Shown here piece after piece: positions 1 through 64,000 of a DNA stretch of 64,000 nucleotides (positions are counted from its first letter, which is position 1; each line of letters opens with the position of its first letter). The notes below the pieces were generated by a model, which had not been told where the DNA came from, did not search any database, and saw only the letters and a list, made by a program, of their open reading frames with translations. The stretch comes from a virus. Location: positions 1 to 64,000 of IMG/VR virus record IMGVR_UViG_3300034105_001128; one strand, given 5' to 3'. The position numbers were made by a program, and so were the translations under genes.

Positions 1-22
1 TCCTACAACAGAAAGGTAACAA

Positions 23-229
23 ATGATCATGTTCTACAATGGGTTCAATCTATTGATTGACATCCTTCTGGTCATCATCACATACAAGGTAGCACGCTAT
101 GTACTGATAACAAGAATCGCTGATTACTTCTATGATGAGGGACAAGATGACACCCTCGACCTGATTGACTCAGGTAAATTGTACAAGCAAGAGTGTGATG
201 GCAAAATGCTATGGACATACTCAGAGTGA
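23..229 (+). CDS. small hypothetical membrane protein
   Basis: SD GAAAGG upstream; N-terminal hydrophobic segment. Confidence 0.6.
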   Translation: MIMFYNGFNLLIDILLVIITYKVARYVLITRIADYFYDEGQDDTLDLIDSGKLYKQECDGKMLWTYSE

Positions 230-483
230 GTGTCTATGATGGCACACAGTTGTGCGCTCAAGTTGATTCCGAGCTTTTCTTCCCTGAAGATCGGAAAGAA
301 TGGAAGTCAAACATAGCACAGGCTAAAACTATCTGTGCTCAATGCCCAATGTTCAAGGCTTGTGATGTCTATGCCAAATCATTCCCCGGACTCTATGGTG
401 TGTGGGCTGGTAAATGGTATGACGGAGCAGGCTTTGTATCTCAAGCCCCGTATGTAACAACTAACAGAAAGGTAGCAGCATAG
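211..483 (+). CDS. whiB: WhiB-family Fe-S transcription factor
   Basis: Cys...ELFFP...CxxC-x5-C and GVWAG turn motif. Confidence 0.9.
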   Translation: MDILRVSVYDGTQLCAQVDSELFFPEDRKEWKSNIAQAKTICAQCPMFKACDVYAKSFPGLYGVWAGKWYDGAGFVSQAPYVTTNRKVAA

Positions 484-641
484 TGGTACTAGATAATGGA
501 ACAACACTAGCCATAATGATTGCTTTACTGGGGTCAGTAACAGTCATGTGTCTATTCTGGAGAGAAAACATCAACCAACACAAACAAATCCGCGGCCTAC
601 AGGCAGCCTTACGTGACGAACGGAGAAAGAATGCGGGATAA
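483..641 (+). CDS. 52-aa single-TM protein (not in ORF track)
   Basis: GTG start overlapping whiB stop; MVLDNGTTLAIMIALLGSVTVMCLFW...; tiles with neighbours. Confidence 0.6.
   Translation: MVLDNGTTLAIMIALLGSVTVMCLFWRENINQHKQIRGLQAALRDERRKNAG
575..586 (+). promoter_or_regulatory. CCAACACAAACA motif copy
   Basis: exact 12-mer, one of 8 exact copies within 575-11249. Confidence 0.6.
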
Positions 642-777
642 AGATGCTCTTGCTAAGTTAAATGAAGTGAAAGCAGCGCAAGAAGAGTTACGTTCAATAA
701 TTGCTCAGTTACAAATAGATGTACACACAATCAAAGCACAACAATATCTACGTGATTGGAGTATCAATGGCAAATAA
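631..777 (+). CDS. 48-aa coiled-coil hypothetical protein (not in ORF track)
   Basis: SD GGAG upstream; MRDKDALAKLNEVKAAQEELRSII...; overlaps both neighbours. Confidence 0.55.
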   Translation: MRDKDALAKLNEVKAAQEELRSIIAQLQIDVHTIKAQQYLRDWSINGK

Positions 778-997
778 AGTTAAATCAGACGAAGAACTAA
801 GAGCAGCAGGTTACATGACACCTACTGAGTTTGTAGACAGGCTTGTGCCTGGACTCAAGCAATACCTCAAGCACAACTGGGGTGTTCACCCAGATGGCTT
901 GTATCATCCCGAAGATCTATTTTCCAACGCAGAGATCTATTTAGAAGTAGCCAGACATGTTGTTGGCGACTTCGGTGTTACACCACACAAAGAATAG
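767..997 (+). CDS. hypothetical protein
   Basis: ORF 719..997; start reassigned to ATG 767 after GGAG. Confidence 0.6.
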   Translation: MANKVKSDEELRAAGYMTPTEFVDRLVPGLKQYLKHNWGVHPDGLYHPEDLFSNAEIYLEVARHVVGDFGVTPHKE

Positions 998-1033
998 TCT
1001 TATGTGAGGGAGCCTAGTCATGCGGAACTAGGC

Positions 1034-1080
1034 GGGGTGGGGTTGAGAGTTTGAGGGAGCTCTCCCCCACCCTATTTTTC
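1034..1080 (+). terminator. putative intrinsic terminator
   Basis: GGGTGGGG...CCCCACCC stem with inner GAGAG/CTCTC, followed by TATTTTT. Confidence 0.6.
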
Positions 1081-1410
1081 TATACGATGCGATAGTAACG
1101 TAACGCGTTACTATCGGATTGTATAGACAATCCAAGGAACACTACTGGACCAATGAACAGGCGAGGAATGGAGGCTGCTAAGGCTCTGAACTAGGCATCC
1201 CTATGAGAATAGGTAACCCTACTGTAAGGCTGAACCCCCGGCCGGACCCTTAACACTCGATACAACTTCGTGGGTGTATCACTGTAATGGCTATGTACAG
1301 CGACCAAAAGAAATAGGTAGTGCCAACCAAAAGACACAGAGCATGTGGTCTATAAAACATGTACCAACACAAACACGCACCACAATACACACCCGGCTGG
1401 GTGTGTATCC
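1079..1410 (+). ncRNA. candidate structured ncRNA or long 5' leader
   Basis: about 21-bp hairpin 1079-1127, CCTAT-GAGA-ATAGG 1200-1213, GATACA/TGTATC, CTGTA/TACAG, 10-bp hairpin 1385-1408. Confidence 0.4.
1364..1375 (+). promoter_or_regulatory. CCAACACAAACA motif copy
   Basis: exact 12-mer, intergenic. Confidence 0.65.
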
Positions 1411-1432
1411 ACGTACAAAAGGAGGGCCAGCA

Positions 1433-1873
1433 ATGGCTACAACTAAAGTAATCGCAACAACTTGGGCTAAGAAAGATCTAGTCGCTAAGTTAAAAGCAAC
1501 ACTCAAGCGTATGGACGCAGAGATAGTTGAGTGGGATAAAAACTACGCAACTATAGATAAGCGTCAAGAGGCTTGGGATAAGAAAGCTGAAGCATGGGCT
1601 AAAAAGAACATGTCTAAAGCAATTGACTTCGACTTCAATGCTGGAGGATACAGAGGACCCTATGTCTCTGTGTTCTTTAACGAAGCAACGTTCGAAGCAG
1701 CAATGGGTAAGCGCCCTGATCAAGGCCGTAAACCTCAATATAAAGACACTAACTATAACAACAATGTTAGTGAGTACGAACAGGTGGAAAATGCTATCGC
1801 TCTAATCGAAGGTGCAACTGATACTGAATTCAAGATCACTTCGTCTTCAACATGGGCATCATTCATCCGCTAA
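1433..1873 (+). CDS. hypothetical protein
   Basis: strong SD AAGGAGG before ATG 1433 (ORF track start 1274 unlikely). Confidence 0.75.
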   Translation: MATTKVIATTWAKKDLVAKLKATLKRMDAEIVEWDKNYATIDKRQEAWDKKAEAWAKKNMSKAIDFDFNAGGYRGPYVSVFFNEATFEAAMGKRPDQGRKPQYKDTNYNNNVSEYEQVENAIALIEGATDTEFKITSSSTWASFIR

Positions 1874-1932
1874 ACAACTTAATAACGCCTAGCGCGGTTG
1901 GTTTCTATAGTTCTTCCTGAGGTAAAAGAACT

Positions 1933-1965
1933 CCTGTCCTGAGCATGACAAGGCTAAACTGCTCA
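1933..1965 (+). ncRNA. putative H-type pseudoknot in intergenic leader
   Basis: P1 CCTGTC/GACAAGG; loop TGAGCA pairs with downstream TGCTCA. Confidence 0.45.
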
Positions 1966-1989
1966 TTACTCATACCAGAAAGGATAGCA

Positions 1990-2277
1990 ATGGAACTAGA
2001 ACCATCAGACTTAGGCAAAGATGATGACCTAAGCCAGTTTAAAACTGTACCTGAACACAAGACCAACATACTTCCATTACGTTGGTTTGCTAACGCATGT
2101 AACCACATGTCTTCGCCTGTTCTATACAGGGCACTATGGCATGAAGACTCTGATGAATACTACTATGGAGAAATATCCAGAGTGGGTCGCATGTGGTGGA
2201 AGTTGTACAACTTAATAGACGCACCCTATCGTAAGTGGGGCACAAGTTATCGTATGATCTTTGACGATAATGACTGA
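1990..2277 (+). CDS. hypothetical protein
   Basis: SD AAAGGA before ATG 1990. Confidence 0.65.
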   Translation: MELEPSDLGKDDDLSQFKTVPEHKTNILPLRWFANACNHMSSPVLYRALWHEDSDEYYYGEISRVGRMWWKLYNLIDAPYRKWGTSYRMIFDDND

Positions 2278-2512
2278 GCTAGTAGGTAAATACGTACAGA
2301 CTCCAGACGGAGTTCAGTATGTATGGCAAGAACAAGAAGTACCTTCCCCAACGTTTGACAACACGACAAGTAAACTACTATTCTTAATAGAAGCAGTGCT
2401 ATTTCATGGCTGCACCCGCAAAGAAGCATTGATGCTATGGGATGATGGCATCGATACGCTGTATGACAGCGTCTCAACACAAACAAACCAAGCCGAAAGG
2501 ATGGACAAGTAA
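2270..2512 (+). CDS. hypothetical protein
   Basis: tiles between neighbours; start chosen at MTELVG. Confidence 0.5.
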   Translation: MTELVGKYVQTPDGVQYVWQEQEVPSPTFDNTTSKLLFLIEAVLFHGCTRKEALMLWDDGIDTLYDSVSTQTNQAERMDK

Positions 2513-2788
2513 ATGGCTACAAAATCAAAAGGTAATCGTAATGATAACCGACCAAATGGCAAGGCCGCCAAGAAGAATCCAGGCCCTGCTCAACCACCAA
2601 AGACTAACTTCGAACATATTAATGGACGAAGCCCTGCCAATGATGCCAAGCGTGAGGCTTGGAAGAAAGCAGGTGGTCGTTGGAATCACAAATCAATTCC
2701 ACATTGGAAGACTGGCAAAGTGTACCAACCATCAATCATCGCACCAGCATTTGATCCTGAGAAATTACAGGAACTATTAAATGCGTAA
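2513..2788 (+). CDS. basic hypothetical protein
   Basis: abuts previous stop; Lys/Asn/Pro-rich. Confidence 0.6.
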   Translation: MATKSKGNRNDNRPNGKAAKKNPGPAQPPKTNFEHINGRSPANDAKREAWKKAGGRWNHKSIPHWKTGKVYQPSIIAPAFDPEKLQELLNA

Positions 2789-3095
2789 GAAAAAAGTTAT
2801 CGCTGCTATTGAGCAGCAGATACTAGAAGAACATGCTGAACTACATGGCATTGAACAACAAAATGCCCGCGCATATTACAGTGGGATGATGGATGGCTTA
2901 GGCTTTGCGCTTAAGATGTTAAAGCCAACATCCTCTGTAATATCTCTCACAACTGTATGGTATACAGATGATGAGCCAACACAAACACTCGAACGGGACC
3001 GCGAACGTGTCATCGAGCTTCAATTTGTTGACATGGAGGACCCAGAGCCTGTAATCTGTTACGCAGGCTTATTTGAAACATCGGAGGCAGAATGA
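2781..3095 (+). CDS. hypothetical protein
   Basis: overlapping tiling with SD AGGA. Confidence 0.6.
   Translation: MRKKKVIAAIEQQILEEHAELHGIEQQNARAYYSGMMDGLGFALKMLKPTSSVISLTTVWYTDDEPTQTLERDRERVIELQFVDMEDPEPVICYAGLFETSEAE
2976..2987 (+). promoter_or_regulatory. CCAACACAAACA motif copy
   Basis: exact 12-mer inside CDS. Confidence 0.55.
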
Positions 3096-3829
3096 CATCC
3101 CGTATGTTCACATACGCTGAATGGGAAGCCTATTTAGCCAGTGGACGCAAAAAATACGAACGCACATTGTATGACCGTGAGTTACGTATACAACACGCCA
3201 ATAAATTCAAACGTGGCGGTGATATTCAAATAGTAATACCTTGGTTAAATCGTTTTCCACTTATTACTATTCATCCTGATGACACCATGACCTTAAATGG
3301 TGAGCAGGCAACCTCAATGTGGGGTCACCCATACAATCCATTAAAAGCACAAAGCACACGCTACACCTTGTGGAAATACTGCGGTATAGAAGTTGTTCAA
3401 CGCCAGTTCAAGTTTAGATTATTTGAACAAGACGCTGCATTGACTCCACCAAAAATACAAGGTTGTCGTACGTGTAAAAAAACTGGGCGTGTTGATGGGT
3501 GGTGTAATGGCAATACTTGTTGGGATGTAAATACAAATACAGGCATATGCCCTAAGCATCCTGATACAGCACTATCAGATGTGGAGAAACAACGAGGTAG
3601 ACACGCTATGTTGTGTGAACATAACGAGTTGTTAAGCCACAAAGTACCACGCGGATACGAATGCTACTCATGTAGTGGCACAGGCAAGCGTGACTATGGT
3701 AGCAAACGAGTTTCTTTACTTTGGGACGGTTCCCCAATCAAAGTAAAGGATAGAAAGATATACAAACAACCACTAACTGATCTAGAAAGGATCGTGGCTA
3801 GCTATGCTGGACCTACACCTACAGTATGA
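3092..3829 (+). CDS. hypothetical protein with DnaJ-like CxxCxxTG zinc-finger motifs
   Basis: CRTCKKTG and CYSCSGTG; SD GGAGG; ATGA overlap. Confidence 0.7.
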   Translation: MTSRMFTYAEWEAYLASGRKKYERTLYDRELRIQHANKFKRGGDIQIVIPWLNRFPLITIHPDDTMTLNGEQATSMWGHPYNPLKAQSTRYTLWKYCGIEVVQRQFKFRLFEQDAALTPPKIQGCRTCKKTGRVDGWCNGNTCWDVNTNTGICPKHPDTALSDVEKQRGRHAMLCEHNELLSHKVPRGYECYSCSGTGKRDYGSKRVSLLWDGSPIKVKDRKIYKQPLTDLERIVASYAGPTPTV

Positions 3830-4319
3830 TCCAAACATCTCGCTCCGTAATCATATGACTCATGGTTTACCAGACCATAAGATTACAGGCGATATGTTAG
3901 CGGGGGGTTTGATGCCCACCACACTCATCGAGATAACTGAAAAGTCAGAGACTTTTCGTGATGCTGTGATTCATCACATGCTCACCGATGGGAGAATCAA
4001 TCAACCACAACAACAGCAAGCAATTGAATTGTTTGCTGCTGCCGTGTCAACTTGTCCCGATGACAATGAAACAATGCTACGTATTTATAGTGAATACTTA
4101 GCTGCACTTTCATACGCATGGGGAGAGACCGAAGTTGCAAAACGTGCGGTCTTACGCAACAAACCAGAAAAGGCGGGTAGATTTTTATCCACCGTGGCTA
4201 CCGCTTTAGATAAGCAGATGGACCACGAGGGTTTTAATACCTTGCTACATAACACAACATCATCAGCACCACACAGGTGGGAAATGCTAGAGTCCCCACA
4301 ACTATATCCAACAGTCTAA
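3804..4319 (+). CDS. DUF4192-like helical protein
   Basis: FRDA...AALSYAWGETEVAK pattern resembles the DUF4192 C-terminus; similar to 9313..9795. Confidence 0.45.
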   Translation: MLDLHLQYDPNISLRNHMTHGLPDHKITGDMLAGGLMPTTLIEITEKSETFRDAVIHHMLTDGRINQPQQQQAIELFAAAVSTCPDDNETMLRIYSEYLAALSYAWGETEVAKRAVLRNKPEKAGRFLSTVATALDKQMDHEGFNTLLHNTTSSAPHRWEMLESPQLYPTV

Positions 4320-4331
4320 CCAACACAAACA
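4320..4331 (+). promoter_or_regulatory. CCAACACAAACA motif copy
   Basis: exact 12-mer between stop codon and next SD. Confidence 0.65.
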
Positions 4332-4341
4332 AAGGAACCAC

Positions 4342-4662
4342 ATGTCAAAAAGTTGGACAAACGAAGGGCCTGATACTGAATCTTGGTTAAACAGTATCAC
4401 TACCGAAAAAGAAACCGTAGCTGATTTACTCAGTTGCGGTAACTGTGGTCGCCGTATACAACCAAGTCAAAAAAGCTTGGATGTGTACAACACACGGTAC
4501 AAAAGCTACGAACACTATCACGAAAGCTACGTAGGTTGTTATGAATCTACGCGGCCCAGCGGTAAGGTTCGCCTTGCGCACCGCTATAAGCCCTGGATGC
4601 AAAACGTATTAAGTGACGTTTATACTCCAGAGCCTACACACTGGACTAACTTAGATCAGTAA
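4342..4662 (+). CDS. hypothetical protein with CxxC
   Basis: SD AAGGA; CGNC motif. Confidence 0.65.
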   Translation: MSKSWTNEGPDTESWLNSITTEKETVADLLSCGNCGRRIQPSQKSLDVYNTRYKSYEHYHESYVGCYESTRPSGKVRLAHRYKPWMQNVLSDVYTPEPTHWTNLDQ

Positions 4663-4667
4663 TAAAG

Positions 4668-4886
4668 CGGGATGACTGTTGCGTCAGAAAACTTTATTTC
4701 ACTGATAAGTTAGTCCCCTAGTCTGGTTGGCTAAGCCAACCTCAAGCATACTTAACAGGTCTATACCAGAATAATTTAGACGCTCACGCGCTAGTAGTAC
4801 GAAGTAACTAGATGTATGGGAGATGAGAAGACAACGTGACGACCAGTTCAGTCCCTGTATGCAACGGGGGTAAGCCAACCAGACTA
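4668..4886 (+). ncRNA. candidate structured ncRNA / conformational switch
   Basis: 14-bp long-range stem 4719-4732/4873-4886 enclosing several hairpins; no ORF. Confidence 0.45.
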
Positions 4887-4907
4887 CTTAAATAGATTGG
4901 AGAGCAC

Positions 4908-5147
4908 ATGTGTTATGAATGTGATGATGACGACTCAATGCCAGACGAAGAGTTTAGTATCAACATGATTCCTGAAGAGGAACGTGAAGAGTTCTTAGAC
5001 TATGCTGTTGAGAAGTTCCATAAAGTTATAGAAAAAGCAGTACAGAATGACATCCTGTTTAATCTAATAACAGAATGGCCTGAACATAAGCAGGCCATGT
5101 TTACTTTCGCCACCATTATGGAAGATAAGCTTCTGGGTGACGATTAA
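4908..5147 (+). CDS. acidic hypothetical protein
   Basis: SD GGAG; MCYECDDDD N-terminus. Confidence 0.65.
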   Translation: MCYECDDDDSMPDEEFSINMIPEEEREEFLDYAVEKFHKVIEKAVQNDILFNLITEWPEHKQAMFTFATIMEDKLLGDD

Positions 5148-5202
5148 TTTTCCTTACACAACGTAAGGGAACGATACCAATACCAGAGAAGGGGTATGAT
5201 AT

Positions 5203-6609
5203 ATGGATATCGCAATGTTCACTGAATCGTACGAACCAAACATGGGTAACAAGCGACGTCAAGTCCTTGTTGTTCCACATGATGGGGCTGTGCGTATCTA
5301 TTCTCGCTTGACTGATGGCACTAAAGGCCACAACAGCAAGTGGGAAGAGACTAACCTAGAAGATATCTCACAAGAGATATCAGACAAAGAAACATTGACA
5401 CGAACACCTGTTGGAGTGTATGTAACTCCAGCAGATAATCGTGCGATGGATTCAAAAGGTTATTCACCAGTGTTGGGTACCAAAGCATGCGACAAGCATG
5501 GTAGGGCAATGACAACAACAGATACCACACCAGTTGTAGATATCATCTGTGATTTCTACGAACAAGTCAATGTCGGAGACGACAGTCTGGAGAAATACGT
5601 GACGGATAACCGCTCAAGTACAGGCACTACAGTTCCTTTAGTAGTTGCTGTACCAACACAAACAATGGATGATCTAGTACCAGCACAATCGGCACCATCA
5701 TTCAATGTATCGTTAGCAACAGTTCCTCCAATGAAGTTGGCGGAACGTTATGTGCACCGTAAAGTATACGGTGTTGAAGACTTCAAAGCCTTTGACAAAG
5801 CACGATCTAACGGTATCAACGTTCTTATCTATGGCCCTACAGGTCCAGGTAAGACAACAGCTGTAGAAGCGTGGGCAGCAGCCCGCGGTCTACGTATGGC
5901 TACAGTATCAGGTAACGCATCTATGGAGTCTCGCCAGCTATTCGGTGGCTTCATTCCTGATGGCATCGGAGGTTATGGTTGGATCGATGGTCCAGTAACT
6001 GATGTTGTACGTAACGGTGGCGTCTTATTGCTCGATGAGATGAACTTCATCAGCCCTAAGATTTACACTACATTGTATCCGCTAACAGATGGTCGTCGAT
6101 GCATTACATTGCTCGATCACATGGGTGAAACAATCGTGGCACACAAAGACTTAACAATCTTTGCAACCATGAACCCAGACTACATCGGTACAACACCGCT
6201 TAACTTCGCTATGCGCAATCGTTTCGACATTCAATTGTCGTGGGATTACGATGACGCAGTAGAGGCTAAGCTAGTTTCATCTAAGGCTCTCTTGCTAGTA
6301 ACTAAGCAACTTCGTGCTGAAGCTGCTAAGGGTCAGTACGAGACACCAATCTCAACTAACATGCTCATCGAAGTTGAAGCGTTCATTAAGGATGCTGATC
6401 TTGGCTACGAGTTTGCGGTTGAGAACTTCATTGCTCACTTCAGTGCGGAGGAGCAAGCATCTGTTCGTCTAGTCTTCCAGACACACGAACACAACATCAA
6501 GACAGACTTCGGCATCGAAGTTCCAATAACAATGGAACAAGCTGCTACAGTAACTATTGATGAACAACTATCCCAATGGGTAGCAGCACGTCAACTACAA
6601 CCGAACTAA
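5203..6609 (+). CDS. MoxR-type AAA+ ATPase (CbbQ/NorQ/CobS-like)
   Basis: Walker A GPTGPGKT, Walker B LLLDE, sensor ATMNP, Arg finger AMRNRF. Confidence 0.9.
   Translation: MDIAMFTESYEPNMGNKRRQVLVVPHDGAVRIYSRLTDGTKGHNSKWEETNLEDISQEISDKETLTRTPVGVYVTPADNRAMDSKGYSPVLGTKACDKHGRAMTTTDTTPVVDIICDFYEQVNVGDDSLEKYVTDNRSSTGTTVPLVVAVPTQTMDDLVPAQSAPSFNVSLATVPPMKLAERYVHRKVYGVEDFKAFDKARSNGINVLIYGPTGPGKTTAVEAWAAARGLRMATVSGNASMESRQLFGGFIPDGIGGYGWIDGPVTDVVRNGGVLLLDEMNFISPKIYTTLYPLTDGRRCITLLDHMGETIVAHKDLTIFATMNPDYIGTTPLNFAMRNRFDIQLSWDYDDAVEAKLVSSKALLLVTKQLRAEAAKGQYETPISTNMLIEVEAFIKDADLGYEFAVENFIAHFSAEEQASVRLVFQTHEHNIKTDFGIEVPITMEQAATVTIDEQLSQWVAARQLQPN
5653..5664 (+). promoter_or_regulatory. CCAACACAAACA motif copy
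   Basis: exact 12-mer in the linker-coding part of the AAA gene. Confidence 0.55.
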
Positions 6610-6621
6610 GTTAGGAACCAT

Positions 6622-8496
6622 ATGTATAACGATGATTTATCATCCGAACCGTGGTACCAACAAGAACGTGATGAGGAATCTCAATTACGTTCTGTTAGGC
6701 TGAATGCTCTGTGCCGTGTGTACGAGCAAGCAGACCGTGTTCTAAGTGGTGACCCTGTGATTGTGAATGTTGTTACCGGAGGAAGCGCACCAGCGTGGTC
6801 CGATGGAGCATCTATCACATTCAATGCAGACGAGATCAATGACCTTGACTTGGAAGCATTGACACAGATCAACGGCCTGAACTATCACGAGTTGGCTCAC
6901 CATCTCTATACACCACGTCGTGGAACAACATTCATGAAGTGGGTTATGGAGAATCAATACTTAGAGGCTGCAAATATACTAGAGGATCAGCGTATCGAGA
7001 CTCTACTTACAGCACGCTATCCAAGTATCATTCCGTATCTAACAGCCACAGTTGCTAGGTGGCTAGGCAACACACCCGAGCATGCTATAGGTAACTATAT
7101 GCTGGTGCGTGGCCGTAGGTATCTTCCATTGGAAATCAGACAATCATTCAGAGATTTGTTTGCTTTCCCTGATTTACTACCAGCCATCGTAGATATTGTA
7201 GATCAGTATCGTACGCTGGCATTCCCACGTGACTATGAGAAAGCACAGAAACTCATCAAGCGGTTCAATGATGAGGTCTTAGGTAATCTTGACATGCCAC
7301 AACTACCACAAGGTATGAATGGCTGTACGTCACGTGATCCCATTACTAAAGGTCGTCCCGAACCTGGTAGAGCACAGGAGAAAGACGCAGCTAAAGGTTG
7401 CAACATGGGTACAGCTGAACCAATAGGTGGTGGTCGTAAGCCAAACCTTAAGCCCAACACAAACCCAACCGAAGGACAAAGCACGGCTGCGGTAAGTGCA
7501 CCGCAAACATCTAGTGAAGCACTTGACATGCGTGCTAGGAACCAGGAACAAAAACAACCTGGTAACTTATCAGCAGGCTCAGGTCATCACGAAAGTGTTG
7601 GCGGCATACCAGACAACGTCAAGGAAATGCTTGAGGATACCATCCAGACAGTGTTAGAACGTAAAGACGTTCAACAGGATGTTAAGACGAAGCAGAAAGT
7701 AATTGTCGGTGGTGATGGTAAGCATGATGACACAATCAAGTCAGGTAAGTTCGATATGACATCTGTTCCTAATGAATCAGTGTTGTTATATCGTAAATTT
7801 GCCCGTGAACTTGAGCGTCTTCGTGATGAATGCGAACCCGCATGGCATCGTGAGGAAGCTAGTGGTCGCCTAAACATGCAGCGTGTGTTTAGAGGCTGCG
7901 AGATTGATGAGGCCTTTGACCGTTGGGATGAAGGCAATGATGGTGCCGATGTAGAAGCGGTAATCATGATTGATCGTTCTGGCAGTATGGCTAGTGGTCA
8001 GAATGATCGCAGAGCATCTGAAGCATGTTGGACAATCAAGCGTGCACTTGAGCAAATTGGTGCGCCAGTCACAGTCTATGCCTTTGATGATAAGGCTGAG
8101 GTTGCGTACAAGCGTACAGAGCTAGCTCACCGTACACAATACAAGTTCATCTACGGCAATGGTGGTACTAATCCATATACCACCCTACTTGCTGCAGAGC
8201 AACTATTCATATCGTCACGACGCAAAAACAAAATGCTATTCATAGTTACTGACGGTGCGTTTGACGCATCCAAGAACGATGAAGTCATTGAGCGTATTGC
8301 TAAGCGTGGCGTACTCACAGCCATGACACTAATCATGGCTAATGATGATGCTCAGTACTACGAAGATCGTGGTATGACCGAGAAAGAATTCAGACATGGT
8401 GCTGAGATCTTTGGTCGCATCAACAATGCACGAGACCTATTGCCATTTGCCAAGGCAGTAGTAATGGGGGCAATCAAAAAGCGTGGCGGCCGTTAA
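6622..8496 (+). CDS. VWA-domain partner of MoxR (CobT/NorD-like) with N-terminal HExxH domain
   Basis: MIDAS DRSGSM, GGT, VTDG; HELAH and LEDQRIE near N-terminus. Confidence 0.88.
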   Translation: MYNDDLSSEPWYQQERDEESQLRSVRLNALCRVYEQADRVLSGDPVIVNVVTGGSAPAWSDGASITFNADEINDLDLEALTQINGLNYHELAHHLYTPRRGTTFMKWVMENQYLEAANILEDQRIETLLTARYPSIIPYLTATVARWLGNTPEHAIGNYMLVRGRRYLPLEIRQSFRDLFAFPDLLPAIVDIVDQYRTLAFPRDYEKAQKLIKRFNDEVLGNLDMPQLPQGMNGCTSRDPITKGRPEPGRAQEKDAAKGCNMGTAEPIGGGRKPNLKPNTNPTEGQSTAAVSAPQTSSEALDMRARNQEQKQPGNLSAGSGHHESVGGIPDNVKEMLEDTIQTVLERKDVQQDVKTKQKVIVGGDGKHDDTIKSGKFDMTSVPNESVLLYRKFARELERLRDECEPAWHREEASGRLNMQRVFRGCEIDEAFDRWDEGNDGADVEAVIMIDRSGSMASGQNDRRASEACWTIKRALEQIGAPVTVYAFDDKAEVAYKRTELAHRTQYKFIYGNGGTNPYTTLLAAEQLFISSRRKNKMLFIVTDGAFDASKNDEVIERIAKRGVLTAMTLIMANDDAQYYEDRGMTEKEFRHGAEIFGRINNARDLLPFAKAVVMGAIKKRGGR

Positions 8497-8497
8497 T

Positions 8498-8509
8498 CCA
8501 ACACAAACA
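8498..8509 (+). promoter_or_regulatory. CCAACACAAACA motif copy
   Basis: exact 12-mer between stop codon and next SD. Confidence 0.65.
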
Positions 8510-8520
8510 AGGGAGCAAAC

Positions 8521-8712
8521 ATGTACACAATATGGGATAGCCTAAACGAGGAGAACATCGAAATCTTTAATGATTACGACTCTGCTCAAATGTTCTTGTT
8601 ACACATCTCTGATGAGATACCTGATGGTGGTGCAAACCTAACCATTGAGCCTATCTCTACAGCACAGGAGTGGGCACAGAATAACTGCATCGTACTATCG
8701 GCGTTAGTATGA
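8521..8712 (+). CDS. small acidic hypothetical protein
   Basis: SD GGGAG. Confidence 0.6.
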   Translation: MYTIWDSLNEENIEIFNDYDSAQMFLLHISDEIPDGGANLTIEPISTAQEWAQNNCIVLSALV

Positions 8713-8861
8713 GTTTACGAGAAGATCGTCCTGACATATGGATGAGCGAAATGCTTAAACAACGTGAGGAAGAACGATACTCAGCAAACAAAGAAATAGT
8801 TAGGTCTTTACTAATCAAATATGAGGCTGAAGACCTAGTACCAATGCTATTGGAGGACTAA
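8709..8861 (+). CDS. 50-aa hypothetical protein (not in ORF track)
   Basis: ATGA overlap upstream, TAATG overlap downstream. Confidence 0.55.
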   Translation: MSLREDRPDIWMSEMLKQREEERYSANKEIVRSLLIKYEAEDLVPMLLED

Positions 8862-9316
8862 TGGTTAATACATTCTTACCTTGGCCAGATATAACACGTA
8901 CAGCTAAATCCTTAGACAATAAGAGACTCGGCAAGCAACGCGTAGAAGCATTGCAGATTCTGAGGGCTAACTTGGGTCTAACTAGTGGATGGCGGAATCA
9001 CCCCGCAGCTGTGATGTGGCGCGGTCACGAAGGATATCTATACATGTACACGAATGCTATGTGCATGGAGTGGAGAAAGCGTGGCTACGAAGACAATGTA
9101 CAAGCACGTCTGCAAGAAATCTATGCGGAGCATGACCTACAAGGTTGGGACCCACCTTGGTGGTGGGGCAATGATGAGATCCATAAATCACATCGTTCTA
9201 ACCTAAAGCGTAAAGATCCGGTTTGGTACCGGTTTCGTGTACGTGGTGATCTTCCATACAAATGGCCTACACCAGACAAATTGTTTCGTGTAGTAATCAA
9301 AAAGGAGAAGAAATGA
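8861..9316 (+). CDS. pyrimidine-dimer DNA glycosylase-like protein (MSMEG_6728/DenV-like)
   Basis: TFLP...LDNKRLGKQRVEALQI...HPAAVMWRG...SHRSNL signature. Confidence 0.8.
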   Translation: MVNTFLPWPDITRTAKSLDNKRLGKQRVEALQILRANLGLTSGWRNHPAAVMWRGHEGYLYMYTNAMCMEWRKRGYEDNVQARLQEIYAEHDLQGWDPPWWWGNDEIHKSHRSNLKRKDPVWYRFRVRGDLPYKWPTPDKLFRVVIKKEKK

Positions 9317-9795
9317 TAGTAACGCGTAAAGAAGCAGTTGAACTGATCTCAGGCATGCTCAACAATGACATCAACTTGGAAGGCGAAGAGCTTGAAAAAG
9401 TTATCTTTGCAGTCAATGAAGACATTCAAGTACGCGATTGGATGATGGGCCTACCAATCAAGTGGTCATTGGAAGAAAGCATCAAATTTATGCAATACAT
9501 GGCTGTGCACGCAACGGCGCAAGACTCAGTGCCGTTCGTTACGGTGCAGGCCATTTTCTATTATGAATTGGGTGAGGTAGATAAGGCAACCCAATGCCTT
9601 AATTACTCAATACATATGGACAGTGAGTACTCATTGGCTCTATTAGTTAAGCGGGTAATTGATGCTGGCTGGCCTCAAGGCTCATTTAAACCAATGCGAG
9701 ATTCTGTTCATCCAAAAATTGTTGCAGAATGCTTTAGTGAAGAAGGCCAGCAACCAATTCAAAAAGGAGACAAATCATGGCAACATACACAGTAA
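9313..9795 (+). CDS. DUF4192-like protein
   Basis: VRD...YELG...YSLALLV...AGWP pattern. Confidence 0.6.
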   Translation: MIVTRKEAVELISGMLNNDINLEGEELEKVIFAVNEDIQVRDWMMGLPIKWSLEESIKFMQYMAVHATAQDSVPFVTVQAIFYYELGEVDKATQCLNYSIHMDSEYSLALLVKRVIDAGWPQGSFKPMRDSVHPKIVAECFSEEGQQPIQKGDKSWQHTQ

Positions 9796-9971
9796 CAATC
9801 CATGATCACATAATCTATGACTATGTGATTGAGGCAGACAGCCGGCAGGAAGCTGAGGCACGAGCTGAAGAAAGCATCATGAATGAGGAGTCTCATCTAT
9901 GGCGCCAAGATATGGAAGCGGGTTGGACTGAAATTGGGGAAATCTATAACGATATGGATGAGGAAGTTTGA
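9777..9971 (+). CDS. small acidic hypothetical protein
   Basis: SD AAGGAG; YxVxI...IEADSxxEAxxxA pattern typical of small phage proteins. Confidence 0.7.
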   Translation: MATYTVTIHDHIIYDYVIEADSRQEAEARAEESIMNEESHLWRQDMEAGWTEIGEIYNDMDEEV

Positions 9972-9972
9972 C

Positions 9973-9984
9973 CCAACACAAACA
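9973..9984 (+). promoter_or_regulatory. CCAACACAAACA motif copy
   Basis: exact 12-mer just upstream of a TAGAAT -10-like hexamer. Confidence 0.65.
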
Positions 9985-10016
9985 ATCGGCTAGAATAGTA
10001 AAGGAGAGGTATATGT

Positions 10017-10217
10017 ATGGCTAATGATGATCTGTATGACCTAAGAATAGTACTTAGGGTAAAAGTTAAAAAATGGCGAATAGATGACCAGTCTAATGAA
10101 GCTAACTGGGAGTGGTCAACAAACGTATACGACAGAAACCTACAACAATGGATTAACATAGTTAATCTTAAGAGGCCCGGAGAAGACTCATACATCGAGT
10201 CTATTACGGAAATGTAA
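10017..10217 (+). CDS. hypothetical protein
   Basis: SD AAGGAG. Confidence 0.6.
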   Translation: MANDDLYDLRIVLRVKVKKWRIDDQSNEANWEWSTNVYDRNLQQWINIVNLKRPGEDSYIESITEM

Positions 10218-10244
10218 AAATCCCCCGGAGCGCAATCCGGGGGA
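10216..10244. terminator. GC hairpin terminator (U-tract on - strand)
   Basis: AAAAA-TCCCCCGGA-gcgcaa-TCCGGGGGA. Confidence 0.55.
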
Positions 10245-10315
10245 CTTGAGGGTGTGAACTCTGTTCTATGAGAGCTAACACCCTAATCATACACTAGAAG
10301 GGAGAATATTGTGAA

Positions 10316-10552
10316 ATGCAATTTGCAAATCTCAATATAAAAACTAAGGAGATACGAAAATTAGTGGATGCTTTGGAGGATGCGGGCCTAAACGTCAGCA
10401 TAACCAACGGTAAGCACCATGTAAAGGTCGTAAATCCCCAAACAAAACAGACAGTGTTCTTTGGGCCTCAATCATTGGGGGACCGTAGAGCATCCAAGAA
10501 TATACTAAGAGACCTTAAAAAAGTAGGGTTTCATGGCAATATCAACTCATAA
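10316..10552 (+). CDS. HicA-like dsRBD-fold toxin/RNase
   Basis: LxxAG...GKHH strand pattern, C-terminal helix KNILRDLKKVG. Confidence 0.6.
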   Translation: MQFANLNIKTKEIRKLVDALEDAGLNVSITNGKHHVKVVNPQTKQTVFFGPQSLGDRRASKNILRDLKKVGFHGNINS

Positions 10553-10563
10553 GGAGCAAATAA

Positions 10564-10851
10564 ATGGCTAAAAAAGTAAGTAGTCTATTCAGTGCAAGTA
10601 TCGTTAAGAACCAAACAAAAGGTGGGGCATGGTTAGCAACTATTGTGCTAACGGATGAAGGCATAGATATACCATACGACTCATACCAAGCAGCCTGGGC
10701 TAATGCATCGGCTGCAAAACGATGGGTCAAAGAAGTGCTGTTAGCAACCACAACTCGTAAGTCTGTAAAAATGTTGCCTGGATCTGAACTAGACGCCAAG
10801 CAAAAGCCTGTTGTACTTTTAGGGGCGGTAACATTTAAGCGGGAGTCATGA
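10564..10851 (+). CDS. hypothetical protein
   Basis: SD AAGGAG. Confidence 0.7.
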   Translation: MAKKVSSLFSASIVKNQTKGGAWLATIVLTDEGIDIPYDSYQAAWANASAAKRWVKEVLLATTTRKSVKMLPGSELDAKQKPVVLLGAVTFKRES

Positions 10852-10982
10852 TGGATATGGAAACAGTAGGTCCTTTTAAAACAGTCAATGACTTAATGAA
10901 AGAACTTAATGAAAACAGTCCTGGTGGCTGTGATTGCGGAAACTGCAAGTGCAAAGATGAACCTACAGAAGGAGAAAGTTAA
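10848..10982 (+). CDS. 44-aa Cys-cluster peptide (not in ORF track)
   Basis: ATGA and TAATG overlaps; GGCDCGNCKC. Confidence 0.55.
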   Translation: MMDMETVGPFKTVNDLMKELNENSPGGCDCGNCKCKDEPTEGES

Positions 10983-11194
10983 TGCCTAAATACACAGTAA
11001 TGTTTTCTTCTGAAAGAAATGGTGAACTTAGTTTCACAGCAGAAGATGATCTCGATGCTGAAGACATATACGAAAACTTAATGACGGGACTTATATATTC
11101 AGATGATCTGGATGATGTCAGTGAGCGTGTAAATGATTCTGATTTACAGTTCTATGACCTTAGATCCCCGACAGGTAAGCTGCTAGCAGACTGA
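10982..11194 (+). CDS. highly acidic small protein
   Basis: SD AAGGAG; D/E-rich. Confidence 0.7.
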   Translation: MPKYTVMFSSERNGELSFTAEDDLDAEDIYENLMTGLIYSDDLDDVSERVNDSDLQFYDLRSPTGKLLAD

Positions 11195-11205
11195 CCGCAA
11201 GCAAA

Positions 11206-11235
11206 TGGCCCCGGCTCTTAATTGAGTCGGGGCCA
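11206..11235. terminator. terminator at convergence of early (+) and nrdJ (-) transcription
   Basis: TGGCCCCGGCTC-ttaatt-GAGTCGGGGCCA. Confidence 0.7.
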
Positions 11236-11237
11236 AA

Positions 11238-11249
11238 TGTTTGTGTTGG
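11238..11249 (-). promoter_or_regulatory. CCAACACAAACA motif copy (inverted)
   Basis: TGTTTGTGTTGG on + strand. Confidence 0.6.
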
Positions 11250-11262
11250 GCGGGCGGTAAGT

Positions 11263-11409
11263 CTAGCCTTCTAGATCATCATCTTCTGAGATGTCATTTT
11301 CCAACTCATCTAATTCATCTTCATCGAAGTCAAAGTCTTCGAATCCGTCTTCCATGTCTTCTTCAAAATCTTCATCAAATAGGTCTGGATTGATTTCATT
11401 TTCAGTCAT
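11263..11409 (-). CDS. 48-aa hyper-acidic peptide (not in ORF track)
   Basis: SD AAGGAG; MTENEINPDLFDEDFEEDMEDGFEDFDFDEDELDELENDISEDDDLEG. Confidence 0.65.
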   Translation of the reverse strand: MTENEINPDLFDEDFEEDMEDGFEDFDFDEDELDELENDISEDDDLEG

Positions 11410-13450
11410 TGGTTTCTCCTTTAGTGTTGTCTCTAATTAGTTTTACTTCGCATGCGTCTGTGGTGCAGTAGGCTTCACCAATTGCCTCTGTACCTAATCC
11501 CTCATAGACTCCTGTAAAGTCAATTGGGAATAGTGTCATTGTTCCGCTCTCATACTCTTCTTCGGTGCTTTGAGTGTAAGGCATTTGTGGGTAACTGGTT
11601 GGATCCATGGGCAAGAATGACACAGTTTTTAATTGTCCGTCGTACATATGGAGCGCAGTTCCAATGGCCTTTGCTTCACTCTCAGGGTCAAAACTAATAG
11701 TCACAGACACAGAATTGTCTGACCAATAGCGTTGAGCTGTAGCTGCAAGTGCCATCTTTTCATAGATAGATACTTCTCTCTCTGATCTTAGAGAGTTAGA
11801 CTTCACGGGAAAGAATACCACCGATGTTGTAGCTGGCGATTCAGATGCGGGCTCTACCCGGTAGTTTGCCATCTTAAAGAGTGGCAACATTGGGTCGCTA
11901 TTCCCAAAGCGAATAGTTCTAAGGAAATACTTACCGCCTGGTGTCCAATGTACGCCAGGTGACTCTCCTGCCAGAATAGATACAGTGCCGGAAGGCTTTA
12001 CAGTGGTAGTTTTAATCGACTCGCGGATACCAAGCCATTCTGAGTATGACTTATCGTATGCCTGAACAGTCTTGTATCCCTCGTCCATCCAATTACGCAA
12101 TACCGGCAACCCACGTAGGTCTGCAAAATTTGCCACACCTGACATAGATGTTCCAATGCGACGGTTACGCTGCATGATTGCGTTGGTCTCTTCCCAGTGA
12201 GTTGGGAGAAGGGTTACAGTCTTAGCATAGAGATAGGCAAACTTAAGGGTTCGCTTGTAGTCGTCCAGGCTGTCGTGACGATTGAGATAGGTCTCTACCA
12301 AAGTACAGCATTCCATTGATTCCAATGACTGTTCTGCGCAAGGATTATACCCGGCTGCACGCCAGTCTTTGTTGTTTTCAGGATCTGCTAGTCTTCCGTA
12401 CTTACGAGTTACGTCCATCCAGACTACGCCAGGCTCACCGTTACGGGCTATACCGTCAATGATCTTAGAGAGATCTGTACCCACACTTGCCTCAACTGAG
12501 TTATTTGACATCCAGCCCCAACCCGGAGCGGCCGGATCGTAGCTATTGCGCTCAGGAAATACTTCGACATTCTTTAAGTTGAGAAACTCATCATCTTCAA
12601 TACGACCAATTAGTAGCTCAGCTGAACGTCGTACGTTACCGGATACTACGCATACACCAATAAGATTACCAATATCTGCAATGTCGCGGCGTGTTAGTTT
12701 TTCTCCTGCACGGCCATCAAAGATCTTAGAGACATAGTTGTGTAGTTTGATTAGTGGGTCGGCTCCTGCGGCTGTTCCTCCGAAGGTTTTGATTGGCGTG
12801 CCTTCTGGTCTAATTTCTTCGTAACGAAATACTGGAGCCTTTGTATCTGGTCGTAGGTAAGCATTGATGAGAGCGGATGTGGATTCGACCCATCCTTCTC
12901 GGGTGTCTGGGATGACATATTCGTCGCCTTTCTGTGGTTCATAGATTGTAAAGTCTTTATCTGCGCCCTTGTCGTCAAATCCAACTCCCACTCCCAGCAT
13001 AGAGGCCTCCATTAGGAAGGCAAATGGTTTAGCTGGATCGAGCTTGGTCATTGAGTTTGTAGATACAAAAGAACAATTCTGAAGTGCTGCAGAGTTTCTC
13101 TGAATGTTAATAAGGGGTGTTCCCATCATCCAAAGTCCACGGCCAGGTGGTGTCCACTTCAATTGGAATAGGCGATCAAATGCCTCTTTGGCTGAAGCAG
13201 CGGCTTTTGAGTCTGACCAAGGAAGACGTTGAGATTTAGCGTGGTCCTTTTGTAGGGAATACATGCCGTTGATTACACGCTCACATACATCTACCCAAGT
13301 CTCCTTGGTTCCATCCTCTTTAAGACGAGAGTAGGTTCTAAGAAAGATAATCTCACCTACTGCATTGCCGGCAGCATCTTTATACCCCCATGGAACTGGC
13401 TTTCCCCGATATGAATTTACGTATTCTTCTGTCAACTTGAATGAAAACAA
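11402..13450 (-). CDS. nrdJ: class II (adenosylcobalamin-dependent) ribonucleoside-triphosphate reductase
   Basis: PPGRGLW, ALQNC, NPCAEQ, VKPSGTVS, C-terminal CTTDAC. Confidence 0.93.
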   Translation of the reverse strand: MFSFKLTEEYVNSYRGKPVPWGYKDAAGNAVGEIIFLRTYSRLKEDGTKETWVDVCERVINGMYSLQKDHAKSQRLPWSDSKAAASAKEAFDRLFQLKWTPPGRGLWMMGTPLINIQRNSAALQNCSFVSTNSMTKLDPAKPFAFLMEASMLGVGVGFDDKGADKDFTIYEPQKGDEYVIPDTREGWVESTSALINAYLRPDTKAPVFRYEEIRPEGTPIKTFGGTAAGADPLIKLHNYVSKIFDGRAGEKLTRRDIADIGNLIGVCVVSGNVRRSAELLIGRIEDDEFLNLKNVEVFPERNSYDPAAPGWGWMSNNSVEASVGTDLSKIIDGIARNGEPGVVWMDVTRKYGRLADPENNKDWRAAGYNPCAEQSLESMECCTLVETYLNRHDSLDDYKRTLKFAYLYAKTVTLLPTHWEETNAIMQRNRRIGTSMSGVANFADLRGLPVLRNWMDEGYKTVQAYDKSYSEWLGIRESIKTTTVKPSGTVSILAGESPGVHWTPGGKYFLRTIRFGNSDPMLPLFKMANYRVEPASESPATTSVVFFPVKSNSLRSEREVSIYEKMALAATAQRYWSDNSVSVTISFDPESEAKAIGTALHMYDGQLKTVSFLPMDPTSYPQMPYTQSTEEEYESGTMTLFPIDFTGVYEGLGTEAIGEAYCTTDACEVKLIRDNTKGETND

Positions 13451-13492
13451 GATACTCTCTCTTTTCTGTTAATTGGTTACTGTTATCAGGTA

Positions 13493-14962
13493 CTAGCCTT
13501 CTAAATTGTCACTAATAATTCTACTGGATTCTGCCTCAGTAAGTCCAATTTCCGGGACTCTTGCACGCTCTCCAAAGAGTTGGGATAAGACTCCCCCAGA
13601 GGTTTGACGCTCCACGGTCATCCGGACGAACTCTTTATTCTCTTCTAATTTTTTAACTTCCCCTATGATCTTAAAGAGTCTGTCAATCTCTTGACCCGTG
13701 TTTGGATCGGGGTACCCGCCGTTTAATTCTTCTGCAAATCTAGCAAAACCTACTCTAGCGGCCTGCATTTCGATAATTGCGTTCAATAATCCCTTTAGTT
13801 GCTCTTTGGTATTAATCTCAACCGGTAGATTAAACGCACAAGAATTGTTAGGTTTGAACGCAGGGCAGTTGCTCGCAACGAAGCAAGTATTGCATTGACG
13901 AAAGGAAGTAGTGGTGCTTGTTAATACCGGAGCATCCCTAATTACGTCTCTTCCAGTATCATCTTTCTCAATAATTGTCTTACTTGTAACGCCAAAAACA
14001 GGCAAAGTTCTGATCTCTTCAGGGTCTCTAGGCTTGAAATCTTTCCGCACCTCTACCCCTCTGTTATCAGGTGCCAAGCCCCTAGTTTCCGCAGAACCTG
14101 CGCTATCTAATTCATCACTGTTATCAGATAACTTCTCTTGTGAGTATTTTTTATTCAACGAATTCTCCAGCTGCAGGTAGGACCAAATGGCGAGGCGAGT
14201 TACCTCATTACTATCATCATTAATAATCTTTTCAAAGTCTAGTCCGGCCCTCTCGATGATCGCCTTGTAGCGAGGACGAGCTTGGTCTTTCTGCTTCTTC
14301 TGATAGCGGACCAGTCTAGTGCCATCCCAGACAATTGTCTCACCTCTCATCATTGGACTTAACCAAGATAATGAACTCGCTGTAGCCAATGGGACCTGGC
14401 GTAGGTTGTCCGGCTTAGCGCACGCTATGCCATGGAACTGAAGGTCAGGGAATTGGCTTAATAGGGCCCTGGAGCGGGCTGAGAGACTCGTATCGTCTTC
14501 CAGTGACTCTCCGAGTAGCCCAACGTTGTTGTACTGCTCAGCAAGACCAAATAGGGCAGTGTGCCCAAGATCTTGGTGCCAAACAACTGAAAACTTATCT
14601 AAACCAAAGTCCTCACCAAAAGTGCGACGTTGATGATTAATCCAGTTTTGTCCCATGGCCCTAGCGTCTACCTCTGTGGCCAGGGTAATCCTATCCTCAT
14701 TGAGAACAAGCCAATCCTGGTAGGAAGCCGTATACTCTTCGATCTCACGCTCTGTCATTTCTAGATCGTTGATCTGATGCCCGCCACCATCTATGTAGAT
14801 CTTGATGTCATCCGGGAAACGTTCAGCTAATAAATAGTCTTTGGTCTTTGGGAGACCACGCTTGACTAGTCTGAAGTAGTTAATGCTGATGTGTTTAGCT
14901 CCGGCAGCTGCCAGAAGGTTTCTATGTGAGGGTACCTCTCCGCCCATGAAGACTATGTTCAT
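13493..14962 (-). CDS. TGT/DpdA-like TIM-barrel protein fused to a Cys-cluster C-terminal domain
   Basis: IYIDGGG (DSG-like), VVWH, FHGIA, ASSLSW (DS-x-x-W-like) in TGT order; CX2CX5CX8C. Confidence 0.55.
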   Translation of the reverse strand: MNIVFMGGEVPSHRNLLAAAGAKHISINYFRLVKRGLPKTKDYLLAERFPDDIKIYIDGGGHQINDLEMTEREIEEYTASYQDWLVLNEDRITLATEVDARAMGQNWINHQRRTFGEDFGLDKFSVVWHQDLGHTALFGLAEQYNNVGLLGESLEDDTSLSARSRALLSQFPDLQFHGIACAKPDNLRQVPLATASSLSWLSPMMRGETIVWDGTRLVRYQKKQKDQARPRYKAIIERAGLDFEKIINDDSNEVTRLAIWSYLQLENSLNKKYSQEKLSDNSDELDSAGSAETRGLAPDNRGVEVRKDFKPRDPEEIRTLPVFGVTSKTIIEKDDTGRDVIRDAPVLTSTTTSFRQCNTCFVASNCPAFKPNNSCAFNLPVEINTKEQLKGLLNAIIEMQAARVGFARFAEELNGGYPDPNTGQEIDRLFKIIGEVKKLEENKEFVRMTVERQTSGGVLSQLFGERARVPEIGLTEAESSRIISDNLEG

Positions 14963-15423
14963 TCGTAGCGGTTAACCCTACTTCCAAGGTGGGCGTCTAG
15001 AAGAGCTAGCTTTTGTTTTTCTACCTCATTTTTTAGATCGTCCCACGGTTTTACTTGGCGGGATGTTCGAACAAACCTAGGTGAAGCAAACATGATTACA
15101 GGCACTCCCAAAGATAATGCCTCTGCACATCGGTCTGCATCTGGATCTACAAATAGCTCGACGCGTCCTTTAGATCTAGCTATAGCTAGCTGGCGGGACC
15201 GTAAGTCTTGGCCCTCAAAGAAGTACCTATCATCATAGATATCACCGTAACCAATAATTAGGTTGGCACGTAGCCAGTGCTCTGTCTGATCATGTGTAAG
15301 ATCTGAAGCAATAACAACCCTGTAGTGCTCTGAAAGAATTCTGTACAGCTTTACACCTTCTGGAATTGGATCTCCAGTTTCCGTTTTTAATACGCCTTCT
15401 AGTGCAACAAGTGCTGTAGCCAA
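14959..15423 (-). CDS. degenerate HAD-fold protein
   Basis: ALVALEGVL at motif I, LFVDPD at motif IV. Confidence 0.55.
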   Translation of the reverse strand: MATALVALEGVLKTETGDPIPEGVKLYRILSEHYRVVIASDLTHDQTEHWLRANLIIGYGDIYDDRYFFEGQDLRSRQLAIARSKGRVELFVDPDADRCAEALSLGVPVIMFASPRFVRTSRQVKPWDDLKNEVEKQKLALLDAHLGSRVNRYE

Positions 15424-15426
15424 TTT

Positions 15427-15528
15427 TTAATCCTCCGGGGTTCCTTGTCTTGCGCAAATACATTTACAATCATCTATCTCACACACAGTGTAATCCATCG
15501 TGTGTTTACACTTTATGCAACTAACCAC
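15427..15528 (-). CDS. 33-aa six-Cys peptide (not in ORF track)
   Basis: GTG start; MVSCIKCKHTMDYTVCEIDDCKCICARQGTPED fills the gap and carries the next SD. Confidence 0.5.
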   Translation of the reverse strand: MVSCIKCKHTMDYTVCEIDDCKCICARQGTPED

Positions 15529-16438
15529 GCAAAGTTCTCCTGATCAATGTAGATGCATCAGGTAATTCTACACCGTATACGTTCTTTTGTAAACCGGCAT
15601 CTTGGGCTGCTTTATGGTCTTTAATAGTCTTTAATGCTTGTATTACACCGGAACGTTTCCCAGCTTGCCATCGATAGTTGTTAAAATCAGAATATCCTGA
15701 ACCAACGGCACTGAATGCAATTTTTCTACCGCCGTGAATGTCATCAAAATGAGCAATTGCCTGTTCTGCAGCTAATTGCATTTTTGTTTCTGCGTTACGG
15801 CGATGTGCAGGATTGGTTGCGTTACGTACTTCTGATAACGCTGAAGAATAACGATTTATTAAATCTTTTGCATTAGCCTCGTCACGCATAGTTCTTTGTT
15901 CCCAAGCACGACTATAAGGGGGTTGTGGGTTTACATCAGGCTTGACTGTCCATGAGTCTGTTGTAAGATCATAGGCAGCGTATGGATTAATGTCCCTAAT
16001 ATTTGACTGTGGATTTACGTAGTATGTTAGTTCATACCCTTCCCAATTACGGGTGTTAGGCATAAGCTCAGCGCTGAATCCTTCGTTAAATGTCTGTGCA
16101 ATTTCTTTATCGGAATACCCAGCAAATTCTGGATTGTCCTGTCTAAACTTAATGTAGTCGATACCAATTAAACAATCAAGGTCACCTGGCTGTCTTGCGG
16201 CTGCCCATTGGTAAGATACGCCGGAACCAGCTAACCAAACATGTGTCCAGGTATTTGGACTAGTATAGTTCTTACCTAAGTAGTCAAAGAGCATAGAGAG
16301 TACACCAGTGCGTACCCAAGGTAGAAGCTGCTGTTCTTGAAATAACTTTGGATCTAATTCTGAAGACGGCTCACTAAAATAGGAAGTAGACCCCGGAGTG
16401 ATCTCCGGGGCCTCATAGTCAAAGTTTTCAAAATTCAT
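15521..16438 (-). CDS. Pol-beta-superfamily nucleotidyltransferase
   Basis: LAGSGVSY...GDLDCLI, third acidic residue in YELTYYV. Confidence 0.75.
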   Translation of the reverse strand: MNFENFDYEAPEITPGSTSYFSEPSSELDPKLFQEQQLLPWVRTGVLSMLFDYLGKNYTSPNTWTHVWLAGSGVSYQWAAARQPGDLDCLIGIDYIKFRQDNPEFAGYSDKEIAQTFNEGFSAELMPNTRNWEGYELTYYVNPQSNIRDINPYAAYDLTTDSWTVKPDVNPQPPYSRAWEQRTMRDEANAKDLINRYSSALSEVRNATNPAHRRNAETKMQLAAEQAIAHFDDIHGGRKIAFSAVGSGYSDFNNYRWQAGKRSGVIQALKTIKDHKAAQDAGLQKNVYGVELPDASTLIRRTLRG

Positions 16439-16492
16439 ACGCCTATTCTTTCATCCTAGTCGTGCTTACGTCTCGGCTTGAAGCATATAAAT

Positions 16493-16786
16493 TTACTTAG
16501 ATGCTGTTGAATCTCCCTGATTTGCTGCGTCTGCCTCTGGCTTCATGCCAGAAAGCTTAATTGCCACGTATTCTGCGGCGGACTGTGCTTGTAGATCAAT
16601 TAGGATTTCTGAGACATATCGGCGCACTTCTAGAAGTGTAGCCTCGCGCTCTACCGGAATTGCTAGAACGGATGTATTACGCTCTACAAATACATTTCCG
16701 CCCTTGTCAACAACTACTGCAAAGCCAAACGCAAGTTCTGGGATTGCAGGTGTTGTTTCGTCTTGTGGTGTTGTTTCTTTTGACAT
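16493..16786 (-). CDS. hypothetical protein
   Basis: SD GAGG; operon tiling. Confidence 0.65.
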   Translation of the reverse strand: MSKETTPQDETTPAIPELAFGFAVVVDKGGNVFVERNTSVLAIPVEREATLLEVRRYVSEILIDLQAQSAAEYVAIKLSGMKPEADAANQGDSTASK

Positions 16787-16793
16787 GTTTCCT

Positions 16794-17375
16794 CTATTCG
16801 TATAGGCCCATTTTTTTACGATTTTGTTCTACCACATAGGTTTTTGCTGGACAAAAGTCACACAAGTATACCTTTGTGCCACCTGATTTTGCCGCGCTCT
16901 CTAAACCTAATTCTTTTCTTGCGTCTGCCGTGCTCTTAGGTATAAGTCGTTTGCTCTCGCTCTTCCAGTCATAGCAACCCTCTACAGGTCGCAAATGCAG
17001 GTTAAAACACTTCATCGCATCATCAAAAAATGTTGCCTTGGTAGTGTAGTAATCTGGGTCAATATCAGCAAGACCACCACCTACTTTATTTCGTAGATTC
17101 TCAACAACTTGCTTACGTACTTCAGGACGAGAGTATAACTTAACGCCAATTTTAGATAGAAAACCATTGTGCGGAATTCCAGCGGATTCATGTCGGTCTA
17201 CTAATACCTGTAGTGTGACGTCATCATCTGGGTGCCCCTCAAAGTCTGGGAGTTCTTCGATGGTTTTACAGTTGTAACAGTACAGCAGACGAATCTTAGG
17301 ACCTTCATCCTTGATCTCTGTGTAAGTGCCCTCATCGGCAGGCTGTGCGCCTCCGCCTAAAATAGGGATAGTCAT
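16794..17375 (-). CDS. hypothetical protein with CxxC motifs
   Basis: SD GGAGG; CYNC and CDFC. Confidence 0.7.
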   Translation of the reverse strand: MTIPILGGGAQPADEGTYTEIKDEGPKIRLLYCYNCKTIEELPDFEGHPDDDVTLQVLVDRHESAGIPHNGFLSKIGVKLYSRPEVRKQVVENLRNKVGGGLADIDPDYYTTKATFFDDAMKCFNLHLRPVEGCYDWKSESKRLIPKSTADARKELGLESAAKSGGTKVYLCDFCPAKTYVVEQNRKKMGLYE

Positions 17376-17430
17376 ATAGCTCCTCCAAATTGTCTTCTGT
17401 TATAATTATAGCGGATAATCTCCGCAAGTG

Positions 17431-18210
17431 CTAATCGCCGCGAGCAGCCCGGCCCATGCCCCAGTTAAGATACTTTAAACGTTCACTTTCATCTGTCATA
17501 CCTAATTTATTAGCCATGTAATGATATCCAGACATTTCTAGCTTTCCTCCACCAATTTTTACGGCATGTAAAACTGCTTTGTGGGCAATATCAACTTTAG
17601 AATCATGTTCTGGGCCTTGATTGCGCCCACCTGATTCGGCAGCAAGATTAATAGTATCTTCAACAGGATTTGAGTTTAATATTGCATCGGCCTGCTCTTG
17701 AATAGTCTTACTTTTACCAGTTACCTTTTTTTTATCAGTTAAGGTAGCGTCTGTAAGTTTAGTTTCTCCACGTACCGGGCGACCACGGCCTTGTACAATT
17801 GGGGCAACTCCACCACCCTCATGAACATCTTTTGCGGCGTTAGCACGTGCAAGAGCTGCGGCAATTGCGTCAGCTGCACGAATATCACTATTTCCTTTAG
17901 AATCATTCCCTATCATCATAGGGGTACCATGTGACTCAGGATCGAAGTTTTCCCGTGCAAAGTGAACATTGCAATAATTTCTATGCTCAGATTCACCATG
18001 AAATTTTACACGAATGTTTGCTGGGTGGCGTTGACGACCCACTTTACATACTTGTGGGTCCGTATTTTTACCAACATCTTTATAGTTTTGTAGGCTTTGA
18101 AATGGCGGCACAACATAATCACCAGTCATCTTGTCTACAACAGTAGACTCTTTTTTCTCAGGATTATTTGTAGTAGTGCTATTTTCTAAATTAAGATCGT
18201 CTTTCGCCAT
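17431..18210 (-). CDS. hypothetical protein
   Basis: 259-aa ORF in operon. Confidence 0.65.
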   Translation of the reverse strand: MAKDDLNLENSTTTNNPEKKESTVVDKMTGDYVVPPFQSLQNYKDVGKNTDPQVCKVGRQRHPANIRVKFHGESEHRNYCNVHFARENFDPESHGTPMMIGNDSKGNSDIRAADAIAAALARANAAKDVHEGGGVAPIVQGRGRPVRGETKLTDATLTDKKKVTGKSKTIQEQADAILNSNPVEDTINLAAESGGRNQGPEHDSKVDIAHKAVLHAVKIGGGKLEMSGYHYMANKLGMTDESERLKYLNWGMGRAARGD

Positions 18211-18212
18211 GG

Positions 18213-18392
18213 TTATTTACCTTTGCGTAGATTGTCTGCGTTCTTCCTAAGTTCTTTGTTATCACGAATGCCGGTAGTACCTGTGGTTTCATCGTCATCT
18301 TGAATGCCGCTAGCCGCTATATTTTTTCTAATTTCTTCAGCAGAAACTACTCCTGTACGGCGAAATGAAGCATTTCTTCCATCTTTATTCAT
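18213..18392 (-). CDS. 59-aa charged protein (not in ORF track)
   Basis: MNKDGRNASFRRTG...RKGK; fills the gap exactly. Confidence 0.55.
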   Translation of the reverse strand: MNKDGRNASFRRTGVVSAEEIRKNIAASGIQDDDETTGTTGIRDNKELRKNADNLRKGK

Positions 18393-18726
18393 TGATGCCC
18401 TTTTTTCTTTCCATAAAATCTGCCATAGAAACTACGTTCTCTGGTAAATGCTCCGTAACACCTGTCTCAAAATGTTCAGGTCGTGTCTGTGTTTGAGGCG
18501 ATTGAACTATGTTCGCGTCTTCATTTGAGGCTGGATCTAAACCTAAATAGGTAGATACTTTGCCTTCCCAAGAACCAAGTTTAGCTCTAGGTTCTTTGGG
18601 AGCAGCCAAATCTTTTTTAATAGGATCTATATAGGTTTGTTTAACGTGATCTACTAATTTAGTTTTTGCGTCAGCAATATTCTTTCTTTGCTGCATATAA
18701 CGTTTAGCAGACCCTTTTTTACCCAT
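18385..18726 (-). CDS. basic hypothetical protein
   Basis: start reassigned to MGKKGSAKRY just after the upstream stop. Confidence 0.6.
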   Translation of the reverse strand: MGKKGSAKRYMQQRKNIADAKTKLVDHVKQTYIDPIKKDLAAPKEPRAKLGSWEGKVSTYLGLDPASNEDANIVQSPQTQTRPEHFETGVTEHLPENVVSMADFMERKKGINE

Positions 18727-18727
18727 C

Positions 18728-19009
18728 TTAGTAGCTTGCGCCCATTTGATTGTTCTCAATGTCTGCAACAGGCATTGAAGAACGTGGCTTTGAGCTTGCG
18801 CCCATTTTGCCTGGCTCTACTTTGTTAGGTGTCTCTTGGTCAATAAACCCATAGTTTTGGAATGGGTGTAGTCCACGACGGTTAGCTAAAGTTATATCGT
18901 CACCAGTGCCTGAAGCAACAGTTGTGTTAGGGCGTACCTTGCGGTACTTGCCATCTGTTGATCCTTCTGATAAGCTTGAATTAAGTGAACCTGATTCGTT
19001 AACTGACAT
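18728..19009 (-). CDS. low-complexity hypothetical protein
   Basis: TAATG overlap; SD GGAG. Confidence 0.65.
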   Translation of the reverse strand: MSVNESGSLNSSLSEGSTDGKYRKVRPNTTVASGTGDDITLANRRGLHPFQNYGFIDQETPNKVEPGKMGASSKPRSSMPVADIENNQMGASY

Positions 19010-19344
19010 TATTTTTTCTCCCAGGTGGTTGCTGAACGAATGCCGTTATTGGCACCAGGCTTGGAGTTTGCATCTAGTTTCTTTCCTGCGTTACGTAAAG
19101 CGTCTTTTCGAGGTAAGCGTTCGCCAGATGCAGCACGACCTGCGTCACCGTATTGGGCCTCATATTTAACATCGGTACGGTCGAGCTCATTTTGGTACTT
19201 CTCTTCCGTAGTAGATTGTGGACCTGCATCACGAAGTGTGCCTGACTTTGCCATTGCGGTAATTTGCGCAACAGTATCTGATCCTCCTCCGGCACGTGAA
19301 GCATTTACTTGCTTACGGTCACGAACATAACTTAATAGTCCCAT
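19009..19344 (-). CDS. hypothetical protein
   Basis: TAATG overlaps on both sides. Confidence 0.65.
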   Translation of the reverse strand: MGLLSYVRDRKQVNASRAGGGSDTVAQITAMAKSGTLRDAGPQSTTEEKYQNELDRTDVKYEAQYGDAGRAASGERLPRKDALRNAGKKLDANSKPGANNGIRSATTWEKK

Positions 19345-19493
19345 TATTTCTTACCAGCTTTCTTTTTAGGTCCTGTCTTATTTGAAGATTTTTTGAGCAT
19401 TTCTTCTCTAGCCTTTTGTTCTGCAGTCTTTACCTTTAAAGGCCTTACTTTGTAGGCAGCTTTACCGCCATCTGGGTTTTTAAGTGTACTCAT
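19344..19493 (-). CDS. 49-aa Lys-rich peptide (not in ORF track)
   Basis: MSTLKNPDGGKAAYKVRPLKVK...KKKAGKK; SD GGGAG. Confidence 0.55.
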   Translation of the reverse strand: MSTLKNPDGGKAAYKVRPLKVKTAEQKAREEMLKKSSNKTGPKKKAGKK

Positions 19494-19524
19494 ATATAAA
19501 TTATCTCCCTATTTCCTTAGAATG

Positions 19525-19686
19525 TCAAGCCATACCGCGTTTAGCGTGGTATGTATATTTAGCGTTTCTACAGTCTGGGCATAGCCCATTATGTGAATAG
19601 ATAGCCTCAAGTGGGGTTAAGAAATGCCCACACTTTGGGCAAAGGGTGCTACCTTCGTATACAGTCTCAGTATTAATATCTTCCAT
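19525..19686 (-). CDS. 53-aa zinc-ribbon protein (not in ORF track)
   Basis: CPKC...CPDC; TAATG overlap. Confidence 0.6.
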   Translation of the reverse strand: MEDINTETVYEGSTLCPKCGHFLTPLEAIYSHNGLCPDCRNAKYTYHAKRGMA

Positions 19687-20045
19687 TACCAAATACTTTC
19701 AGACATATTACGAGCTGTTCCTGTGTAGGAACCCTTTTCTCCGGTAAAGTCTACACGCTCTGGTTGGAATTGGCTGTTTACATCCATTACATCTAAAATA
19801 CCAAGCTCACGAGTTCGGTAGCCAAATCGTGGCGGGAATAGATTTACTTGGGGTAAGGGTGGTCGAACAAGATCTGGAATTAAAGATGCAGGTATAGTTG
19901 CAGACTTTAATGCTCGAGCCATAAATGCTTCTTGAGGATTAGAGAATGGCCCCATGTAATCATAACGAAGTAGCGATGGTTCTGGATCTTCGCTTACAAT
20001 CCCACGGCCCTTACTATGATCATAGACTCCATCTTGATTCATCAT
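19686..20045 (-). CDS. hypothetical protein
   Basis: ATGA overlap. Confidence 0.65.
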   Translation of the reverse strand: MMNQDGVYDHSKGRGIVSEDPEPSLLRYDYMGPFSNPQEAFMARALKSATIPASLIPDLVRPPLPQVNLFPPRFGYRTRELGILDVMDVNSQFQPERVDFTGEKGSYTGTARNMSESIW

Positions 20046-20755
20046 GGACGAGTACGACCACGTCTAGCTGAGGGGAGTCCTGGTCCTTCTCCTACAGGAA
20101 CAAGATTTCCACTTCTACGTGCACCTTCTAAACTAGAACCAAAAGATGTTCCAGAAGTTGCCTCGCCTGTGGGCATAACACGACCATGTGGTGCGTACTC
20201 CATTCGAAGATGAATGTCTTTATGTCCTGGATGATCTTGGTTCCACAAGTGTCCTGGATTTTCACCGTTGTTACGGCGTCCCTGAATACTTTCGCGTTCT
20301 TGCGCTAATTCACCTGAAAGTTTTTTATGCATGCCGCCCCATCTAACTTGGGCCGCATCTTTTGCAGATTTATCTTTTCCAACTTTTAATAGGCTAGCTA
20401 AATGATTTACAACGTGCTCTTTACTATACCATGTGCGTGTTGTATCTCGTGCACCTTGACCCTTGTGTTCAATAAACTGTGGGATTGCAGAGTATGAAAC
20501 TCCTTTAGAGTTATTTGGACCAATACCAAAAATATTTCCTACTTCATGGTTAGACATAAGTCCTATACCATTGTGGTCTAAAGGTACTCCTTTAGCAAAT
20601 GATGGCCTATCACCAAGTGTCCATGGTCGTGGGAACTGAGTATCCCCATCAGAAGGGGCAGCTGGAGCAGGAATAATAGGTGCAGCGGCTTCAATATCTG
20701 CCCACGGAGTTAACTCACGATTTCTACTGCGTCTTTGATTTACTTCGTCTGCCAT
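20042..20755 (-). CDS. hypothetical protein
   Basis: TAATG overlap at 20755. Confidence 0.65.
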   Translation of the reverse strand: MADEVNQRRSRNRELTPWADIEAAAPIIPAPAAPSDGDTQFPRPWTLGDRPSFAKGVPLDHNGIGLMSNHEVGNIFGIGPNNSKGVSYSAIPQFIEHKGQGARDTTRTWYSKEHVVNHLASLLKVGKDKSAKDAAQVRWGGMHKKLSGELAQERESIQGRRNNGENPGHLWNQDHPGHKDIHLRMEYAPHGRVMPTGEATSGTSFGSSLEGARRSGNLVPVGEGPGLPSARRGRTRP

Positions 20756-21291
20756 TATTTCCACCTAGGTTTCAAATGCTGAAAGTATTGTGCTGTACGG
20801 GGATTAAATTCTGCGGGTATGTTAGCTGATACATCAGCCTTACCATCGTTAACAAGGTGCGGTGCGGGCACCAACTCTTGATCTGGGGCATAACGCGCTG
20901 TGATCATAACTAATGATCCATCATTATCTATTTGCTTAAACATCTTAGGGTTTACGCGACGATCTGGTTCTAAACCTTCAGGCCACATATACTGTGCTGG
21001 ATCAATACGCTCACCTTTGTGGACACCACGTTGATATGCACGCTGGTTCTGTCTATTCTTTAATGAGTCCAGTACTGTATCTGTACCGTTACCCTTATCA
21101 TCACGACGTGAACGAATGGTTCCTAAATAACCATCTGGATATTCTGCTTGGGGAGCACGGCCTACACCTAAACGGGCAAAGTCCATACCGCTACGTGGAA
21201 CGATGGGAGTACCGCCACCACCTGTGGTGGTGTACGCTCCGATATAACCGCTAGCACCTAGGTACTGCCAGTTTTGATGTGACTGAGGCAT
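20755..21291 (-). CDS. hypothetical protein
   Basis: 178-aa ORF in operon. Confidence 0.7.
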   Translation of the reverse strand: MPQSHQNWQYLGASGYIGAYTTTGGGGTPIVPRSGMDFARLGVGRAPQAEYPDGYLGTIRSRRDDKGNGTDTVLDSLKNRQNQRAYQRGVHKGERIDPAQYMWPEGLEPDRRVNPKMFKQIDNDGSLVMITARYAPDQELVPAPHLVNDGKADVSANIPAEFNPRTAQYFQHLKPRWK

Positions 21292-21293
21292 AG

Positions 21294-21524
21294 TTAAGCA
21301 ATCCTATCAGAAACTATATGCTTTCCCAAAATATTCATGTGAATGCTATCTCCCACAGGCTGATTGCAATGCCCACAGTTACCGCCTGAAGTTTTAGAAA
21401 TATCAGGTACAAAATCACTTACAACTCTTTTAACAGTGTCTGCGTGTTCTGGACCAAAAGGTTTGGAACGTGAGGCATCACCTTTACGGTTAGGGTCATT
21501 AGATCTATCATTAGCCATGACCAC
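21294..21524 (-). CDS. hypothetical protein with CxxC
   Basis: CGHC; tiles with downstream ORF. Confidence 0.55.
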   Translation of the reverse strand: MVMANDRSNDPNRKGDASRSKPFGPEHADTVKRVVSDFVPDISKTSGGNCGHCNQPVGDSIHMNILGKHIVSDRIA

Positions 21525-21541
21525 ATAATACCCTGAAATGC

Positions 21542-21566
21542 AAAAAACCGGAGGGTGTACCTCCGG
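21542..21566 (-). terminator. intrinsic terminator
   Basis: CCGGAGG/CCTCCGG stem followed by T6 on - strand. Confidence 0.7.
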
Positions 21567-21587
21567 CCTTTTACATCTTAAACTAAA

Positions 21588-21782
21588 TTACTTTGAGGCC
21601 CCAATACCAATGGACTTATCCTTTGGGTTAACAGCCTTAGCCAGTGGACCCACCAGACCGGCAATAAATGCGTTAAGCAGGGTCTTTGGATCTGTAATGC
21701 CGCTCATATACAGGGCTGCTACAGCTGCTGCTGAAGCGCGAAGATAAGAACCAAGTGCGTTTTGCAATGTTTTGATGTCCAT
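21588..21782 (-). CDS. putative holin (2 TM)
   Basis: SYLRA..AAVAALY...GPLAKAVNPKD pattern of small actinophage membrane proteins; SD AAGGAG. Confidence 0.55.
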   Translation of the reverse strand: MDIKTLQNALGSYLRASAAAVAALYMSGITDPKTLLNAFIAGLVGPLAKAVNPKDKSIGIGASK

Positions 21783-21841
21783 GTTTCTCCTTGTTAGATA
21801 TGTACCCTTTTAAGGGCCTATTAATTATTATATACGAAAAG

Positions 21842-22495
21842 CTAAGCGGACGCAACTCCAAGATCACGCATTAATTCATTGTAGGCTACACGCTTTCCAT
21901 AGTAATCCACCTCAAAAGTATCGTCAAAAGCTGACTTAAACTCCTGTGAATGAAGAGCGGCGTTAAAGTCCCTACATACCGTATCACTTGCGGAAGCTTG
22001 TTCAACAAACCGCGTTAAGGGACAAGGCCAGTTATTTAAATCACCAGTTAAATAGTCTTCATCTTTTAGATTTTTTATAATTATTTCAAGATTTTTTGAG
22101 TTTTTACCCACAGCATAATTACAATTATTATACTTAAGATGACCTGGTTGAGAAGCTGCTAAAAGGTCATGGTCACACTGTAAGATATCAAACGCGTAGT
22201 CTAAAGGAGACTTACATACAGAGTCCATATCCGCATACACCCCACCATATTTATAGGTTACTAAGTATCTCCATATATCTCCTTGAGTTATAGGAGCTAA
22301 TTTCTCATAATGGGTGTACAGAACAGGATCTTCTGTTTTTACAAATTCTGCCCTGTCTATATGATTAACGTACTTATACTGCCAGGTTGGATTTAGATTT
22401 ATCCAAGTCTGTGTTACTTGCTTTAAATGTTTTGGTAATTCTTCGTACAGGTAATTATGTGTTTGCCAGATTATCTTAGGGACATCTTTAGGCAT
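21842..22495 (-). CDS. GT32/Gly_transf_sug DXD glycosyltransferase
   Basis: PKIIWQT, NPTW, DIWRY..YKYGGVYADMD. Confidence 0.88.
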   Translation of the reverse strand: MPKDVPKIIWQTHNYLYEELPKHLKQVTQTWINLNPTWQYKYVNHIDRAEFVKTEDPVLYTHYEKLAPITQGDIWRYLVTYKYGGVYADMDSVCKSPLDYAFDILQCDHDLLAASQPGHLKYNNCNYAVGKNSKNLEIIIKNLKDEDYLTGDLNNWPCPLTRFVEQASASDTVCRDFNAALHSQEFKSAFDDTFEVDYYGKRVAYNELMRDLGVASA

Positions 22496-22502
22496 AATAA
22501 AA

Positions 22503-22775
22503 TTACTTTGACTTAGCGATGTAATCTAAAAGAATGTCATACATGCGATCTAGTTTTTCTTTCATAGCTTTATGATCTTCTTTCATTTGCTTGCGACTTG
22601 CATCTGCTTCAGTAATACGATTCTCAAGTCTTGAAATTTGGTCTTTCATTGATGAGCCTGAATTAGGCTTGAGTTCGCTTAAATAGTGTTTTACAAGAAA
22701 TTTAATCCCGCCTGCCATAATACCAACTATGGTTAAAACACTTAACAGCAATGCTGCCCAGTCTTGTACGGTCAT
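22503..22775 (-). CDS. single-TM coiled-coil membrane protein
   Basis: N-terminal TM then ELKPNSGSSMKD and coiled coil. Confidence 0.7.
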   Translation of the reverse strand: MTVQDWAALLLSVLTIVGIMAGGIKFLVKHYLSELKPNSGSSMKDQISRLENRITEADASRKQMKEDHKAMKEKLDRMYDILLDYIAKSK

Positions 22776-22873
22776 GTAAGCTCCGGTAGTTGTGGTGACA
22801 ATGTGTAAACTATGCCGCATAGAATACACCTTGTAATGCTAAACTATGAGCATAGTAAGAAGGAGATCATTGA

Positions 22874-25579
22874 TTGAATAGAAAATTAAGAATATTTGCA
22901 GCCTTCCTGATATCAACAGGATGGCTTTTTGCTGTACCTACCGAAGCGCATGCAGTAGAAGGCTTGACTGCCCAAGTGTATAATGTACAAGGCCAAAATA
23001 ATGCCCCCTATATTCCTCAAGGGGCATCTCCAATATTAACAATAAATGTTCCAAATATCAACTTTCAATGGGGCTCTGGTAGTGTTCTTGGTGGACCATC
23101 AGAAGACGTTATAGTTAGATTTACTGGATCAATTCTTAGTAACACGACTCAAAATATATCATTTTTAGCAACAGCAGACGATGGAACAAGGATCTACATT
23201 GATGGTGCTTTGATAGCAGATGATTGGTTTGACAAAGGTGGTGGGGGAACTACAAGCTCTCCAGTAGCCTTTACAGCAGGAGTCCCAAAGACCATAGAGT
23301 TAATGTACTACGAAAATGGTGGAGGAGCAAATGTATTCTTACATTGGGATCAATCTGGGTCTATGGATATTATTCCGGCAGAAGCATTTACTTCACAGGC
23401 AGCACCAGTAGTAAAAACTATAGGTGCTCCAAGAAATCTTACAGTAACAGATGGGGCTACCGCAACAGTATTAACTTGGGATGCCCCAGATACTGGTAAT
23501 ACTCAGCCAGAAAGATACGCGATAGGGCTTAACACTCAAGGACAAAATGGTTGGGGTATTGCTACTGGAAATGTTGGTGGCCCAAATTCTTTAAGTACCA
23601 CAATAACAATTGAGCATTCACTACTTGAAAGCTTAATGCCAAGTGGAACTATCTGGTCATTTCATATTAGATCAGATAATGATACATTAGCGGTTTACTC
23701 TGAAATATCTAATGTTGTAACTCTTAAAATTGGAAAGACTGCAGAAGAACTTGCTGCAGAGCAGGCAGCAGCTGAGGCCGCAATTGCAGCCGCTACTGCA
23801 GAAGTGGCACGACTAGCTGAAGTAGCGAGATTAGCTGAAGTAGCAAGACTAGCTGAAGTAGCGAGACTAGCAGAAGAAGCAAGGCTTGCTGAGGTAGCGA
23901 GATTAGCAGAGATAGCAAGATTAGCCGAAGTGGCTAGACTTCAAGCAGAAGCAGCAGCACTGTTAGCAGCGCAGCAAGAAGAGGCAAGAATTGCAGCCGC
24001 TACAGCAGAGGCTGCTCGTCTTGCTGAAGTTGCTAGACTTGCAGAGGTAGCAAGATTAGCAGAAGTTGAAAGGCTCGCAGAGATTGCTAGAGTAGCAGAA
24101 GCGGCAAGATTGGCAGAGATAGCGAGACTTGCCGAAGAGGCTAGACTTGCTGAGGTTGCAAGATTAGCGGAAGCAGAGAGAGTTGAGGCCGAAAGAATTG
24201 CAGCTGCTACCGCTGAGGTTGCACGATTGGCTGAGATAGCTAGACTCGCTGAAGTTGCCAGGTTAGCAGAGGTCGAAAGACTTGCCGAGATAGCAAGACT
24301 TGCAGAAGCTGCGAGATTAGTTGAAGTCGCTAGAGTAGCAGAAGAGGCCAGACTTGCAGAAGTTGCTAGACTGGCAGAAGCTGAAAGACTCGAAGCTGAA
24401 AGAATAGCAGCAGTGACTGAAGCTGCTCGTGTAGCAGCCGAAGCAGAAGCTGCCCGTATAGCCGCTGAGGTTGAAGCCGCAAGAATAGCGGCAGAGGTAG
24501 CAGCAAAAGCGGAAGCCGACAGAATTGCTGCAGAAGAAGCTGCAAGAGAAGAAGCAAGAATTAAAGCAGAGGCCGAGGCAAAAGCCGAGGCAGAGCGCAT
24601 CGCAGCTGAGATTGAAGCAGCAAGAATTCAAGCAGAGATAGAAGCCAAGGCCGAGGCAGACCGTATTGCAGCGGAGGTTGCAGCAGCGGAGGCAAAGGCA
24701 GAAGCCGAGGCAAAGGCTGAAGCTGATCGTATAGCGGCAGAGGCAGCAGCTAAGGCTGAAGAAGAAAGATTAGCAGCAGAAGCCAAGGCCAAGGCCGAGG
24801 CAGAAGAAGCGGCAGCTAAAGCAGAAGCTAAGGCCAAAGCTGAAGCAGAGGCAAAAGCAGCTGAAGAGGCTCGCTTAAAGGCAGAGGCTGAGGCTAAGGC
24901 CAAGGCAGAAGCTGACAGACTTGCTGCTGAAGCAGCCGCTAAGGCAGAAGCTGATCGTTTAGCAGCCGAAGCTGCTGCCAAAGCAAAAGCAGAGGCCGAT
25001 AAGGCTGCAGCTGAGGCTGCTGCTAAAGCAGAATCTGAAAGACTAGCAGCTGAGAAAGCTGCTGCTGAAAAGGCTGCTCTAGAAGAGGCTGCTAAAGCCG
25101 GAACTCTTACAGAAGCTCAGAAGGAAGTTGTTGTAGAGCAGCTTATATCTGATTTACAGCCTGGAGAATCCGTATCTGCTGAGGCTATACAGGCTGCTGG
25201 CATCGAATATAAGGATCTTCCTGCTGAGACTCCTGTCGAGGTTAGGCAGGATGAAAACGGTAATGAAGTTATAATTACAGCAGACGTTGCTGCAGCCCTC
25301 GTATTACTAGAGAACCCTGCGGAATTAATTGGCGAATTATTTAGTGACCCTGGTCAAGCCCTTCAAGCACTCGGCAGTATCGGTGCTGATATGTCTACAG
25401 AAGAACGTGAAGAAGCAACTGAAATGGTTGTTGCTACAGTAATTGCAGCCGGAGCTGCAATGAACGCTGTATCAGCCGCAGGTGGAACTACATCCGGTGG
25501 ATCTACAGGTGGTGGGGGCGGAGGAGGAGGCGGTGGCGCCTCTGGTGAGTCAAAAGGAATAAGGAGACGTAAACCTTGA
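22874..25579 (+). CDS. secreted/surface PA14 + FN3 domain protein with long Ala/Glu/Arg helical stalk
   Basis: signal peptide ending AHA; PA14 motifs ADDG and YYENGGGA; FN3 APRNL..LTWDAP; AEVARL repeats. Confidence 0.82.
23797..24400 (+). repeat. degenerate 18-bp tandem repeat encoding AE[V/I/E/A]ARL (about 28 units, three blocks)
   Basis: visible in DNA and protein; synonymous variation between units. Confidence 0.9.
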
Positions 25580-25746
25580 GAGTATTAAGAGATATGGTTG
25601 ACCAACTATGGACATTGTTAGGCATGTTTATTGCCTGGGTTGTCCTTGATGGATCTGCAAAGACTATTGTTGGCTATGCAATCATGGGCACATTATTTGC
25701 CTGGGCAGTTACTTACCCCCTTCGTAACCCAAAGGACGAAGAATGA
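25576..25746 (+). CDS. 56-aa two-TM membrane protein (not in ORF track)
   Basis: SD AAGGAG; [29 protein letters not shown]...; overlaps both neighbours. Confidence 0.7.
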
Positions 25747-25949
25747 AAAAAATTGGATATATACTAGCTGCTTTGTTGTTGGCTAGCTCATTAACAAGCT
25801 GTGGGTATAGTGGATTCTTCAGATATCCTTGCCAAGACCCAAAAAACTGGGAAACAGCTGAATGTAAACCACCTATTTGTACCGCAAGTCAGACTTGTCC
25901 TGTAGACTTAGTCAAGACCACTCAACCAGAAGGAACACCAAATGTTTAA
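25743..25949 (+). CDS. small lipoprotein
   Basis: lipobox LTSC; four further Cys. Confidence 0.75.
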   Translation: MKKIGYILAALLLASSLTSCGYSGFFRYPCQDPKNWETAECKPPICTASQTCPVDLVKTTQPEGTPNV

Positions 25950-26352
25950 AGAAAAGCTAACACCACAAGATCTAGATGCTAGATTAAAGTTTATTCTAGG
26001 TATCACATTAGGAACCATCCTATTATGTACATCCCTTGGCATTCTTTACGGCCTTTTATTTGTAACACAGCCAATCGGCGCACAATCAGAGAATGACAAG
26101 ATGTTCTTCAATGTTCTTGGAAGCATTGCTACTTTTATTACAGGTACCCTTGCTGGTATCTTAATTGGTCAATCTGGTGCTAAAGATGTTATGGCAGCAC
26201 AGTTGTCAAACAAAGAGATGGATGCTAAGAACACACAAGCTGACAAAAAGCTTGAGGCAGAAATTGATGCTACAGCAGCACGTCTTGCAGCAAAGCCAGA
26301 TGGTGCAACTCCAGAAATACAGCCAGTTGATACAGATTGGGATAAAGAATAA
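25942..26352 (+). CDS. two-TM membrane protein (holin candidate)
   Basis: two hydrophobic helices; TAATG-coupled to endolysin. Confidence 0.65.
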   Translation: MFKEKLTPQDLDARLKFILGITLGTILLCTSLGILYGLLFVTQPIGAQSENDKMFFNVLGSIATFITGTLAGILIGQSGAKDVMAAQLSNKEMDAKNTQADKKLEAEIDATAARLAAKPDGATPEIQPVDTDWDKE

Positions 26353-26912
26353 TGGCAGACCAGGGAACAGCAGAACGCCTTATTGAAGTTGCTAAGGCAG
26401 AACTAGGAACTATTGAAGGTCCTAAAGACAATGAAACAAAGTACGGTAAGTACACTAAAGCTAACTTCCAACCATGGTGTGGAAGCTTTATTAACTGGTG
26501 TGCAAACGAAGCTGGGGTAAAAGTACCTAACACTGTTTACACTCCAGGTGGAGCGCAGGCATTTAAGAAGGCTGGTCAATGGATTGATGGCGACATCGCA
26601 GATCCAGAACCAGGCGATATCGTTTACTTTGATTTCCCATCAGACGGTGTAGATCGTATCTCTCACGTAGGTATTGTTGTAAAAGACAATGAAGACGGAA
26701 CTGTCTGGTGTATTGAAGGAAACACATCTTCTAAGAAGTCTGGAAGCCAACGAAATGGCGGAGAAGTTTGCAAACAACTTCGTGCTTTTAAGAAGAACAA
26801 GGCTGGAGTAATGATTTCTATTGTTGGCTTTGGTCGCCCTAAGTTTAAGAAAGCTGCTACTGCTGTCAGCCCAGCTGCCACTACAGTTAAGTGCCCTACT
26901 TGCGGTAAGTAA
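26352..26912 (+). CDS. CHAP-domain endolysin
   Basis: QPWCGSF (Cys), PGDIVYF, SHVGIV (His), IEGN. Confidence 0.88.
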   Translation: MADQGTAERLIEVAKAELGTIEGPKDNETKYGKYTKANFQPWCGSFINWCANEAGVKVPNTVYTPGGAQAFKKAGQWIDGDIADPEPGDIVYFDFPSDGVDRISHVGIVVKDNEDGTVWCIEGNTSSKKSGSQRNGGEVCKQLRAFKKNKAGVMISIVGFGRPKFKKAATAVSPAATTVKCPTCGK

Positions 26913-26923
26913 TTACAAATAAG

Positions 26924-26952
26924 AAAGCCCCCCAATTACGGGGGGCTTTTTT
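26924..26952. terminator. bidirectional terminator
   Basis: AAAGCCCCCC-aattac-GGGGGGCTTTTTT between convergent genes. Confidence 0.8.
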
Positions 26953-26953
26953 A

Positions 26954-28108
26954 TTATAGTAAATTTCCTAGTTTATCTACCGTAGAGTGAATCTCTTGAC
27001 CACGATACATTGTCTTACCCTTGTGGATGTGGACCTGATCAAAGTGGAAGCTATCATCGTCACCTTCTTTAAAAAAGATAACGCTTACGCCTTGCTGCCA
27101 GTTTTCAAAATACTGGAGAGCTTGGCCTTTAACGTCCACCCCACCTTTGACAGAAGGGACGGCCCCATCAACTCGGCAAAGGCATCCAGGGCTAAACGAG
27201 ACGCTTTTGATGGCCTGGTCACGATCAAAGACAGTTTTACTTTGTTGTTCCATACGATGAGTATGACCAAAGAGTGTTGAAATATTAGGATTCGAGTTAG
27301 CGTACTGAGCAGCAGTAGAGCCACTAGCGTTAGCGCGATCTCCATGCATAGCACGAAGACGCTTGTTGATCCAATGTGCTGCAGCAGGATATCCATCAAT
27401 AAACTCCACCCCAAGTTCGTCACAACGCAATAAGTTTTGTAAGCTTAGCACAGGCCAAGCTTCTGGCATATTTGCTACTTTAACGCCATAAGCAGCGGCA
27501 GCATTAGTATTAATGAAACGGCTAAGGCGCTTGTCATGATTGCCTTCAAGTAAAATAATTCTGGCTTCGGATCCTCCGTTAGCTCTTTGTTCAGCAAGAA
27601 AACGATGGCCACGATTAATAGCAAGCTGAGCAGTATGAGCAAAGTTAGTTTCCTGTTCGTATGTTCCATACATAGGTAGATCTAGGAAATCTCCTAGATT
27701 AATAATTTGAGCAAGAGGGTGACCGTGGTCCAAACCTACGATTTGTAGCGCTACATCCATAGCAGCTTCATCGTGGAATGGATCCAAGGCCCCATCTTCA
27801 TACTTGCGATAACCGATTTGTGGATCAGGTAATGCAACCGCAACCTTCCAGTCGCTGCTGATCAGAGATGGTGTACGAACCTTTGGCTGTACTATTACGG
27901 GCTCTGCATGCTGCACTGGTTGCCAGGTTGGGCCTTCACCCCATTTAGGAGAAAGGATAATCTTAGTGTCGTCTGGGTTGTTAGATAAACTAACTTTGCT
28001 AACCTTACCGACGTCTTCTGCGGTTAGCCCATTGTTCTTTAATAGTTTTTCAATTGAGTTTAATGCTGAGTCTGCTTTAGCATTATTGTATGCATCTTCT
28101 AGTGACAT
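26954..28108 (-). CDS. calcineurin-like metallophosphoesterase
   Basis: DPQ, GDFLD, GNHD, MHGD, GHTH motifs. Confidence 0.85.
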   Translation of the reverse strand: MSLEDAYNNAKADSALNSIEKLLKNNGLTAEDVGKVSKVSLSNNPDDTKIILSPKWGEGPTWQPVQHAEPVIVQPKVRTPSLISSDWKVAVALPDPQIGYRKYEDGALDPFHDEAAMDVALQIVGLDHGHPLAQIINLGDFLDLPMYGTYEQETNFAHTAQLAINRGHRFLAEQRANGGSEARIILLEGNHDKRLSRFINTNAAAAYGVKVANMPEAWPVLSLQNLLRCDELGVEFIDGYPAAAHWINKRLRAMHGDRANASGSTAAQYANSNPNISTLFGHTHRMEQQSKTVFDRDQAIKSVSFSPGCLCRVDGAVPSVKGGVDVKGQALQYFENWQQGVSVIFFKEGDDDSFHFDQVHIHKGKTMYRGQEIHSTVDKLGNLL

Positions 28109-28338
28109 GAACAGTTCCCATTTCTGTGCTCTTTGAGCGACGTTATACCGAATGTTGCACCTGCAGATTTGTACAGCGTATGAAGACTTCTAGTTGAGAA
28201 GTCATCATCATTTAAAGAATTTTCAAATGCAGTTAGGTTCTTTTCGTCAAGGGAAACAGCCCAAGCTCCAACCACACACTTACCCGCTACATTGGGGTTT
28301 TTTTCTTTTGCCTCTGAATACAAAGCATCTAAACTCAT
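28099..28338 (-). CDS. small zinc-binding hypothetical protein
   Basis: SD GGAGG; C...HRNGNCSC. Confidence 0.65.
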   Translation of the reverse strand: MSLDALYSEAKEKNPNVAGKCVVGAWAVSLDEKNLTAFENSLNDDDFSTRSLHTLYKSAGATFGITSLKEHRNGNCSCH

Positions 28339-28352
28339 TGCGCCTCCAAACT

Positions 28353-28400
28353 TAATAATAGAGGCCTAGGTGAATAGGCCTCTATTATTATTATAGTACA
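28353..28400 (-). promoter_or_regulatory. sigma-A-like -10 (TATAAT) overlapping a 16-bp inverted repeat
   Basis: - strand TGTACTATAAT; IR TAATAATAGAGGCCTA/TAGGCCTCTATTATTA. Confidence 0.55.
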
Positions 28401-28402
28401 TT

Positions 28403-28762
28403 TTAGTAAGAAGTGCCAATTCCTTGATCAAAGCTTTGTGTGCTTCGAACAACGGATGGTGAAACAATGCGACCATTAGCCTGTGTCAAACCTGCTGCTG
28501 GATCTGTTGCCTTTGTGTATCGCGCTTTAATTGAATACGCCGCACTGTTACGTTCTCCACCTGGGGCAGCTGGCACGTTTGGACGTGAAACTTTTGTCCC
28601 TGGGGCGGTTGGGTCTCCAGCTGCAGTGTTCTTCTTAGGAATAAGAGTACCTGATGCTGGTGAAGCTGACGGAGAAGAAAACTTAACTCCTTCTTTGCCC
28701 ATTGGTGTACGGCCTTGTGCTGCCATACCCGCTAGAGCTGCGTCTTGATCTGATTTTGCCAT
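28403..28762 (-). CDS. low-complexity hypothetical protein
   Basis: Ala/Pro/Gly/Ser-rich ORF. Confidence 0.6.
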   Translation of the reverse strand: MAKSDQDAALAGMAAQGRTPMGKEGVKFSSPSASPASGTLIPKKNTAAGDPTAPGTKVSRPNVPAAPGGERNSAAYSIKARYTKATDPAAGLTQANGRIVSPSVVRSTQSFDQGIGTSY

Positions 28763-28806
28763 TGTTAGTACCTAACTGTTAGAGATCTCTTGGCATAAAT
28801 AATATA

Positions 28807-29088
28807 TTAGTTTACGGTAATAGTAAAGACAATCGCAGAAATAGATCCATCTCTGGACTCTACTGTAGCGAATCCAGGCCTACACGTAAGATCTAAGCCA
28901 CGTGGAGCCACGTAACCTCGAGCTATAGCGATAGCCTTTACTGCCTGGTTTACGGCTGAAGCGCCTACTGCACGTAATTTGACCTGTGGAGTCTCATATA
29001 GTGCGTGGGCAATTGCTGAGCCAACGGATTGTGCGTTAGATCCAGCGCTTACACGCAGGAACTTTTCTTCATTTTCTTTTTCATTCAC
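28807..29088 (-). CDS. spoVS: SpoVS-family protein
   Basis: LRVSAGSNAQSVGSAIA...AVGASAVNQAVKAIAIARGYVAPRGLDL..PGF. Confidence 0.9.
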   Translation of the reverse strand: MNEKENEEKFLRVSAGSNAQSVGSAIAHALYETPQVKLRAVGASAVNQAVKAIAIARGYVAPRGLDLTCRPGFATVESRDGSISAIVFTITVN

Positions 29089-29129
29089 GAGTTGTAGTCC
29101 TTAGTTTTATGCCCACCTAAGAGACTATA

Positions 29130-29477
29130 TTACGGTGTATCTCCATATCCCGCTGCCCTAAGTAAAGAAACAAAATCCTCTAGTCTAAGGAGGGTTACCC
29201 ACTCCCCAATAGAAGCCTCTCCCTGCCCGTTTAAGCGTAGTACAGCTACAGGTAGATCTTTCCCGTTATGTCGCTCTTTTAACTGCTTTATAACGGCACT
29301 GGGGTTAAAATCTTTACGGGCTTTTACTTCCCAATCAATTCCGATTGTTCCAGTAACATCAGTACCGCTGCGACCAGCACCAGTGCTCTCAGCAAATGGA
29401 AACCCATTTTCTGCCAAATAGTTTGCAACAACTTTTTGTGATCTGTATCCACGATGTTTCCTACTCTGACTAGGCAT
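29130..29477 (-). CDS. Hjc-like Holliday junction resolvase
   Basis: KHRG..., G.DV, WEVKAR PD-(D/E)xK motif. Confidence 0.75.
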   Translation of the reverse strand: MPSQSRKHRGYRSQKVVANYLAENGFPFAESTGAGRSGTDVTGTIGIDWEVKARKDFNPSAVIKQLKERHNGKDLPVAVLRLNGQGEASIGEWVTLLRLEDFVSLLRAAGYGDTP

Positions 29478-29983
29478 TATGTGTTAAACCTCCGAGTTCT
29501 TGACCGCATACCTCCACCATCAGAGGTGCGGCGTGTGAGCTCACGAGATACTAATTGTGAGTCTCTCTCAACATTGAGAGTGCGTGTTTCAATTAGCTTA
29601 CGAAAAGCATACTTTACATCTAGCTCATGCTGTAAATCTTGGATCTCTTTACTAGCCGCAATCTGTGCCTTAATTAAAGTAATTCGATCACCCTTTGCGC
29701 CAGTCCAGTTGCTCAGCATACTAGACGCCTCAGCGTTATCTAATGTGCGCTGTGCCTCACGTTCATTAATAATAGCGATAGCCTGGGCACCAGCAAGATG
29801 GTCGTTCCACTGAGTAAACTGTACAAATAGGTCCATAAGGCCTTCGTCGTCTAGCTCAGTAATATCCCTAGGTAAATTTGGTATGTCGTATTCAGGTTTA
29901 GCGGTTAAAGAAAAACCTAATTCATTTACTGCCGCTAAGACATCTCTGCTAATACTCACTTTGCCTCCTGAAATGGTGCGCAA
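29477..29983 (-). CDS. helical protein, possibly UvsY-like recombination mediator
   Basis: coiled-coil character and context near recA; start may be GTG near 29959. Confidence 0.45.
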   Translation of the reverse strand: MRTISGGKVSISRDVLAAVNELGFSLTAKPEYDIPNLPRDITELDDEGLMDLFVQFTQWNDHLAGAQAIAIINEREAQRTLDNAEASSMLSNWTGAKGDRITLIKAQIAASKEIQDLQHELDVKYAFRKLIETRTLNVERDSQLVSRELTRRTSDGGGMRSRTRRFNT

Positions 29984-30831
29984 CGCTTACAGCCTACTGC
30001 AGGATCTGTGCTGCAGACCGGTGGTCGTTTATTATTTACTGCCCAAGCTACGTCTAAAGCCCTGTCAAAGATATCTTTAGTAAACTCTGGGTTGTATTGT
30101 ACTACGAATTCTTTGTACTCTTGGTTAGCCTTAAGCTCATAAATAAACACAATCTCTTTTGGAGCAGACTCAAACAGCCCCTCTTCAACCATTAGGTGAC
30201 AAAGATGTAGGTATACCTGCCCCTGTAGCTGATGGGAACGAAAAGGTGTTTTAATATTCTTCCATGCTTTTTCTACGTTGTCGTCTGCTTGTGCCATAAT
30301 AGCCGGGGCATCCATGCGGATACCTCCAGAACCAATTGACTTAATTTCAATTAAGCAGTCTTCTCCTAAACCCTTAATCCAACCATCAGCGTGACCACGG
30401 ATCATATGCTTATCGCTACGCAGAGAAACCTCTGCGTATTCTTTATTTACAAGTCCTTGAAGATCTTTAGATGTAGCCCAGGTATAATCCTTAGTTATAG
30501 GGTTGTACCACTTACCATATAGAACACCCATATCGTTAAACCACTTCTGCCATTTAGCATGAATTGTGTGGCCTTCAGCAAAGATAGATGCAAGGCGAGC
30601 CGGGGTCTTGTCACGAGTCTCTACGTAGTTACCATTAACAGCATGGTATTGCGCAAGTGCGCACCAATCATCTTTAATGATATCAGACGGATGAATATAA
30701 CTCATGTCACGATCATCAAATGGGCGAGTTAACACGTGGCGCTCTACAGCACCCATAAGTCGGGTTGTTCTTTTCTTTGTTTCTAAGAATGCTTTTAAAT
30801 CCTTACTAGCAATGGTTTTAGGTGTTGCCAT
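29956..30831 (-). CDS. Cas4/RecB-like PD-(D/E)xK exonuclease
   Basis: HPS...C, GHTIH, GHADG, IEIKS, QGQVY, C-terminal C..CxxC. Confidence 0.8.
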   Translation of the reverse strand: MATPKTIASKDLKAFLETKKRTTRLMGAVERHVLTRPFDDRDMSYIHPSDIIKDDWCALAQYHAVNGNYVETRDKTPARLASIFAEGHTIHAKWQKWFNDMGVLYGKWYNPITKDYTWATSKDLQGLVNKEYAEVSLRSDKHMIRGHADGWIKGLGEDCLIEIKSIGSGGIRMDAPAIMAQADDNVEKAWKNIKTPFRSHQLQGQVYLHLCHLMVEEGLFESAPKEIVFIYELKANQEYKEFVVQYNPEFTKDIFDRALDVAWAVNNKRPPVCSTDPAVGCKRCAPFQEAK

Positions 30832-31150
30832 ACTTTCTGCCCTCTTTCTCTAACCACTCTTCTAAGGTTGTGCCTTTTTTCTTATACTTGCGTTGGGCTG
30901 CATTTCTTTCTCTATGCGACATTCCGCCAAAGATTCCGTGAAGCTCATTATTAATTATAGCCTCTTTAAGGCACTCTTGTCTAACCGGGCATGCCGGCCT
31001 ACCGTCTTTACCTAAACAGATTGCTTTAGCTTTGTCAGCTATGGGCTTATACAAAGCCTTATCTCGTGGAGGAAAAAATATCTCTGTGTCTTCTCCCTGA
31101 CACTTGGCTTCATATCTCCAGGTCCATGCTGGATCATCGCTATATCGCAT
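30818..31150 (-). CDS. whiB: WhiB-family transcription factor
   Basis: AKC..IFFP..AKAIC..CPVRQEC..GIFGGMSHRER. Confidence 0.92.
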   Translation of the reverse strand: MRYSDDPAWTWRYEAKCQGEDTEIFFPPRDKALYKPIADKAKAICLGKDGRPACPVRQECLKEAIINNELHGIFGGMSHRERNAAQRKYKKKGTTLEEWLEKEGRKYGNT

Positions 31151-31467
31151 TACTCACCTTTTATTAAATTACGTAATTCAAAGAAATCCTCCTCTAATAG
31201 AACGACGTAATTCTCACCATCAAGGTGCAACCCTAGAACAGGCATACGACTGTCTAGAATTGCTTCAGTTGTAATCTTTTTTAAAACCTCTGACTTAATA
31301 GTCACAGATTTTTTACCGGTCCACTTATGCTCAATAAGGAGTTCGTCATCTCTAACGTCACCCTTACGTGACCAAAAAGCCCCGGAGGCAGCGCTGCGCT
31401 GGCCACCTGTAATCTTTTGCAATCGTTTTTCATGCTTTAACGATTGTTTTTGTCCTTCACTCTTCAT
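31150..31467 (-). CDS. PD-(D/E)xK nuclease / resolvase-like
   Basis: HEKR..ASGA..KGDV..IEHK. Confidence 0.7.
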   Translation of the reverse strand: MKSEGQKQSLKHEKRLQKITGGQRSAASGAFWSRKGDVRDDELLIEHKWTGKKSVTIKSEVLKKITTEAILDSRMPVLGLHLDGENYVVLLEEDFFELRNLIKGE

Positions 31468-32515
31468 CTGTGCTTAGCATTAGGACTGGAGCAGACTTTA
31501 ACGTATCCATTACGGCAGTAGTCAGTTCAGTTCTTAACTCAATCTCTTCACGAAGTGAATCAATGAGGGCTTGAGCCCCCTGCCACTTACGGTCACCGTA
31601 ATACATCCAGCCACCACGACGATCTACAATTCCGTTAAGGATGGATAGGGCAACGATTTCTTTACCAGAATCATAACCCCCAGCATCAACTGGTCCTCCA
31701 TCAGAGAAGTAGAAGTCGAGGTAGGCTGTCTGCTGTGGAGGATAGGTCTTGTTCTTAATTGTGCGGACTCGGATTGTTTGCCCCACACGGCGCTTATCCT
31801 GTCCAGTGCCCACCTCTAGCCATTCATCGCGCTTTATTTCGCAACGAACGCTATACGCATAATCTTTACCAAGACCACCCGGTGTAGTACGAGGATCGCC
31901 GTGCATGACGCCAATCTTCATACGGTATTGATTAATCATCATGCCCAATACAGGGCGCTCTGATTCAATCAAATCTCTTTTAGTTGCTGATGCTACTTTT
32001 CGGAAGAATTTGTTGGTGATGAGTGCTCCTCGTCCAACAGTAAATTCATCCATTTCTTTCTCATCCTCTGCTCCAGGTACGAGGGCAGGTAGACTGTCAA
32101 TAACAACCATATCAACAGCTTTACTTTCCATGAATTTAATAACTGCTTCATACGCATTCTCCATACTGTTAGTTTCTACAAGAATAACTCGCTCAGTTAT
32201 AACGCCACAGAGCTCGGCGTATTTTGCATCGAAATCTTCTGCAGCAATCCACACTGCAGTAAAGTCTGGGTTTACTTTTTGGTTGGCGGCAATAGTTCTT
32301 AGAGCGATAGCTGTCTTACCATGTGATGCCTCGCCTACTAGTTCTACCCAACGATTCATAGGCCATCCACCACCTAGAACAACGTCTAGTGTTAGAGAAC
32401 CTGATGTGACACGTTGTGTAGCAACAACGTTATTGGCAGCAACTACTGTGTTTGCCCCGTACTTTTTATTTAGTTGGGCGACTACCTTTAGTGCGTCTGA
32501 ATTAATAACTGCCAT
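31457..32515 (-). CDS. recA: RecA recombinase
   Basis: SGSLTLD..LGGG.P, GEASHGKT, VIDS, INQYR.KIG, TTPGG. Confidence 0.93.
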   Translation of the reverse strand: MAVINSDALKVVAQLNKKYGANTVVAANNVVATQRVTSGSLTLDVVLGGGWPMNRWVELVGEASHGKTAIALRTIAANQKVNPDFTAVWIAAEDFDAKYAELCGVITERVILVETNSMENAYEAVIKFMESKAVDMVVIDSLPALVPGAEDEKEMDEFTVGRGALITNKFFRKVASATKRDLIESERPVLGMMINQYRMKIGVMHGDPRTTPGGLGKDYAYSVRCEIKRDEWLEVGTGQDKRRVGQTIRVRTIKNKTYPPQQTAYLDFYFSDGGPVDAGGYDSGKEIVALSILNGIVDRRGGWMYYGDRKWQGAQALIDSLREEIELRTELTTAVMDTLKSAPVLMLSTDEE

Positions 32516-32904
32516 TATCCGATCCTATCTACGATTATGTTGGGGTTAAAACCTGATGTTCCTACTTGTTTTGCTGCAACTGTTGGTCCTGAACTTTGAC
32601 TTGGAAGCCCTGTTCCAGTCCCTGATTGTACCAGTGGATACCCACAGTCATAACAACGTTTTGCAGTGTTGCTTCCTGGGGATGACATATAGTTTCCTGA
32701 ATAACAGCCTGGACATGTTTCAGTGCTTCTAGAGCTAGCGGCTTTGCTCACTAACTGATCTTGAGCAGCATCGTAATCAACACGTACGGTTGGTTGATTA
32801 ACTGTTGCCCTGTACACGTTACTCGGCGCGGGACCTGTAGCAGGTGTAGAACTTTGAGTAGGCTTGTTATTTAATTTATTTGCCCACCAGTCATTGTTTG
32901 CCAT
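32515..32904 (-). CDS. zinc-ribbon hypothetical protein
   Basis: CPGC...CYDCG. Confidence 0.65.
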   Translation of the reverse strand: MANNDWWANKLNNKPTQSSTPATGPAPSNVYRATVNQPTVRVDYDAAQDQLVSKAASSRSTETCPGCYSGNYMSSPGSNTAKRCYDCGYPLVQSGTGTGLPSQSSGPTVAAKQVGTSGFNPNIIVDRIG

Positions 32905-33334
32905 TGTTTGCTCCATTTAGTTCAATTAACTCTAAGTTAAATAAGGTAGATACGCAAGAAAGTGAAGAGGATAATGCAACTAACCTAAACAATCTTTGAA
33001 GCGTTTCTGCGTCTTCCATAAAGTTTTCTTCTATTTGATTGTCTTCTAGCAAGTACGCAGCAACTGCAATTTTAGATGCTATATCTGCATGCGAGTCGAT
33101 AAGCGGAAGCAGCCTAGAAAATCGTTGTAAACGTTTTTCACTTGCTTGTTCTTCCATGTCAGCTACTTCGTCAGATATTGGGGGTAAGCCCATAGCGTTA
33201 GCTATGTCTTCTGCAGGCATGAGCATAGTATCATAAATTACTTGACGCATCAAAATAGGCAAAGAAACACTCAGCACCTTATCTGAATCACTAATTGACA
33301 CTCGTACTTTGTTTTTCTTTTTACGTCCAAACAT
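32891..33334 (-). CDS. hypothetical protein
   Basis: TAATG overlap with polA. Confidence 0.65.
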   Translation of the reverse strand: MFGRKKKNKVRVSISDSDKVLSVSLPILMRQVIYDTMLMPAEDIANAMGLPPISDEVADMEEQASEKRLQRFSRLLPLIDSHADIASKIAVAAYLLEDNQIEENFMEDAETLQRLFRLVALSSSLSCVSTLFNLELIELNGANNGKQ

Positions 33335-35310
33335 TATTTGGCGTCTCCCCATCGAGTAACCGTCGTAATATCCGCCAACATTGGGATATTAAGAGCGTTG
33401 ATTCCTTCCATAGCCTCACGAATCGCTGCCTCTGTTTCCCCAATAAGATCATTGGGAGTGACAGTAACTAATTCGTCATGGATCGTAAGAATTAGGTTTG
33501 ACCCGTCAGGAATCATTTTGTGTGCCCTAATCATAGCAAGCTTTATGAGATCTGCCGAAGACCCCTGAATAACCGTATTAAACGCCTGGCGTTCTGCCCT
33601 GGCACGTTCCCAAATCACAGAAGATCTAAGATCTGGCAGGTATCTACGGCGATTCATGTAGGTAAGGGCATATGGAACTGGGCCACGATTGCGGCTCTCC
33701 TGAATAACCCTCTTCTTGTATCGAGCTACAGAGGGGAACTTAGCAATAAACCCGTCTAGGAGTTCTCTAGCCTCATTGACAGAACAGCCGATAGAATCAG
33801 CAATCTTATCTGGACCTACACCGTATGCTAAAGATAGCACCAATTGCTTACCGGCTTTACGGTCTACCCCCATAGTAGTACCTACAGTTGTATAGATGTC
33901 CTCACCATTCATGTAGGCAGTACACATAATGCGGTCCTCACTAAAGGATGCAATAACACGTGGTTCAATCTGAGAGTAGTCAGCCACCACTAATGAGTGG
34001 CCTTCTGGTGCAACGAAAAGATTTCTAATCGCTTTACCATTTACAGTATGCGGAGCAGGCACATTCTGTAAATTAGGGTTGCGACTAGAAAATCTTCCCG
34101 TCTCTGCACCATATTGAATAAAGTCCGTGTGGATACGGCCATCAAGAAGTAGGCTCTTCTTTGCAACAGTCTTTGACTTACCAAGGAGCGTACGTGTAAT
34201 ATCCCCACCTAAATAGGGAATCACATAAGTTGTTAACAACTTATTTAGATCAGAATAATTGAGGAGCGCATCTACAAGAGCATCTTTTCCCGCAAACATT
34301 TTTAGTGCGGGTTCTGATACCGAATAGTCAGATACCGTTGATGGGGTGCCGGAATCCATGCGCTTCTCGCCGGCTGGTGTTAAAACTTTAGGGCGTAATC
34401 CACGTCCGCCTTCTTTTTTGCCTAAGAACAAAAGCTTTTGTTTTTCAGGAATACTGTTAATGTTAAAGGCTTTACCGGCAAGCTTATAGATCTCGCCCTT
34501 AGTTGTTTCTAATTGAACCTCTAAGTTGTCTTTTAACTTCTCTAGTTCAGAAACGTCAATGTCTGCGCCACGTAGCTCCATGTTGCAGATAACATCTAAT
34601 ACATCCATCTCTAAGTTAAATACTCCACGAAGCTTATCAGTGTCTAGTTGTTTAGAGTATTTAATCCAAAGCTTCCAGGTCCATTCTGCATCTAGTGCAG
34701 CGTAGGTTGCAACCTCTTCAAAGCTATATACCTCTACTTCTTTACCTACACCCTTCACCATCTCGTACCCAAACTCACGCTTAAGGCAATCATCTAGGCC
34801 AAGGTTATTACGATTTTGTGTGTTAAGAATAAACGCAGCATTAAGAGTACATGCGTATGGTTGTGCAGGTAAGGCGCCAAGATACTTGGTTACGCTCTGT
34901 AAATCGAACTTTAGGTTATGACCAATCTTAACCTTGTCGCTTGCAAATAGTGGGCGAAGTGCCTTAAACACTTCACCACGTGTTAACTGTTCAGGGCCTT
35001 CTGTAAAGATCTTCTTAGCTTTGCGCTCATCTTTACTATAGTCTGAGGGACGTAGTGGAAGGCCCTTAATGATACGGTCTTGTGCAGAAGGTAGCAAAGG
35101 ATATTCTGTTGTTACATATTCACCATTTGGGTGACCCATAGGAATAACATCTACGCGGTCGTACGTAGCAAAAGCAATCCACATAACAATATTTTGGCGT
35201 GGATCTCCGCGGTGGTCACCTACTGTTTCAACATCGTATACAAATGAGTCTACTTTATCGTAGGCAGAAATCATCTCTGCTAACTGGTCAAGTGTGGTAA
35301 CTATATTCAT
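33334..35310 (-). CDS. polA: family A DNA polymerase with 3'-5' exonuclease
   Basis: DVET, HNLKFD, YAALDA, TGRFSS..PNLQN, DYSQIE, RKAGK..YG, IHDE. Confidence 0.95.
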   Translation of the reverse strand: MNIVTTLDQLAEMISAYDKVDSFVYDVETVGDHRGDPRQNIVMWIAFATYDRVDVIPMGHPNGEYVTTEYPLLPSAQDRIIKGLPLRPSDYSKDERKAKKIFTEGPEQLTRGEVFKALRPLFASDKVKIGHNLKFDLQSVTKYLGALPAQPYACTLNAAFILNTQNRNNLGLDDCLKREFGYEMVKGVGKEVEVYSFEEVATYAALDAEWTWKLWIKYSKQLDTDKLRGVFNLEMDVLDVICNMELRGADIDVSELEKLKDNLEVQLETTKGEIYKLAGKAFNINSIPEKQKLLFLGKKEGGRGLRPKVLTPAGEKRMDSGTPSTVSDYSVSEPALKMFAGKDALVDALLNYSDLNKLLTTYVIPYLGGDITRTLLGKSKTVAKKSLLLDGRIHTDFIQYGAETGRFSSRNPNLQNVPAPHTVNGKAIRNLFVAPEGHSLVVADYSQIEPRVIASFSEDRIMCTAYMNGEDIYTTVGTTMGVDRKAGKQLVLSLAYGVGPDKIADSIGCSVNEARELLDGFIAKFPSVARYKKRVIQESRNRGPVPYALTYMNRRRYLPDLRSSVIWERARAERQAFNTVIQGSSADLIKLAMIRAHKMIPDGSNLILTIHDELVTVTPNDLIGETEAAIREAMEGINALNIPMLADITTVTRWGDAK

Positions 35311-35328
35311 TGCTCTCCTAAAGTTAAT

Positions 35329-35371
35329 GTGAGGGGCCCGTAGAAAGGAGGTCAAAAACCGGGCCCCTCAC
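35329..35371 (-). promoter_or_regulatory. 12-bp hairpin in polA leader with anti-SD loop
   Basis: GTGAGGGGCCCG/CGGGCCCCTCAC; loop on mRNA GUUUUUGACCUCCUUUCUA. Confidence 0.6.
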
Positions 35372-35383
35372 TTGATGGGTTAT

Positions 35384-36073
35384 TTAGTTAGCTGACGCAA
35401 TTTCACGAGCAATCTCAGCCAATTCAGCCTTGGTGGACGTATGGAGAGCGTCTGGTCCAAGTGGCTTCATAGTCTTGATTAACTCAGCGGCAGCAACAGG
35501 ATCAATTTCCCATTCCTCAGCAAGGTCACGTTCCTTCACAGGAACAATTGAGTAAGAAGTCTTTGTCCCCTGACCAGACTTACTTACTGCCCAATATAGG
35601 TCAGCGCGATTAAGTGGGCCTGTCTTCGTATTTGAAGCAAGCTTTTCAAGCTGACCGCATAAGCGAACCCCGACAACCATTAACTGGAGTTGTGGATCCT
35701 CATCAGAAAGATTAAGGACGGTAAAGGCAAACTTTGGATCCGGCTTGCTACCTACAGCAATTAGTGGATCGTCTTCACCAATACTAATGAATGACTTTTT
35801 ACCTGGACGGTTTACCCAATGCTGCATAAATGCCATTGGTTCGTCTGAGATAAATTTAATAAGTTGGACATCTTCGTCAAAACGGAAATCCGTTGCGAAT
35901 GCCTTTGTAGACTTGGCTACGGCAGTCTTTGCTGCCTTCCAGCCTGTCTGAATGACAGATGAGCGTTCTGGAACTTCGTTCTCATCTTCTTGGACAAATA
36001 GATCTTCATCTGCTGGTGCAGCGTATGAATCTACGTTTGGAACTGGCTTTGATATTTTTAACGATGTGCTCAT
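35384..36073 (-). CDS. putative single-stranded DNA-binding protein
   Basis: FMQHWV and SKSGQGTKTSYSI pattern of gp32-like phage SSBs; next to polA. Confidence 0.55.
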   Translation of the reverse strand: MSTSLKISKPVPNVDSYAAPADEDLFVQEDENEVPERSSVIQTGWKAAKTAVAKSTKAFATDFRFDEDVQLIKFISDEPMAFMQHWVNRPGKKSFISIGEDDPLIAVGSKPDPKFAFTVLNLSDEDPQLQLMVVGVRLCGQLEKLASNTKTGPLNRADLYWAVSKSGQGTKTSYSIVPVKERDLAEEWEIDPVAAAELIKTMKPLGPDALHTSTKAELAEIAREIASAN

Positions 36074-36134
36074 GGCGCATCCTTTCGGTAGTTGGCTGAT
36101 AGCTGAGATTCGGTTGAATCTTTACGCTAGGTAG

Positions 36135-36602
36135 TTAGTTAGTTTCTTGCTCATGGATTTTCTTCCATGTTTCCATCAGTTCAATTGATAGATCATGGTG
36201 TTTATTCCAATCAATCCTGGGAACATCAATCAGTCCCCGAGACTCAAAGCTTGCAACAGTTGCTTCGATAATTGTTTTACTGTACATCCGCCATCCGGGC
36301 TTCTTTACACCTTTAACAATTATTGACTTTAGGCGATAGGGTGCACGTGGTATAAAACCTTTTCGTTCCCAAAGCCTCAAAGTAACTATCGGTCTGCCTA
36401 ATGCGAGACACAATGACCCCGCACTATATAATTCTACCACGTTTCCATTAGGTAGAGTTTTTACCTGAGGATTCTCATCCCAGGAACCTTCTTGTATTAC
36501 TTTTTTAGGTTTAGCATTTGGATTTACGGCACGACGCTTTTTCTTAGAGCCTGGATAATAATCATCCAAACTCTTAAATAAGTTGTCTACCTGATCTGTC
36601 AT
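36135..36602 (-). CDS. MerR-like HTH DNA-binding protein
   Basis: YSAGSLCLALGRPIVTLRLWERKGFIP...WRMYS. Confidence 0.7.
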   Translation of the reverse strand: MTDQVDNLFKSLDDYYPGSKKKRRAVNPNAKPKKVIQEGSWDENPQVKTLPNGNVVELYSAGSLCLALGRPIVTLRLWERKGFIPRAPYRLKSIIVKGVKKPGWRMYSKTIIEATVASFESRGLIDVPRIDWNKHHDLSIELMETWKKIHEQETN

Positions 36603-36610
36603 GTCATCCC

Positions 36611-37039
36611 TTATTTTATGTAGAACGCGTATGAAACTTTCTTAGTAAACATAGCATCAATATCTTCTTCTGCTAAAAGACCTTCGTATAGGCAAGCCAT
36701 TACTTCTGCTTCATCTAGCATAGGGATCATCTTATAGCAACGCTCTGACAAACCTTTTTCACTAAGAATAGTGTTTGCTGAGTCTTCGTTAAGTGATTGA
36801 GATACTTTGCGCTGACGTTGTAGAGATGTAACCCCATCTACCTCAAAAGGTAGTGTAAGCCAAATATGGCCTTTTTCGTCTGGCTCACCCTCTTCGTCAA
36901 CAATGTCTGAAAGCTCGGCCTGAATTGATGACCGCTCTTTATCCATATCGGCAATGCGACGCTTTAATGCTACAAAGCTCGCAACCTTATTCATAAAGGT
37001 GTTGTTCTGTGGATCTTCTTTTTCTATAACTTTAGGCAT
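36611..37039 (-). CDS. hypothetical protein
   Basis: SD GGAGG; N-terminal coiled coil. Confidence 0.7.
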   Translation of the reverse strand: MPKVIEKEDPQNNTFMNKVASFVALKRRIADMDKERSSIQAELSDIVDEEGEPDEKGHIWLTLPFEVDGVTSLQRQRKVSQSLNEDSANTILSEKGLSERCYKMIPMLDEAEVMACLYEGLLAEEDIDAMFTKKVSYAFYIK

Positions 37040-37071
37040 ATGTTTTTCCCTCCGTTATATATTTTAGCCGA

Positions 37072-37230
37072 TTATTCGACAGAACGCAAATCGTTAATAT
37101 ACGCCTCTAAGGCCTTAATAATGACATCTGTGACGGTACGACCCTCAGAGAAAGCTTTGGCTTTAACGGCCTCCCAGAGGTCGCTAGAGACACGTATGGT
37201 ACGTGTAGGGGTCTTAGGTGCATTAGGCAT
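37072..37230 (-). CDS. 52-aa ribbon-helix-helix DNA-binding protein (not in ORF track)
   Basis: MPNAPKTPTRTIRVSSDLWEAVKAKAFSEGRTVTDVIIKALEAYI. Confidence 0.8.
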   Translation of the reverse strand: MPNAPKTPTRTIRVSSDLWEAVKAKAFSEGRTVTDVIIKALEAYINDLRSVE

Positions 37231-37239
37231 AGAAATATT

Positions 37240-38823
37240 CTATACCGAAATCTCTTCTAAAAATGCCCTAAGTGTCCCAACAGTCAAGTTAACGCCACCC
37301 TCTGTATTTATGCCTTCACCATCAATTATTGCATTAGCTACGGCCATCTTCTGCACCAGCATTGCGTGCTGACGCTCTTCGATAGACCCCTGCATTAAGA
37401 AGTCTTGAATAACAATTGAAGGCCAAGTACTAGAGGCCCTTCGTATACGCCCATTACGTTGTAGCGCCAAACCTGCGTTCCACGGAAGGTCGTAATTAAT
37501 AAGTAGGTTAGCCTGAGGGAGATCCACGCCATAGCCACCGGCGTCAGAACTAATAAGTATACGGCAACTTGGGTCAGTTTGGAAAGTGACTTTAGCAATC
37601 TCTTTAGCTTTAGCATCTAGTTCTCCAGTATAAATTTGTGGTGAATACTTTTCAAGACTTTTTTCAAGTAGCCTAACCATGTGAACATAGCTAGTGAAAA
37701 TAACAATTTTGTTTCCTTCATAACTATCTAAAAACTCAGAAACATATTTCTCAAGGGCTGTTGCTTTAGGATGCGCTTTAAGAGGAGCAAGCTTACCGCC
37801 TTCATCTAAATCATTTATATATTTAGACCCGGCGTCGTTGTCTTTACGGTATTTGCCTGCAGAGTTAGACAGTAGGGCGGGAGCATCGCAAAGCATTCTT
37901 AATGCCGTTAACTTAGACATAATCTTGCCCTTCATAGCATTTGCGGCATCGTTTTGGTTTTCTCCAGAGTAGTGGGAAAACAAATCAAATGAGCTACCAA
38001 AATCATCTATAGCATTATCTAAATCGTCTAGTATCTCTCTAACAATCTGTCTATACAGAACTGCTCCTGCACGGTCAAACTCCACCAAGATAGGCTCTGC
38101 AAAAATTGTATCCGGTAAGTAGGGTGCAACATCTGGATCTTGTTGACGTTTGCGTACAGACGCGGTTGCTAAAGTCTTAGCTAATGTAGAAAGATTTCTA
38201 TATTTTTCTACTCCACCAAAGTGATTACGCACAATAAAAGTCTTATCAAATAAATCAAATCTTCCTAATACTTTAGGATCGATAAACTGCATAATGCTGT
38301 ACAGTTCTTCAGGCTTACCGTTTTCAATAGGTGTGCCTGTCAGAGCAAACTTAACTGGGCTAGTAAGTTTCTTTACTTGCTTTGATCGTTTTGATCTGAA
38401 GCTTTTGATAGCTGTCGCTTCGTCGCACACCACGAATCCTCGTGCAAGGTGCTGGACATAGTCCCAGTCGTTAACCACCTGCTCATAGTTGAGAATGACA
38501 TAATCAGTGAGCGAATGCCCCCAGTCGGCCGCCTCAGTGTACTGGAGCGCTCTTTGTTTTGGCGTTCCATCAATGACCACAACGTTTGCAGCGTCATCTG
38601 TAAATTTCCTAATCTGTTCTGCCCACTGATACTTCAATGAGGATAGGCAAACAATAATACCAGGTTCAGTTATCTTTCCAAGGTCTTTAAGCTCTTCAAG
38701 TGCAGCAATAGTCAGGACAGTTTTACCCAAGCCAAGGTCGTAGGCCACAAGCATCTTCTTGCGGTCTACCATAGCCTCTACAGCCTCTACCTGGTAGGGA
38801 AGAAGGGTCCCGGTGAAGGTCAT
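37240..38823 (-). CDS. SNF2-family helicase
   Basis: DLGLGKT, DEAT, LTGTPIEN, GGYGVDL, QRNGRIRR. Confidence 0.9.
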   Translation of the reverse strand: MTFTGTLLPYQVEAVEAMVDRKKMLVAYDLGLGKTVLTIAALEELKDLGKITEPGIIVCLSSLKYQWAEQIRKFTDDAANVVVIDGTPKQRALQYTEAADWGHSLTDYVILNYEQVVNDWDYVQHLARGFVVCDEATAIKSFRSKRSKQVKKLTSPVKFALTGTPIENGKPEELYSIMQFIDPKVLGRFDLFDKTFIVRNHFGGVEKYRNLSTLAKTLATASVRKRQQDPDVAPYLPDTIFAEPILVEFDRAGAVLYRQIVREILDDLDNAIDDFGSSFDLFSHYSGENQNDAANAMKGKIMSKLTALRMLCDAPALLSNSAGKYRKDNDAGSKYINDLDEGGKLAPLKAHPKATALEKYVSEFLDSYEGNKIVIFTSYVHMVRLLEKSLEKYSPQIYTGELDAKAKEIAKVTFQTDPSCRILISSDAGGYGVDLPQANLLINYDLPWNAGLALQRNGRIRRASSTWPSIVIQDFLMQGSIEERQHAMLVQKMAVANAIIDGEGINTEGGVNLTVGTLRAFLEEISV

Positions 38824-39032
38824 GCGTCACGTCTCCAACGTAAAAATGATTTGATGTAGACGACTGTGTATGCAACAGCTGCAAATATAAATCCGTATTG
38901 ATCAGTGGTCACTGCGTAGATAATCCACAAGCATTCGTTGAATATGAGCCATAACCATGCCCATTTCTTTTTACGACCTACAAAGTAGATACCTGTAACG
39001 CCAATTGTTGCCAATACATATGACCACATCAT
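38820..39032 (-). CDS. PnuC-like small membrane protein
   Basis: three short TMs, WAWL..NECLWIIYA..QYGF. Confidence 0.6.
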   Translation of the reverse strand: MMWSYVLATIGVTGIYFVGRKKKWAWLWLIFNECLWIIYAVTTDQYGFIFAAVAYTVVYIKSFLRWRRDA

Positions 39033-39565
39033 ACTAATCCGTTCATTCTTGTCTTAATCATTAACTCTAAATTTTCTAAAGTACCATTGTTAGCAAAGAT
39101 CTGATCTACTTGGTAACCATCCATATCACGCTCTGATACGTGACCATTTACTGCACCAACTCCCATACGCTTTATGCGCCACAGCTGTGCTTCTGGAAAT
39201 GACTTTAGATAATCAGCTTCGTTTGTAAAACGAACATCTGTTACTACTACCTTGTCCCATGGTTTGTGAGGTCCCAAAGCCTGCTTAACCCAAAAGCCTT
39301 CGCCAAATACCTTGCGAGCACCAACCCCAAGATCTTGCAGTAAGCGCCGTACTTCCGGGAACGCTGTCTTTGCAACGTCCCAACCATATGCATCAATAAC
39401 GCCCTGAAGTCTATAATCACCATCTTTAACTGCAGGGTTCATTTCATAAAGAAGTTTGCGAATAGGGTCTGCAAATGCTACGCGTTCAAACCCGTAGTGA
39501 TCTACAAGAACCTTAGCTACGGTGTCTTTGCCTGACTGTGCGTACCCTGTTAGTCCAATAATCAT
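39029..39565 (-). CDS. deoxynucleoside monophosphate kinase
   Basis: IIGLTGYAQSGKDT, FADPI, TDVRFTNE, HVSE. Confidence 0.88.
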   Translation of the reverse strand: MIIGLTGYAQSGKDTVAKVLVDHYGFERVAFADPIRKLLYEMNPAVKDGDYRLQGVIDAYGWDVAKTAFPEVRRLLQDLGVGARKVFGEGFWVKQALGPHKPWDKVVVTDVRFTNEADYLKSFPEAQLWRIKRMGVGAVNGHVSERDMDGYQVDQIFANNGTLENLELMIKTRMNGLV

Positions 39566-40533
39566 GCGTATGCCGCCTCCCCAAACACTGAATGTTTTGC
39601 CTTCTCTATACCTATTATAACCTGTTCTTCAGTCATATCGCCAATGTCTTTTACATCCCCGTCATACTTAAAGAAGAAGCACTCCAACCCCTCTTTCTTA
39701 GTACGCTCAAGCATGTCCTTGGATGCTTTCTTGCCGGCTGGGTCAATCTTTGGGTTATCAAAGGCAATGATCAACTTATCTGCACGCCGCATAAGATCAA
39801 CCTGATCTTGACTGATAGCTGCACCAAAAGTTGAGACGCCTCCCTCTATTCCCAAAGATGAGAGTCTTATAACGTCCAAAGGAGACTCCACTATGATCAT
39901 AGTTCCACCAGACCAAACATCTAACCCAAACAAAGTTTTAGACTTTTGCACTCCGGTAGGTCTGTTACGAAAGTAACGATTAACTTGTCCCTTTTCCTGC
40001 CACCCCATAAGCTTGTTTGTATCAGGTTGACGAATAGGTGTGATCCAGCCCTGCTGTTTTGCATCCCACTTAACAGAGTGCTTGATGCAAGCCTCTGCCG
40101 TTAGACCCCTAGCAGATAAAGCCCAATCTGGTGGTAGGCTGTCGAAAATCGACAGACGTGCCTCACTCATCTCTACAGGTCTTTCAATGGGGACATAAGA
40201 GTTCTTGGCTTCTTCTAGTTGCTTTGCCAATAACTCAAAGTTAACCTCAATATTTTGACGCAGCCATGATTTAGCTGCGTCAAAATCAAGGCGTCCCCAT
40301 TCGGTAAGGAACTCATTAATCTCTGCAACAAGAGTAATAAGAGTTCCGCGGTATCCACAAGAGAAGCAGTGGTGTACACCGGTTTCGCAGTTCATTGACC
40401 ATGAGGGGTTAGAGTCTGGTCGCCCAGTTCTTTCTAAGTGCATAGGGCATAGACCAAGCAACTCACTGTTGCGTTGGTTGACCTCTATGCCTAGCCTTAG
40501 TAAAGCAATCTCTACATCGCCCTCACGGTACAT
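39562..40533 (-). CDS. DnaG-like primase
   Basis: CHC2 finger CPMH...CFSC; TOPRIM VES..D, AFDN, KDIGD. Confidence 0.88.
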   Translation of the reverse strand: MYREGDVEIALLRLGIEVNQRNSELLGLCPMHLERTGRPDSNPSWSMNCETGVHHCFSCGYRGTLITLVAEINEFLTEWGRLDFDAAKSWLRQNIEVNFELLAKQLEEAKNSYVPIERPVEMSEARLSIFDSLPPDWALSARGLTAEACIKHSVKWDAKQQGWITPIRQPDTNKLMGWQEKGQVNRYFRNRPTGVQKSKTLFGLDVWSGGTMIIVESPLDVIRLSSLGIEGGVSTFGAAISQDQVDLMRRADKLIIAFDNPKIDPAGKKASKDMLERTKKEGLECFFFKYDGDVKDIGDMTEEQVIIGIEKAKHSVFGEAAYA

Positions 40534-40534
40534 A

Positions 40535-40741
40535 CTATTCCTCTTCTACAGGTCGATCATCCATCATTACATAATCCTCTGGCATATCTACCAAAGTAGG
40601 TGCTGTAGCCATAGAACCACAGTCTGCACATTCCATATCTAGGAAGTACATAGAGATTTCATAATCTTGGAACATGCACTTTACATTCCATACTTGTGAT
40701 CCACAAGCACAAATGTGTGTAGGCTCACCGCGAAGATCCAT
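40535..40741 (-). CDS. small zinc-ribbon protein
   Basis: HICACGS...CADCGS. Confidence 0.65.
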   Translation of the reverse strand: MDLRGEPTHICACGSQVWNVKCMFQDYEISMYFLDMECADCGSMATAPTLVDMPEDYVMMDDRPVEEE

Positions 40742-40761
40742 AGCGTTTTTGTAATCTGGTT

Positions 40762-41019
40762 TTAATTCTGTGATGTGTTTAATTTTCTTAACCTCTTCCG
40801 ATCATGTGGGGTTGTTCCCGCCCAAATCCCATCTAGGTTTGGGTATTGCATTGCGTACTTAAGGCAAGAGTCCTTAATCCAACAGTCTTCGCATACTTTT
40901 CTAGCCTCATCAATTATGAGCGGATCTTTATAATCCGGTGGAAAGAATAAGTCTGGATCCGCATCTAGACAAAGTTGGGTTCCGTTAAAAGGATTGAATT
41001 GGCTGGCCAAAAGATCCAT
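40762..41019 (-). CDS. whiB: WhiB-family transcription factor
   Basis: QLC..DPDLFFP..CEDC-x5-C..GIWAGTTPHDR; start uncertain. Confidence 0.88.
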   Translation of the reverse strand: MDLLASQFNPFNGTQLCLDADPDLFFPPDYKDPLIIDEARKVCEDCWIKDSCLKYAMQYPNLDGIWAGTTPHDRKRLRKLNTSQN

Positions 41020-42229
41020 ATTCTTCAAAACGTCCTCCTTCCCAATCCCAAAGCAAATCGCTTGTTGCTGGACCGCAGTTACGGCTAGCAACAATACGAA
41101 GTTCACGGGAGGAGTCGTCTTCTTCATCTTGCTTCTGCAATCCAAGAATCACATCTGAGTCCTGAAAGAAAGAGGAAGAATAACCGATAGAGTCAGCAGA
41201 CACTTGGCGCTTCTTCATCTTCCACAATAGGACCTGAGTTGAGATGACGATTGGAATATTTTGTTTTTGCGCTAAGCGCTTTAGGTTACGAGTAATGCTA
41301 GTCAATGCCTGTGGAGTATTTGACTCCCCACTTGCCTCATCAACCATAAGGTACACGCCGTCTACAAAGACAATGTCCGGCTTGATCTTTTCAATCTTTG
41401 CAGCAAGACCGGTAACTGTCATAGCTGAACTTGAGTCGGTAAGATAGAACTTGTGCATATCTTGCATTCGCTCTAGCGTTTCTTTGTAACGGCGTTCTTC
41501 ATCGGGATGTAACTTTCCACGAATAAGCCGTGAGTGTGCAATCTTAGAGCGCATAGCATCGTGACGATGTTGCTGCTCAATGTTGCTCATCTCAAATGAC
41601 TGGAACATCGGTACGTACCCATCTTCGTGCACGTTAACTGCAACCTGCATAGCAAGTACTGACTTACCTGTCTTAGGAGGGGCAATGATAGTAATAAGCT
41701 GTCCTGGCTGTAGTCCAGCCGTTGCCTCGTCAATAGTGCGGAACCCTGTACGGTAACCAAGCAGGCCACCGTCTCTGGTCTTTATGGACATGTACTCTTC
41801 AAAACGATTGTTAGTATCTTTTGTAAGATCAACGTCGCTGGTTTGTCCGGCACCCTCGTCGTAGATAGTTGCTACGCCATGGCTCATCTCAGCAATAGCG
41901 GCATCGTGATTGCCGGAAGCAATAAACTCCGCAGCGCTTTGTACAACCTCAATTGCTTTTTGACGTCTACGGTATTCAACTAACTGGTCAACTAAATACT
42001 CTAGCGAGTCCTCTACCGCCAACAACCTGTATGTAGGAAAGTTATCCTTAACCGTTACTGCGCTAGGTACCTCTTGATACTTTGTCCAGTGAGTACGAAT
42101 AAACTTCCAAAGGGTACGGTTCTCTTCAACAAAGAACCAGTTATCTTCTACACCAGCTTCTAGGGCAGGGACAAGCTCACGAGTACGAACTACCCGAGAT
42201 ATGAGACGCTCTTCGTTATCTGCTGCCAT
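40985..42229 (-). CDS. dnaB: DnaB-like replicative helicase
   Basis: TGF..ID..T.GL, APPKTGKS, SFEMS, FVDG, QDSD, SRN. Confidence 0.9.
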   Translation of the reverse strand: MAADNEERLISRVVRTRELVPALEAGVEDNWFFVEENRTLWKFIRTHWTKYQEVPSAVTVKDNFPTYRLLAVEDSLEYLVDQLVEYRRRQKAIEVVQSAAEFIASGNHDAAIAEMSHGVATIYDEGAGQTSDVDLTKDTNNRFEEYMSIKTRDGGLLGYRTGFRTIDEATAGLQPGQLITIIAPPKTGKSVLAMQVAVNVHEDGYVPMFQSFEMSNIEQQHRHDAMRSKIAHSRLIRGKLHPDEERRYKETLERMQDMHKFYLTDSSSAMTVTGLAAKIEKIKPDIVFVDGVYLMVDEASGESNTPQALTSITRNLKRLAQKQNIPIVISTQVLLWKMKKRQVSADSIGYSSSFFQDSDVILGLQKQDEEDDSSRELRIVASRNCGPATSDLLWDWEGGRFEEYGSFGQPIQSF

Positions 42230-42635
42230 TTATTAATGCCCCTAAATCTAAATACCAATGTCCATAACGTAACCCACGCTCTGGTATATCAATAACGTTC
42301 TTTACTTCTGGACGATACGGTAACTCCGCAACAAGATCTGCAACTACGTTATATGCCCTTGCATAATTAAATGGGTTGGTACCTAGATTATCTAGATCTT
42401 CCAACACGCCATCCATCTCTTCTTGAGAATACTCGAACCCTACTAATTCTAGTCTGAAACTGTACTTTTCAGCAAATCGCCAAAATTGGGATAGAGCTTG
42501 CCGATTGTACGTAACTTCTTCCGAAGCGACCGGTATACCAAGTACCTTAGTAATCTTGGGCCTGCGATCCAAAATACAGTCAAGAGTAACCAGCACACGA
42601 AAAGGAATTTCATTTGATATATCGCCCCCGCGCAT
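42216..42635 (-). CDS. hypothetical protein, possible degenerate HAD fold
   Basis: VLVTLDCIL N-terminal strand; C-terminal VID. Confidence 0.5.
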   Translation of the reverse strand: MRGGDISNEIPFRVLVTLDCILDRRPKITKVLGIPVASEEVTYNRQALSQFWRFAEKYSFRLELVGFEYSQEEMDGVLEDLDNLGTNPFNYARAYNVVADLVAELPYRPEVKNVIDIPERGLRYGHWYLDLGALINGSR

Positions 42636-42637
42636 CT

Positions 42638-42937
42638 CTAAACGATCTCTATTTTTCCGTATTTAACTAGGAAGGGCCTAAATAGTTTAGGATCTAAACT
42701 AGCTAAGCTGGCTTCTTGTTCTGAAGCCTTCTTTGAAACCTCGACTGGATAGATACCGTTGTTTTCGTTTCTACGAATACTAACAAAACGAGTATGCTTA
42801 CAGATATTACGTTCTCTAAATGCAGCACAGTCACAACGAAGTTTTGCGTTGTCTAGATTTGTGGCAACTTCGTGCACACCAGTTTCAGAAAGAAAAAGTT
42901 GCGTTGCTTGCCATTCGCTCATTGTGTCCTCTTTCAT
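42638..42937 (-). CDS. SWIM zinc-finger protein
   Basis: CDC...CKH. Confidence 0.7.
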   Translation of the reverse strand: MKEDTMSEWQATQLFLSETGVHEVATNLDNAKLRCDCAAFRERNICKHTRFVSIRRNENNGIYPVEVSKKASEQEASLASLDPKLFRPFLVKYGKIEIV

Positions 42938-43611
42938 TTTCGTCTATCCCCTTTCAAAGCTTTTACTTTAACAGGAACAAATGCCTCAAGAGCAAAGCTT
43001 CCCATAGGTTCTCCATAAACTCCGCCCCAATTCTCTAACTCAACGTTTGTAGTTACGATAGTTGGTAGGCCTGCGTTAAATCTTGAACGAAGTAAGGCGT
43101 CAAATGTATTCTCCGCCCAACCAGAAGTTGTTCGGTACTCTTTGCCAAGATCATCCAAAACAAACACTCTTACGTTATTCATTCTATCCGAGTCACCGTA
43201 TATGCTGTCAAGTAGCAACTGATCAGCTTCGTTTTCCTCAGACCATAGCGATTTCTGTAAGCGCAAAAGCTTTGGATAGTCCATAAATGCCCCAATTCGA
43301 TTTGGGAGCGTTCCTGGGGTACCCAAGACTTCTCCTGGAATACCTCTAATAAGGCTCTGGAGGGCCGTAGAGGCGAGAGTAGTCTTTCCGTGACCTGGAT
43401 TACCCACCAGCATGATCCCGAGTCCGCAAAATGGATCCCCTGCCTTTTGGATGATCTCACCATTGACCACTCGTTCAACCCACTGACGAACTTTTTCAAC
43501 TGCTGGGCTTTGCTCAAGATCTGAGAACTCCCACCCTATGGTTTTCATTGGGAGACCGGCCTGTAGGATTTGCCTGCGCACACTTGGCGCCAATGCAGAT
43601 AAATCGTACAT
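42934..43611 (-). CDS. DnaC/IstB-like helicase loader ATPase
   Basis: GNPGHGKT, VLDDLGKE, RSR..PTIVTTN. Confidence 0.85.
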   Translation of the reverse strand: MYDLSALAPSVRRQILQAGLPMKTIGWEFSDLEQSPAVEKVRQWVERVVNGEIIQKAGDPFCGLGIMLVGNPGHGKTTLASTALQSLIRGIPGEVLGTPGTLPNRIGAFMDYPKLLRLQKSLWSEENEADQLLLDSIYGDSDRMNNVRVFVLDDLGKEYRTTSGWAENTFDALLRSRFNAGLPTIVTTNVELENWGGVYGEPMGSFALEAFVPVKVKALKGDRRK

Positions 43612-44520
43612 TTATTCTCCTCCGAGTAGTCTCAACATCTTTTCTTCGTGTGCCGCATAATCAACTGCTACTTCATCTGACACTGGTCTAGTTACAATTC
43701 CGTGAACTGTTGGGTAGTAGCCAAAGAATCGTTGCCACAACGGCTTTCCAATCCCTGCGTCATGTAAAGACCTAGGATCACCGAAGAACATTCTCATAGC
43801 CTTTAGAATTGCTACACGCTCTGTGCCTTCTGCAACCTGCTTGTTAACCCAAGTCGCTACGTACTTGCCGTTAACTTGAGAGGGCACACCTGGGGCTGCC
43901 TTTTGAACTAAGTCGTAGAACTCTGCGACAAGGTCATTGGTTGACCACAGTTCTTCTGGAGTATTGACCCTATCTCGACTGTCATGTTGGGCTTTAACTG
44001 GTTTCTTGTACTTGGCGTTAAGTCGAGCCTGACGATCATCGATCTTTCCAACAGTGCCGACTGATTCTTCTTCCGGAGCAATTCCAAAGCGCTTGCGCTT
44101 AGGTTTTTCTTCTCCATCAAGATTCCATGCCATCTTCTCCTCCTCAAGGGGCGCAGCCCCTATAGATAATAATCCGTTAGGATTATTATCTATATTAGTA
44201 CTAGTGATATAACTACTAGCTGTATAGCTGTCTATGTATAGAACGCCTGATATTCCGTCGTCGGTAGAAAGCATCTTAATTGCCTCATCCGTGAATTTTA
44301 GATTAGTTCTCCACTGGCCGTTTACATTTACCCGGACAGATTTAATGTAGCGCAAATCCTTCAATTCGGACATTGCACTTCGAATAGCGTCCCGACCTTC
44401 AGGGACTTCTTTATTTTCCCAGAGTTCATCCGCCGATATGACTCGGCCCTTTGTGACATAGTAGTAGAACAGGGATCTAGCCCTGAGAGATAGCTTTGGG
44501 TTTATAATAGGTTTTAACAT
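43612..44520 (-). CDS. replication initiator (N-terminal wHTH)
   Basis: NPKLSLRAR..EGRDAIRSAMSELK..YI pattern; directly upstream of the loader. Confidence 0.7.
   Translation of the reverse strand: MLKPIINPKLSLRARSLFYYYVTKGRVISADELWENKEVPEGRDAIRSAMSELKDLRYIKSVRVNVNGQWRTNLKFTDEAIKMLSTDDGISGVLYIDSYTASSYITSTNIDNNPNGLLSIGAAPLEEEKMAWNLDGEEKPKRKRFGIAPEEESVGTVGKIDDRQARLNAKYKKPVKAQHDSRDRVNTPEELWSTNDLVAEFYDLVQKAAPGVPSQVNGKYVATWVNKQVAEGTERVAILKAMRMFFGDPRSLHDAGIGKPLWQRFFGYYPTVHGIVTRPVSDEVAVDYAAHEEKMLRLLGGE
44148..44245. other. candidate replication origin inside initiator gene
   Basis: perfect 15-bp AT-rich IR 44161-44194 plus short palindromes. Confidence 0.45.
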
Positions 44521-44542
44521 GTAACCCTCCTTATAAACTATT

Positions 44543-44827
44543 CTATAGCTTAGCCACCTTGTTTGGCAAACCGCGACGTTCTCTAAGCGTAGGCCCACTA
44601 AAAATTTGCTCTACTAAAAGAGAAAGGGTTAACCCAATAAAAGCAGTTGCTAAAGAATAGACAACAAGATACGATAACTTCGTATCAAGATTGTAACAGG
44701 CAAGGATTGAAATAGCAAATGCCACTAAACCACGCCATTTACCAATAGGCTTATAAAGCCCCTCAACAGCAGTTAAAATACAAGCTGTCGCTAATCCCGA
44801 AATAATAACTATGCCCATAGATATCAT
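44543..44827 (-). CDS. membrane protein (3 TM)
   Basis: hydrophobic segments. Confidence 0.65.
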   Translation of the reverse strand: MISMGIVIISGLATACILTAVEGLYKPIGKWRGLVAFAISILACYNLDTKLSYLVVYSLATAFIGLTLSLLVEQIFSGPTLRERRGLPNKVAKL

Positions 44828-44828
44828 T

Positions 44829-47800
44829 CTACTGTCTAAATACTACGTTGTCAACGTGGAAGGCGTTGCTCGCGCCGTATGTTGTCGGAGTTGATTTTAT
44901 GGTAATTCTTGCATATGCTGCGCCGGCAATACTGCTTACGGCGTAAGTGTCTGCAATATATGCCCACCTAGTTGTTAAAGTAACTGCTGTTGTTTTAGTC
45001 TTTGTGTACATAGGGGTACCAAAACCTGAACTAGTTGAATAATTATTAGCATCATAAAAATCAACAGTTAATATGTAGTTCCCAGCAGCTGAAACTGAAG
45101 CCACTGGTCGAACAGCTGCAGAAGCATAATAGCCGCCATTAGATGTAATTGGTATCGCCTCAGAAACAATCCCATAAGTTTTATCCCCAGAAGAGCCGGC
45201 AGTAGTAACTACAGCGTAAGCTTGTCCAGAAACAGTATTGTAATTAAATATAGATCCAGTTGTTACGTTACGACTTAAGGTAGAATTAGACGCCGTCCAA
45301 TTTCCCAAAGAAGCCTCAAAAGAGTTATTTGGAATAAGGGATTTTTCTATATCAGTGTATGGATGTGTGGGGACGCCTGTTTTAATCGCCCAAGATGAGC
45401 CATGCATAGCGTAGTCCCCTAAACTTGCACGAAGTCTAGAAATTTTAATATCGTAGTTGTGAAAATAGGTTGACTTGCCTGAATCTCGTGCTTCCGATTG
45501 TGTAGCTAAAATATTTTTAGCAGAGTTTGTGGGATTAACTAAAGTAGTTGTTTCAGAATCGTTAAGTATATATTGAGAAGGTATGCGTCCGTACTCTACT
45601 TGTACGCCATCAATATGCACATAAGTAGCTGTAGTTTCAGAAACAGATATAGTAAATGTACCTGTTGTTGCCCCCGACGTTAATTTATATGTGCCAGAAA
45701 TTCTAGTCCAACCATCCCCGCTTGCAGGCAATGTATAGCTAGAGTTACCAATAGAGTAAGTAATAGCGGTAGAAGATGGACGTCGAACATATGCAGAAAC
45801 AACTATGTCTTCTCCGCCTTTAGCTACTTCTTTAAGATAGTATGTTCCTGTAATAGTAGTGCTTGTAGTAAACGCTACTTTTCCAAAATAAGAGTTGTAT
45901 AGTGGTTCAAGACCACTATCGGAAGCTGTTCTTGTAAGCGTTCCAGTAGAGGTCCAGTCAGTAGTATTTGTTTCAAACCCATGATTATGCATATAGTTAA
46001 ATCTATTTTTTATTTCCCACTTGCAATCATTTGGAGAATAATACTGTTGTACTACTGGATTTGCAGGTGTTACTCCACTAAGTCCATTAAAATACGGAGA
46101 AATCTCAGAGCCTTCCTCTAACATAGCGCCGTCTACCCAGTACTCATCATTAGCTAAGTTATCGCTAAAATAAATAGAGACTTTAGCACAAGGTGCTACA
46201 GAATCTTGCGAAACTGGTGGTGATAAGAAAGTCACGCTTATTTGATTTTTTGTTGTGGTTGACAACGTAATTTCGTCAGAATCAGAGTAGTTAACTAGTG
46301 CTGCGTAGTATGCGCCATTAGCATCAGTTAATACTTGTGCCTGTTCTTCTAGAGTTGCTTTGTTTGAAAATTCAATTCTAATGCGTGCTTTTCTAGTAGC
46401 GGATCCCAACACATATGCACTAGCGGTGTATGCGGTGCTTGGATCAACAGGTACCCAATCTGATATAAGCGCAGAATTTCCGTTAGCTGTTGATTTTAAC
46501 TTAAGGCATTTTGTTCCGTGTGCAATAGCGGCAGTTTTTGTGCTATCTTCAATAGCAGACCCATTAAAAGGTTCCCAACCATGTATGCCATTTTCAAAAC
46601 TGCCGTTTGGCATAAAGTTTTGTTTTTCTCCGTGCACATGGATATTTACTCTCCGAGGGTCTTGATACACAAACCTATGTTCAAGTTCAGTAAATTGGCA
46701 CAGGTCAATTGCGTACCGGCTAGATGACGCAGATGATGGTGTAATAGTAATTTTTACTTTAGCAAATTTAGCTTTAGGGTGAGATACAATTCCACTGCTA
46801 TCTGTAGCAGTAAACTCTTTCCAAGACGTAGTTGTTGTTAGAGAGGGTCCACCAGAAGTTGCGGCCAATAGAGTACCATACATGTCATAGAACTCAATTG
46901 TTGACGTGATCGTAGCAGCATTGTCTCTATGAAGTATGTTTCCTCTAAAGAAATACTTAGTATTTGGCTTAACAGGTACGCCGTATAGGGTTACGTTGTT
47001 GCCGCTTCCAGGCAAGCTAAGTGTAACTGCGGAAGTTGAGGCTGTTGTTAATTGCCCAAAACCAGACAATTTTGGTAATGTAGTAAGTTCCCAAAGAGTT
47101 TGAGACAAGCTTGGGGGTGAAAGGGATTCTGCGTCAAATGTTTTTTGCGCTAGCGTACCGCTTGATGCAGACCATCTACCAAGTGATTCTTCAAAAGAAG
47201 CGTCATTATAGTCTAACAGTAAGTTATGGCCTACTCTAATATCATTTCCCCAATGCGTTAGGGCCGTAGTAAATGTGGCAAAAGCTGTACTCGTACCTTT
47301 ATGTGAATGTACCATATTGCCAACACTTGATAGGCTTCTATGATACGTATCTCCCAAAGCAGGTTCAAATGGAAAATTAAAGTCTGAAATTTTATATTTA
47401 AGGACGGAGTTAGGGGTGTAAATTCTATTGTTTACGTTTCCTAAAAGAAAAGCTTCTAATCTAAATTTGTCGTAAACGAAAGAAAACACACTTAGCATTT
47501 TATAAAACGTATTGTCTTCGTTTTCTCCTACCGCTTCTCCGGTACTGTAGTCTGTAACGTTTAGCCATGCTTTAGGTAGCCAATTTGACACCTTCTGTAG
47601 GCTGCTGTCCTCTGAAATGTTTAGGGCATAAGAAGACCCACAGGATATCCATTTAGTTCCGGTAAATACCCAAAGAGAGTAGCAGTACTCGCCAGTAAAA
47701 GGATCAGTAATTAAATCTGTATACCCACTAGTAATTGTTGAGTACAAGCCGCCAGCTAAATAGGTGCCTTTATAAGGGTCGTCAATATTTCCAACTGCAC

Positions 47801-47987
47801 TCCTAACTAGTTTCCAATGGGTTAGCGGACCATCATTTGGATCAGGGTTAATAATCCCCCAAGAAACGGCAATTTCATTATAGTTGTATGCCCAAGCTTC
47901 AATACCAGAGTTGTAGTAGACACCTACGGCTGAAGTCTCACCATATCTAAAACCAGAGCCGTACCTACTTGTGCCATATTTAGCCAT
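44829..47987 (-). CDS. baseplate/tail protein with repeated CBM4_9-like beta-sandwich domains
   Basis: repeated N-x-SFE/GFE...W starts and DG..(L/V)E ends; follows the baseplate J gene. Confidence 0.75.
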   Translation of the reverse strand: MAKYGTSRYGSGFRYGETSAVGVYYNSGIEAWAYNYNEIAVSWGIINPDPNDGPLTHWKLVRSAVGNIDDPYKGTYLAGGLYSTITSGYTDLITDPFTGEYCYSLWVFTGTKWISCGSSYALNISEDSSLQKVSNWLPKAWLNVTDYSTGEAVGENEDNTFYKMLSVFSFVYDKFRLEAFLLGNVNNRIYTPNSVLKYKISDFNFPFEPALGDTYHRSLSSVGNMVHSHKGTSTAFATFTTALTHWGNDIRVGHNLLLDYNDASFEESLGRWSASSGTLAQKTFDAESLSPPSLSQTLWELTTLPKLSGFGQLTTASTSAVTLSLPGSGNNVTLYGVPVKPNTKYFFRGNILHRDNAATITSTIEFYDMYGTLLAATSGGPSLTTTTSWKEFTATDSSGIVSHPKAKFAKVKITITPSSASSSRYAIDLCQFTELEHRFVYQDPRRVNIHVHGEKQNFMPNGSFENGIHGWEPFNGSAIEDSTKTAAIAHGTKCLKLKSTANGNSALISDWVPVDPSTAYTASAYVLGSATRKARIRIEFSNKATLEEQAQVLTDANGAYYAALVNYSDSDEITLSTTTKNQISVTFLSPPVSQDSVAPCAKVSIYFSDNLANDEYWVDGAMLEEGSEISPYFNGLSGVTPANPVVQQYYSPNDCKWEIKNRFNYMHNHGFETNTTDWTSTGTLTRTASDSGLEPLYNSYFGKVAFTTSTTITGTYYLKEVAKGGEDIVVSAYVRRPSSTAITYSIGNSSYTLPASGDGWTRISGTYKLTSGATTGTFTISVSETTATYVHIDGVQVEYGRIPSQYILNDSETTTLVNPTNSAKNILATQSEARDSGKSTYFHNYDIKISRLRASLGDYAMHGSSWAIKTGVPTHPYTDIEKSLIPNNSFEASLGNWTASNSTLSRNVTTGSIFNYNTVSGQAYAVVTTAGSSGDKTYGIVSEAIPITSNGGYYASAAVRPVASVSAAGNYILTVDFYDANNYSTSSGFGTPMYTKTKTTAVTLTTRWAYIADTYAVSSIAGAAYARITIKSTPTTYGASNAFHVDNVVFRQ

Positions 47988-47995
47988 TTATTTTC

Positions 47996-49795
47996 CTACT
48001 CAATTCCTCCGTTAATAACTGATGTCAAATTTGACGCAGTTAAAAACGGAATTTGAGAATCAGATAAAACAATAGTTCCTGCACTACTGCCATCATCTGT
48101 ATTAAGCTTGTTAATAACTACCGATAAAATTCCTGGAATATTTTGAATCTCTGCTGTCACAAGAGACAAAGGAATACTATCACCAAAAGTATTATTATTA
48201 TAATGGAACATTCCGTCTAACCCAAGCATTGCCTGATAAACAGCAAGTTTGATATCGGCCTGCTTATACGCAGGGTCAATAGTTGCAGTATATTTTAAGT
48301 AAATTGGTACGTATGAGGGTGGAAGCACATTTAGAGATATTCCCGCTGGAATTTTATCAGCAAAGTATTTTGTTATTTCAGAAGCAATAGAGTTCCAAGT
48401 ATTCGTAAGTGCTGGGCTTGAGGCGGTTGCTGTTTTAATTGCTAAGCCCGTACGACCGTCAGCAGTTGCTGTAACCCAAGTACCAGTAGCTGCATTAGTT
48501 ACTGTGAAGGTAAGGTCGGTAGGAACAGAGGCGACAGTTACCTCAGAAAGATTGTACGCTGTTAAATACATGCCGGAAATAGTTATTACGTCTCCAACAG
48601 AAAGTCCGTGTGGACTAAGTGTTTTACATGTGTAGGTTACAGTAGTTCCGTTACCTGAAGCAGACTCAATATTTTTAACTTGTGGGTAGCCTGGGGCAGG
48701 GGTCAAATCGTTTGGTCCTTGAATGTATAGGTTTACTAAGGAGTAAACATTAGACGACGCTTTTGCTTTACCTACCTGAGAAACCATAAGAGCAAGATCT
48801 GCGTAATCTTGGAGCGTGACCGCACGTTTTCTTGTGCCAATTGCGGCCTTTACTTTTTTACGCAATTGCTCAAAAGTGTCTGCGTCTGCCCCACCAGAAG
48901 AAGGCAAAGAGTTAGTTACCTCTATATAGGTAGGTACCTGAATATCAAGATTTCCGGGAATAAAAGTAACTTCGCTAATAAGAAGTGACTTAATATTGCC
49001 GGCAGCACCAACACTTGATTTGTAAACCGCGCTAATAAGTTGGTTTGCCGCAGGAATGGAACCATTAATTCCATCCCCAAACACAACGCTTACAAAACCT
49101 TCAGCGTCTCGTACAACTGTAAAGACCTTATCTGTTGGTCCGTACTCTAATAGGTTGTCTACATAAGACCATGAACTAAAGGCTGTTCCTTGACCCACGT
49201 ATACTGTTAACGACTTATTAACTAAGCCGTAGTCATAGATTAAAAATGTTTGGTCCTCTGACCCATCAGAAGTGCCTAGATTTGCAGGTAAAGCCTTATT
49301 GTAGTTACTATCAATTTGGTCAGGACGGTCGGTGTTTACCGTTTTTCCTTCCTCACACAGTAGCGTTATGCTTGCTCCTGGGGCTAACGCTGTAGCAGCC
49401 TCTAAAGTTTCAAAGTAAACTTGTGAGAATGGGCCGTATGAAAGGGGGGCAATAACTTGAGTACTAATTGGAATATCATATGAAGTAGTTGTAGAACTAT
49501 TTGTAAAAGTTACGTACACGGTAGAAGGTGTTGGTCCAGACACTACATAGTCATAGAGGTTAGCAAAAGTTAATAAAGTATCAGTTTTAATAGCTGTATC
49601 AATAGAAGTTTCATTTGCAATGCGGTCAAGGTAGTGCGACATGATATCCCCCATGTACGCAAATGATTCAACTAGTACGTTTCCTAGGTCAGAGTAGTCT
49701 GTAGGGTCCCAGTTAGTATTGGTCCTAGCCTTAATTAAATTAATTAAATCTGCTTTTAAAGCAGCAAAATCTCTAGAAGTGTAGTCAATTTCCAT
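47996..49795 (-). CDS. baseplate wedge protein (gpJ/T4 gp6-like)
   Basis: IDYTSRDF, FGDGING.IP, GGAD, RAVTLQDY. Confidence 0.9.
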   Translation of the reverse strand: MEIDYTSRDFAALKADLINLIKARTNTNWDPTDYSDLGNVLVESFAYMGDIMSHYLDRIANETSIDTAIKTDTLLTFANLYDYVVSGPTPSTVYVTFTNSSTTTSYDIPISTQVIAPLSYGPFSQVYFETLEAATALAPGASITLLCEEGKTVNTDRPDQIDSNYNKALPANLGTSDGSEDQTFLIYDYGLVNKSLTVYVGQGTAFSSWSYVDNLLEYGPTDKVFTVVRDAEGFVSVVFGDGINGSIPAANQLISAVYKSSVGAAGNIKSLLISEVTFIPGNLDIQVPTYIEVTNSLPSSGGADADTFEQLRKKVKAAIGTRKRAVTLQDYADLALMVSQVGKAKASSNVYSLVNLYIQGPNDLTPAPGYPQVKNIESASGNGTTVTYTCKTLSPHGLSVGDVITISGMYLTAYNLSEVTVASVPTDLTFTVTNAATGTWVTATADGRTGLAIKTATASSPALTNTWNSIASEITKYFADKIPAGISLNVLPPSYVPIYLKYTATIDPAYKQADIKLAVYQAMLGLDGMFHYNNNTFGDSIPLSLVTAEIQNIPGILSVVINKLNTDDGSSAGTIVLSDSQIPFLTASNLTSVINGGIE

Positions 49796-49798
49796 TTT

Positions 49799-50188
49799 TT
49801 ACCTCGTAACCAATCCGTCGTAATTAAATGTTGCCGTGTTAATTTTCATAGTTGCTATTGTATTATCTGGTAATTTTAGGTATAGATTTACGTACACTAT
49901 TCCTGAGTACTCATCTCCAGAAAGCTCTACTTTTTCTACAGATAGGTCTGGGAGCCACCTACGTACTGCGTTAGATATGGCAATAGGTATTGCTCTACGA
50001 TAGTTGTTTTCATTTTCAAACAGGGTAGTGGACCAGTCTGTGCCGTATTCTGGAAGCATAGGTCTTTGTCCAACATTTGTTGACAAAAGAGTAACTACCC
50101 TATCTAAATACAGTTTAGTTGCTGTTTGGGCACTTGCAACAACCCCATTTGTATCTAAAGTGTATGGATAACTAATCGAAGAACTCAT
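49799..50188 (-). CDS. baseplate wedge gp25/gpW-like protein
   Basis: LLST..GQRPMLPEYG..LFE..RWLP. Confidence 0.85.
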   Translation of the reverse strand: MSSSISYPYTLDTNGVVASAQTATKLYLDRVVTLLSTNVGQRPMLPEYGTDWSTTLFENENNYRRAIPIAISNAVRRWLPDLSVEKVELSGDEYSGIVYVNLYLKLPDNTIATMKINTATFNYDGLVTR

Positions 50189-50814
50189 GACTGTACTCCA
50201 ATCCAAACAGGGTATTCAAGAAGGCCGGCCTCAAAAACAACCCAAACCATTTGTCCTTCCACAGGTACGGACCTATGAAAGGTATGTTCAGGAACTAGGT
50301 CGCCTTTTGAGCCAACAGTTGTGCCTACTCCAAGCCCGCTAGCAGCAGTATACTTACTATTTTCCTTAGAGTCTGTGGTAGCGCTTGGAGAATTTGCAAC
50401 AATAGTGGCGTTATTTTTGCTAACAGTTTTTTGTTTAGTAACTGCTACATGTTGGTGGTTTAGCTGTTGATTGCCTGGAGACTTTGCCACTATTGTAAGG
50501 GCAGGAACAGTCTCTGTATCCCCTCTAGAGTCTGTTACAGATACAGGGGTTGTAGTTAACATAGCGGCAAGGGCAGCAACATTATGGGGCTCGTGATCTG
50601 GGTGGTATGACGAATCTGTAATAGGTAGGCAGGCTTTAGCCCAGTTAGATACTTCCGTACCTGAGGGCATAAACACTTTAACTTTTATTCTATTTTTGCC
50701 TGTAGGATCTAGGCCGGCAGATACCTGGGCAGAATAGATACCATAAAACCTAGATCTTCCTTGCGGATCGTGGTTAAAGGTATTCTCATCAAGGCCGTAA
50801 TTATCAAAACTCAT
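50185..50814 (-). CDS. baseplate spike OB-fold protein (gp5/gpV N-terminal)
   Basis: FYGIY...DP...RIKVKV..SNWA; VP..GQMVWVVFEAG...PVWIG. Confidence 0.8.
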   Translation of the reverse strand: MSFDNYGLDENTFNHDPQGRSRFYGIYSAQVSAGLDPTGKNRIKVKVFMPSGTEVSNWAKACLPITDSSYHPDHEPHNVAALAAMLTTTPVSVTDSRGDTETVPALTIVAKSPGNQQLNHQHVAVTKQKTVSKNNATIVANSPSATTDSKENSKYTAASGLGVGTTVGSKGDLVPEHTFHRSVPVEGQMVWVVFEAGLLEYPVWIGVQS

Positions 50815-51422
50815 TTTACAATTCTCCCACTACTTGTAGCTACCCATTTTACAGGGTTTTTTATAGAAATCAAATTAGGATAGTAATCTAAAAATTTGGT
50901 TGCGCCGTAGACGCTTGGAACATCTGTCACAGAGGTTGAAGTATAGGCTGTGGGCATAACTGTCTTAGTTGGAATGAGTTCTGAGGAGTTTGGGGACAGA
51001 GAGAACTCAGATAGAACAGTTGCATACCCAACTAAAGACTGTCCTGACAGCTCTGATTGAATATCTCTAGTTGCTGCGCGAGTAGCTGCAGTAGGGTCTA
51101 CATCCCCAATTATATCTGTACCAACCTCTAAGTTTAAAAAATAATCCGAAGGGCGGCCACCAAATACGTGGACAACAGAAAGAACGGTCCAATATCCAGA
51201 CAGACCGTTAGGTAGTCCGTCTAAATAGATAGGGTCGTATGGCTTGATAGAGGGGTGGCCAACAACTGATACCTGAGCCCTATGTTGATATCTATGTGAC
51301 TTTTTATAGGAATCCGCAATTTGTTTAGCGTCTGTTTGACTAGTAGCTACTTCGTGCACGTGATATTTTTTAAATCCTGCTTTAGTTGTTGCAGTGGACT
51401 TATTATTCGAAAAAACTGTCAT
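50811..51422 (-). CDS. baseplate hub (gpD/gp27-like), C-terminal part
   Basis: VVGHPSIKP..IYLDGL..SGYWTVLSVVHVF. Confidence 0.7.
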   Translation of the reverse strand: MTVFSNNKSTATTKAGFKKYHVHEVATSQTDAKQIADSYKKSHRYQHRAQVSVVGHPSIKPYDPIYLDGLPNGLSGYWTVLSVVHVFGGRPSDYFLNLEVGTDIIGDVDPTAATRAATRDIQSELSGQSLVGYATVLSEFSLSPNSSELIPTKTVMPTAYTSTSVTDVPSVYGATKFLDYYPNLISIKNPVKWVATSSGRIVK

Positions 51423-52270
51423 GATAAGAAGAACCCTTCATTAGGAACAACTACTCCGCTAACAAGGTTATCATCTACAATGTTTTGATGTGTTGACTGA
51501 GCAACAATTCCATTAGCAGTGTTTACCGCAGTAATTACACGATCAACTCTTCCACCGGCTTCTGGTGCGTAATCACTAAGCATAGGGCTCCAGCTAATTA
51601 TGGTTCCAAGTACCTTAAGCTCACGTGGAGCTTGGCCGTCTTCTTCAGTAGATACATAAAAAAAGTAAGGGGCAGACTTTTTCTTTTCTGAATAAATCTT
51701 ATCTTTTGACACAAAGAAAATAGTAGTGTTATCTGTAACTAAGGCAAAACCAGTTTGTTTTGCCAAGCTCCTGATAACCTGCCAATCACTTTGCCCTGCC
51801 TGAACAACACTGGGGCGTGTTCTAGGATGGCGTTGAGTGACTGTTGCAAGACCATGTTTGTTTGCAATCTTTGTGACAACCTGATCAGCAGTAACATCCT
51901 TATAGATTTTTTGATTAGTATCTTTAAGGTAATACGTAGCCCCTACACAAACAATATCTGTGTTTCCACCTTGCCAGGTGTTTGGCTGCTCTACATGCCT
52001 AATATATCCATACCAAGTTTCTTTAATTTTTTTTGATCTAAATGTAAACCTAACCGGGTCTCCAGATATTAAGCCTGTTTTTTTATTGCTCGGGTGGCCC
52101 TTAAAATGCAGAACAAGTCTGTCATGTTCTTCGGGATTTCTATATAGTTCTGCACCAATTAGTGCCATAGTCATATCAGGTGCTTTTGTAAACTCTACTG
52201 TAAAAGAAGAATCTATAGATCCTTCTTGCCAAATAAATGGTCTATTTGACGGAGAATTAGCTGTTTCCAT
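51419..52270 (-). CDS. baseplate hub (gpD/gp27-like), N-terminal part
   Basis: IANKHGL...QAGQSDWQVIRSLAKQTGF. Confidence 0.75.
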   Translation of the reverse strand: METANSPSNRPFIWQEGSIDSSFTVEFTKAPDMTMALIGAELYRNPEEHDRLVLHFKGHPSNKKTGLISGDPVRFTFRSKKIKETWYGYIRHVEQPNTWQGGNTDIVCVGATYYLKDTNQKIYKDVTADQVVTKIANKHGLATVTQRHPRTRPSVVQAGQSDWQVIRSLAKQTGFALVTDNTTIFFVSKDKIYSEKKKSAPYFFYVSTEEDGQAPRELKVLGTIISWSPMLSDYAPEAGGRVDRVITAVNTANGIVAQSTHQNIVDDNLVSGVVVPNEGFFLS

Positions 52271-52541
52271 AAGGGACCCTAATCACTGTTCCGGCAGCGA
52301 TATTAAATGGGTCATCAATTTCTGGATTAATTTCCATAATTTCCCACCAATATTTTGAACCTAATCCGTAAGCCTGAGCTAGAATAGCTATTGCATCTCC
52401 ATCCGCCCACGTATACTCTACATACTGTACTTTTTTAGAAGTTGGAAAAGCACGGTAAACAGATACGGTAGGGTTACCCGTATATTTATGAGCAGTCTGT
52501 GATAGCGGACCATCGTAATATCGTGAAACTCTTTCAATCAT
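52257..52541 (-). CDS. LysM/gpX-like baseplate protein
   Basis: GDAI..LA..YG...WWEI.EINP...GTVIRVP. Confidence 0.8.
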   Translation of the reverse strand: MIERVSRYYDGPLSQTAHKYTGNPTVSVYRAFPTSKKVQYVEYTWADGDAIAILAQAYGLGSKYWWEIMEINPEIDDPFNIAAGTVIRVPYGNS

Positions 52542-52553
52542 GATTATCCTTTC

Positions 52554-54509
52554 TTATGGTTTCGGTGTTTCAGGAGTGCCTGCAGGAGCAATGCCGCCCA
52601 TAGTACCAATAGACTGGATTCCCGTTTCTCCCTCTACGTTAAATTGGGCAGGGTAACGAGTAAAGTCAACAGAAACAACTGTAAGCATAGGAACCATATT
52701 TAGATCAAAAATTTTATGGGTAACATTGAGTCCAGTTACAGAACCAAAATACCTTAAATTTGGTCCTAAGTACATCCACAATGGGATACCAGTAATATAG
52801 CCAATATCCGAGCTTCTACGATATTCTTTGTGCCCAATATTAGCGCCGTAGTTTTCATCAAGCAGCATGGTGTTTTCTTCTGGATCTCCGTTTAAACAAC
52901 GGTATAAAAACTCTAAATCGTATTCAGTTCCTCGGTTTAAAAGTCCATAACGTTCTTCCTCTTGTAGCGGTCTTCCATACGCAGCGGTTTCATCCCTCTT
53001 TGCAGCAGCCATATTTAAATAACTTAGGTCGCTAATCCTACTTATTAAAAGCTCAACTTTAACAGTTTGATTACCAGTAAGAGAAGTTGCAGAGTCTTTT
53101 GAGCCAAACGTCCAGTCAATTGAATTATTGCCACTAGTGCTATAGCCAATAACTTCTGGGTTGTACATAAATCTAAAGCCCCATTGCTTTGCTTTTGCCT
53201 TTGAGCCAGTGCCTAAAGATAATGCGCTATGGTTCATTACTGATGCAGAAAGTTTGTCTTGGAATATGCGGCCGCGTTCTAGGCGACCGTCATCACCTAT
53301 AAACTTATATTTACCGTTTAGCTTTGCAAATTCGTCAGAATTAAATGGTTGACCTTTTGAATCTAATGCAACTCCCGCACGTAAGCCAAAAGGTATGCTC
53401 TTGCTAGCAACGTGTGGTGGTGGATTCCATCTTTGAGCATCACCTGGTGGAAATACTTGCGTTGGTTTGTCCGGTGTGTTTGCTGGATTCGAATCTAATT
53501 TGTCTCCACACTGTCCAAGCTGAGCATCGTATAACTTTTTTTCCATTTGCCGTAAGTTTGTTGGGCTTTTTTTAAAACTTGTATAGGTACCAGAATAATC
53601 TGAGCCCTTAACAATTGTTTTACCGTCAATACTAGAAGTTATATAGGAATAGACTATCTTATTGCTAGTTCCAGTCTTTGTTCCAACTTTAAACCCAATC
53701 CATTGCTTGTTGCAAAGATCGTAAACATACTGGTACTTAAGCTGGCTTGTTTTAACAGTAGTATACGCCCCAGTTCTTTCTGTAAGCTTAGCCTTAAACT
53801 GATCTGGAAGATCAGGGATTTCTCTTGCTTTTCTTACATAAATTTGTGGGTTTAGGCCACCAAGAGTTACTTCTCCAGAATAGGCGGCACTTTCCTTATC
53901 AACTTGGATTCTTATAGCGCCGGGAGTAGGTCGATAGGCAACTTTATCGGGGAAGATGTCTGCCTTTACGGTAAATGGTGGGTCAAATGTAGCTTTAGTA
54001 GCACTTGTAACTGTAAGAGTAAACCAAAAATTTACACTTTGATTTTCTGTATCTGAATTTGGAGAAGTTTGCTGGTTTGCAGTAATCCCGCTAAAACCAC
54101 GATCTTTCTTTTTATCAAGTTGAACTTTACCAATGTCTAAGGTTGAGGCAGTCGGAATAATTTTTACGTTCTGTACGCATGCCTCATTTAACCAATAATA
54201 TGTAGATACGTTAGTATCTGTATCAGTTTTTTTAAGATAAAATCTTAATGTATATCTATACTTATTCCATCGTGTTGCACGAATTTGGGTAGCGTACGGG
54301 CCCGCAGCCGAAGGTGGTGCGGTGTATATACCATACGTATCTGGTGCGGTCTGTTCCCCTAAACGTTGCTCAAGGTGGGTATTAATATACTGACCAAACT
54401 GCGTAGCTAAAATAGTATCGTTGTACGAGCCTCCTGAGTTTATCTCATTTTGCGTAATAAACGATGTCTCTACCTGTACAGTGTAGAAATAATTATAGGA
54501 AAATGCCAT
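52554..54509 (-). CDS. tail-tube initiator-like structural protein
   Basis: C-terminal FRFMYNPE..., GSVTGLNVTH..FD..MVP; follows tape measure. Confidence 0.6.
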   Translation of the reverse strand: MAFSYNYFYTVQVETSFITQNEINSGGSYNDTILATQFGQYINTHLEQRLGEQTAPDTYGIYTAPPSAAGPYATQIRATRWNKYRYTLRFYLKKTDTDTNVSTYYWLNEACVQNVKIIPTASTLDIGKVQLDKKKDRGFSGITANQQTSPNSDTENQSVNFWFTLTVTSATKATFDPPFTVKADIFPDKVAYRPTPGAIRIQVDKESAAYSGEVTLGGLNPQIYVRKAREIPDLPDQFKAKLTERTGAYTTVKTSQLKYQYVYDLCNKQWIGFKVGTKTGTSNKIVYSYITSSIDGKTIVKGSDYSGTYTSFKKSPTNLRQMEKKLYDAQLGQCGDKLDSNPANTPDKPTQVFPPGDAQRWNPPPHVASKSIPFGLRAGVALDSKGQPFNSDEFAKLNGKYKFIGDDGRLERGRIFQDKLSASVMNHSALSLGTGSKAKAKQWGFRFMYNPEVIGYSTSGNNSIDWTFGSKDSATSLTGNQTVKVELLISRISDLSYLNMAAAKRDETAAYGRPLQEEERYGLLNRGTEYDLEFLYRCLNGDPEENTMLLDENYGANIGHKEYRRSSDIGYITGIPLWMYLGPNLRYFGSVTGLNVTHKIFDLNMVPMLTVVSVDFTRYPAQFNVEGETGIQSIGTMGGIAPAGTPETPKP

Positions 54510-57418
54510 TATAGACTACTCGCAATCTTACGTAGTGTTGCATCTTTTCTCAATTTTTCTCCAACTAGCTTGACTAAACGTTCTGCCTCTTGAATACTTC
54601 CCTGTGCAATGTTTACCTTCATATCAAGGTTAATTGTAACATTGCTATTTGAATTTACAGTAGCGCTGCTACTGCCGCCTCCGCCGTGATTTGAGCTAGT
54701 TCCTGCACCAGGAGCACCTACGTTCATACCATTGCTAGCTTCTCCACCCACGCGTGCTTCCAAAGCAACAGCATCTGCTTGTTTTAGGTGCTTCATGTAA
54801 GCTCCGGTATTATAACTAGACCAAGCGCTCCAGTTATTACCTTTTTGACTCATGTGGGCCGCTATACCAGCATTAGTACTTGGGTTAAACAAATCTTGAT
54901 TGCTTCTGAGGTTAAACTTTTTACGCCTAGCTGGTCCGAGGCTGCCCAGCATATTAATTTGATACAGTCCGTAAGACTCATCGCCGGTTTTAGTGTTGCC
55001 ATTAAATGCGTTGGATCTACCGCCGGATTCAGCAATAGCAATTGCGTATGCAGTTTTTAGCGCATCTCCTTTAAATCCCTTAGATGAAATTAACTTTATA
55101 AGGTCTTTTTTACTACCTGTAATATTGCCGTCATATTTGCCGCCAGGAAGTTGAGCCAGAACATCGTCAGTTTTCTTTCCAAATACTTTTTCAAGATCAT
55201 CATAAGATACTGGCTTTCCGTCTACAATGGTTTGTCCAAAAGCTGCTAAAATACTTGGGGAGGCATAAGAACTAGAGCTCCAGCCAGCCTTTTTAGTTTT
55301 AAAAACCCTTGACGCAGCCTCATTTAAGCTTGATAGTACTTGAGGAACTCCCTTACGTTTTTTAAACCAATCTCTAGGGTTGTACTGGACTCCTTTTTCA
55401 TCTAATGTTTCAAAGTGAAGGTGTGCGCCACGAGAGTTTCCTCGACCAGGATCTTTTGCGCCACCACCAGACTTACCAATAACTTGTCCGGCTTTTACTT
55501 GTTGTCTGCTAGTTACAAGAATAGAGCGTAAGTGAGCATATCGGCTAGAAGTTCCGTCAAGGTGTTTTATATCTACGTAGCTTCCATAACCATTTGGATC
55601 ATTACCTATTCTTGATACTTTTCCTTCTGAGGCTGCAGTAATAGGTGTTCCAGAAGGTGTTGCTAAGTCTATTCCGCGGTGGTTTGAACTAATTCTTTGT
55701 CCTTGTTTTGCAGCCCTTGCTGCCGCGCCAGGACGAGGGCCAAACTCTGAAGACACAGGTGTTGCTGAAGGAACAGGCCACATATGATTTGCGCCAGCAG
55801 TTTCTGCTTTCGGAGTTGAGGCATGACCAATGTTCATTCCATTGCTGGATTCTCCACCTATCGAACCAAATAGCTGACCAAGTGCGTTACCGCCACCGGC
55901 AAGAAGCGCACCTATAATTGCACCAGGGGCAGCAGCAACACCAAATCCTGCAGCTCCTACAGCAGCACCACCAGCTGCACCTATTCCAGCAGATTTAAGT
56001 ACAGAGCCCCAGTCAAAGCCGCCTTTCTTTTTAGCGTCTTTGTAACCACCAAATGCAGACATTGCGGCACCAACAACTGGAAGGGCTTTACCCGCTACGC
56101 CTAAAAATCTTCCTGCTGAAGAAAGTGCTGGACCTGCCTTAGATAGTAACGACCCTCCCTTAGTTGCGGCCGTACCTAGTGCAGGTAGTACTGCTTTAGC
56201 ACCTCCGCCACCTAAAAATTTAGATAGTAGTTTGTATTGGAGGAATGAAGAACCTAAACTTGCAACAGTACTTCCAGCTGTTGCAATGGCGCCTCCGGTG
56301 TTTCCCGAGTTAGGCAGAGTTTGTAAAATTCCTTTGAGGGTCATTAACCCATCATTAATTGGTCCAAGAAGATCTGCCATTGCACTAAAGCCATCATTAA
56401 CTGCTGCGGTAGTTCTTGTAGCTACGTTGTAACCACCTACTAGACCTTCTTCAGTTGCAGCTAGTTTTCTAGCCTCACTGGTGTTGTATCTAAAATTAGA
56501 ACGAACAGGGGAGCTTTTATCAACGCCCATAAGATCCAACATCTTATTTGGATCTTTGCTGTTCATTGCACCAGAGTACTTTTTAGCAGACCCTGCTTTT
56601 GCTCTAGCACGAAGACCTGACTGCAATTGCTGCATCAAGGCTTGGTCCCCATTTGTTAGGGTAAGGAGAGTTTGATAAGACTTAGATCCTGGGTTATAAA
56701 GTAGGTCTGCTTCTTCTGCGGTAATCTGTCGTCCACGATATAAAAAACGATACACATCGTTAACAATTTGGGAAATTGGCTTTAAGTTTCCTTTATCATC
56801 ACGAATACGTACGCCCATGCGCAAAAAGCTCATGCCGTTCATTCCAGCAACAGATGCGGCAGCAGCTTCGTTTGACATACCTGATTGTGCGCTTAGCCCA
56901 GCCATTTGGCTCATAATGTTACTTGAAGTTTTGGATCCTGCGCCATACCCGCCACCATACATCAAAGACATCTGTGCCATGACAGGTGACATAGCGCTTG
57001 TAGCTCCGCCACCTACCTGTTTGTTTGCCTGTAAGATAGCTTGTCGTGAAGACATTCCGGCCATGCCAGCGTAAGAATCTGCGCCAATGCGTTGAGTAAC
57101 AGCAGCCATGGTATTTGGGGCCATGCTCATATATGTAGAGCCAGCTGCAAACCCTACAGCCGCACCTACTTGGGCCCGGGTAAACCCACCACCCATACCA
57201 ATTTTACCGCCGCCAGATTTGCCACCCAAGTTGTCGGTTGTGTCTTTAACACTGTCCGCCATCTTGTCCCATTGCGAAGCAATGCCGTCCATGTACTTTG
57301 ATACTTTTTCAAATAACTTTAGTAGATTTTTTCCAAAGTCGTCAAAGCTAGCGTCGTTGCCCGCTACGCTACCAAACCCTGGGTCGCCATCTGTTGCGAC
57401 TCCCAAATTTTCGGCTAT
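54509..57418 (-). CDS. tape measure protein with M23 peptidase and lytic transglycosylase domains
   Basis: HRGIDL, YAHL, HLHFE (M23); AIAESGG, GLYQIN (SLT); start either ATA 57418 or TTG 57406. Confidence 0.88.
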   Translation of the reverse strand: MAENLGVATDGDPGFGSVAGNDASFDDFGKNLLKLFEKVSKYMDGIASQWDKMADSVKDTTDNLGGKSGGGKIGMGGGFTRAQVGAAVGFAAGSTYMSMAPNTMAAVTQRIGADSYAGMAGMSSRQAILQANKQVGGGATSAMSPVMAQMSLMYGGGYGAGSKTSSNIMSQMAGLSAQSGMSNEAAAASVAGMNGMSFLRMGVRIRDDKGNLKPISQIVNDVYRFLYRGRQITAEEADLLYNPGSKSYQTLLTLTNGDQALMQQLQSGLRARAKAGSAKKYSGAMNSKDPNKMLDLMGVDKSSPVRSNFRYNTSEARKLAATEEGLVGGYNVATRTTAAVNDGFSAMADLLGPINDGLMTLKGILQTLPNSGNTGGAIATAGSTVASLGSSFLQYKLLSKFLGGGGAKAVLPALGTAATKGGSLLSKAGPALSSAGRFLGVAGKALPVVGAAMSAFGGYKDAKKKGGFDWGSVLKSAGIGAAGGAAVGAAGFGVAAAPGAIIGALLAGGGNALGQLFGSIGGESSNGMNIGHASTPKAETAGANHMWPVPSATPVSSEFGPRPGAAARAAKQGQRISSNHRGIDLATPSGTPITAASEGKVSRIGNDPNGYGSYVDIKHLDGTSSRYAHLRSILVTSRQQVKAGQVIGKSGGGAKDPGRGNSRGAHLHFETLDEKGVQYNPRDWFKKRKGVPQVLSSLNEAASRVFKTKKAGWSSSSYASPSILAAFGQTIVDGKPVSYDDLEKVFGKKTDDVLAQLPGGKYDGNITGSKKDLIKLISSKGFKGDALKTAYAIAIAESGGRSNAFNGNTKTGDESYGLYQINMLGSLGPARRKKFNLRSNQDLFNPSTNAGIAAHMSQKGNNWSAWSSYNTGAYMKHLKQADAVALEARVGGEASNGMNVGAPGAGTSSNHGGGGSSSATVNSNSNVTINLDMKVNIAQGSIQEAERLVKLVGEKLRKDATLRKIASSL

Positions 57419-57423
57419 TTAAA

Positions 57424-57576
57424 TCACCGCCTTAACCTGTTAGTTCCTTTTTCAAGCCAATTAATTCGTTCCCTATAAGTAAGGGAACGAATCTCTGTAA
57501 GTGTCCACCCGGGGTACATCTGCGTTAGCAGCTCGTACATCCCAAGCAACACTGTGTAGTCAGTCTCACTCCCGAA
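57424..57576 (-). CDS. tail assembly chaperone extension, probably reached by +1 frameshift
   Basis: YELL..YPGWTLTEIRSLTYRER..WL motif in +1 frame after CTC TTT CGG. Confidence 0.6.
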   Translation of the reverse strand, partial: FGSETDYTVLLGMYELLTQMYPGWTLTEIRSLTYRERINWLEKGTNRLRR

Positions 57577-58390
57577 AGAGATCTGCCAGGGTTAGTGGCA
57601 GTGGCACCTCCGAGCCGCAAGACGTACATTCTTTTTTAATTTGGCTAAGTTGTGGTCCAGGGTTACGGTTTGTGATTTCTTCAAGGATCGTTCTACGATC
57701 CTTCATTCCTAAGTTTCTAACGACTTCTGGGTCAATTATTTCTTCCCCATTAATTGCTAAAACTGTGCTCTTTAACAGAACTGTGTCTAATTCTGCCATA
57801 GTTTTATTTACAGAGTCTACGATTGCTCGTTGTGTTCCACCCTTAGGGAGTGTCACTACAACTGTGCCAACTTTACACTTTACTGTAAATTCTCTATCTC
57901 CCTCTAATTTCTTAATCTTTACGTCTTTATCTAGATCAATAACAAATGTTTGGTCATTGTCACACGTAGGGCATTTACCGGGCCCAACAGTTACTTCTGT
58001 ACCAAATGTTACTTTTCTAATAGCTAGTAGCAATAGTTCTCTGTCTCCAGCAAACATTGCGTCTAGTAGGTCTTTTGTTGCTTTTTCTTCACCAATTTTA
58101 ACAGTAGCTCTTTCTAAAATATTTAAAAGGGCTTTTCCAGTGTCATTGATCTTAGAGATGGCTTCTTCATCGATTCCATTAAGCTCTCTAACCTCAGCAG
58201 TAGTAATCAAGCCTTCAAAGGGGTCATACAGACCCCCGGCTAGTTCTACTGATGTATCAGGAGGCAATGTAATTTTAGGCGCTTCCGCCTTAACCATTGC
58301 CTCCTGCTCACCAAGAGCCATAGCATCTGCTGCTAGCTTATTAGCCAAATCAGGATTTGTACCCGCATTTATAACCGTATTATTAGACAT
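57566..58390 (-). CDS. tail assembly chaperone / baseplate hub assembly protein
   Basis: VRELNG.DEE, GDRE.LL.AIR..TFG, CPTC, CTSC; between tube and tape measure. Confidence 0.8.
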   Translation of the reverse strand: MSNNTVINAGTNPDLANKLAADAMALGEQEAMVKAEAPKITLPPDTSVELAGGLYDPFEGLITTAEVRELNGIDEEAISKINDTGKALLNILERATVKIGEEKATKDLLDAMFAGDRELLLLAIRKVTFGTEVTVGPGKCPTCDNDQTFVIDLDKDVKIKKLEGDREFTVKCKVGTVVVTLPKGGTQRAIVDSVNKTMAELDTVLLKSTVLAINGEEIIDPEVVRNLGMKDRRTILEEITNRNPGPQLSQIKKECTSCGSEVPLPLTLADLFRE

Positions 58391-58410
58391 ATTGTAGTTT
58401 CCTTATATTA

Positions 58411-59085
58411 TTAGAATGTTTGGTTTGTGTCAAAAGTAGTAGGTGCTGTTCCTTCTACTGTGTAATCCTTTGCGTAACGAACATCCCAACCTTCATGAAC
58501 TACAGTCATTTCTTCCACCATAAGGGTGTTAGAACCTGCGTCTAGTCCACTGTAAGAAAGTGATGTGATCCAAGCATTATACACCTTAAAGCGAAGTGAT
58601 GTATGTTGGTCATATGGGGTGTTGGCATCCTGTGTTGTGGATGCGCTTCCCTTATATGCCGCTGGGTTTGGATGGCTAAGGACCTGAATTGTTATGTTGC
58701 AACGGAAGTTAGATCCAACGCCACCAGTTGCTGTAGGTGTAAGAACTGAGAATAGCTTCTTCATCCATAGAGAGTTGTCGTTTAGACCAAGTGCTACACC
58801 CTTAGAGAATGTAATAGGTGTGAACGATGATTGACCAGGTAACTGGTGCATGTTTGTGTTGTAGCCGCCTTCGCGGTATGCAATAGATTCTGTAGAAACT
58901 GTTAGGCCAGACATGGATACAAACCCAAGCTTTCCAAAGTTTTTACCAAAATCTGCTGCGGTGATTTTTACACCATCTCCTGTTGGCTCAAAAGTTACTA
59001 CGAACTTAAAGTTACGAACTGGATCGGTGAGCATCTGACTAAGTGTATTTACCACTGCTGAGTTAGTTGGTGCGGGTGTTGTCAT
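58411..59085 (-). CDS. tail tube protein (T4 gp19-like)
   Basis: DP.RNFKF, YREGG, LPGQ..F.PIT.SKG, YNAW, L..HEG pattern. Confidence 0.92.
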   Translation of the reverse strand: MTTPAPTNSAVVNTLSQMLTDPVRNFKFVVTFEPTGDGVKITAADFGKNFGKLGFVSMSGLTVSTESIAYREGGYNTNMHQLPGQSSFTPITFSKGVALGLNDNSLWMKKLFSVLTPTATGGVGSNFRCNITIQVLSHPNPAAYKGSASTTQDANTPYDQHTSLRFKVYNAWITSLSYSGLDAGSNTLMVEEMTVVHEGWDVRYAKDYTVEGTAPTTFDTNQTF

Positions 59086-59099
59086 TTTTTATATCTCCT

Positions 59100-61082
59100 T
59101 TACGCTGATGCGTTTCCGGTTAGTTGTCCAAGCTTAATGACAACGAACTCTGCTGGGTATTCTAATGCGACGCCAACTTCAATGTTAACTCGGCCGGCTT
59201 GCATATCGGCAAAGCTAGTTGTAGTTTCGTCAACTGTTACAAAGAAAGCTTGGGTCTGGCTATTGCCACGAAGTCCGCCTTCTGACCAATATCCTAAAAG
59301 GAAATTGTTAAGCACTGTATGAAGACGACGCCACAAGAAAGTGTCGTTGTTCTCAAATACTGCAAATGCTGATAGATCTGTTAATTGAGTCGTAATGTAC
59401 TGCAATGAACGTCTAACATTGATATAGCGATTGTTAGGTGTGTTATCTAGTGTGCGTCCACCCATAACAACAATGCCGGCGCCAGGGACGTTACGGATTG
59501 CGTTAATTGGATTACCGCGAGTGTTTAGCTCATCAAGCTCAGCATTTGTAAACAAATGCTCAGTTGATACTGCAAGTGCGATAGAATTTCCAAGACCGGC
59601 TGGAGTCTTAAAGACGCCACGGCTTGCGTCTGTAGCTAGGTACTGACCTACCATGATAGCACCAGGAGCCTGAGCACGTGTTACGCCAGGGATCTTGTTA
59701 GTATCAGGAATGTTTATCCAAGGGTAATACGCTGCAGTAATGTACTCTGCGCCAGGTCCGGCTGCTGCTGTAGCGTCTACTGAATCTTTAGCTGCTGTTG
59801 CTGATAGGCCTGATGGAGTATCAACTACAACAAATGAGTCTTGTCGTGAAAGCGCATAACTCATTGCGTCACCATGAATCAATGAAGTGTTTGTTTCGTC
59901 ATACGCAGCGTCTGCTGCGTAGATAACTAGAGGATTTTGAATTGGATCAAATGAAGTCCATACCGCGCCGTACTGCGCACGTGTTGGTGTGGAACCATTA
60001 GCTCCACCAGCAAGTGCTGTTGGAGAAGTAGCTGTTGTGTAAGGTGTCTTTGTGACATCTAGTCCAGTAGCTGGGATATTGATTACTCCAGAACTTGAGT
60101 TGATTACTGAACGGAAAAAGTACTTATCAGTAGTGCTCATGCTTAGATCTGTCCAAGACTCCACAAGAGTTGTAACTCCGGTAGGAGAGGTGTAATAGAC
60201 GTTAAGTCCAAAACGTGTTGAAACTCCGGCAGGAACTACTTGAACAGAATAGCTTTGTGACCAAGCACCAGCACTAAGTGCGTTAACAGCAAATACTTGG
60301 GCTGGGTTAATAACTACAGTAGCTGTAGCTGTGGCTCCTGTTACTGCAGTACCTGTAGCGGCACTTGTAATAGTAAACTGAGTAGCTGAGCGAGTAACGA
60401 TTGTAGCATTTGTGATATTAAATGTTGATGTAGAAAGGCCAGTAATAGATACTGTCTGTCCTACTGTAAAGCTGTTTGACGCTGTATAAGTGATTTTAGC
60501 GCTTACAGCTGTAGCTGTAGCTGTAGCTCCAGTAACCGCTGTACCTGTTGCCGCGTTAGTTACAGTAAATGTTGATGAAGTTGCTGTAGCAATTGTTACT
60601 GCAGATAAGTTAAAAGCAGTTGTAGACAAGCCTGAGATGCTTACTGACTGTCCTGCTTCAAATGTGTTAGTTGCTGTGTAAGTAACTGTTCCACTAGCTG
60701 CAGATGCAGCTGTAACAGTAGCTGTTGTTGCTTGAGCAGTTGCTGCAGTGACTGTAGCAACCACATTTGATGCTGTTGCTGAGTCATTAACAGATACTGT
60801 TCCGACAAGAGCGTTGTCACCTAGAACACGACGTACATATAGATTGCGGCCACCATTAGCATAAAAGTTATAGGCAGCCCAAGTTGTTGGGTAGGAATCG
60901 TTTAATCCACCAAATGTCTTTACAAAATCGCTCCAGCTTGAAACCAACACTGGCGCTGCAGATGGACCCTGTGCTAAAGCACCGGTCATTGCACCTACAG
61001 CGTTGCTTGTATCAGGCAACTGAATAGTTTGTGGTAAAGCCACTTCTTGAACATAGACTCCCGGGCGACTGTATGTTGCCAT
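59100..61082 (-). CDS. contractile tail sheath protein
   Basis: RPGVYVQE, RGVFKTPAG, YINVRR, AVFENN, PAEFVVI. Confidence 0.95.
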   Translation of the reverse strand: MATYSRPGVYVQEVALPQTIQLPDTSNAVGAMTGALAQGPSAAPVLVSSWSDFVKTFGGLNDSYPTTWAAYNFYANGGRNLYVRRVLGDNALVGTVSVNDSATASNVVATVTAATAQATTATVTAASAASGTVTYTATNTFEAGQSVSISGLSTTAFNLSAVTIATATSSTFTVTNAATGTAVTGATATATAVSAKITYTASNSFTVGQTVSITGLSTSTFNITNATIVTRSATQFTITSAATGTAVTGATATATVVINPAQVFAVNALSAGAWSQSYSVQVVPAGVSTRFGLNVYYTSPTGVTTLVESWTDLSMSTTDKYFFRSVINSSSGVINIPATGLDVTKTPYTTATSPTALAGGANGSTPTRAQYGAVWTSFDPIQNPLVIYAADAAYDETNTSLIHGDAMSYALSRQDSFVVVDTPSGLSATAAKDSVDATAAAGPGAEYITAAYYPWINIPDTNKIPGVTRAQAPGAIMVGQYLATDASRGVFKTPAGLGNSIALAVSTEHLFTNAELDELNTRGNPINAIRNVPGAGIVVMGGRTLDNTPNNRYINVRRSLQYITTQLTDLSAFAVFENNDTFLWRRLHTVLNNFLLGYWSEGGLRGNSQTQAFFVTVDETTTSFADMQAGRVNIEVGVALEYPAEFVVIKLGQLTGNASA

Positions 61083-61126
61083 TTGGGTTTACTCCTTAGG
61101 GTTAGGTTGTTTTCTTAGTGTAGGTA

Positions 61127-61741
61127 TTATGACGATATTGTGGGGAGATTATACATTTCTGTATGCATAGTTATTGTAGGGTCTTGAGTTACCGTGTACA
61201 CCTGAGCAAGTAGATCAGGGAATATCTCGGCACTTATCTTTATATTATAGACATTGCTGAATAGGCGCTTGCCGCCTTCAGTGGTATCTCTTTTTGAGAA
61301 CCCCAACATATCCAGACGACGGGCTGTGCCGTCTTCAGGAATATCGAGTTGCCCAAATCTAAATGGCAATCTGCCTACGCTAAATAAAGCCGCAGCAATT
61401 TGCCGGTCATGACGTGGTTGACGTGCCCAAGTAGAGACTTGATAGTACAGGTCAACTGGGGTTGGAAAGTTAGTTATTTTGTTAATGCGGCCATCTACCG
61501 CAGTTACGCCAAGACCTTCTGGGATGTACGTAAGTTGAACTGCGCCTTGGTGAGCCCTAGTGGTATCTTCACGCACAGAGATAAGGTCAATAGTAATATA
61601 TGGGTAGGTCTGCTGACGAATTTCTTTGTCAGGCTGACCGTAGTATACGGCAACAGGGCGTGCAGAATTACCTGCATCAGACACTGTAATGCCTTGTAGC
61701 ATAGTCTTAAGGGCGGCGTCTTCATTGATTAAAAATGGCAT
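61127..61741 (-). CDS. tail terminator / sheath stabiliser-like protein
   Basis: YP.ITID..., PVDLYYQV; directly upstream of sheath. Confidence 0.65.
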   Translation of the reverse strand: MPFLINEDAALKTMLQGITVSDAGNSARPVAVYYGQPDKEIRQQTYPYITIDLISVREDTTRAHQGAVQLTYIPEGLGVTAVDGRINKITNFPTPVDLYYQVSTWARQPRHDRQIAAALFSVGRLPFRFGQLDIPEDGTARRLDMLGFSKRDTTEGGKRLFSNVYNIKISAEIFPDLLAQVYTVTQDPTITMHTEMYNLPTISS

Positions 61742-62019
61742 TATCGATGCTCCAACATAAAGTTACGGAGCATACCTAGTCCGCCACTTGCACGGTTGTC
61801 ATTTTCTAAAGTAGATACTTCATCTTTAACAGCATCAGGAATGATGATAGGGTGGTGGCCATCTTCGTATTTGACCTTTAATTGCTTAATTATCTCAATT
61901 GGCCAAGTAGAGTTTTCTTCTGCATACTTGTGCAGTTCTTTGGTATACGGCTTTACAGCCTGCTTCTTTTTGTACTCTAGGTACCTATGTAGTTCGTCTA
62001 GAACTGATGGCTCACGCAT
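61741..62019 (-). CDS. hypothetical neck-region protein
   Basis: tiles with neighbours. Confidence 0.55.
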   Translation of the reverse strand: MREPSVLDELHRYLEYKKKQAVKPYTKELHKYAEENSTWPIEIIKQLKVKYEDGHHPIIIPDAVKDEVSTLENDNRASGGLGMLRNFMLEHR

Positions 62020-62173
62020 TTTTACCGAGCCAATTCGCAATGATATAGCCTGCAACTAAACCAGCGATAACTTTCTTACCGCCATCATTGTTTAGATTAG
62101 AAACACCACGAATGAACTCTTGTTTATCGGCATCAGTCTCCTGACGGAGCAGCCGTTGAGCTAAATAAATCAT
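62012..62173 (-). CDS. small membrane-anchored hypothetical protein
   Basis: SD GGAGG before ATG 62173; C-terminal hydrophobic helix. Confidence 0.6.
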   Translation of the reverse strand: MIYLAQRLLRQETDADKQEFIRGVSNLNNDGGKKVIAGLVAGYIIANWLGKNA

Positions 62174-62250
62174 CAATTCCTCCATAGGAAGGCGCAGGTT
62201 ATTGCAAGCAGGGTTCCGGATTTCTCCGGCGTTAATAGCAATCATAAACG

Positions 62251-62272
62251 AAAAAACCCCCTTACGGGGGTT
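62251..62272 (-). terminator. intrinsic terminator
   Basis: AACCCCC-gtaa-GGGGG-TTTTTT on - strand. Confidence 0.7.
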
Positions 62273-62278
62273 AAATCG

Positions 62279-62455
62279 CTACTTCTTTTTAATCTTCTTA
62301 ATGATCTTTTTGTCCATCTTAGCGTCATCCTCTTGGGATTTAGGCTTGCGGTGTTTTTCATCCGCCTTCTTAAACTTCTTCTTTTGAGCCGGGGTTAGAC
62401 CCTTCATGTCCTTGGCATCCTGCTTCTTGTCGGACTTCTCGGTGTACTTAGCCAC
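62279..62455 (-). CDS. 58-aa Lys-rich protein (not in ORF track)
   Basis: MAKYTEKSDKKQDAKDMKGLTPAQKKKFKK...KKIKKK. Confidence 0.6.
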   Translation of the reverse strand: MAKYTEKSDKKQDAKDMKGLTPAQKKKFKKADEKHRKPKSQEDDAKMDKKIIKKIKKK

Positions 62456-62598
62456 TACATGCCAGTCTTTCTATTCATAGAGGTCTTCTTTGTTGGGGCT
62501 TTCTTTACATCTTTCTTAATCATCTTACCCTTATGAGGGCCTTTGCCATACTTTGGGTGAGTCTTATCTTTTTGCCCACAGCCGCATGTAGCGCACAT
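62455..62598 (-). CDS. 47-aa Lys-rich peptide with N-terminal MCATCGC (not in ORF track)
   Basis: SD AAAGG upstream; stop overlaps the next GTG. Confidence 0.6.
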   Translation of the reverse strand: MCATCGCGQKDKTHPKYGKGPHKGKMIKKDVKKAPTKKTSMNRKTGM

Positions 62599-62622
62599 TA
62601 TTTCTTACCTTTCGTTTGGTTA

Positions 62623-63204
62623 TTATAGAGTAGTTTCATCAAAAGCGCGGTAATTTGCATAGCGTTGGAACTGGCTGTCATTAACTAGCTCTTCGGCATT
62701 GACCTGCTCACAGCTAATCTGAACTAGAGTATATTTGTCCTTAATAATACCCTGAAGGCTTATTTGTGTTGGGCTAAACACTTGGTTCCTAAATACGATA
62801 CGATCCCGCAGATAGGCATCTGGATTAACCTCTATAGTAGATAGCTGGCGGGCGTTAGAAGCATTTGCGCCATAAAAATTAAGGTGGTTTTGAACCACAT
62901 CTACGTTAATAGTAACTGTCATTATATCTGTGTTATAGAAACCACGGTCATTTTGAACAGATACGCCTTGCTGTATACGTGCGTTAACCACAGGTATTGT
63001 AAATGGGGTTTTCCATTTACGACCACCAGATATGGAAGATGAGCCAACATCGTATATAGGATCTAGTTGACTACTAGCTGAGTCATAGATCCACCAGTCG
63101 ACGTTAGTACCGACAGTCTGTACAAGTTCAGCTGTAGTACCAGAAACGCTTGATCCGCGTTCGTACTGTATGTTGAACCGACCCTCTTTGTTGTCTCCCC
63201 GCAT
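62623..63204 (-). CDS. putative head-tail joining (neck) protein
   Basis: DPIYDVG...DRIVFRNQVF; position before tail genes. Confidence 0.55.
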   Translation of the reverse strand: MRGDNKEGRFNIQYERGSSVSGTTAELVQTVGTNVDWWIYDSASSQLDPIYDVGSSSISGGRKWKTPFTIPVVNARIQQGVSVQNDRGFYNTDIMTVTINVDVVQNHLNFYGANASNARQLSTIEVNPDAYLRDRIVFRNQVFSPTQISLQGIIKDKYTLVQISCEQVNAEELVNDSQFQRYANYRAFDETTL

Positions 63205-63208
63205 AGGT

Positions 63209-63448
63209 TTACTCCGTAGGTGTAGTTGGTTCTAAGATCCTTGAAAATGCTTTTGTATCTGGGTTATAGGTATCTCCAGGAAACACCATCTTGTTCTCAT
63301 TAAAGAGATCTGTAACGTCTACTGTTACTGGATCGCTTAAAAATATAGCGCCTAAACGATCATCTGTATGTAGGACGTCTACCACTTGATTATCAATAAC
63401 AAAAGCTATTTTAACTGGTGGGGTTGCTGGCTGTTGGTTTGTTGTCAT
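63209..63448 (-). CDS. hypothetical protein (tail-fibre-associated type)
   Basis: IAFVID..VV...GDTYNPDTKAF. Confidence 0.6.
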   Translation of the reverse strand: MTTNQQPATPPVKIAFVIDNQVVDVLHTDDRLGAIFLSDPVTVDVTDLFNENKMVFPGDTYNPDTKAFSRILEPTTPTE

Positions 63449-63687
63449 TGTTCTTCCTTATAAGAGACTCGGACTTGTTCCCATTTGTGTAGTGGACATG
63501 ATGCATTTGGTAGCTTTGTCTTTGCCGACATGAAGCAACCACATTCTTTACAGTTTCCTGTAGGCAATAGCTCTGGACATGCTTTGCAAATAGCATAGCG
63601 ATCCGCGGCCACTGTTTCAGGAACTCTACCAAGATTTTTATTAAAAAGGTCCCACGGACGTGCAGGACGGTCGTACGGATCAGCCAT
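63445..63687 (-). CDS. Cys-rich DUF6171-like protein
   Basis: RYAICKAC..CKECGCFM.AK....CPLHKW. Confidence 0.65.
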   Translation of the reverse strand: MADPYDRPARPWDLFNKNLGRVPETVAADRYAICKACPELLPTGNCKECGCFMSAKTKLPNASCPLHKWEQVRVSYKEEQ

Positions 63688-63708
63688 GGTATATCTCCCT
63701 CGTTAATA

Positions 63709-64000
63709 CTATTCTACCACGTTTTGCAAGTCTAACGGAATCGAATTAAAGTTATCTACTGTACTAGCTTGATTGGCTGTTCCCGAGTACGCCTTTATAA
63801 TACCGAAGCCGTTACCCTTAGTCCCTGTGTTTGTTGCGGTAACGGCCCCCAAAGAGGTAGAGCCATTATATGGGGTAACTGTTGCTGTGTTGCCCTCTGT
63901 AGACACTTGAATACTTGTAGGCTGAGAAGCCAACGCGCTTGAGGTGCTAGAAACCGTGTAGGCAGTACCACTGGCAGTAGAGTAGATAATTTGTAAATAA
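63709..64000 (-). CDS. C-terminal part of a Ser/Thr-rich structural protein (truncated by window edge)
   Basis: frame remains open toward the window end. Confidence 0.55.
   Translation of the reverse strand, partial: YLQIIYSTASGTAYTVSSTSSALASQPTSIQVSTEGNTATVTPYNGSTSLGAVTATNTGTKGNGFGIIKAYSGTANQASTVDNFNSIPLDLQNVVE

Follow-up and report, generated by a model that had tools for sequence, protein, structure and literature searches.

The closest described counterparts of the locus analysed here are the stoperator/operator systems of cluster A and CA actinobacteriophages, including the sites of L5 gp71 and of the TipsytheTRex repressor (PMC9283540, PMC6550527, PMC5559632, PMC13313380). Like the 12-base word reported below, these sites are short (12-14 bp), asymmetric, sharp-edged and dispersed in one orientation, are squeezed into short gaps or gene ends with one copy at a promoter, and belong to phages of actinobacterial hosts. 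In both, a constant part is combined with a lineage-specific part, which in cluster A take the form of a constant half and a specificity half (PMC5559632). An initial annotation of this DNA had named stoperators among several analogues of the word, and by word length, edges, orientation and dispersal they are indeed the closest known system.

The DNA is a window of 64,000 nucleotides, i.e. the whole stretch that was analysed, from a viral record of 76,241 bp; the source is an uncultured ~100-kb lake myovirus of actinobacteria that is probably virulent. Here, a sharp-edged word of 12-13 nt is present in ten block copies, one of which (9973) overlaps a predicted promoter, as do its orthologues in nine relatives. 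In contrast to cluster A, however, the array is regularly spaced and held within one block (about 11 kb of ~100 kb, or about 11% of the genome) instead of running genome-wide, about two thirds of the copies lie within called ORFs (some of them in protein linkers), and a sister group of phages also has the word as palindrome arms and in inverted pairs, so that a single orientation is not maintained there. Neither a tyrosine or serine integrase nor a resolvase was found in five complete relatives, and no repressor family, including the cluster-A type, was matched among the proteins scanned with Pfam or PHROGs. Since these phages have no integrase, the known role of stoperators, immunity, does not apply to them.

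The word and the block it tiles

The word, CCAACACAAACA, occurs on the plus strand between 575 and 9984 in seven exact and two one-mismatch copies (T at position 1 in one, C at position 12 in the other), and once in inverted orientation. The copies and the features discussed with them are as follows.

211-483, plus strand: WhiB-like protein within the block (Pfam E 9e-13)
575-586, plus strand: word copy 1, exact; orthologous copy in the relative L009
1364-1375, plus strand: word copy 2, exact; a small hairpin lies upstream, and its stem co-varies among relatives
2474-2485, plus strand: word copy 3, variant TCAACACAAACA, which recurs at orthologous sites in relatives
2976-2987, plus strand: word copy 4, exact, within a 104-aa ORF
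4320-4331, plus strand: word copy 5, exact, directly 3' of a stop codon and ending 10 nt upstream of the next ATG
5203-8496, plus strand: gene pair encoding AAA_5 (CobS/MoxR-like) and VWA (CobT-like) proteins
5653-5664, plus strand: word copy 6, exact, in a variable linker of the AAA_5 ATPase gene, where it reads PTQT
7454-7465, plus strand: word copy 7, a variant with C as its last base; lies in the indel-rich VWA linker (nt +832)
8498-8509, plus strand: word copy 8, exact, in the gap from the VWA stop codon to the SD that follows
9968-9996, plus strand: predicted sigma-A-type promoter TTGACC-17-TAGAAT around copy 9
9973-9984, plus strand: word copy 9, exact, occupying the promoter spacer, an operator-like position
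10017-11194, plus strand: last sub-operon, behind the copy-9 promoter; it also encodes a 66-aa unknown protein and a 70-aa acidic protein
10316-10552, plus strand: 78-aa HicA-like fold candidate in the last sub-operon
10564-10851, plus strand: 95-aa basic protein, unknown, in the last sub-operon
11206-11235: bidirectional intrinsic terminator hairpin, common to the plus-strand block and the convergent RNR operon
11238-11249, minus strand: the single inverted word copy, exact, downstream of the RNR stop, with the terminator hairpin 3 nt further on
28819-29061, minus strand: SpoVS homologue
36135-36602, minus strand: 155-aa protein with a weak MerR-type HTH, second candidate reader
37072-37230, minus strand: omega-like ribbon-helix-helix (RHH) protein of 52 aa, best candidate reader

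All word coordinates in the initial annotation proved correct, and the gaps of 502 to 1801 bp, about one copy per 1,100 bases, agree with the spacing of 0.5-1.8 kb that it gave. As it had also reported, the window holds no exact copies beyond the seven on the plus strand and the one on the minus strand; the full record adds one, at 72557 on the minus strand and sense to the local gene. One-mismatch copies outside the block lie, within the window, at 43155 and 51942 (plus) and at 58851 and 62761 (minus). With up to one mismatch, 14 matches were counted versus 0.46 +/- 0.66 expected from 100 dinucleotide shuffles. Markov models of orders 0-4 fitted to the A/C-rich plus strand of the block predict 0.002-0.02 copies, so that background does not explain the count; orders 6-7 are uninformative because the copies themselves contaminate the models. 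The word is the sole dispersed repeat of at least 9 nt in the genome. In a logo of 113 distinct plus-strand copies from 16 genomes, information is confined to the 12 positions and a weak A at position 13, with none in the flanks.

Fifteen relatives (54-99% identity in the VWA protein) carry 3-12 sense copies each and one inverted copy. All 131 block copies of this main group are in sense orientation; 42 are intergenic, many of them 0-2 nt after a stop codon, and 89 (68%) lie inside called ORFs, the AAA_5 and VWA linkers included, a split that rests on crude calls for small ORFs. Sense copies are found in all three frames as well as in stop-to-SD gaps, and several stand 10-32 nt upstream of a start codon. 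The AAA_5 and VWA copies lie in indel-rich linkers with every synonymous site fixed: those of copy 6 are all invariant in 13 of the 15 aligned relatives, and copy 7 shifts position and frame from one relative to another. Selection acts on the word at the nucleotide level. Spacing is regular, the coefficient of variation of the gaps being 0.22-0.34 versus 0.86 when copies are placed at random (five genomes, each with P <= 5e-4), and gaps below 500 bp number 0 of 131. Such tiling would fit a coverage function rather than a gene-feature function.

Among 401 actinobacterial genomes (the class of Actinotalea), the word was present in 33, nearly always as a single copy, and two outliers and one conserved locus could be traced to longer repeats or coding sequence. 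None of the 401 is enriched for the word, in a sample that may not include the true host. A host word of the Chi or KOPS type, which the initial annotation had considered, is thus unlikely, and the reader of the word does not appear to be a host chromosome system. Its broader proposal of a phage-lineage-specific, nucleotide-level signal confined to one block is borne out by the relatives, the background models and the host chromosomes.

Promoter and terminator contexts

Copy 9 fills the spacer of a predicted promoter, and TTGAC(C), a 17-18 bp spacer filled by the word, and TAnAcT are kept in nine relatives (10 of 16 genomes), with varying flanking bases. Read from sequence, this would be the classical position for repression. 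The word could itself be a promoter for a phage-specific polymerase or sigma factor, comparable to the 8-bp T4 late or T7-type promoters, which are likewise short, oriented, repeated and partly intragenic, and its copies shortly before start codons would agree with this. However, the logo has no -10 or -35 partner at a fixed distance, one copy lies inside an ordinary sigma-A-type promoter spacer, and in the relative L024 a separate 45-nt promoter-like repeat is distinct from the word of that phage. In addition, no RNA polymerase or sigma gene was seen among the proteins scanned, and leaders made from the copies that lie 10-12 nt upstream of an ATG would lack an SD. We therefore hold a promoter function to be very improbable.

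The inverted copy stands beside the shared terminator, in the 3' UTR of the RNR operon and 3-7 nt before the hairpin, in 13 of 13 distinct relatives, and its sequence co-varies with the array variant. In the sister group, a terminator hairpin and an inverted word occur between genes that are all on one strand, indicating that the inverted copy belongs to the terminator and not to the neighbouring operon. Plus-strand copies also precede intrinsic terminators by 3-7 nt in two relatives (L016 and L013). The initial annotation had stated that the word follows transcription and flips with it: the sense orientation within the block stands, but the statement is too general, as the array is missing from about 65 kb of genes on the minus strand and from a second plus-strand island (22874-26912). 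Its label of "early region" for the block is an assumption; in the RNA run, contigs were flat and DNA-like only.

These positions bear on whether the word is a loading site for an elongation or antitermination factor (ops/RfaH-, boxA/NusB-E- or nut-like), bound on the non-template strand or the nascent RNA and reloaded about every kilobase. The ops (RfaH) and boxA (NusB/NusE) signals are, like the word, linear, 12 nt long and strictly sense, and act on elongating polymerase; the copies placed just before terminators agree with such a role, and intragenic copies would be harmless. Yet the known systems have 1-2 sites per operon read by conserved host factors, whereas the word has about ten copies, changes with lineage and has one copy upstream of a start site. 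A polymerase reading through the shared terminator would transcribe the opposite operon in antisense, the inverted copies that the sister group has between co-oriented genes do not fit, and no NusG/RfaH-like gene was found among the proteins scanned. Taken together, we consider this explanation quite unlikely.

The word in other phage groups

Among lineages, C2, A4 and A8-C11 of the word are constant and positions 1, 3 and 5-7 change, a variation that looks stoperator-like; a relative with 31% identity uses CCAAGGCAAACA. In the sister group, the palindromes that the word flanks are intergenic, with its copies in inverted pairs between co-oriented genes. Paired with its complement, the word makes up the base of hairpins that are perfect over 25 bp and have unique inner stems (dG -70 kcal/mol, z -12.8), located directly after terminators. 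In three cultured Gordonia phages, the counterpart of the block is tiled by GCTCCGGGTG, a G+C-rich and partly self-complementary word that is also found in the same VWA linker (+823/+826). Almost all of their genome runs in one direction, yet the array occupies just 11-17 kb, starting in a large divergent intergenic region beside the genes for primase and DnaB; the tiled block also contains a MerR-like gene. The AAA_5/VWA pair are the only block genes common to every group of phages with a tiled word.

The most conserved small protein of the block is the HicA-like candidate, with an invariant His35 and a Pfam match (E 0.003) that is below the cut-off. Its model has the order alpha-beta-beta-beta-alpha (pLDDT 75) and is best matched by HicA3 in Foldseek (E 0.14, TM 0.50/0.55); the 95-aa protein downstream, in the hicB position, has no clear fold match.

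Hairpins and a toxin-like fold raise the question of an RNA-level element, in which the word would be bound, cleaved or paired with its complement in the mRNA, thereby processing, stabilising or destroying block transcripts, with T7 early RNase III sites and T4 RegB as analogues. The 131 sense copies, an A/C-only word that is intrinsically unpaired, sister-group hairpins of RNase III substrate size, the constant place of the inverted copy in the RNR 3' UTR and the HicA-like fold are all in its favour. T7 early RNase III sites and T4 PeSL cassettes are oriented repeats between early genes, and the terminator plus long perfect hairpin of the sister group is similar to them, but in the main group the word lacks a hairpin and some of its copies are intragenic. 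Furthermore, the promoter-embedded copy is absent from the transcript of that promoter, cleavage at the intragenic copies would destroy the AAA_5 and VWA messages, sense copies show no association with local structure (p=0.97), and the base composition and self-complementarity of the Gordonia word leave no common RNA property. It is also unlikely that a 78-aa domain would read 12 nt, and the evidence for HicA is weak (three sub-threshold matches). Of the alternatives, this is the one we weigh most, though we still regard it as unlikely.

A polar DNA signal for a machine of the phage's own, be it a Ter-like barrier, a Chi-like attenuator, a KOPS-like guide or a priming or nick site, we consider rather unlikely. 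Chi, KOPS and Ter sites are, like the word, oriented, convergent on one point and repeated for coverage, and the arrangement of many sites facing a single opposed one matches that of a fork trap, of Chi sites flanking a break and of KOPS flanking dif. The regular 1.1-kb spacing matches the scale of Okazaki fragments and the logic of coverage, phages of the T5, phiKMV and tf types are known to carry motifs for strand-specific nicking, the phage encodes its own primase, DnaB, PolA, helicase and Cas4-like nuclease, and the start and confinement of the Gordonia array would agree with such a signal. But Chi and KOPS (5-8 nt) and Ter (23 nt) are abundant on host chromosomes, and as no sampled host genome uses the word, reading by host RecBCD/AdnAB or FtsK is out. 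Twelve nucleotides are long for a Chi or primase site, the sister group's inverted pairs would act in both directions, whether as barriers or as signals, general replication needs would not be restricted to about a ninth of the genome, and the promoter-spacer copy is left unexplained.

Finally, the sister-group units, with constant inverted outer arms, a variable inner palindrome and one unit per small gene, resemble attC, and in L009 a 287-bp insertion ends 10 nt after a copy; the word might thus be the recombination core of exchangeable cassettes (integron attC- or PeSL-like) or a mobile-element relic. Against this, 29 mosaic breakpoints are not enriched near the word (median distance 180 versus 235 nt, none within 25 nt, p=0.2), the five complete genomes lack integrases and resolvases, and fixed copies inside conserved genes are not cassette borders, making the idea highly improbable.

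A candidate reader and a proposed repressor-site reading

The RHH protein, one of the readers suggested in the initial annotation, is now the best candidate, on the strength of its distribution, its conservation and its match to omega repressor. It is present in 9 of 9 word-bearing genomes tested, including the sister group. The one complete genome with a different word lacks it at the syntenic site, and it was undetectable in that genome. PKTPTRTIRV, which forms the N-terminal arm and beta-strand of the protein, is invariant, although the helices vary and identity of the AAA_5 and VWA proteins has dropped to 30-44%. The Pfam matches to Omega_Repress (E 0.055) and RHH_1 (E 0.079) are both below the cut-off; with a profile of nine orthologues, the best PDB matches are omega repressor chains (E 0.01-0.02), with AvtR and NikA weaker. 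The MerR-like protein is also present in the variant-word genome; it and the WhiB-like protein within the block were likewise among the candidates of the initial annotation. A link between the SpoVS homologue, named earlier as well, and the word was looked for but not found.

The omega repressor recognises units of 7 bp, needs at least two of them (14 bp), which may be direct or inverted, and acts as a repressor of promoters (PMC4627068). This protein of pSM19035, the nearest solved relative of the RHH candidate, overlaps promoters and represses several operons. At three promoters, 6-10 heptads follow one another without gaps to form its sites, whereas the word occurs as single 12-mers over 11 kb with no heptad periodicity evident.

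Our preferred reading, to which we assign a probability of roughly one in three (0.35), is that the copies are duplex DNA sites for a small phage repressor, the candidate being the RHH protein, and serve as an operator and as stoperator-like roadblocks. We infer here that the word is read as DNA, that the RHH protein reads it and that repression is the effect. Sharp edges at 12-13 nt without flank information are expected for a protein site. The Gordonia phages, with the same architecture but quite a different word, fit drifting protein-DNA specificity better than a particular RNA property, and binding in either orientation, as by omega, would accommodate the inverted pairs of the sister group.

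Several observations run against the repressor reading. The link between the RHH protein and the word consists of one negative genome and of conservation that any autoregulating RHH protein might show; the family assignment is weak, and the RHH gene itself has no copy of the word nearby. If a repressor governed the whole block, copies would be expected at its head, yet the divergent promoter region there has none and the first 1-3 kb are copy-free. The share of copies within called ORFs is unlike that of cluster A stoperators, an omega-like protein does not need the strict one-strand polarity of the main group, and the 25-bp hairpins of the sister group, which a plain duplex site does not explain, point to folded RNA or single-stranded DNA.

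Under the repressor reading, the factor would shut down or gate the block of about 11 kb as one unit. The copy in the promoter spacer of the last sub-operon would be a classical operator, and the others would be placed every 1.1 kb or so where the sequence tolerates them: after stops, before SDs, just after starts and in protein linkers. Sites in one orientation would act as elongation roadblocks, limiting transcripts to about 1-2 kb when the factor is present, and the inverted copy would keep transcription from the convergent RNR operon out of the block. In relatives, the word persists even in variable parts of protein genes, which makes it a real control signal, and one of a kind not yet described.

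The word array and its gene block

All copies of the oriented word CCAACACAAACA listed in the initial annotation, about ten on the plus strand and one on the minus strand, were recovered in a search allowing up to one mismatch. In total, 14 matches at ≤1 mismatch were observed in the window versus 0.46 in dinucleotide shuffles. The count is not explained by a high-order Markov model either: orders 0-4, trained on the plus strand of the A/C-rich block, expect 0.002-0.02 copies, and the expectation rises at orders 6-7 only because the model has by then learned the word copies themselves. Among words of at least 9 nt, this is the sole dispersed repeat in the genome. The full record is 76,241 bp long and rated 78% complete, the window being its first 64 kb. 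Scattered copies were also seen off the block, comprising four further one-mismatch matches in the window (43155 and 51942, plus strand; 58851 and 62761, minus strand), a copy at record position 68532 (-), and one more exact copy at 72557 (-) in the last 12 kb. Off-block one-mismatch copies are about 10 times as numerous as expected by chance. Scattered copies on the minus strand run in the sense direction of local genes. The scattered copies are not kept in complete relatives.

The genes of the tiled block, which we assume to be an "early" region, run rightward from 1 to about 11.2 kb and include many small ORFs of unknown kind. Rfam and tRNA scans of the block gave no matches. Its main features are:

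211-483, plus strand: WhiB protein, from family search
5203-6609, plus strand: AAA_5/CobS-like ATPase
6622-8496, plus strand: VWA/CobT-like protein
within the block, plus strand: pyrimidine-dimer glycosylase
11206-11235: hairpin dividing the block from a long leftward gene run

The VWA/CobT-like protein gives a weak peptidase PHROG match; its conserved N-terminal domain contains an HExxH-type motif (YHELAHH) and shares 35% identity with the Gordonia phage homologue. A 245-aa protein (3092-3829) contains several CxxCxGxG motifs, as in DnaJ-type zinc fingers, and matches no family in Pfam or PHROG. The leftward run starts with a class II ribonucleotide reductase (RNR) and a TGT/DpdA-like protein, continues with replication genes (PolA, DnaB, DnaG-type primase, helicase) and leads on to myovirus genes for sheath, baseplate and tape measure. 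The closest cellular relatives of the RNR are actinobacterial which, together with the presence of WhiB, suggests that the host is an actinobacterium. No tyrosine or serine recombinase was found in five complete relatives of about 95-105 kb; these phages are therefore probably virulent.

Conservation, spacing and selection

A search with the VWA protein gathered 16 contigs. The word proved to be conserved in related phages, all 15 contigs at 54-99% VWA identity bearing the array, with 3-12 sense copies in the equivalent block and exactly one inverted copy just past it. In five complete or near-complete genomes (88.7-104.9 kb; one rated 91% complete), the array is restricted to about 11-16 kb. 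A logo computed from 113 distinct sense copies carries 1.4-2.0 bits at each of the 12 positions and 0.7 bits for A at position 13, while the flanks carry no information.

Spacing is regular. The shortest of 131 gaps measures 502 bp, and most are 570-1800 bp long; in five genomes taken one by one, the coefficient of variation is 0.22-0.34, where random placement gives 0.86 (P ≤ 5e-4 in each). The word keeps to no particular gene feature: copies are found 0-2 nt after stop codons, 10-12 or about 30 nt ahead of start codons, two codons past a start codon, and in protein linkers. It thus seems to be placed wherever it is tolerated while keeping the tiling. The first 1-3 kb of the block contain no copy, and a search for degenerate copies there found none.

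Conservation at synonymous sites, a check proposed in the initial annotation, was borne out by codon alignments: in nearly all relatives, the copies within the AAA_5 and VWA genes agree at all 12 nt, with no synonymous position excepted. The stretches hosting these copies are indel-rich, poorly conserved linkers, and in the VWA linker of three relatives (L013, L016 and L020) the word is shifted by a few codons or to another frame. Since synonymous positions are fixed within variable linkers and the word can shift place and frame, selection acts on a DNA or RNA word which the protein merely tolerates. Three variants, TCAACACAAACA, CCAACATAAACA and CCGACACAAACA, were seen in the main group, CCAACATAAACA being the sole form in L019 and CCGACACAAACA dominant in L020. 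In both of these relatives the inverted copy also carries the array variant, arguing for a common reader that co-evolves with the word. The 99%-identical relative L009 contains a 287-bp insertion (L009:4945-5231 versus window 1966-1976) with its own copy, CCAACATAAACA, 10 nt from its right edge.

Two local contexts recur. Firstly, the last sense copy (9973) occupies the spacer of a predicted sigma-A-type promoter, TTGACC-17-TAGAAT, heading a four-gene sub-operon (10017-11194); the arrangement TTGAC(C)/word/TAnAcT was found in 9 relatives (10/16 genomes), with varying adjoining bases. Secondly, the inverted copy lies past the RNR stop codon, 3-7 nt before the shared terminator hairpin, in 13/13 distinct relatives. 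The same word-then-terminator order is seen for a few sense copies (L016 6493 and L013 3412, in two main-group relatives); otherwise, sense copies show no association with downstream hairpins or structure. A small hairpin with loop ..TATAAA.. (1335-1363) lies just upstream of word copy 2; its orthologues in two relatives (L010 about 4745, L014 about 4795) belong to a set in which the stem shows compensatory substitutions (CATGT/ACATG, CACGG/CCGTG, GTGT/ACAC).

Other words and forms in distant relatives

Scanning IMG/VR for the word followed by 2-8 nt and GCCCC yielded at least 119 contigs with the word beside a terminator. Among the matches listed, many are further main-group members and about 15 form a sister group of 47% G+C, with identities of 35-44% for AAA_5, 30-43% for VWA and 81% for RNR. 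In this group, copies are arranged as inverted pairs between genes of one orientation, and the AAA_5 and VWA genes contain none. Each unit consists of a terminator hairpin, the inverted word TGTTTGTGTTGG, a unique perfect palindrome and the sense word CCAACACAAACA, and folds into a 25-bp stem (dG -70 kcal/mol, z -12.8). The inner stem is different in each unit and perfectly paired in all. Intergenic units in three sister-group contigs are located at:

L066: 400-470, 1572-1668 and 2860-2975
L051: 6794-10860
L055: 3905-7750

Several units then carry an oriented TGTGGATAA, the reverse complement of the DnaA-box consensus TTATCCACA. This element lies 5-14 nt after many of the sense copies and was counted in L051 (7 plus, 1 minus) and in two further sister-group contigs, L094 (8 minus) and L059 (4 minus); it is absent from the window and its close relatives.

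L024, a relative with a 31% identical VWA protein (93.6-kb genome, 98% complete), contains no copy of CCAACACAAACA. Instead, it has five sense copies of CCAAGGCAAACA plus one further copy, and a degenerate CCAAGAAACA ahead of the convergent terminator. A protein scan for more genomes with CCAAGGCAAACA returned L024 alone, and a 14-mer scan gave single chance matches. The L024 block also contains four copies (2068, 5814, 8329 and 11835) of a promoter-like repeat of about 45 nt (TTTACCTGATAG ... GGGGCTAAAGG), one of them directly upstream of a word copy. Because L024 keeps this promoter-like repeat apart from its word, the word is very probably not a promoter, a reading to which we give next to no weight.

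DNA search found no cultured close relatives. By AAA_5 protein (45% identity), the nearest cultured phages are lytic myoviruses of Gordonia and Brevibacterium; GMA6 is listed among phages without temperate features (PMC5559632). The Gordonia phages Chidiebere, ScarletRaider and GMA6 have 6-7 exact copies each of a different word, GCTCCGGGTG, all on the sense strand, with no opposite-strand copy and none elsewhere in the genome. The arrays span only 11-17 kb of 83-93-kb genomes, over an equivalent AAA+/VWA block:

Chidiebere (L037): 18852-30783
GMA6 (L038): 18331-34922
ScarletRaider: 60076-71465 of the record

They begin beside a large divergent intergenic region adjoining the primase and DnaB genes, and include a VWA-linker copy at nt +823/+826, versus +832 for the word in the window. 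Since these phages tile the equivalent block with another word, the architecture is older than any single word. No exact GCTCCGGGTG copy was found in DalanDe or Cantare. In Cantare, a Brevibacterium phage, CACCAACA (16 plus, 1 minus) was not counted as an array because it is an 8-mer and its copies are scattered throughout the 40 kb examined.

Candidate readers and possible functions

Judging from 401 actinobacterial genomes sampled across the class, the reader of the word is probably not a host chromosome system. None of these genomes is enriched in the word; 33/401 have a copy, nearly always single. The sample includes two unpublished genomes (G270 and G014) with one copy each, on which no conclusion depends. 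One 5.4-Mb genome with seven copies is an apparent exception only: its copies lie within a repeat longer than 100 nt, in DNA of 70% G+C. A context kept in three small genomes resembled a strong promoter and is in fact the site where convergent crp-like and metallo-beta-lactamase genes overlap at their 3' ends, without rRNA nearby. In a metatranscriptome run containing half of the block's words, depth is flat (about 11) and contigs cross the terminator; these contigs therefore behave as DNA of an L009-like strain. Two other runs gave short conserved pieces. A full-text literature search with either strand of the word and of the Gordonia word found no phage paper.

Family searches (PHROGs, Pfam) of phage proteins identified few regulators: of the candidates named in the initial annotation, the WhiB and SpoVS proteins were confirmed, while the MerR-like protein (36135-36602) has a MerR-type HTH match but a weak one; 10 further mid-size proteins yielded none. 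The sub-operon at 10017-11194 encodes the block's most conserved small protein (78 aa, 61-83% identity), for which HicA-like evidence is weak but threefold. Together with a 95-aa protein it may form a HicA-like/partner pair (10316-10851), which is conserved across the phage group and would be transcribed from the promoter with the word in its spacer. The basic 95-aa protein gave a confident model with no fold match (Foldseek E ≥ 0.05; VIA Z ≤ 5.7), and neither its profile nor that of a 66-aa protein had a meaningful PDB match.

The strongest lead, judged from sequence, is the candidate ribbon-helix-helix (RHH) protein of 52 aa (37072-37230, minus strand). The best matches of its orthologue profile are omega repressor chains (E 0.01), and its Pfam matches, Omega_Repress and RHH_1, are both sub-threshold. 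It is present in 9/9 word-bearing genomes tested, three of them from the sister group. Residues 5-14 (arm and beta-strand) are invariant whereas the helices vary, other proteins falling to 30-45% identity. The arm and beta-strand are the DNA-reading part of RHH proteins. In L024 the syntenic slot, between the helicase and the next gene, lacks this gene, which was also undetectable elsewhere in the complete genome. As only L024 was recovered with CCAAGGCAAACA, the link between RHH absence and variant word rests on one genome, and the correlation across genomes is suggestive of a word reader. Omega binds 7-bp units, direct or inverted, with a minimum of two units (14 bp), and represses promoters (PMC4627068).

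Our preferred reading, at a probability of roughly 0.35, is that the word is a DNA-level repressor site, acting as operator and as stoperator-like roadblocks. Such a site would account for edges as sharp as those of a protein site, for a word that drifts from lineage to lineage, for the copy in the promoter spacer, for the tiling and for the RHH correlation; it would fail to account for the perfect hairpins seen in the sister group, the absence of copies from the head of the block and the strict polarity in the main group. A site read at the RNA level is unlikely, a polar signal for a phage DNA machine more unlikely again, and a loading site for an elongation factor the most doubtful of these three. 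Cassette recombination at the word is highly improbable, the idea of a recombination hot spot being unsupported.

Slightly less probable than a repressor site is a reading without stoperator kinship: an undescribed, distance-measuring "region code" of virulent actinobacterial myoviruses, read by a tracking machine. Throughout the block with the AAA+ and VWA genes, a short word particular to each lineage (CCAACACAAACA, CCAAGGCAAACA, GCTCCGGGTG) would recur at intervals of about a kilobase, its placement being forced even into protein linkers. The reader, e.g. a clamp, translocase or filament, would track DNA or RNA and need reloading or nucleation at fixed intervals, and the palindromic units of the sister group would be a folded form of the word.

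To our knowledge, region-wide cis-codes are rare in phage genomes, the stoperators of temperate cluster A phages being the only well-studied case. Here, a comparable code is found among uncultured freshwater actinophages that form a large and abundant group and are probably virulent. It stands out by its strict tiling at kilobase intervals, by the copies forced into protein linkers, and by words that are specific to each lineage. As cultured Gordonia phages carry a differently spelled array in an equivalent block, the question is directly testable at the bench. If the reader were found, it would open a new way into the temporal control of actinophage genes or reveal a new DNA- or RNA-tracking process, and would supply actinobacterial genetics with a compact, portable module for silencing or insulation.

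Follow-up and report, generated by a model that had tools for sequence, protein, structure and literature searches.

Organization of the locus

The DNA analysed here (the window) is a stretch of 64,000 nucleotides from a 76,241-bp IMG/VR record of a lake-water phage, IMGVR_UViG_3300034105_001128, with a CheckV completeness of 78%. Four coupled open reading frames lie on the minus strand (16438..13493), followed by nrdJ. The first encodes a nucleotidyltransferase-like protein (NTase) of 305 amino acids (16438..15521, minus strand), the stop of which overlaps by 8 nt the start of a peptide of 33 amino acids containing six cysteines (15528..15427, minus strand, GTG start). The stop of the peptide is separated by 3 nt from the TTG start of a HAD-like protein of 154 amino acids (15423..14959, minus strand), and the HAD-like stop overlaps by 4 nt (ATGA) the start of a DpdA-like protein of 489 amino acids (14962..13493, minus strand). 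The class II (B12-dependent) ribonucleotide reductase NrdJ is encoded 42 nt downstream of the DpdA-like gene (11402..13450, minus strand), and matches PF17975 (E 1e-27), PF21995 (E 2.5e-13) and phrog_367 (E 1.9e-136). A first-pass annotation of the sequence had described four overlapping or abutting genes; all four reading frames and their junctions were found as described, and every motif quoted for the NTase, HAD-like and DpdA-like proteins is present in the translations.

Two further genes on the same strand travel with the block upstream of the NTase, encoding a Cys-rich protein of 193 amino acids (16794-17375) and a protein of 97 amino acids (16493-16786). In about 50 IMG/VR loci both are found ahead of the NTase. 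The larger protein has a 31% match to gp42 of Streptomyces phage BRock, and the smaller resembles BRock gp41 when the translations are compared by inspection; family searches gave no match for either.

Profiles were made for the DpdA-like family (A1), the NTase (A2) and the HAD-like protein (A3), together with an alignment of phage DpdA sequences (A4; 9g, CAjan, Iggy, phiFN37, BCD7 and BS162P1). Pfam, NCBIfam and PADLOC gave zero matches for the four proteins of the block, and PDB sequence searches, whether run with single sequences or with profiles A1, A2, A3 and A5, returned matches at chance level only. A scan for promoters and terminators gave counts no higher than those in shuffled sequences. 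Contigs of a relative that are about 90-95% alike across the region occur in a metatranscriptome library; carry-over of DNA into the library is possible, and the contigs contain no transcript ends.

The six-cysteine peptide has homologues in 6 of the approximately 50 related loci (L004, L005, L007, L043, L046 and L052). All six cysteines are kept while the remaining positions vary, and in other relatives the variable spacer that separates the NTase gene from the HAD-like gene carries different small open reading frames. On this sequence comparison the peptide is an accessory of the closest subclade, and being restricted in this way it is less likely to be part of the core module.

The 489-amino acid protein is a homologue of phage DpdA

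The 489-amino acid protein is a true homologue of phage DpdA with a TGT-type (beta/alpha)8 barrel, in agreement with the first-pass assignment. The barrel comprises residues 1-278 (14129..14962, minus strand), and is followed by a disordered linker (residues 279-310) and a C-terminal domain (13493..14032, minus strand). It contains the motifs IDGGG (D58), VWH (W128-H129), FHG (H177-G178) and SSLSW (S196-S197, W200). The protein matches phrog_887 (E 4.7e-56), and alignment of profile A1 with the phage DpdA alignment A4 using hhalign gave 99.8% (E 7.5e-28, 269 columns). With Bacillus phage BCD7 gp21 the corresponding value was 99.9% (E 1.2e-31), and the BCD7 barrel itself finds the DpdA proteins of CAjan, 9g, Iggy and Vid5 by tblastn. 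With the single E. coli TGT sequence only the DSG region could be aligned (E 0.055).

In an AF2 model the barrel has pLDDT 96-98 over residues 1-270. The best 50 Foldseek matches to the model are all TGT (E 2e-5, prob 1.00). In VIA-align the superfamily scores are Z 16-18, i.e. archaeosine TGT (1iq8) 18.0, TGT (3unt) 16.7, Cap10 of type IV CBASS (9ntn_B) 16.5 over 245 residues, Salmonella Montevideo DpdA (7UI4) 16.2 over 267 aligned residues of a homologous barrel, and QTRT2 (6fv5) 15.7 over 270 residues; generic TIM barrels reach Z ≤13.6. QTRT2 is the non-catalytic subunit of the eukaryotic TGT, i.e. a TGT fold in which catalysis has been lost and that serves as a binding partner. It is paired with its catalytic paralogue QTRT1, whereas the phage record holds no second TGT/DpdA-like gene. 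BRock gp37 was considered as a second TGT-like gene and ruled out, as there is no similarity.

The closest comparison is with BCD7 gp21 and the 00087 protein of Bacteroides phage BS162P1, which have the same barrel (hhalign 99.9% and 98.4% respectively) and the same order of motifs, DSG, E-x-D, WH, HG, xSxxW and G[DE]T. The middle region of BCD7 gp21 (residues 283-600) was considered as a fused HAD, and ruled out for lack of similarity. For the DpdA1 protein of phage 9g, residues D72, H141, H196 and W219 correspond to D58, H129, H177 and W200 in the window protein. DpdA1 (9g, CAjan) lacks a separate C-terminal domain of the window type and is linked to genes for preQ0/G+ synthesis, and bacterial DpdA requires the DpdB ATPase.

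The C-terminal domain contains a Cys4 cluster (C357-x2-C360-x5-C366-x8-C375; 13838-13894). Its two long helices carry an invariant GGY.DPN motif, and its tail is acidic. G415 and all four cysteines are invariant in 60 sequences. BS162P1 encodes a homologous Cys4/helical domain (hhalign 99.3%) as a separate gene, 00088, split from its barrel gene. No match was found to PDB sequences, and tblastn with the domain found the same family only. A search for shorter homologues, i.e. stand-alone C-domain genes, recovered nothing beyond truncated fragments of this family. In 8 of 11 diverse copies there are weak matches to phrog_6902 'terminase small subunit' (best E 0.0076).

Loss of the nucleophile and conservation of the pocket

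In the A1-A4 profile alignment S196 (14375-14377) is aligned with D215 of 9g DpdA, the counterpart of D256 in Salmonella DpdA, in a column that is Asp throughout A4. The replacement of the nucleophilic Asp of the DS-x-x-W motif that had been suspected from the sequence is thus confirmed. The TGT counterpart of this residue is D280. Three active-site Asp residues are reported to be invariant across TGT and DpdA, and D256A Salmonella DpdA is inactive (PMC10164549). BCD7 and BS162P1 keep the Asp (GDSTTW and VDSVTW), while the window protein has SSLSW. Among the best 150 representatives at 50% identity, just one (P0257) has Asp at this position, and its IMG/VR relatives are only 33-37% identical; the other 149 have Ser, Gly, Ala, Thr or another non-Asp residue. 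Given the lost Asp, there should be no double-displacement base exchange of the TGT/DpdA kind.

A phage-encoded supply of the modified base is also missing. No match to QueC, PTPS/QueD, GTP cyclohydrolase I (FolE), radical-SAM or Pfam TGT was found in the entire 76,241-bp record, so that the lack of folE, queC, queD and queE noted for the window extends to the whole of it. QueC is likewise absent from BRock, GiJojo and five 100%-complete relatives of about 100 kb. By contrast, the Asp-keeping BCD7 and BS162P1 genes lie inside FolE/QueC/QueD/QueE clusters, adjoining QueC/QueE. A preQ0 pathway is absent from the record and from complete relatives. As the first-pass annotation had concluded, the block does not correspond to a standard dpd or 7-deazaguanine cluster. 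There are no tRNA genes in the record, which makes a role in tRNA handling less likely.

The remainder of the pocket is well conserved. It is lined by E97/D99, W128-H129 and H177-G178. W128, W200 and the four cysteines are invariant in the family (60 sequences), and conservation is 90% or higher at E9, E97, D99, H177 and G207. D58 of IDGGG is at the general-acid position, aligned with D72 of 9g; this is D in 43 of 60 clade sequences, and in L040 and L044 the sequence VHPG replaces LDSG, placing H there. Some copies of the gene carry inteins, at the GD|T motif and at the Cys cluster.

It is conceivable that the barrel is still an enzyme. A relocated carboxylate (E9, E97/D99 or E208) or an activated water molecule might replace the Asp, the protein using a base made by the host (preQ0, preQ1 or another purine) or else being a glycosylase, with the NTase and HAD-like protein preparing the substrate or processing the product. 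The strong conservation of the pocket residues and of acidic positions on the catalytic face (E9 60/60, E97 58/60, D at position 99 in 54/60, D/E at position 208 in 57/60) is in keeping with this, as is the constraint on the gene that is implied by its hosting inteins. The supplement of Hutinet 2019 lists BRock among the phages with a singleton DpdA, which may rely on the host. However, the Asp-keeping BCD7 has E9, E97/D99 and E208 as well, and these are therefore not compensatory gains. Moreover the nucleophile position may be S, G, A or T, so that no single residue could take over its function, and the general-acid Asp is variable too. Given also that a single D256A substitution abolishes DpdA activity, we regard a surviving enzyme as unlikely.

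The HAD-like gene is paired with the DpdA-like gene

The 154-amino acid protein is putatively HAD-like, on the basis of its motif pattern, a weak match to phrog_420 (E 1.3e-4) and a lead from a language model (ESM Atlas), in which NIF-type HAD phosphatases scored 0.91 with 162 shared features. Pfam and PDB sequence searches with it were empty. BRock gp38 is 23% identical (E 2e-13), and the homologue in GiJojo is annotated 'hydrolase'. Motif I reads A7-L-E9-G-V-L where DxDG would be expected. All 15 aligned homologues have A, S, Y or V in place of the nucleophile, and D or E two positions further on. The loss of the nucleophile that had been read from A-L-E in the window protein therefore holds across the aligned family.

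The 4-nt overlap between the HAD-like and DpdA-like genes is kept in nearly all IMG/VR loci, at protein identities of 30-77%, and even in loci as divergent as L067 and L068 the two genes are adjacent. In BRock gp37 intervenes between them. Neither BCD7 nor BS162P1 has the HAD-like or NTase neighbour of the window.

From the replication genes through to the tail genes the window and BRock are collinear, sharing the order of about 30 open reading frames. The genes are thus syntenic in relatives, as had been anticipated, but the inference of shared function from synteny is confounded, because the whole genome is collinear and the order of genes within the block is consequently weak evidence. The NTase, HAD-like and DpdA-like genes could be unrelated early or middle genes of the phage backbone that are adjacent by descent only. 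The endolysin and gp37 inserted within the BRock block fit such a picture, as do the variable NTase-to-HAD spacer with its differing small open reading frames, and the 100%-complete genome G001, in which the HAD-like/DpdA-like pair is kept and the NTase is absent. Descent alone does not readily account for the start-stop overlap persisting at these identities, the continued adjacency in L067 and L068, or the loss of the nucleophile from both proteins of the pair in the same lineage. We consider it distinctly unlikely.

The catalytic motifs of the nucleotidyltransferase are intact

The catalytic elements of the NTase (G71-S72, D86-L-D88 and E136) are invariant in the 24 sequences of A2, and lie on strands 65-71, 85-93 and 135-140 of an AF2 model (pLDDT 86.9). 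The intact GS...DxD of the first-pass annotation is therefore present with its carboxylates, and E136 provides the third. The architecture is probably that of a minimal NTase domain (approximately residues 30-160) followed by a C-terminal helical bundle (175-304), and an invariant peptide TSYFS..LDP.LF (residues 18-33) is found at the N-terminus. Residues 30-160 of the whole-chain model gave modest Z scores with 1ylq (6.6, 88/93 residues), HI0073 (6.2, 95/102) and SO_3166 (5.5). In the ESM Atlas the protein falls with clusters named nucleotidyltransferase, one of which has PF01909 on 12% of its members. BRock gp39 is 39% identical to the NTase. BCD7 gp15, annotated 'nucleotidyltransferase', was considered as a homologue and ruled out because there is no similarity.

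The juxtaposition of a TGT fold and a Pol-beta-fold NTase recalls type IV CBASS, where Cap10, a remodelled TGT fold, holds the modified N-terminal tail of CdnD in its active site (bioRxiv 10.1101/2025.04.06.647259). By analogy the DpdA-like protein might bind the N-terminal tail of the NTase, gating a nucleotide signal or the nucleotidylation of a target, possibly as a decoy or counter-defence version of such a pair. Cap10 ranks within the first five structural matches to the barrel, there is an invariant peptide preceding the NTase core, and the NTase and Asp-less DpdA-like genes occur together in six records of cultured phages. Yet in Cap10 the catalytic Asp (D248) is retained and there is no Zn site, the reverse of the window protein on both counts. 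Cap10 also requires the QueC-like Cap9 and belongs to a bacterial defence operon that includes an effector, and none of these is found in the window. The NTase is nearer to minimal NTases than to CD-NTases; Foldseek comparison of its model with CdnE, CdnD and CdnG gave only E 0.05-0.15 (prob <0.3). Furthermore, the module is a core trait of the lineage present in every relative, one of its genes hosting inteins, unlike an accessory anti-defence gene, and this makes a counter-defence role less likely. The degenerate folds might conceivably be binding or sensor subunits of the NTase, as first suggested, but G001 keeps the pair without the NTase. A Cap10-like arrangement is, in our estimate, highly doubtful.

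Possible function

With both the nucleophilic Asp and the source of base lost, and lying beside a disabled HAD-like protein and an intact NTase, the DpdA-like protein probably has a different job from the exchange of 7-deazaguanine into DNA. Taken together, a TGT barrel, genes that are syntenic in relatives and the lack of a preQ0 pathway remain compatible with the degenerate module first proposed. We tentatively favour a non-transglycosylating recognition protein for nucleic acid, derived from DpdA and partnered by a pseudo-HAD, and would place its likelihood a little short of even.

On this preferred reading the ancestor would be a two-domain phage DpdA of the BCD7 gp21 type, comprising barrel and Cys4/helical C-terminal domain. 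In the lineage of BRock-like actinophages, which includes the lake phage of the window, the nucleophile has been lost (Ser196) and genes for 7-deazaguanine synthesis are missing, while the residues of the base pocket, the two invariant Trp residues and the Cys4 cluster were retained. The protein might recognize nucleic acid, probably DNA and perhaps by base flipping, and may form a stoichiometric pair with the translationally coupled, nucleophile-less HAD-like protein. The NTase would be a frequent but non-obligatory neighbour, possibly acting on a common substrate or complex.

A more ambitious proposal is that the barrel and pseudo-HAD constitute a new base-flipping reader of DNA that is essential to a large and globally abundant lineage of actinophages. 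It might recruit or present a substrate to the Pol-beta NTase, in an undescribed nucleotidylation of DNA or protein, or function in recognition during replication or packaging. We think this quite improbable. If true, a catalytic enzyme of DNA modification would have become a pseudoenzyme and taken on a new core function.

DpdA has been put forward as a protein signature of 7-deazaguanine in viral DNA (PMC10516641). We note that the signature can mislead, given that the nucleophile is missing from 149 of the 150 closest representatives and that those genomes which were checked offer no supply of the base. The family is sizeable, with at least 843 clusters at 50% identity matching the DpdA-like protein, and annotation pipelines label such genes 'queuine tRNA-ribosyltransferase'. 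Two adjacent core pseudoenzymes, one with inteins, point to an unrecognized step in the biology of these phages. Relatives can be cultured on Streptomyces, so that function is directly testable, and the phages are common in lake water, where near-identical DNA is found in sequencing runs from 2020 to 2024.

Organization of the gene block

All genes of the block lie on the minus strand. They encode a 305-aa nucleotidyltransferase (NTase; 16438..15521), a 33-aa six-Cys ORF (15528..15427), a 154-aa HAD-like protein (15423..14959) and a 489-aa DpdA-like protein (14962..13493), followed by nrdJ, coding for a 682-aa class II ribonucleotide reductase (13450..11402; PF17975, E 1e-27; phrog_367, E 1.9e-136). 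From the NTase gene to nrdJ, successive ORFs overlap by 8 nt, are separated by 3 nt, overlap by 4 nt (ATGA) and are separated by 42 nt. The motifs that the first-pass annotation quoted for these proteins are each found at the residues it assigned to them. On the other side of the NTase gene are those for a 97-aa protein (16493-16786) that resembles gp41 of Streptomyces phage BRock, and a 193-aa Cys-rich protein (16794-17375; 31% to BRock gp42). Of all genes in the block the latter is conserved best (61-95% across most IMG/VR loci), and the 97-aa protein travels with it; no family match was found for either.

The minus-strand unit ends with nrdJ and a 48-aa acidic ORF (11263-11409). Between this end and the convergent early genes of the plus strand there is a 12-bp GC-rich hairpin (11206-11235), which is probably a bidirectional terminator.

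Homology of the 489-aa protein to DpdA

The 489-aa protein is a real relative of DpdA. Searches of Pfam, NCBIfam, PADLOC and PDB sequences gave no match. Within PHROGs, phrog_887 (‘queuine tRNA-ribosyltransferase’) covers the protein over its whole length with E 4.7e-56. Residues 1-270 have a pLDDT of 96-98 in an AF2 model built from an alignment of 60 diverse homologues, and the top 50 Foldseek matches to this model are all bacterial TGT (E 2e-5, prob 1.00). In a second, Foldseek-independent scan of 48,161 chains, five TGT-superfamily chains rank first. Archaeosine TGT has Z 18.0 (258 aligned, rmsd 3.4), bacterial TGT 16.7, Cap10 of type IV CBASS 16.5, Salmonella DpdA (7ui4) 16.2 and QTRT2 15.7, with generic TIM barrels at 13.6 downward. 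Using hhalign the family is matched to gp21 of Bacillus phage BCD7 at 99.9% (E 1.2e-31), and the gp21 barrel in turn matches the characterised DpdA of CAjan, 9g, Iggy and Vid5 in tblastn. Profile-profile comparison of the 60 homologues with an alignment of DpdA from 9g, CAjan, Iggy, phiFN37, BCD7 and BS162P1 gave 99.8%, E 7.5e-28 over 269 columns.

The C-terminal domain, which is joined to the barrel by a disordered linker (residues 279-310), consists of a Cys4 cluster followed by two long helices, which carry an invariant GGY.DPN motif, and by an acidic tail. This Cys4/helical domain is ancestral to this branch of DpdA; it is fused to the barrel in BCD7 and free-standing in Bacteroides phage BS162P1 (hhalign 99.3%). 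Weak matches to phrog_6902 (‘terminase small subunit’) were obtained with 8 of 11 diverse C-domains (best E 0.0076), and further C-domain searches, including tblastn and a PDB sequence search, gave no additional small-terminase link.

Loss of the nucleophile and of the base supply

In Salmonella DpdA, Asp95 serves as general acid/base and Asp256 as nucleophile; substitution of either by Ala abolished guanine exchange, and the active-site aspartates are described as invariant across TGT and DpdA (PMC10164549). The invariant residues of the phage DpdA alignment are D72-S73-G74, H141, H196 and D215-S216-x-x-W219 (9g numbering). D72, H141, H196 and W219 correspond to D58, H129, H177 and W200 of the 489-aa protein, and the nucleophile D215 aligns with S196, which in the model lies where barrel strand 8 ends, the proper nucleophile site. 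The proposal in the first-pass annotation that this Asp is replaced is thereby borne out. Among the 60 homologues the nucleophile column contains S (27), G (11), A (9), T (6) and H (2), while Asp is found there in one of the 150 best 50%-identity representatives. Two related loci (L040 and L044) have VHPG instead of LDSG at about residues 55-60, so that the general-acid motif is lost too and this subclade has neither catalytic Asp of DpdA.

The DpdA-like family is large, with 843 clusters when members matching at E ≤ 0.001 are grouped by 50% identity. W128, W200, C357, C360, C366 and C375 are invariant, and E9, E97, D99, H177 and G207 are conserved at 90% or more. Some family members have LAGLIDADG inteins, at three sites in all. 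In P0343 the intein splits the conserved GDT-VW motif between G-[DE] and T, in P0285 and P0346 it precedes the second Cys of the Cys4 cluster, and in P0281 the fourth. Two further members, P0243 and P0251, have N-terminal HNH endonuclease domains. Inteins usually occupy conserved sites of important phage genes, and this argues for a core function of the DpdA-like gene rather than that of a dispensable anti-defence gene.

Loss of the nucleophile Asp is accompanied by loss of the base supply. BCD7 gp21, which has GDSTTW, directly adjoins FolE, QueC, QueE and QueD. In BS162P1 (L059, 3124-7138) one gene encodes the barrel (00087, with VDSVTW) and another the C-domain (00088), and the two are flanked by QueC (00086) and a radical-SAM QueE-like gene; all genes of this split-DpdA cluster are annotated ‘hypothetical’. 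The supplement of Hutinet et al. 2019 lists the BCD7 protein (YP_007005872) as a DpdA with FolE/QueD/QueE/QueC and that of BRock (APC46298) as a singleton DpdA, and these authors noted that singleton DpdAs may have functionally diverged. A preQ0 pathway elsewhere in the genome, together with intact catalytic residues, had been considered in the first-pass annotation as an alternative explanation. It does not apply: searches of the 76,241-bp record for QueC, PTPS, GTP cyclohydrolase I, radical SAM and Pfam TGT gave no match, and the Asp is replaced. QueC is also absent from the complete genomes of BRock and GiJojo, and from five relatives rated 100% complete by CheckV (three with direct terminal repeats), whose DpdA-like proteins are 37-79% identical to the 489-aa protein. 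Residual or altered catalysis using host-supplied bases is a rival reading, which we consider rather unlikely.

The HAD-like protein

Searches of Pfam and PDB sequences with the 154-aa protein gave no match. It matches phrog_420 with E 1.3e-4, and a language-model lead pointed to NIF-type HAD phosphatases (0.91). The order of its motifs is an x-x-[DE]-G-V-L strand, a strand ending in S/T-D and a D-x-D-x-D strand, a layout that, at the level of sequence, fits a HAD core. None of the 15 aligned homologues, BRock gp38 and GiJojo gp179 among them, has Asp at the nucleophile position, which is occupied by A, S, Y or V; the residue at +2 is D or E in every one. The stop of the HAD-like gene overlaps the start of the DpdA-like gene in nearly all IMG/VR loci, and the two remain neighbours even in L067 and L068, which are divergent loci.

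The nucleotidyltransferase and the Cys peptide

Among 24 NTase sequences G71-S72, D86-x-D88, E136 and an N-terminal peptide TSYFS..LDP.LF are invariant. In the model (pLDDT 86.9) the C-terminal half is a helical bundle, and residues 30-160 span nearly all of three minimal NTases, 1ylq (Z 6.6, 88/93 residues), HI0073 (Z 6.2) and SO_3166 (Z 5.5). In BFVD the combination of NTase fold and helical bundle recurs in uncharacterised freshwater phage proteins of 346-884 aa (15-18% identity, E 1e-8 to 1e-10); one, the 812-aa ‘amidoligase enzyme’ A0A6J5M1C6, has the NTase fold fused to an amidoligase. CD-NTases and aminoglycoside NTases are matched no better than by chance. The structural likeness of the DpdA-like barrel to Cap10 could suggest a regulatory pair of the Cap10/CD-NTase type, and given the chance-level match of the NTase we regard this as improbable.

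Among cultured phages, NTase homologues occur only in the six Streptomyces phage records with an Asp-less DpdA-like gene. A profile search detected no NTase in BCD7, BS162P1 or the complete high-GC relative at L067 (G001; 100,059 bp, CheckV 100%), the last of which contains the HAD-like/DpdA-like pair and the 193-aa protein.

The 33-aa ORF has a homologue in six related loci. All six Cys are retained while other positions vary, so it is probably a real micro-protein. It does not belong to the core of the module; the spacer between the NTase and HAD-like genes is variable and in most relatives contains other small ORFs.

Gene order and the phage lineage

The window covers the first 64 kb of the record, for which CheckV completeness is 78%. 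For some 30 ORFs of the window there is a match in BRock (Borockvirus, 112.5 kb), with the order conserved, and the phage is therefore a distant low-GC relative of BRock-like actinophages. At one end of the collinear span are genes for DnaB helicase, a helicase and DNA polymerase, and at the other those for baseplate, sheath and tube, with this block in between; a WhiB-like gene (30818-31150, minus strand) is also part of the span. Unlike BRock, the 76-kb record has no tRNA genes. Near-identical DNA is present in lake-water metagenomes of 2020, 2023 and 2024.

The order 193-aa, 97-aa, NTase, variable spacer, HAD-like, DpdA-like, nrdJ is kept in ~50 IMG/VR loci, and in BRock except for nrdJ, with an endolysin and gp37 inserted. 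Because whole genomes are collinear, this order represents a single lineage and not independent replication. The genes could be unrelated neighbours, which we think unlikely. Two items provide evidence beyond descent: the conserved start-stop overlap of the HAD-like and DpdA-like genes, and the parallel loss of both nucleophiles. We tentatively favour, at somewhat below an even chance, a DpdA-derived protein that has lost base exchange and kept nucleic-acid recognition. The 489-aa protein would recognize nucleic acid without exchanging a base and would work with a pseudo-HAD partner, the NTase being a frequent associate. We came across neither the lost nucleophile nor the HAD-like and NTase partners in the searchable literature.

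Elsewhere in the window, on the plus strand at 5203-8496, the gene of an AAA+ ATPase (phrog_249, CobS/MoxR-like family) precedes that of a 624-aa protein for which all family matches are weak; together these are apparently a MoxR/VWA-type pair.
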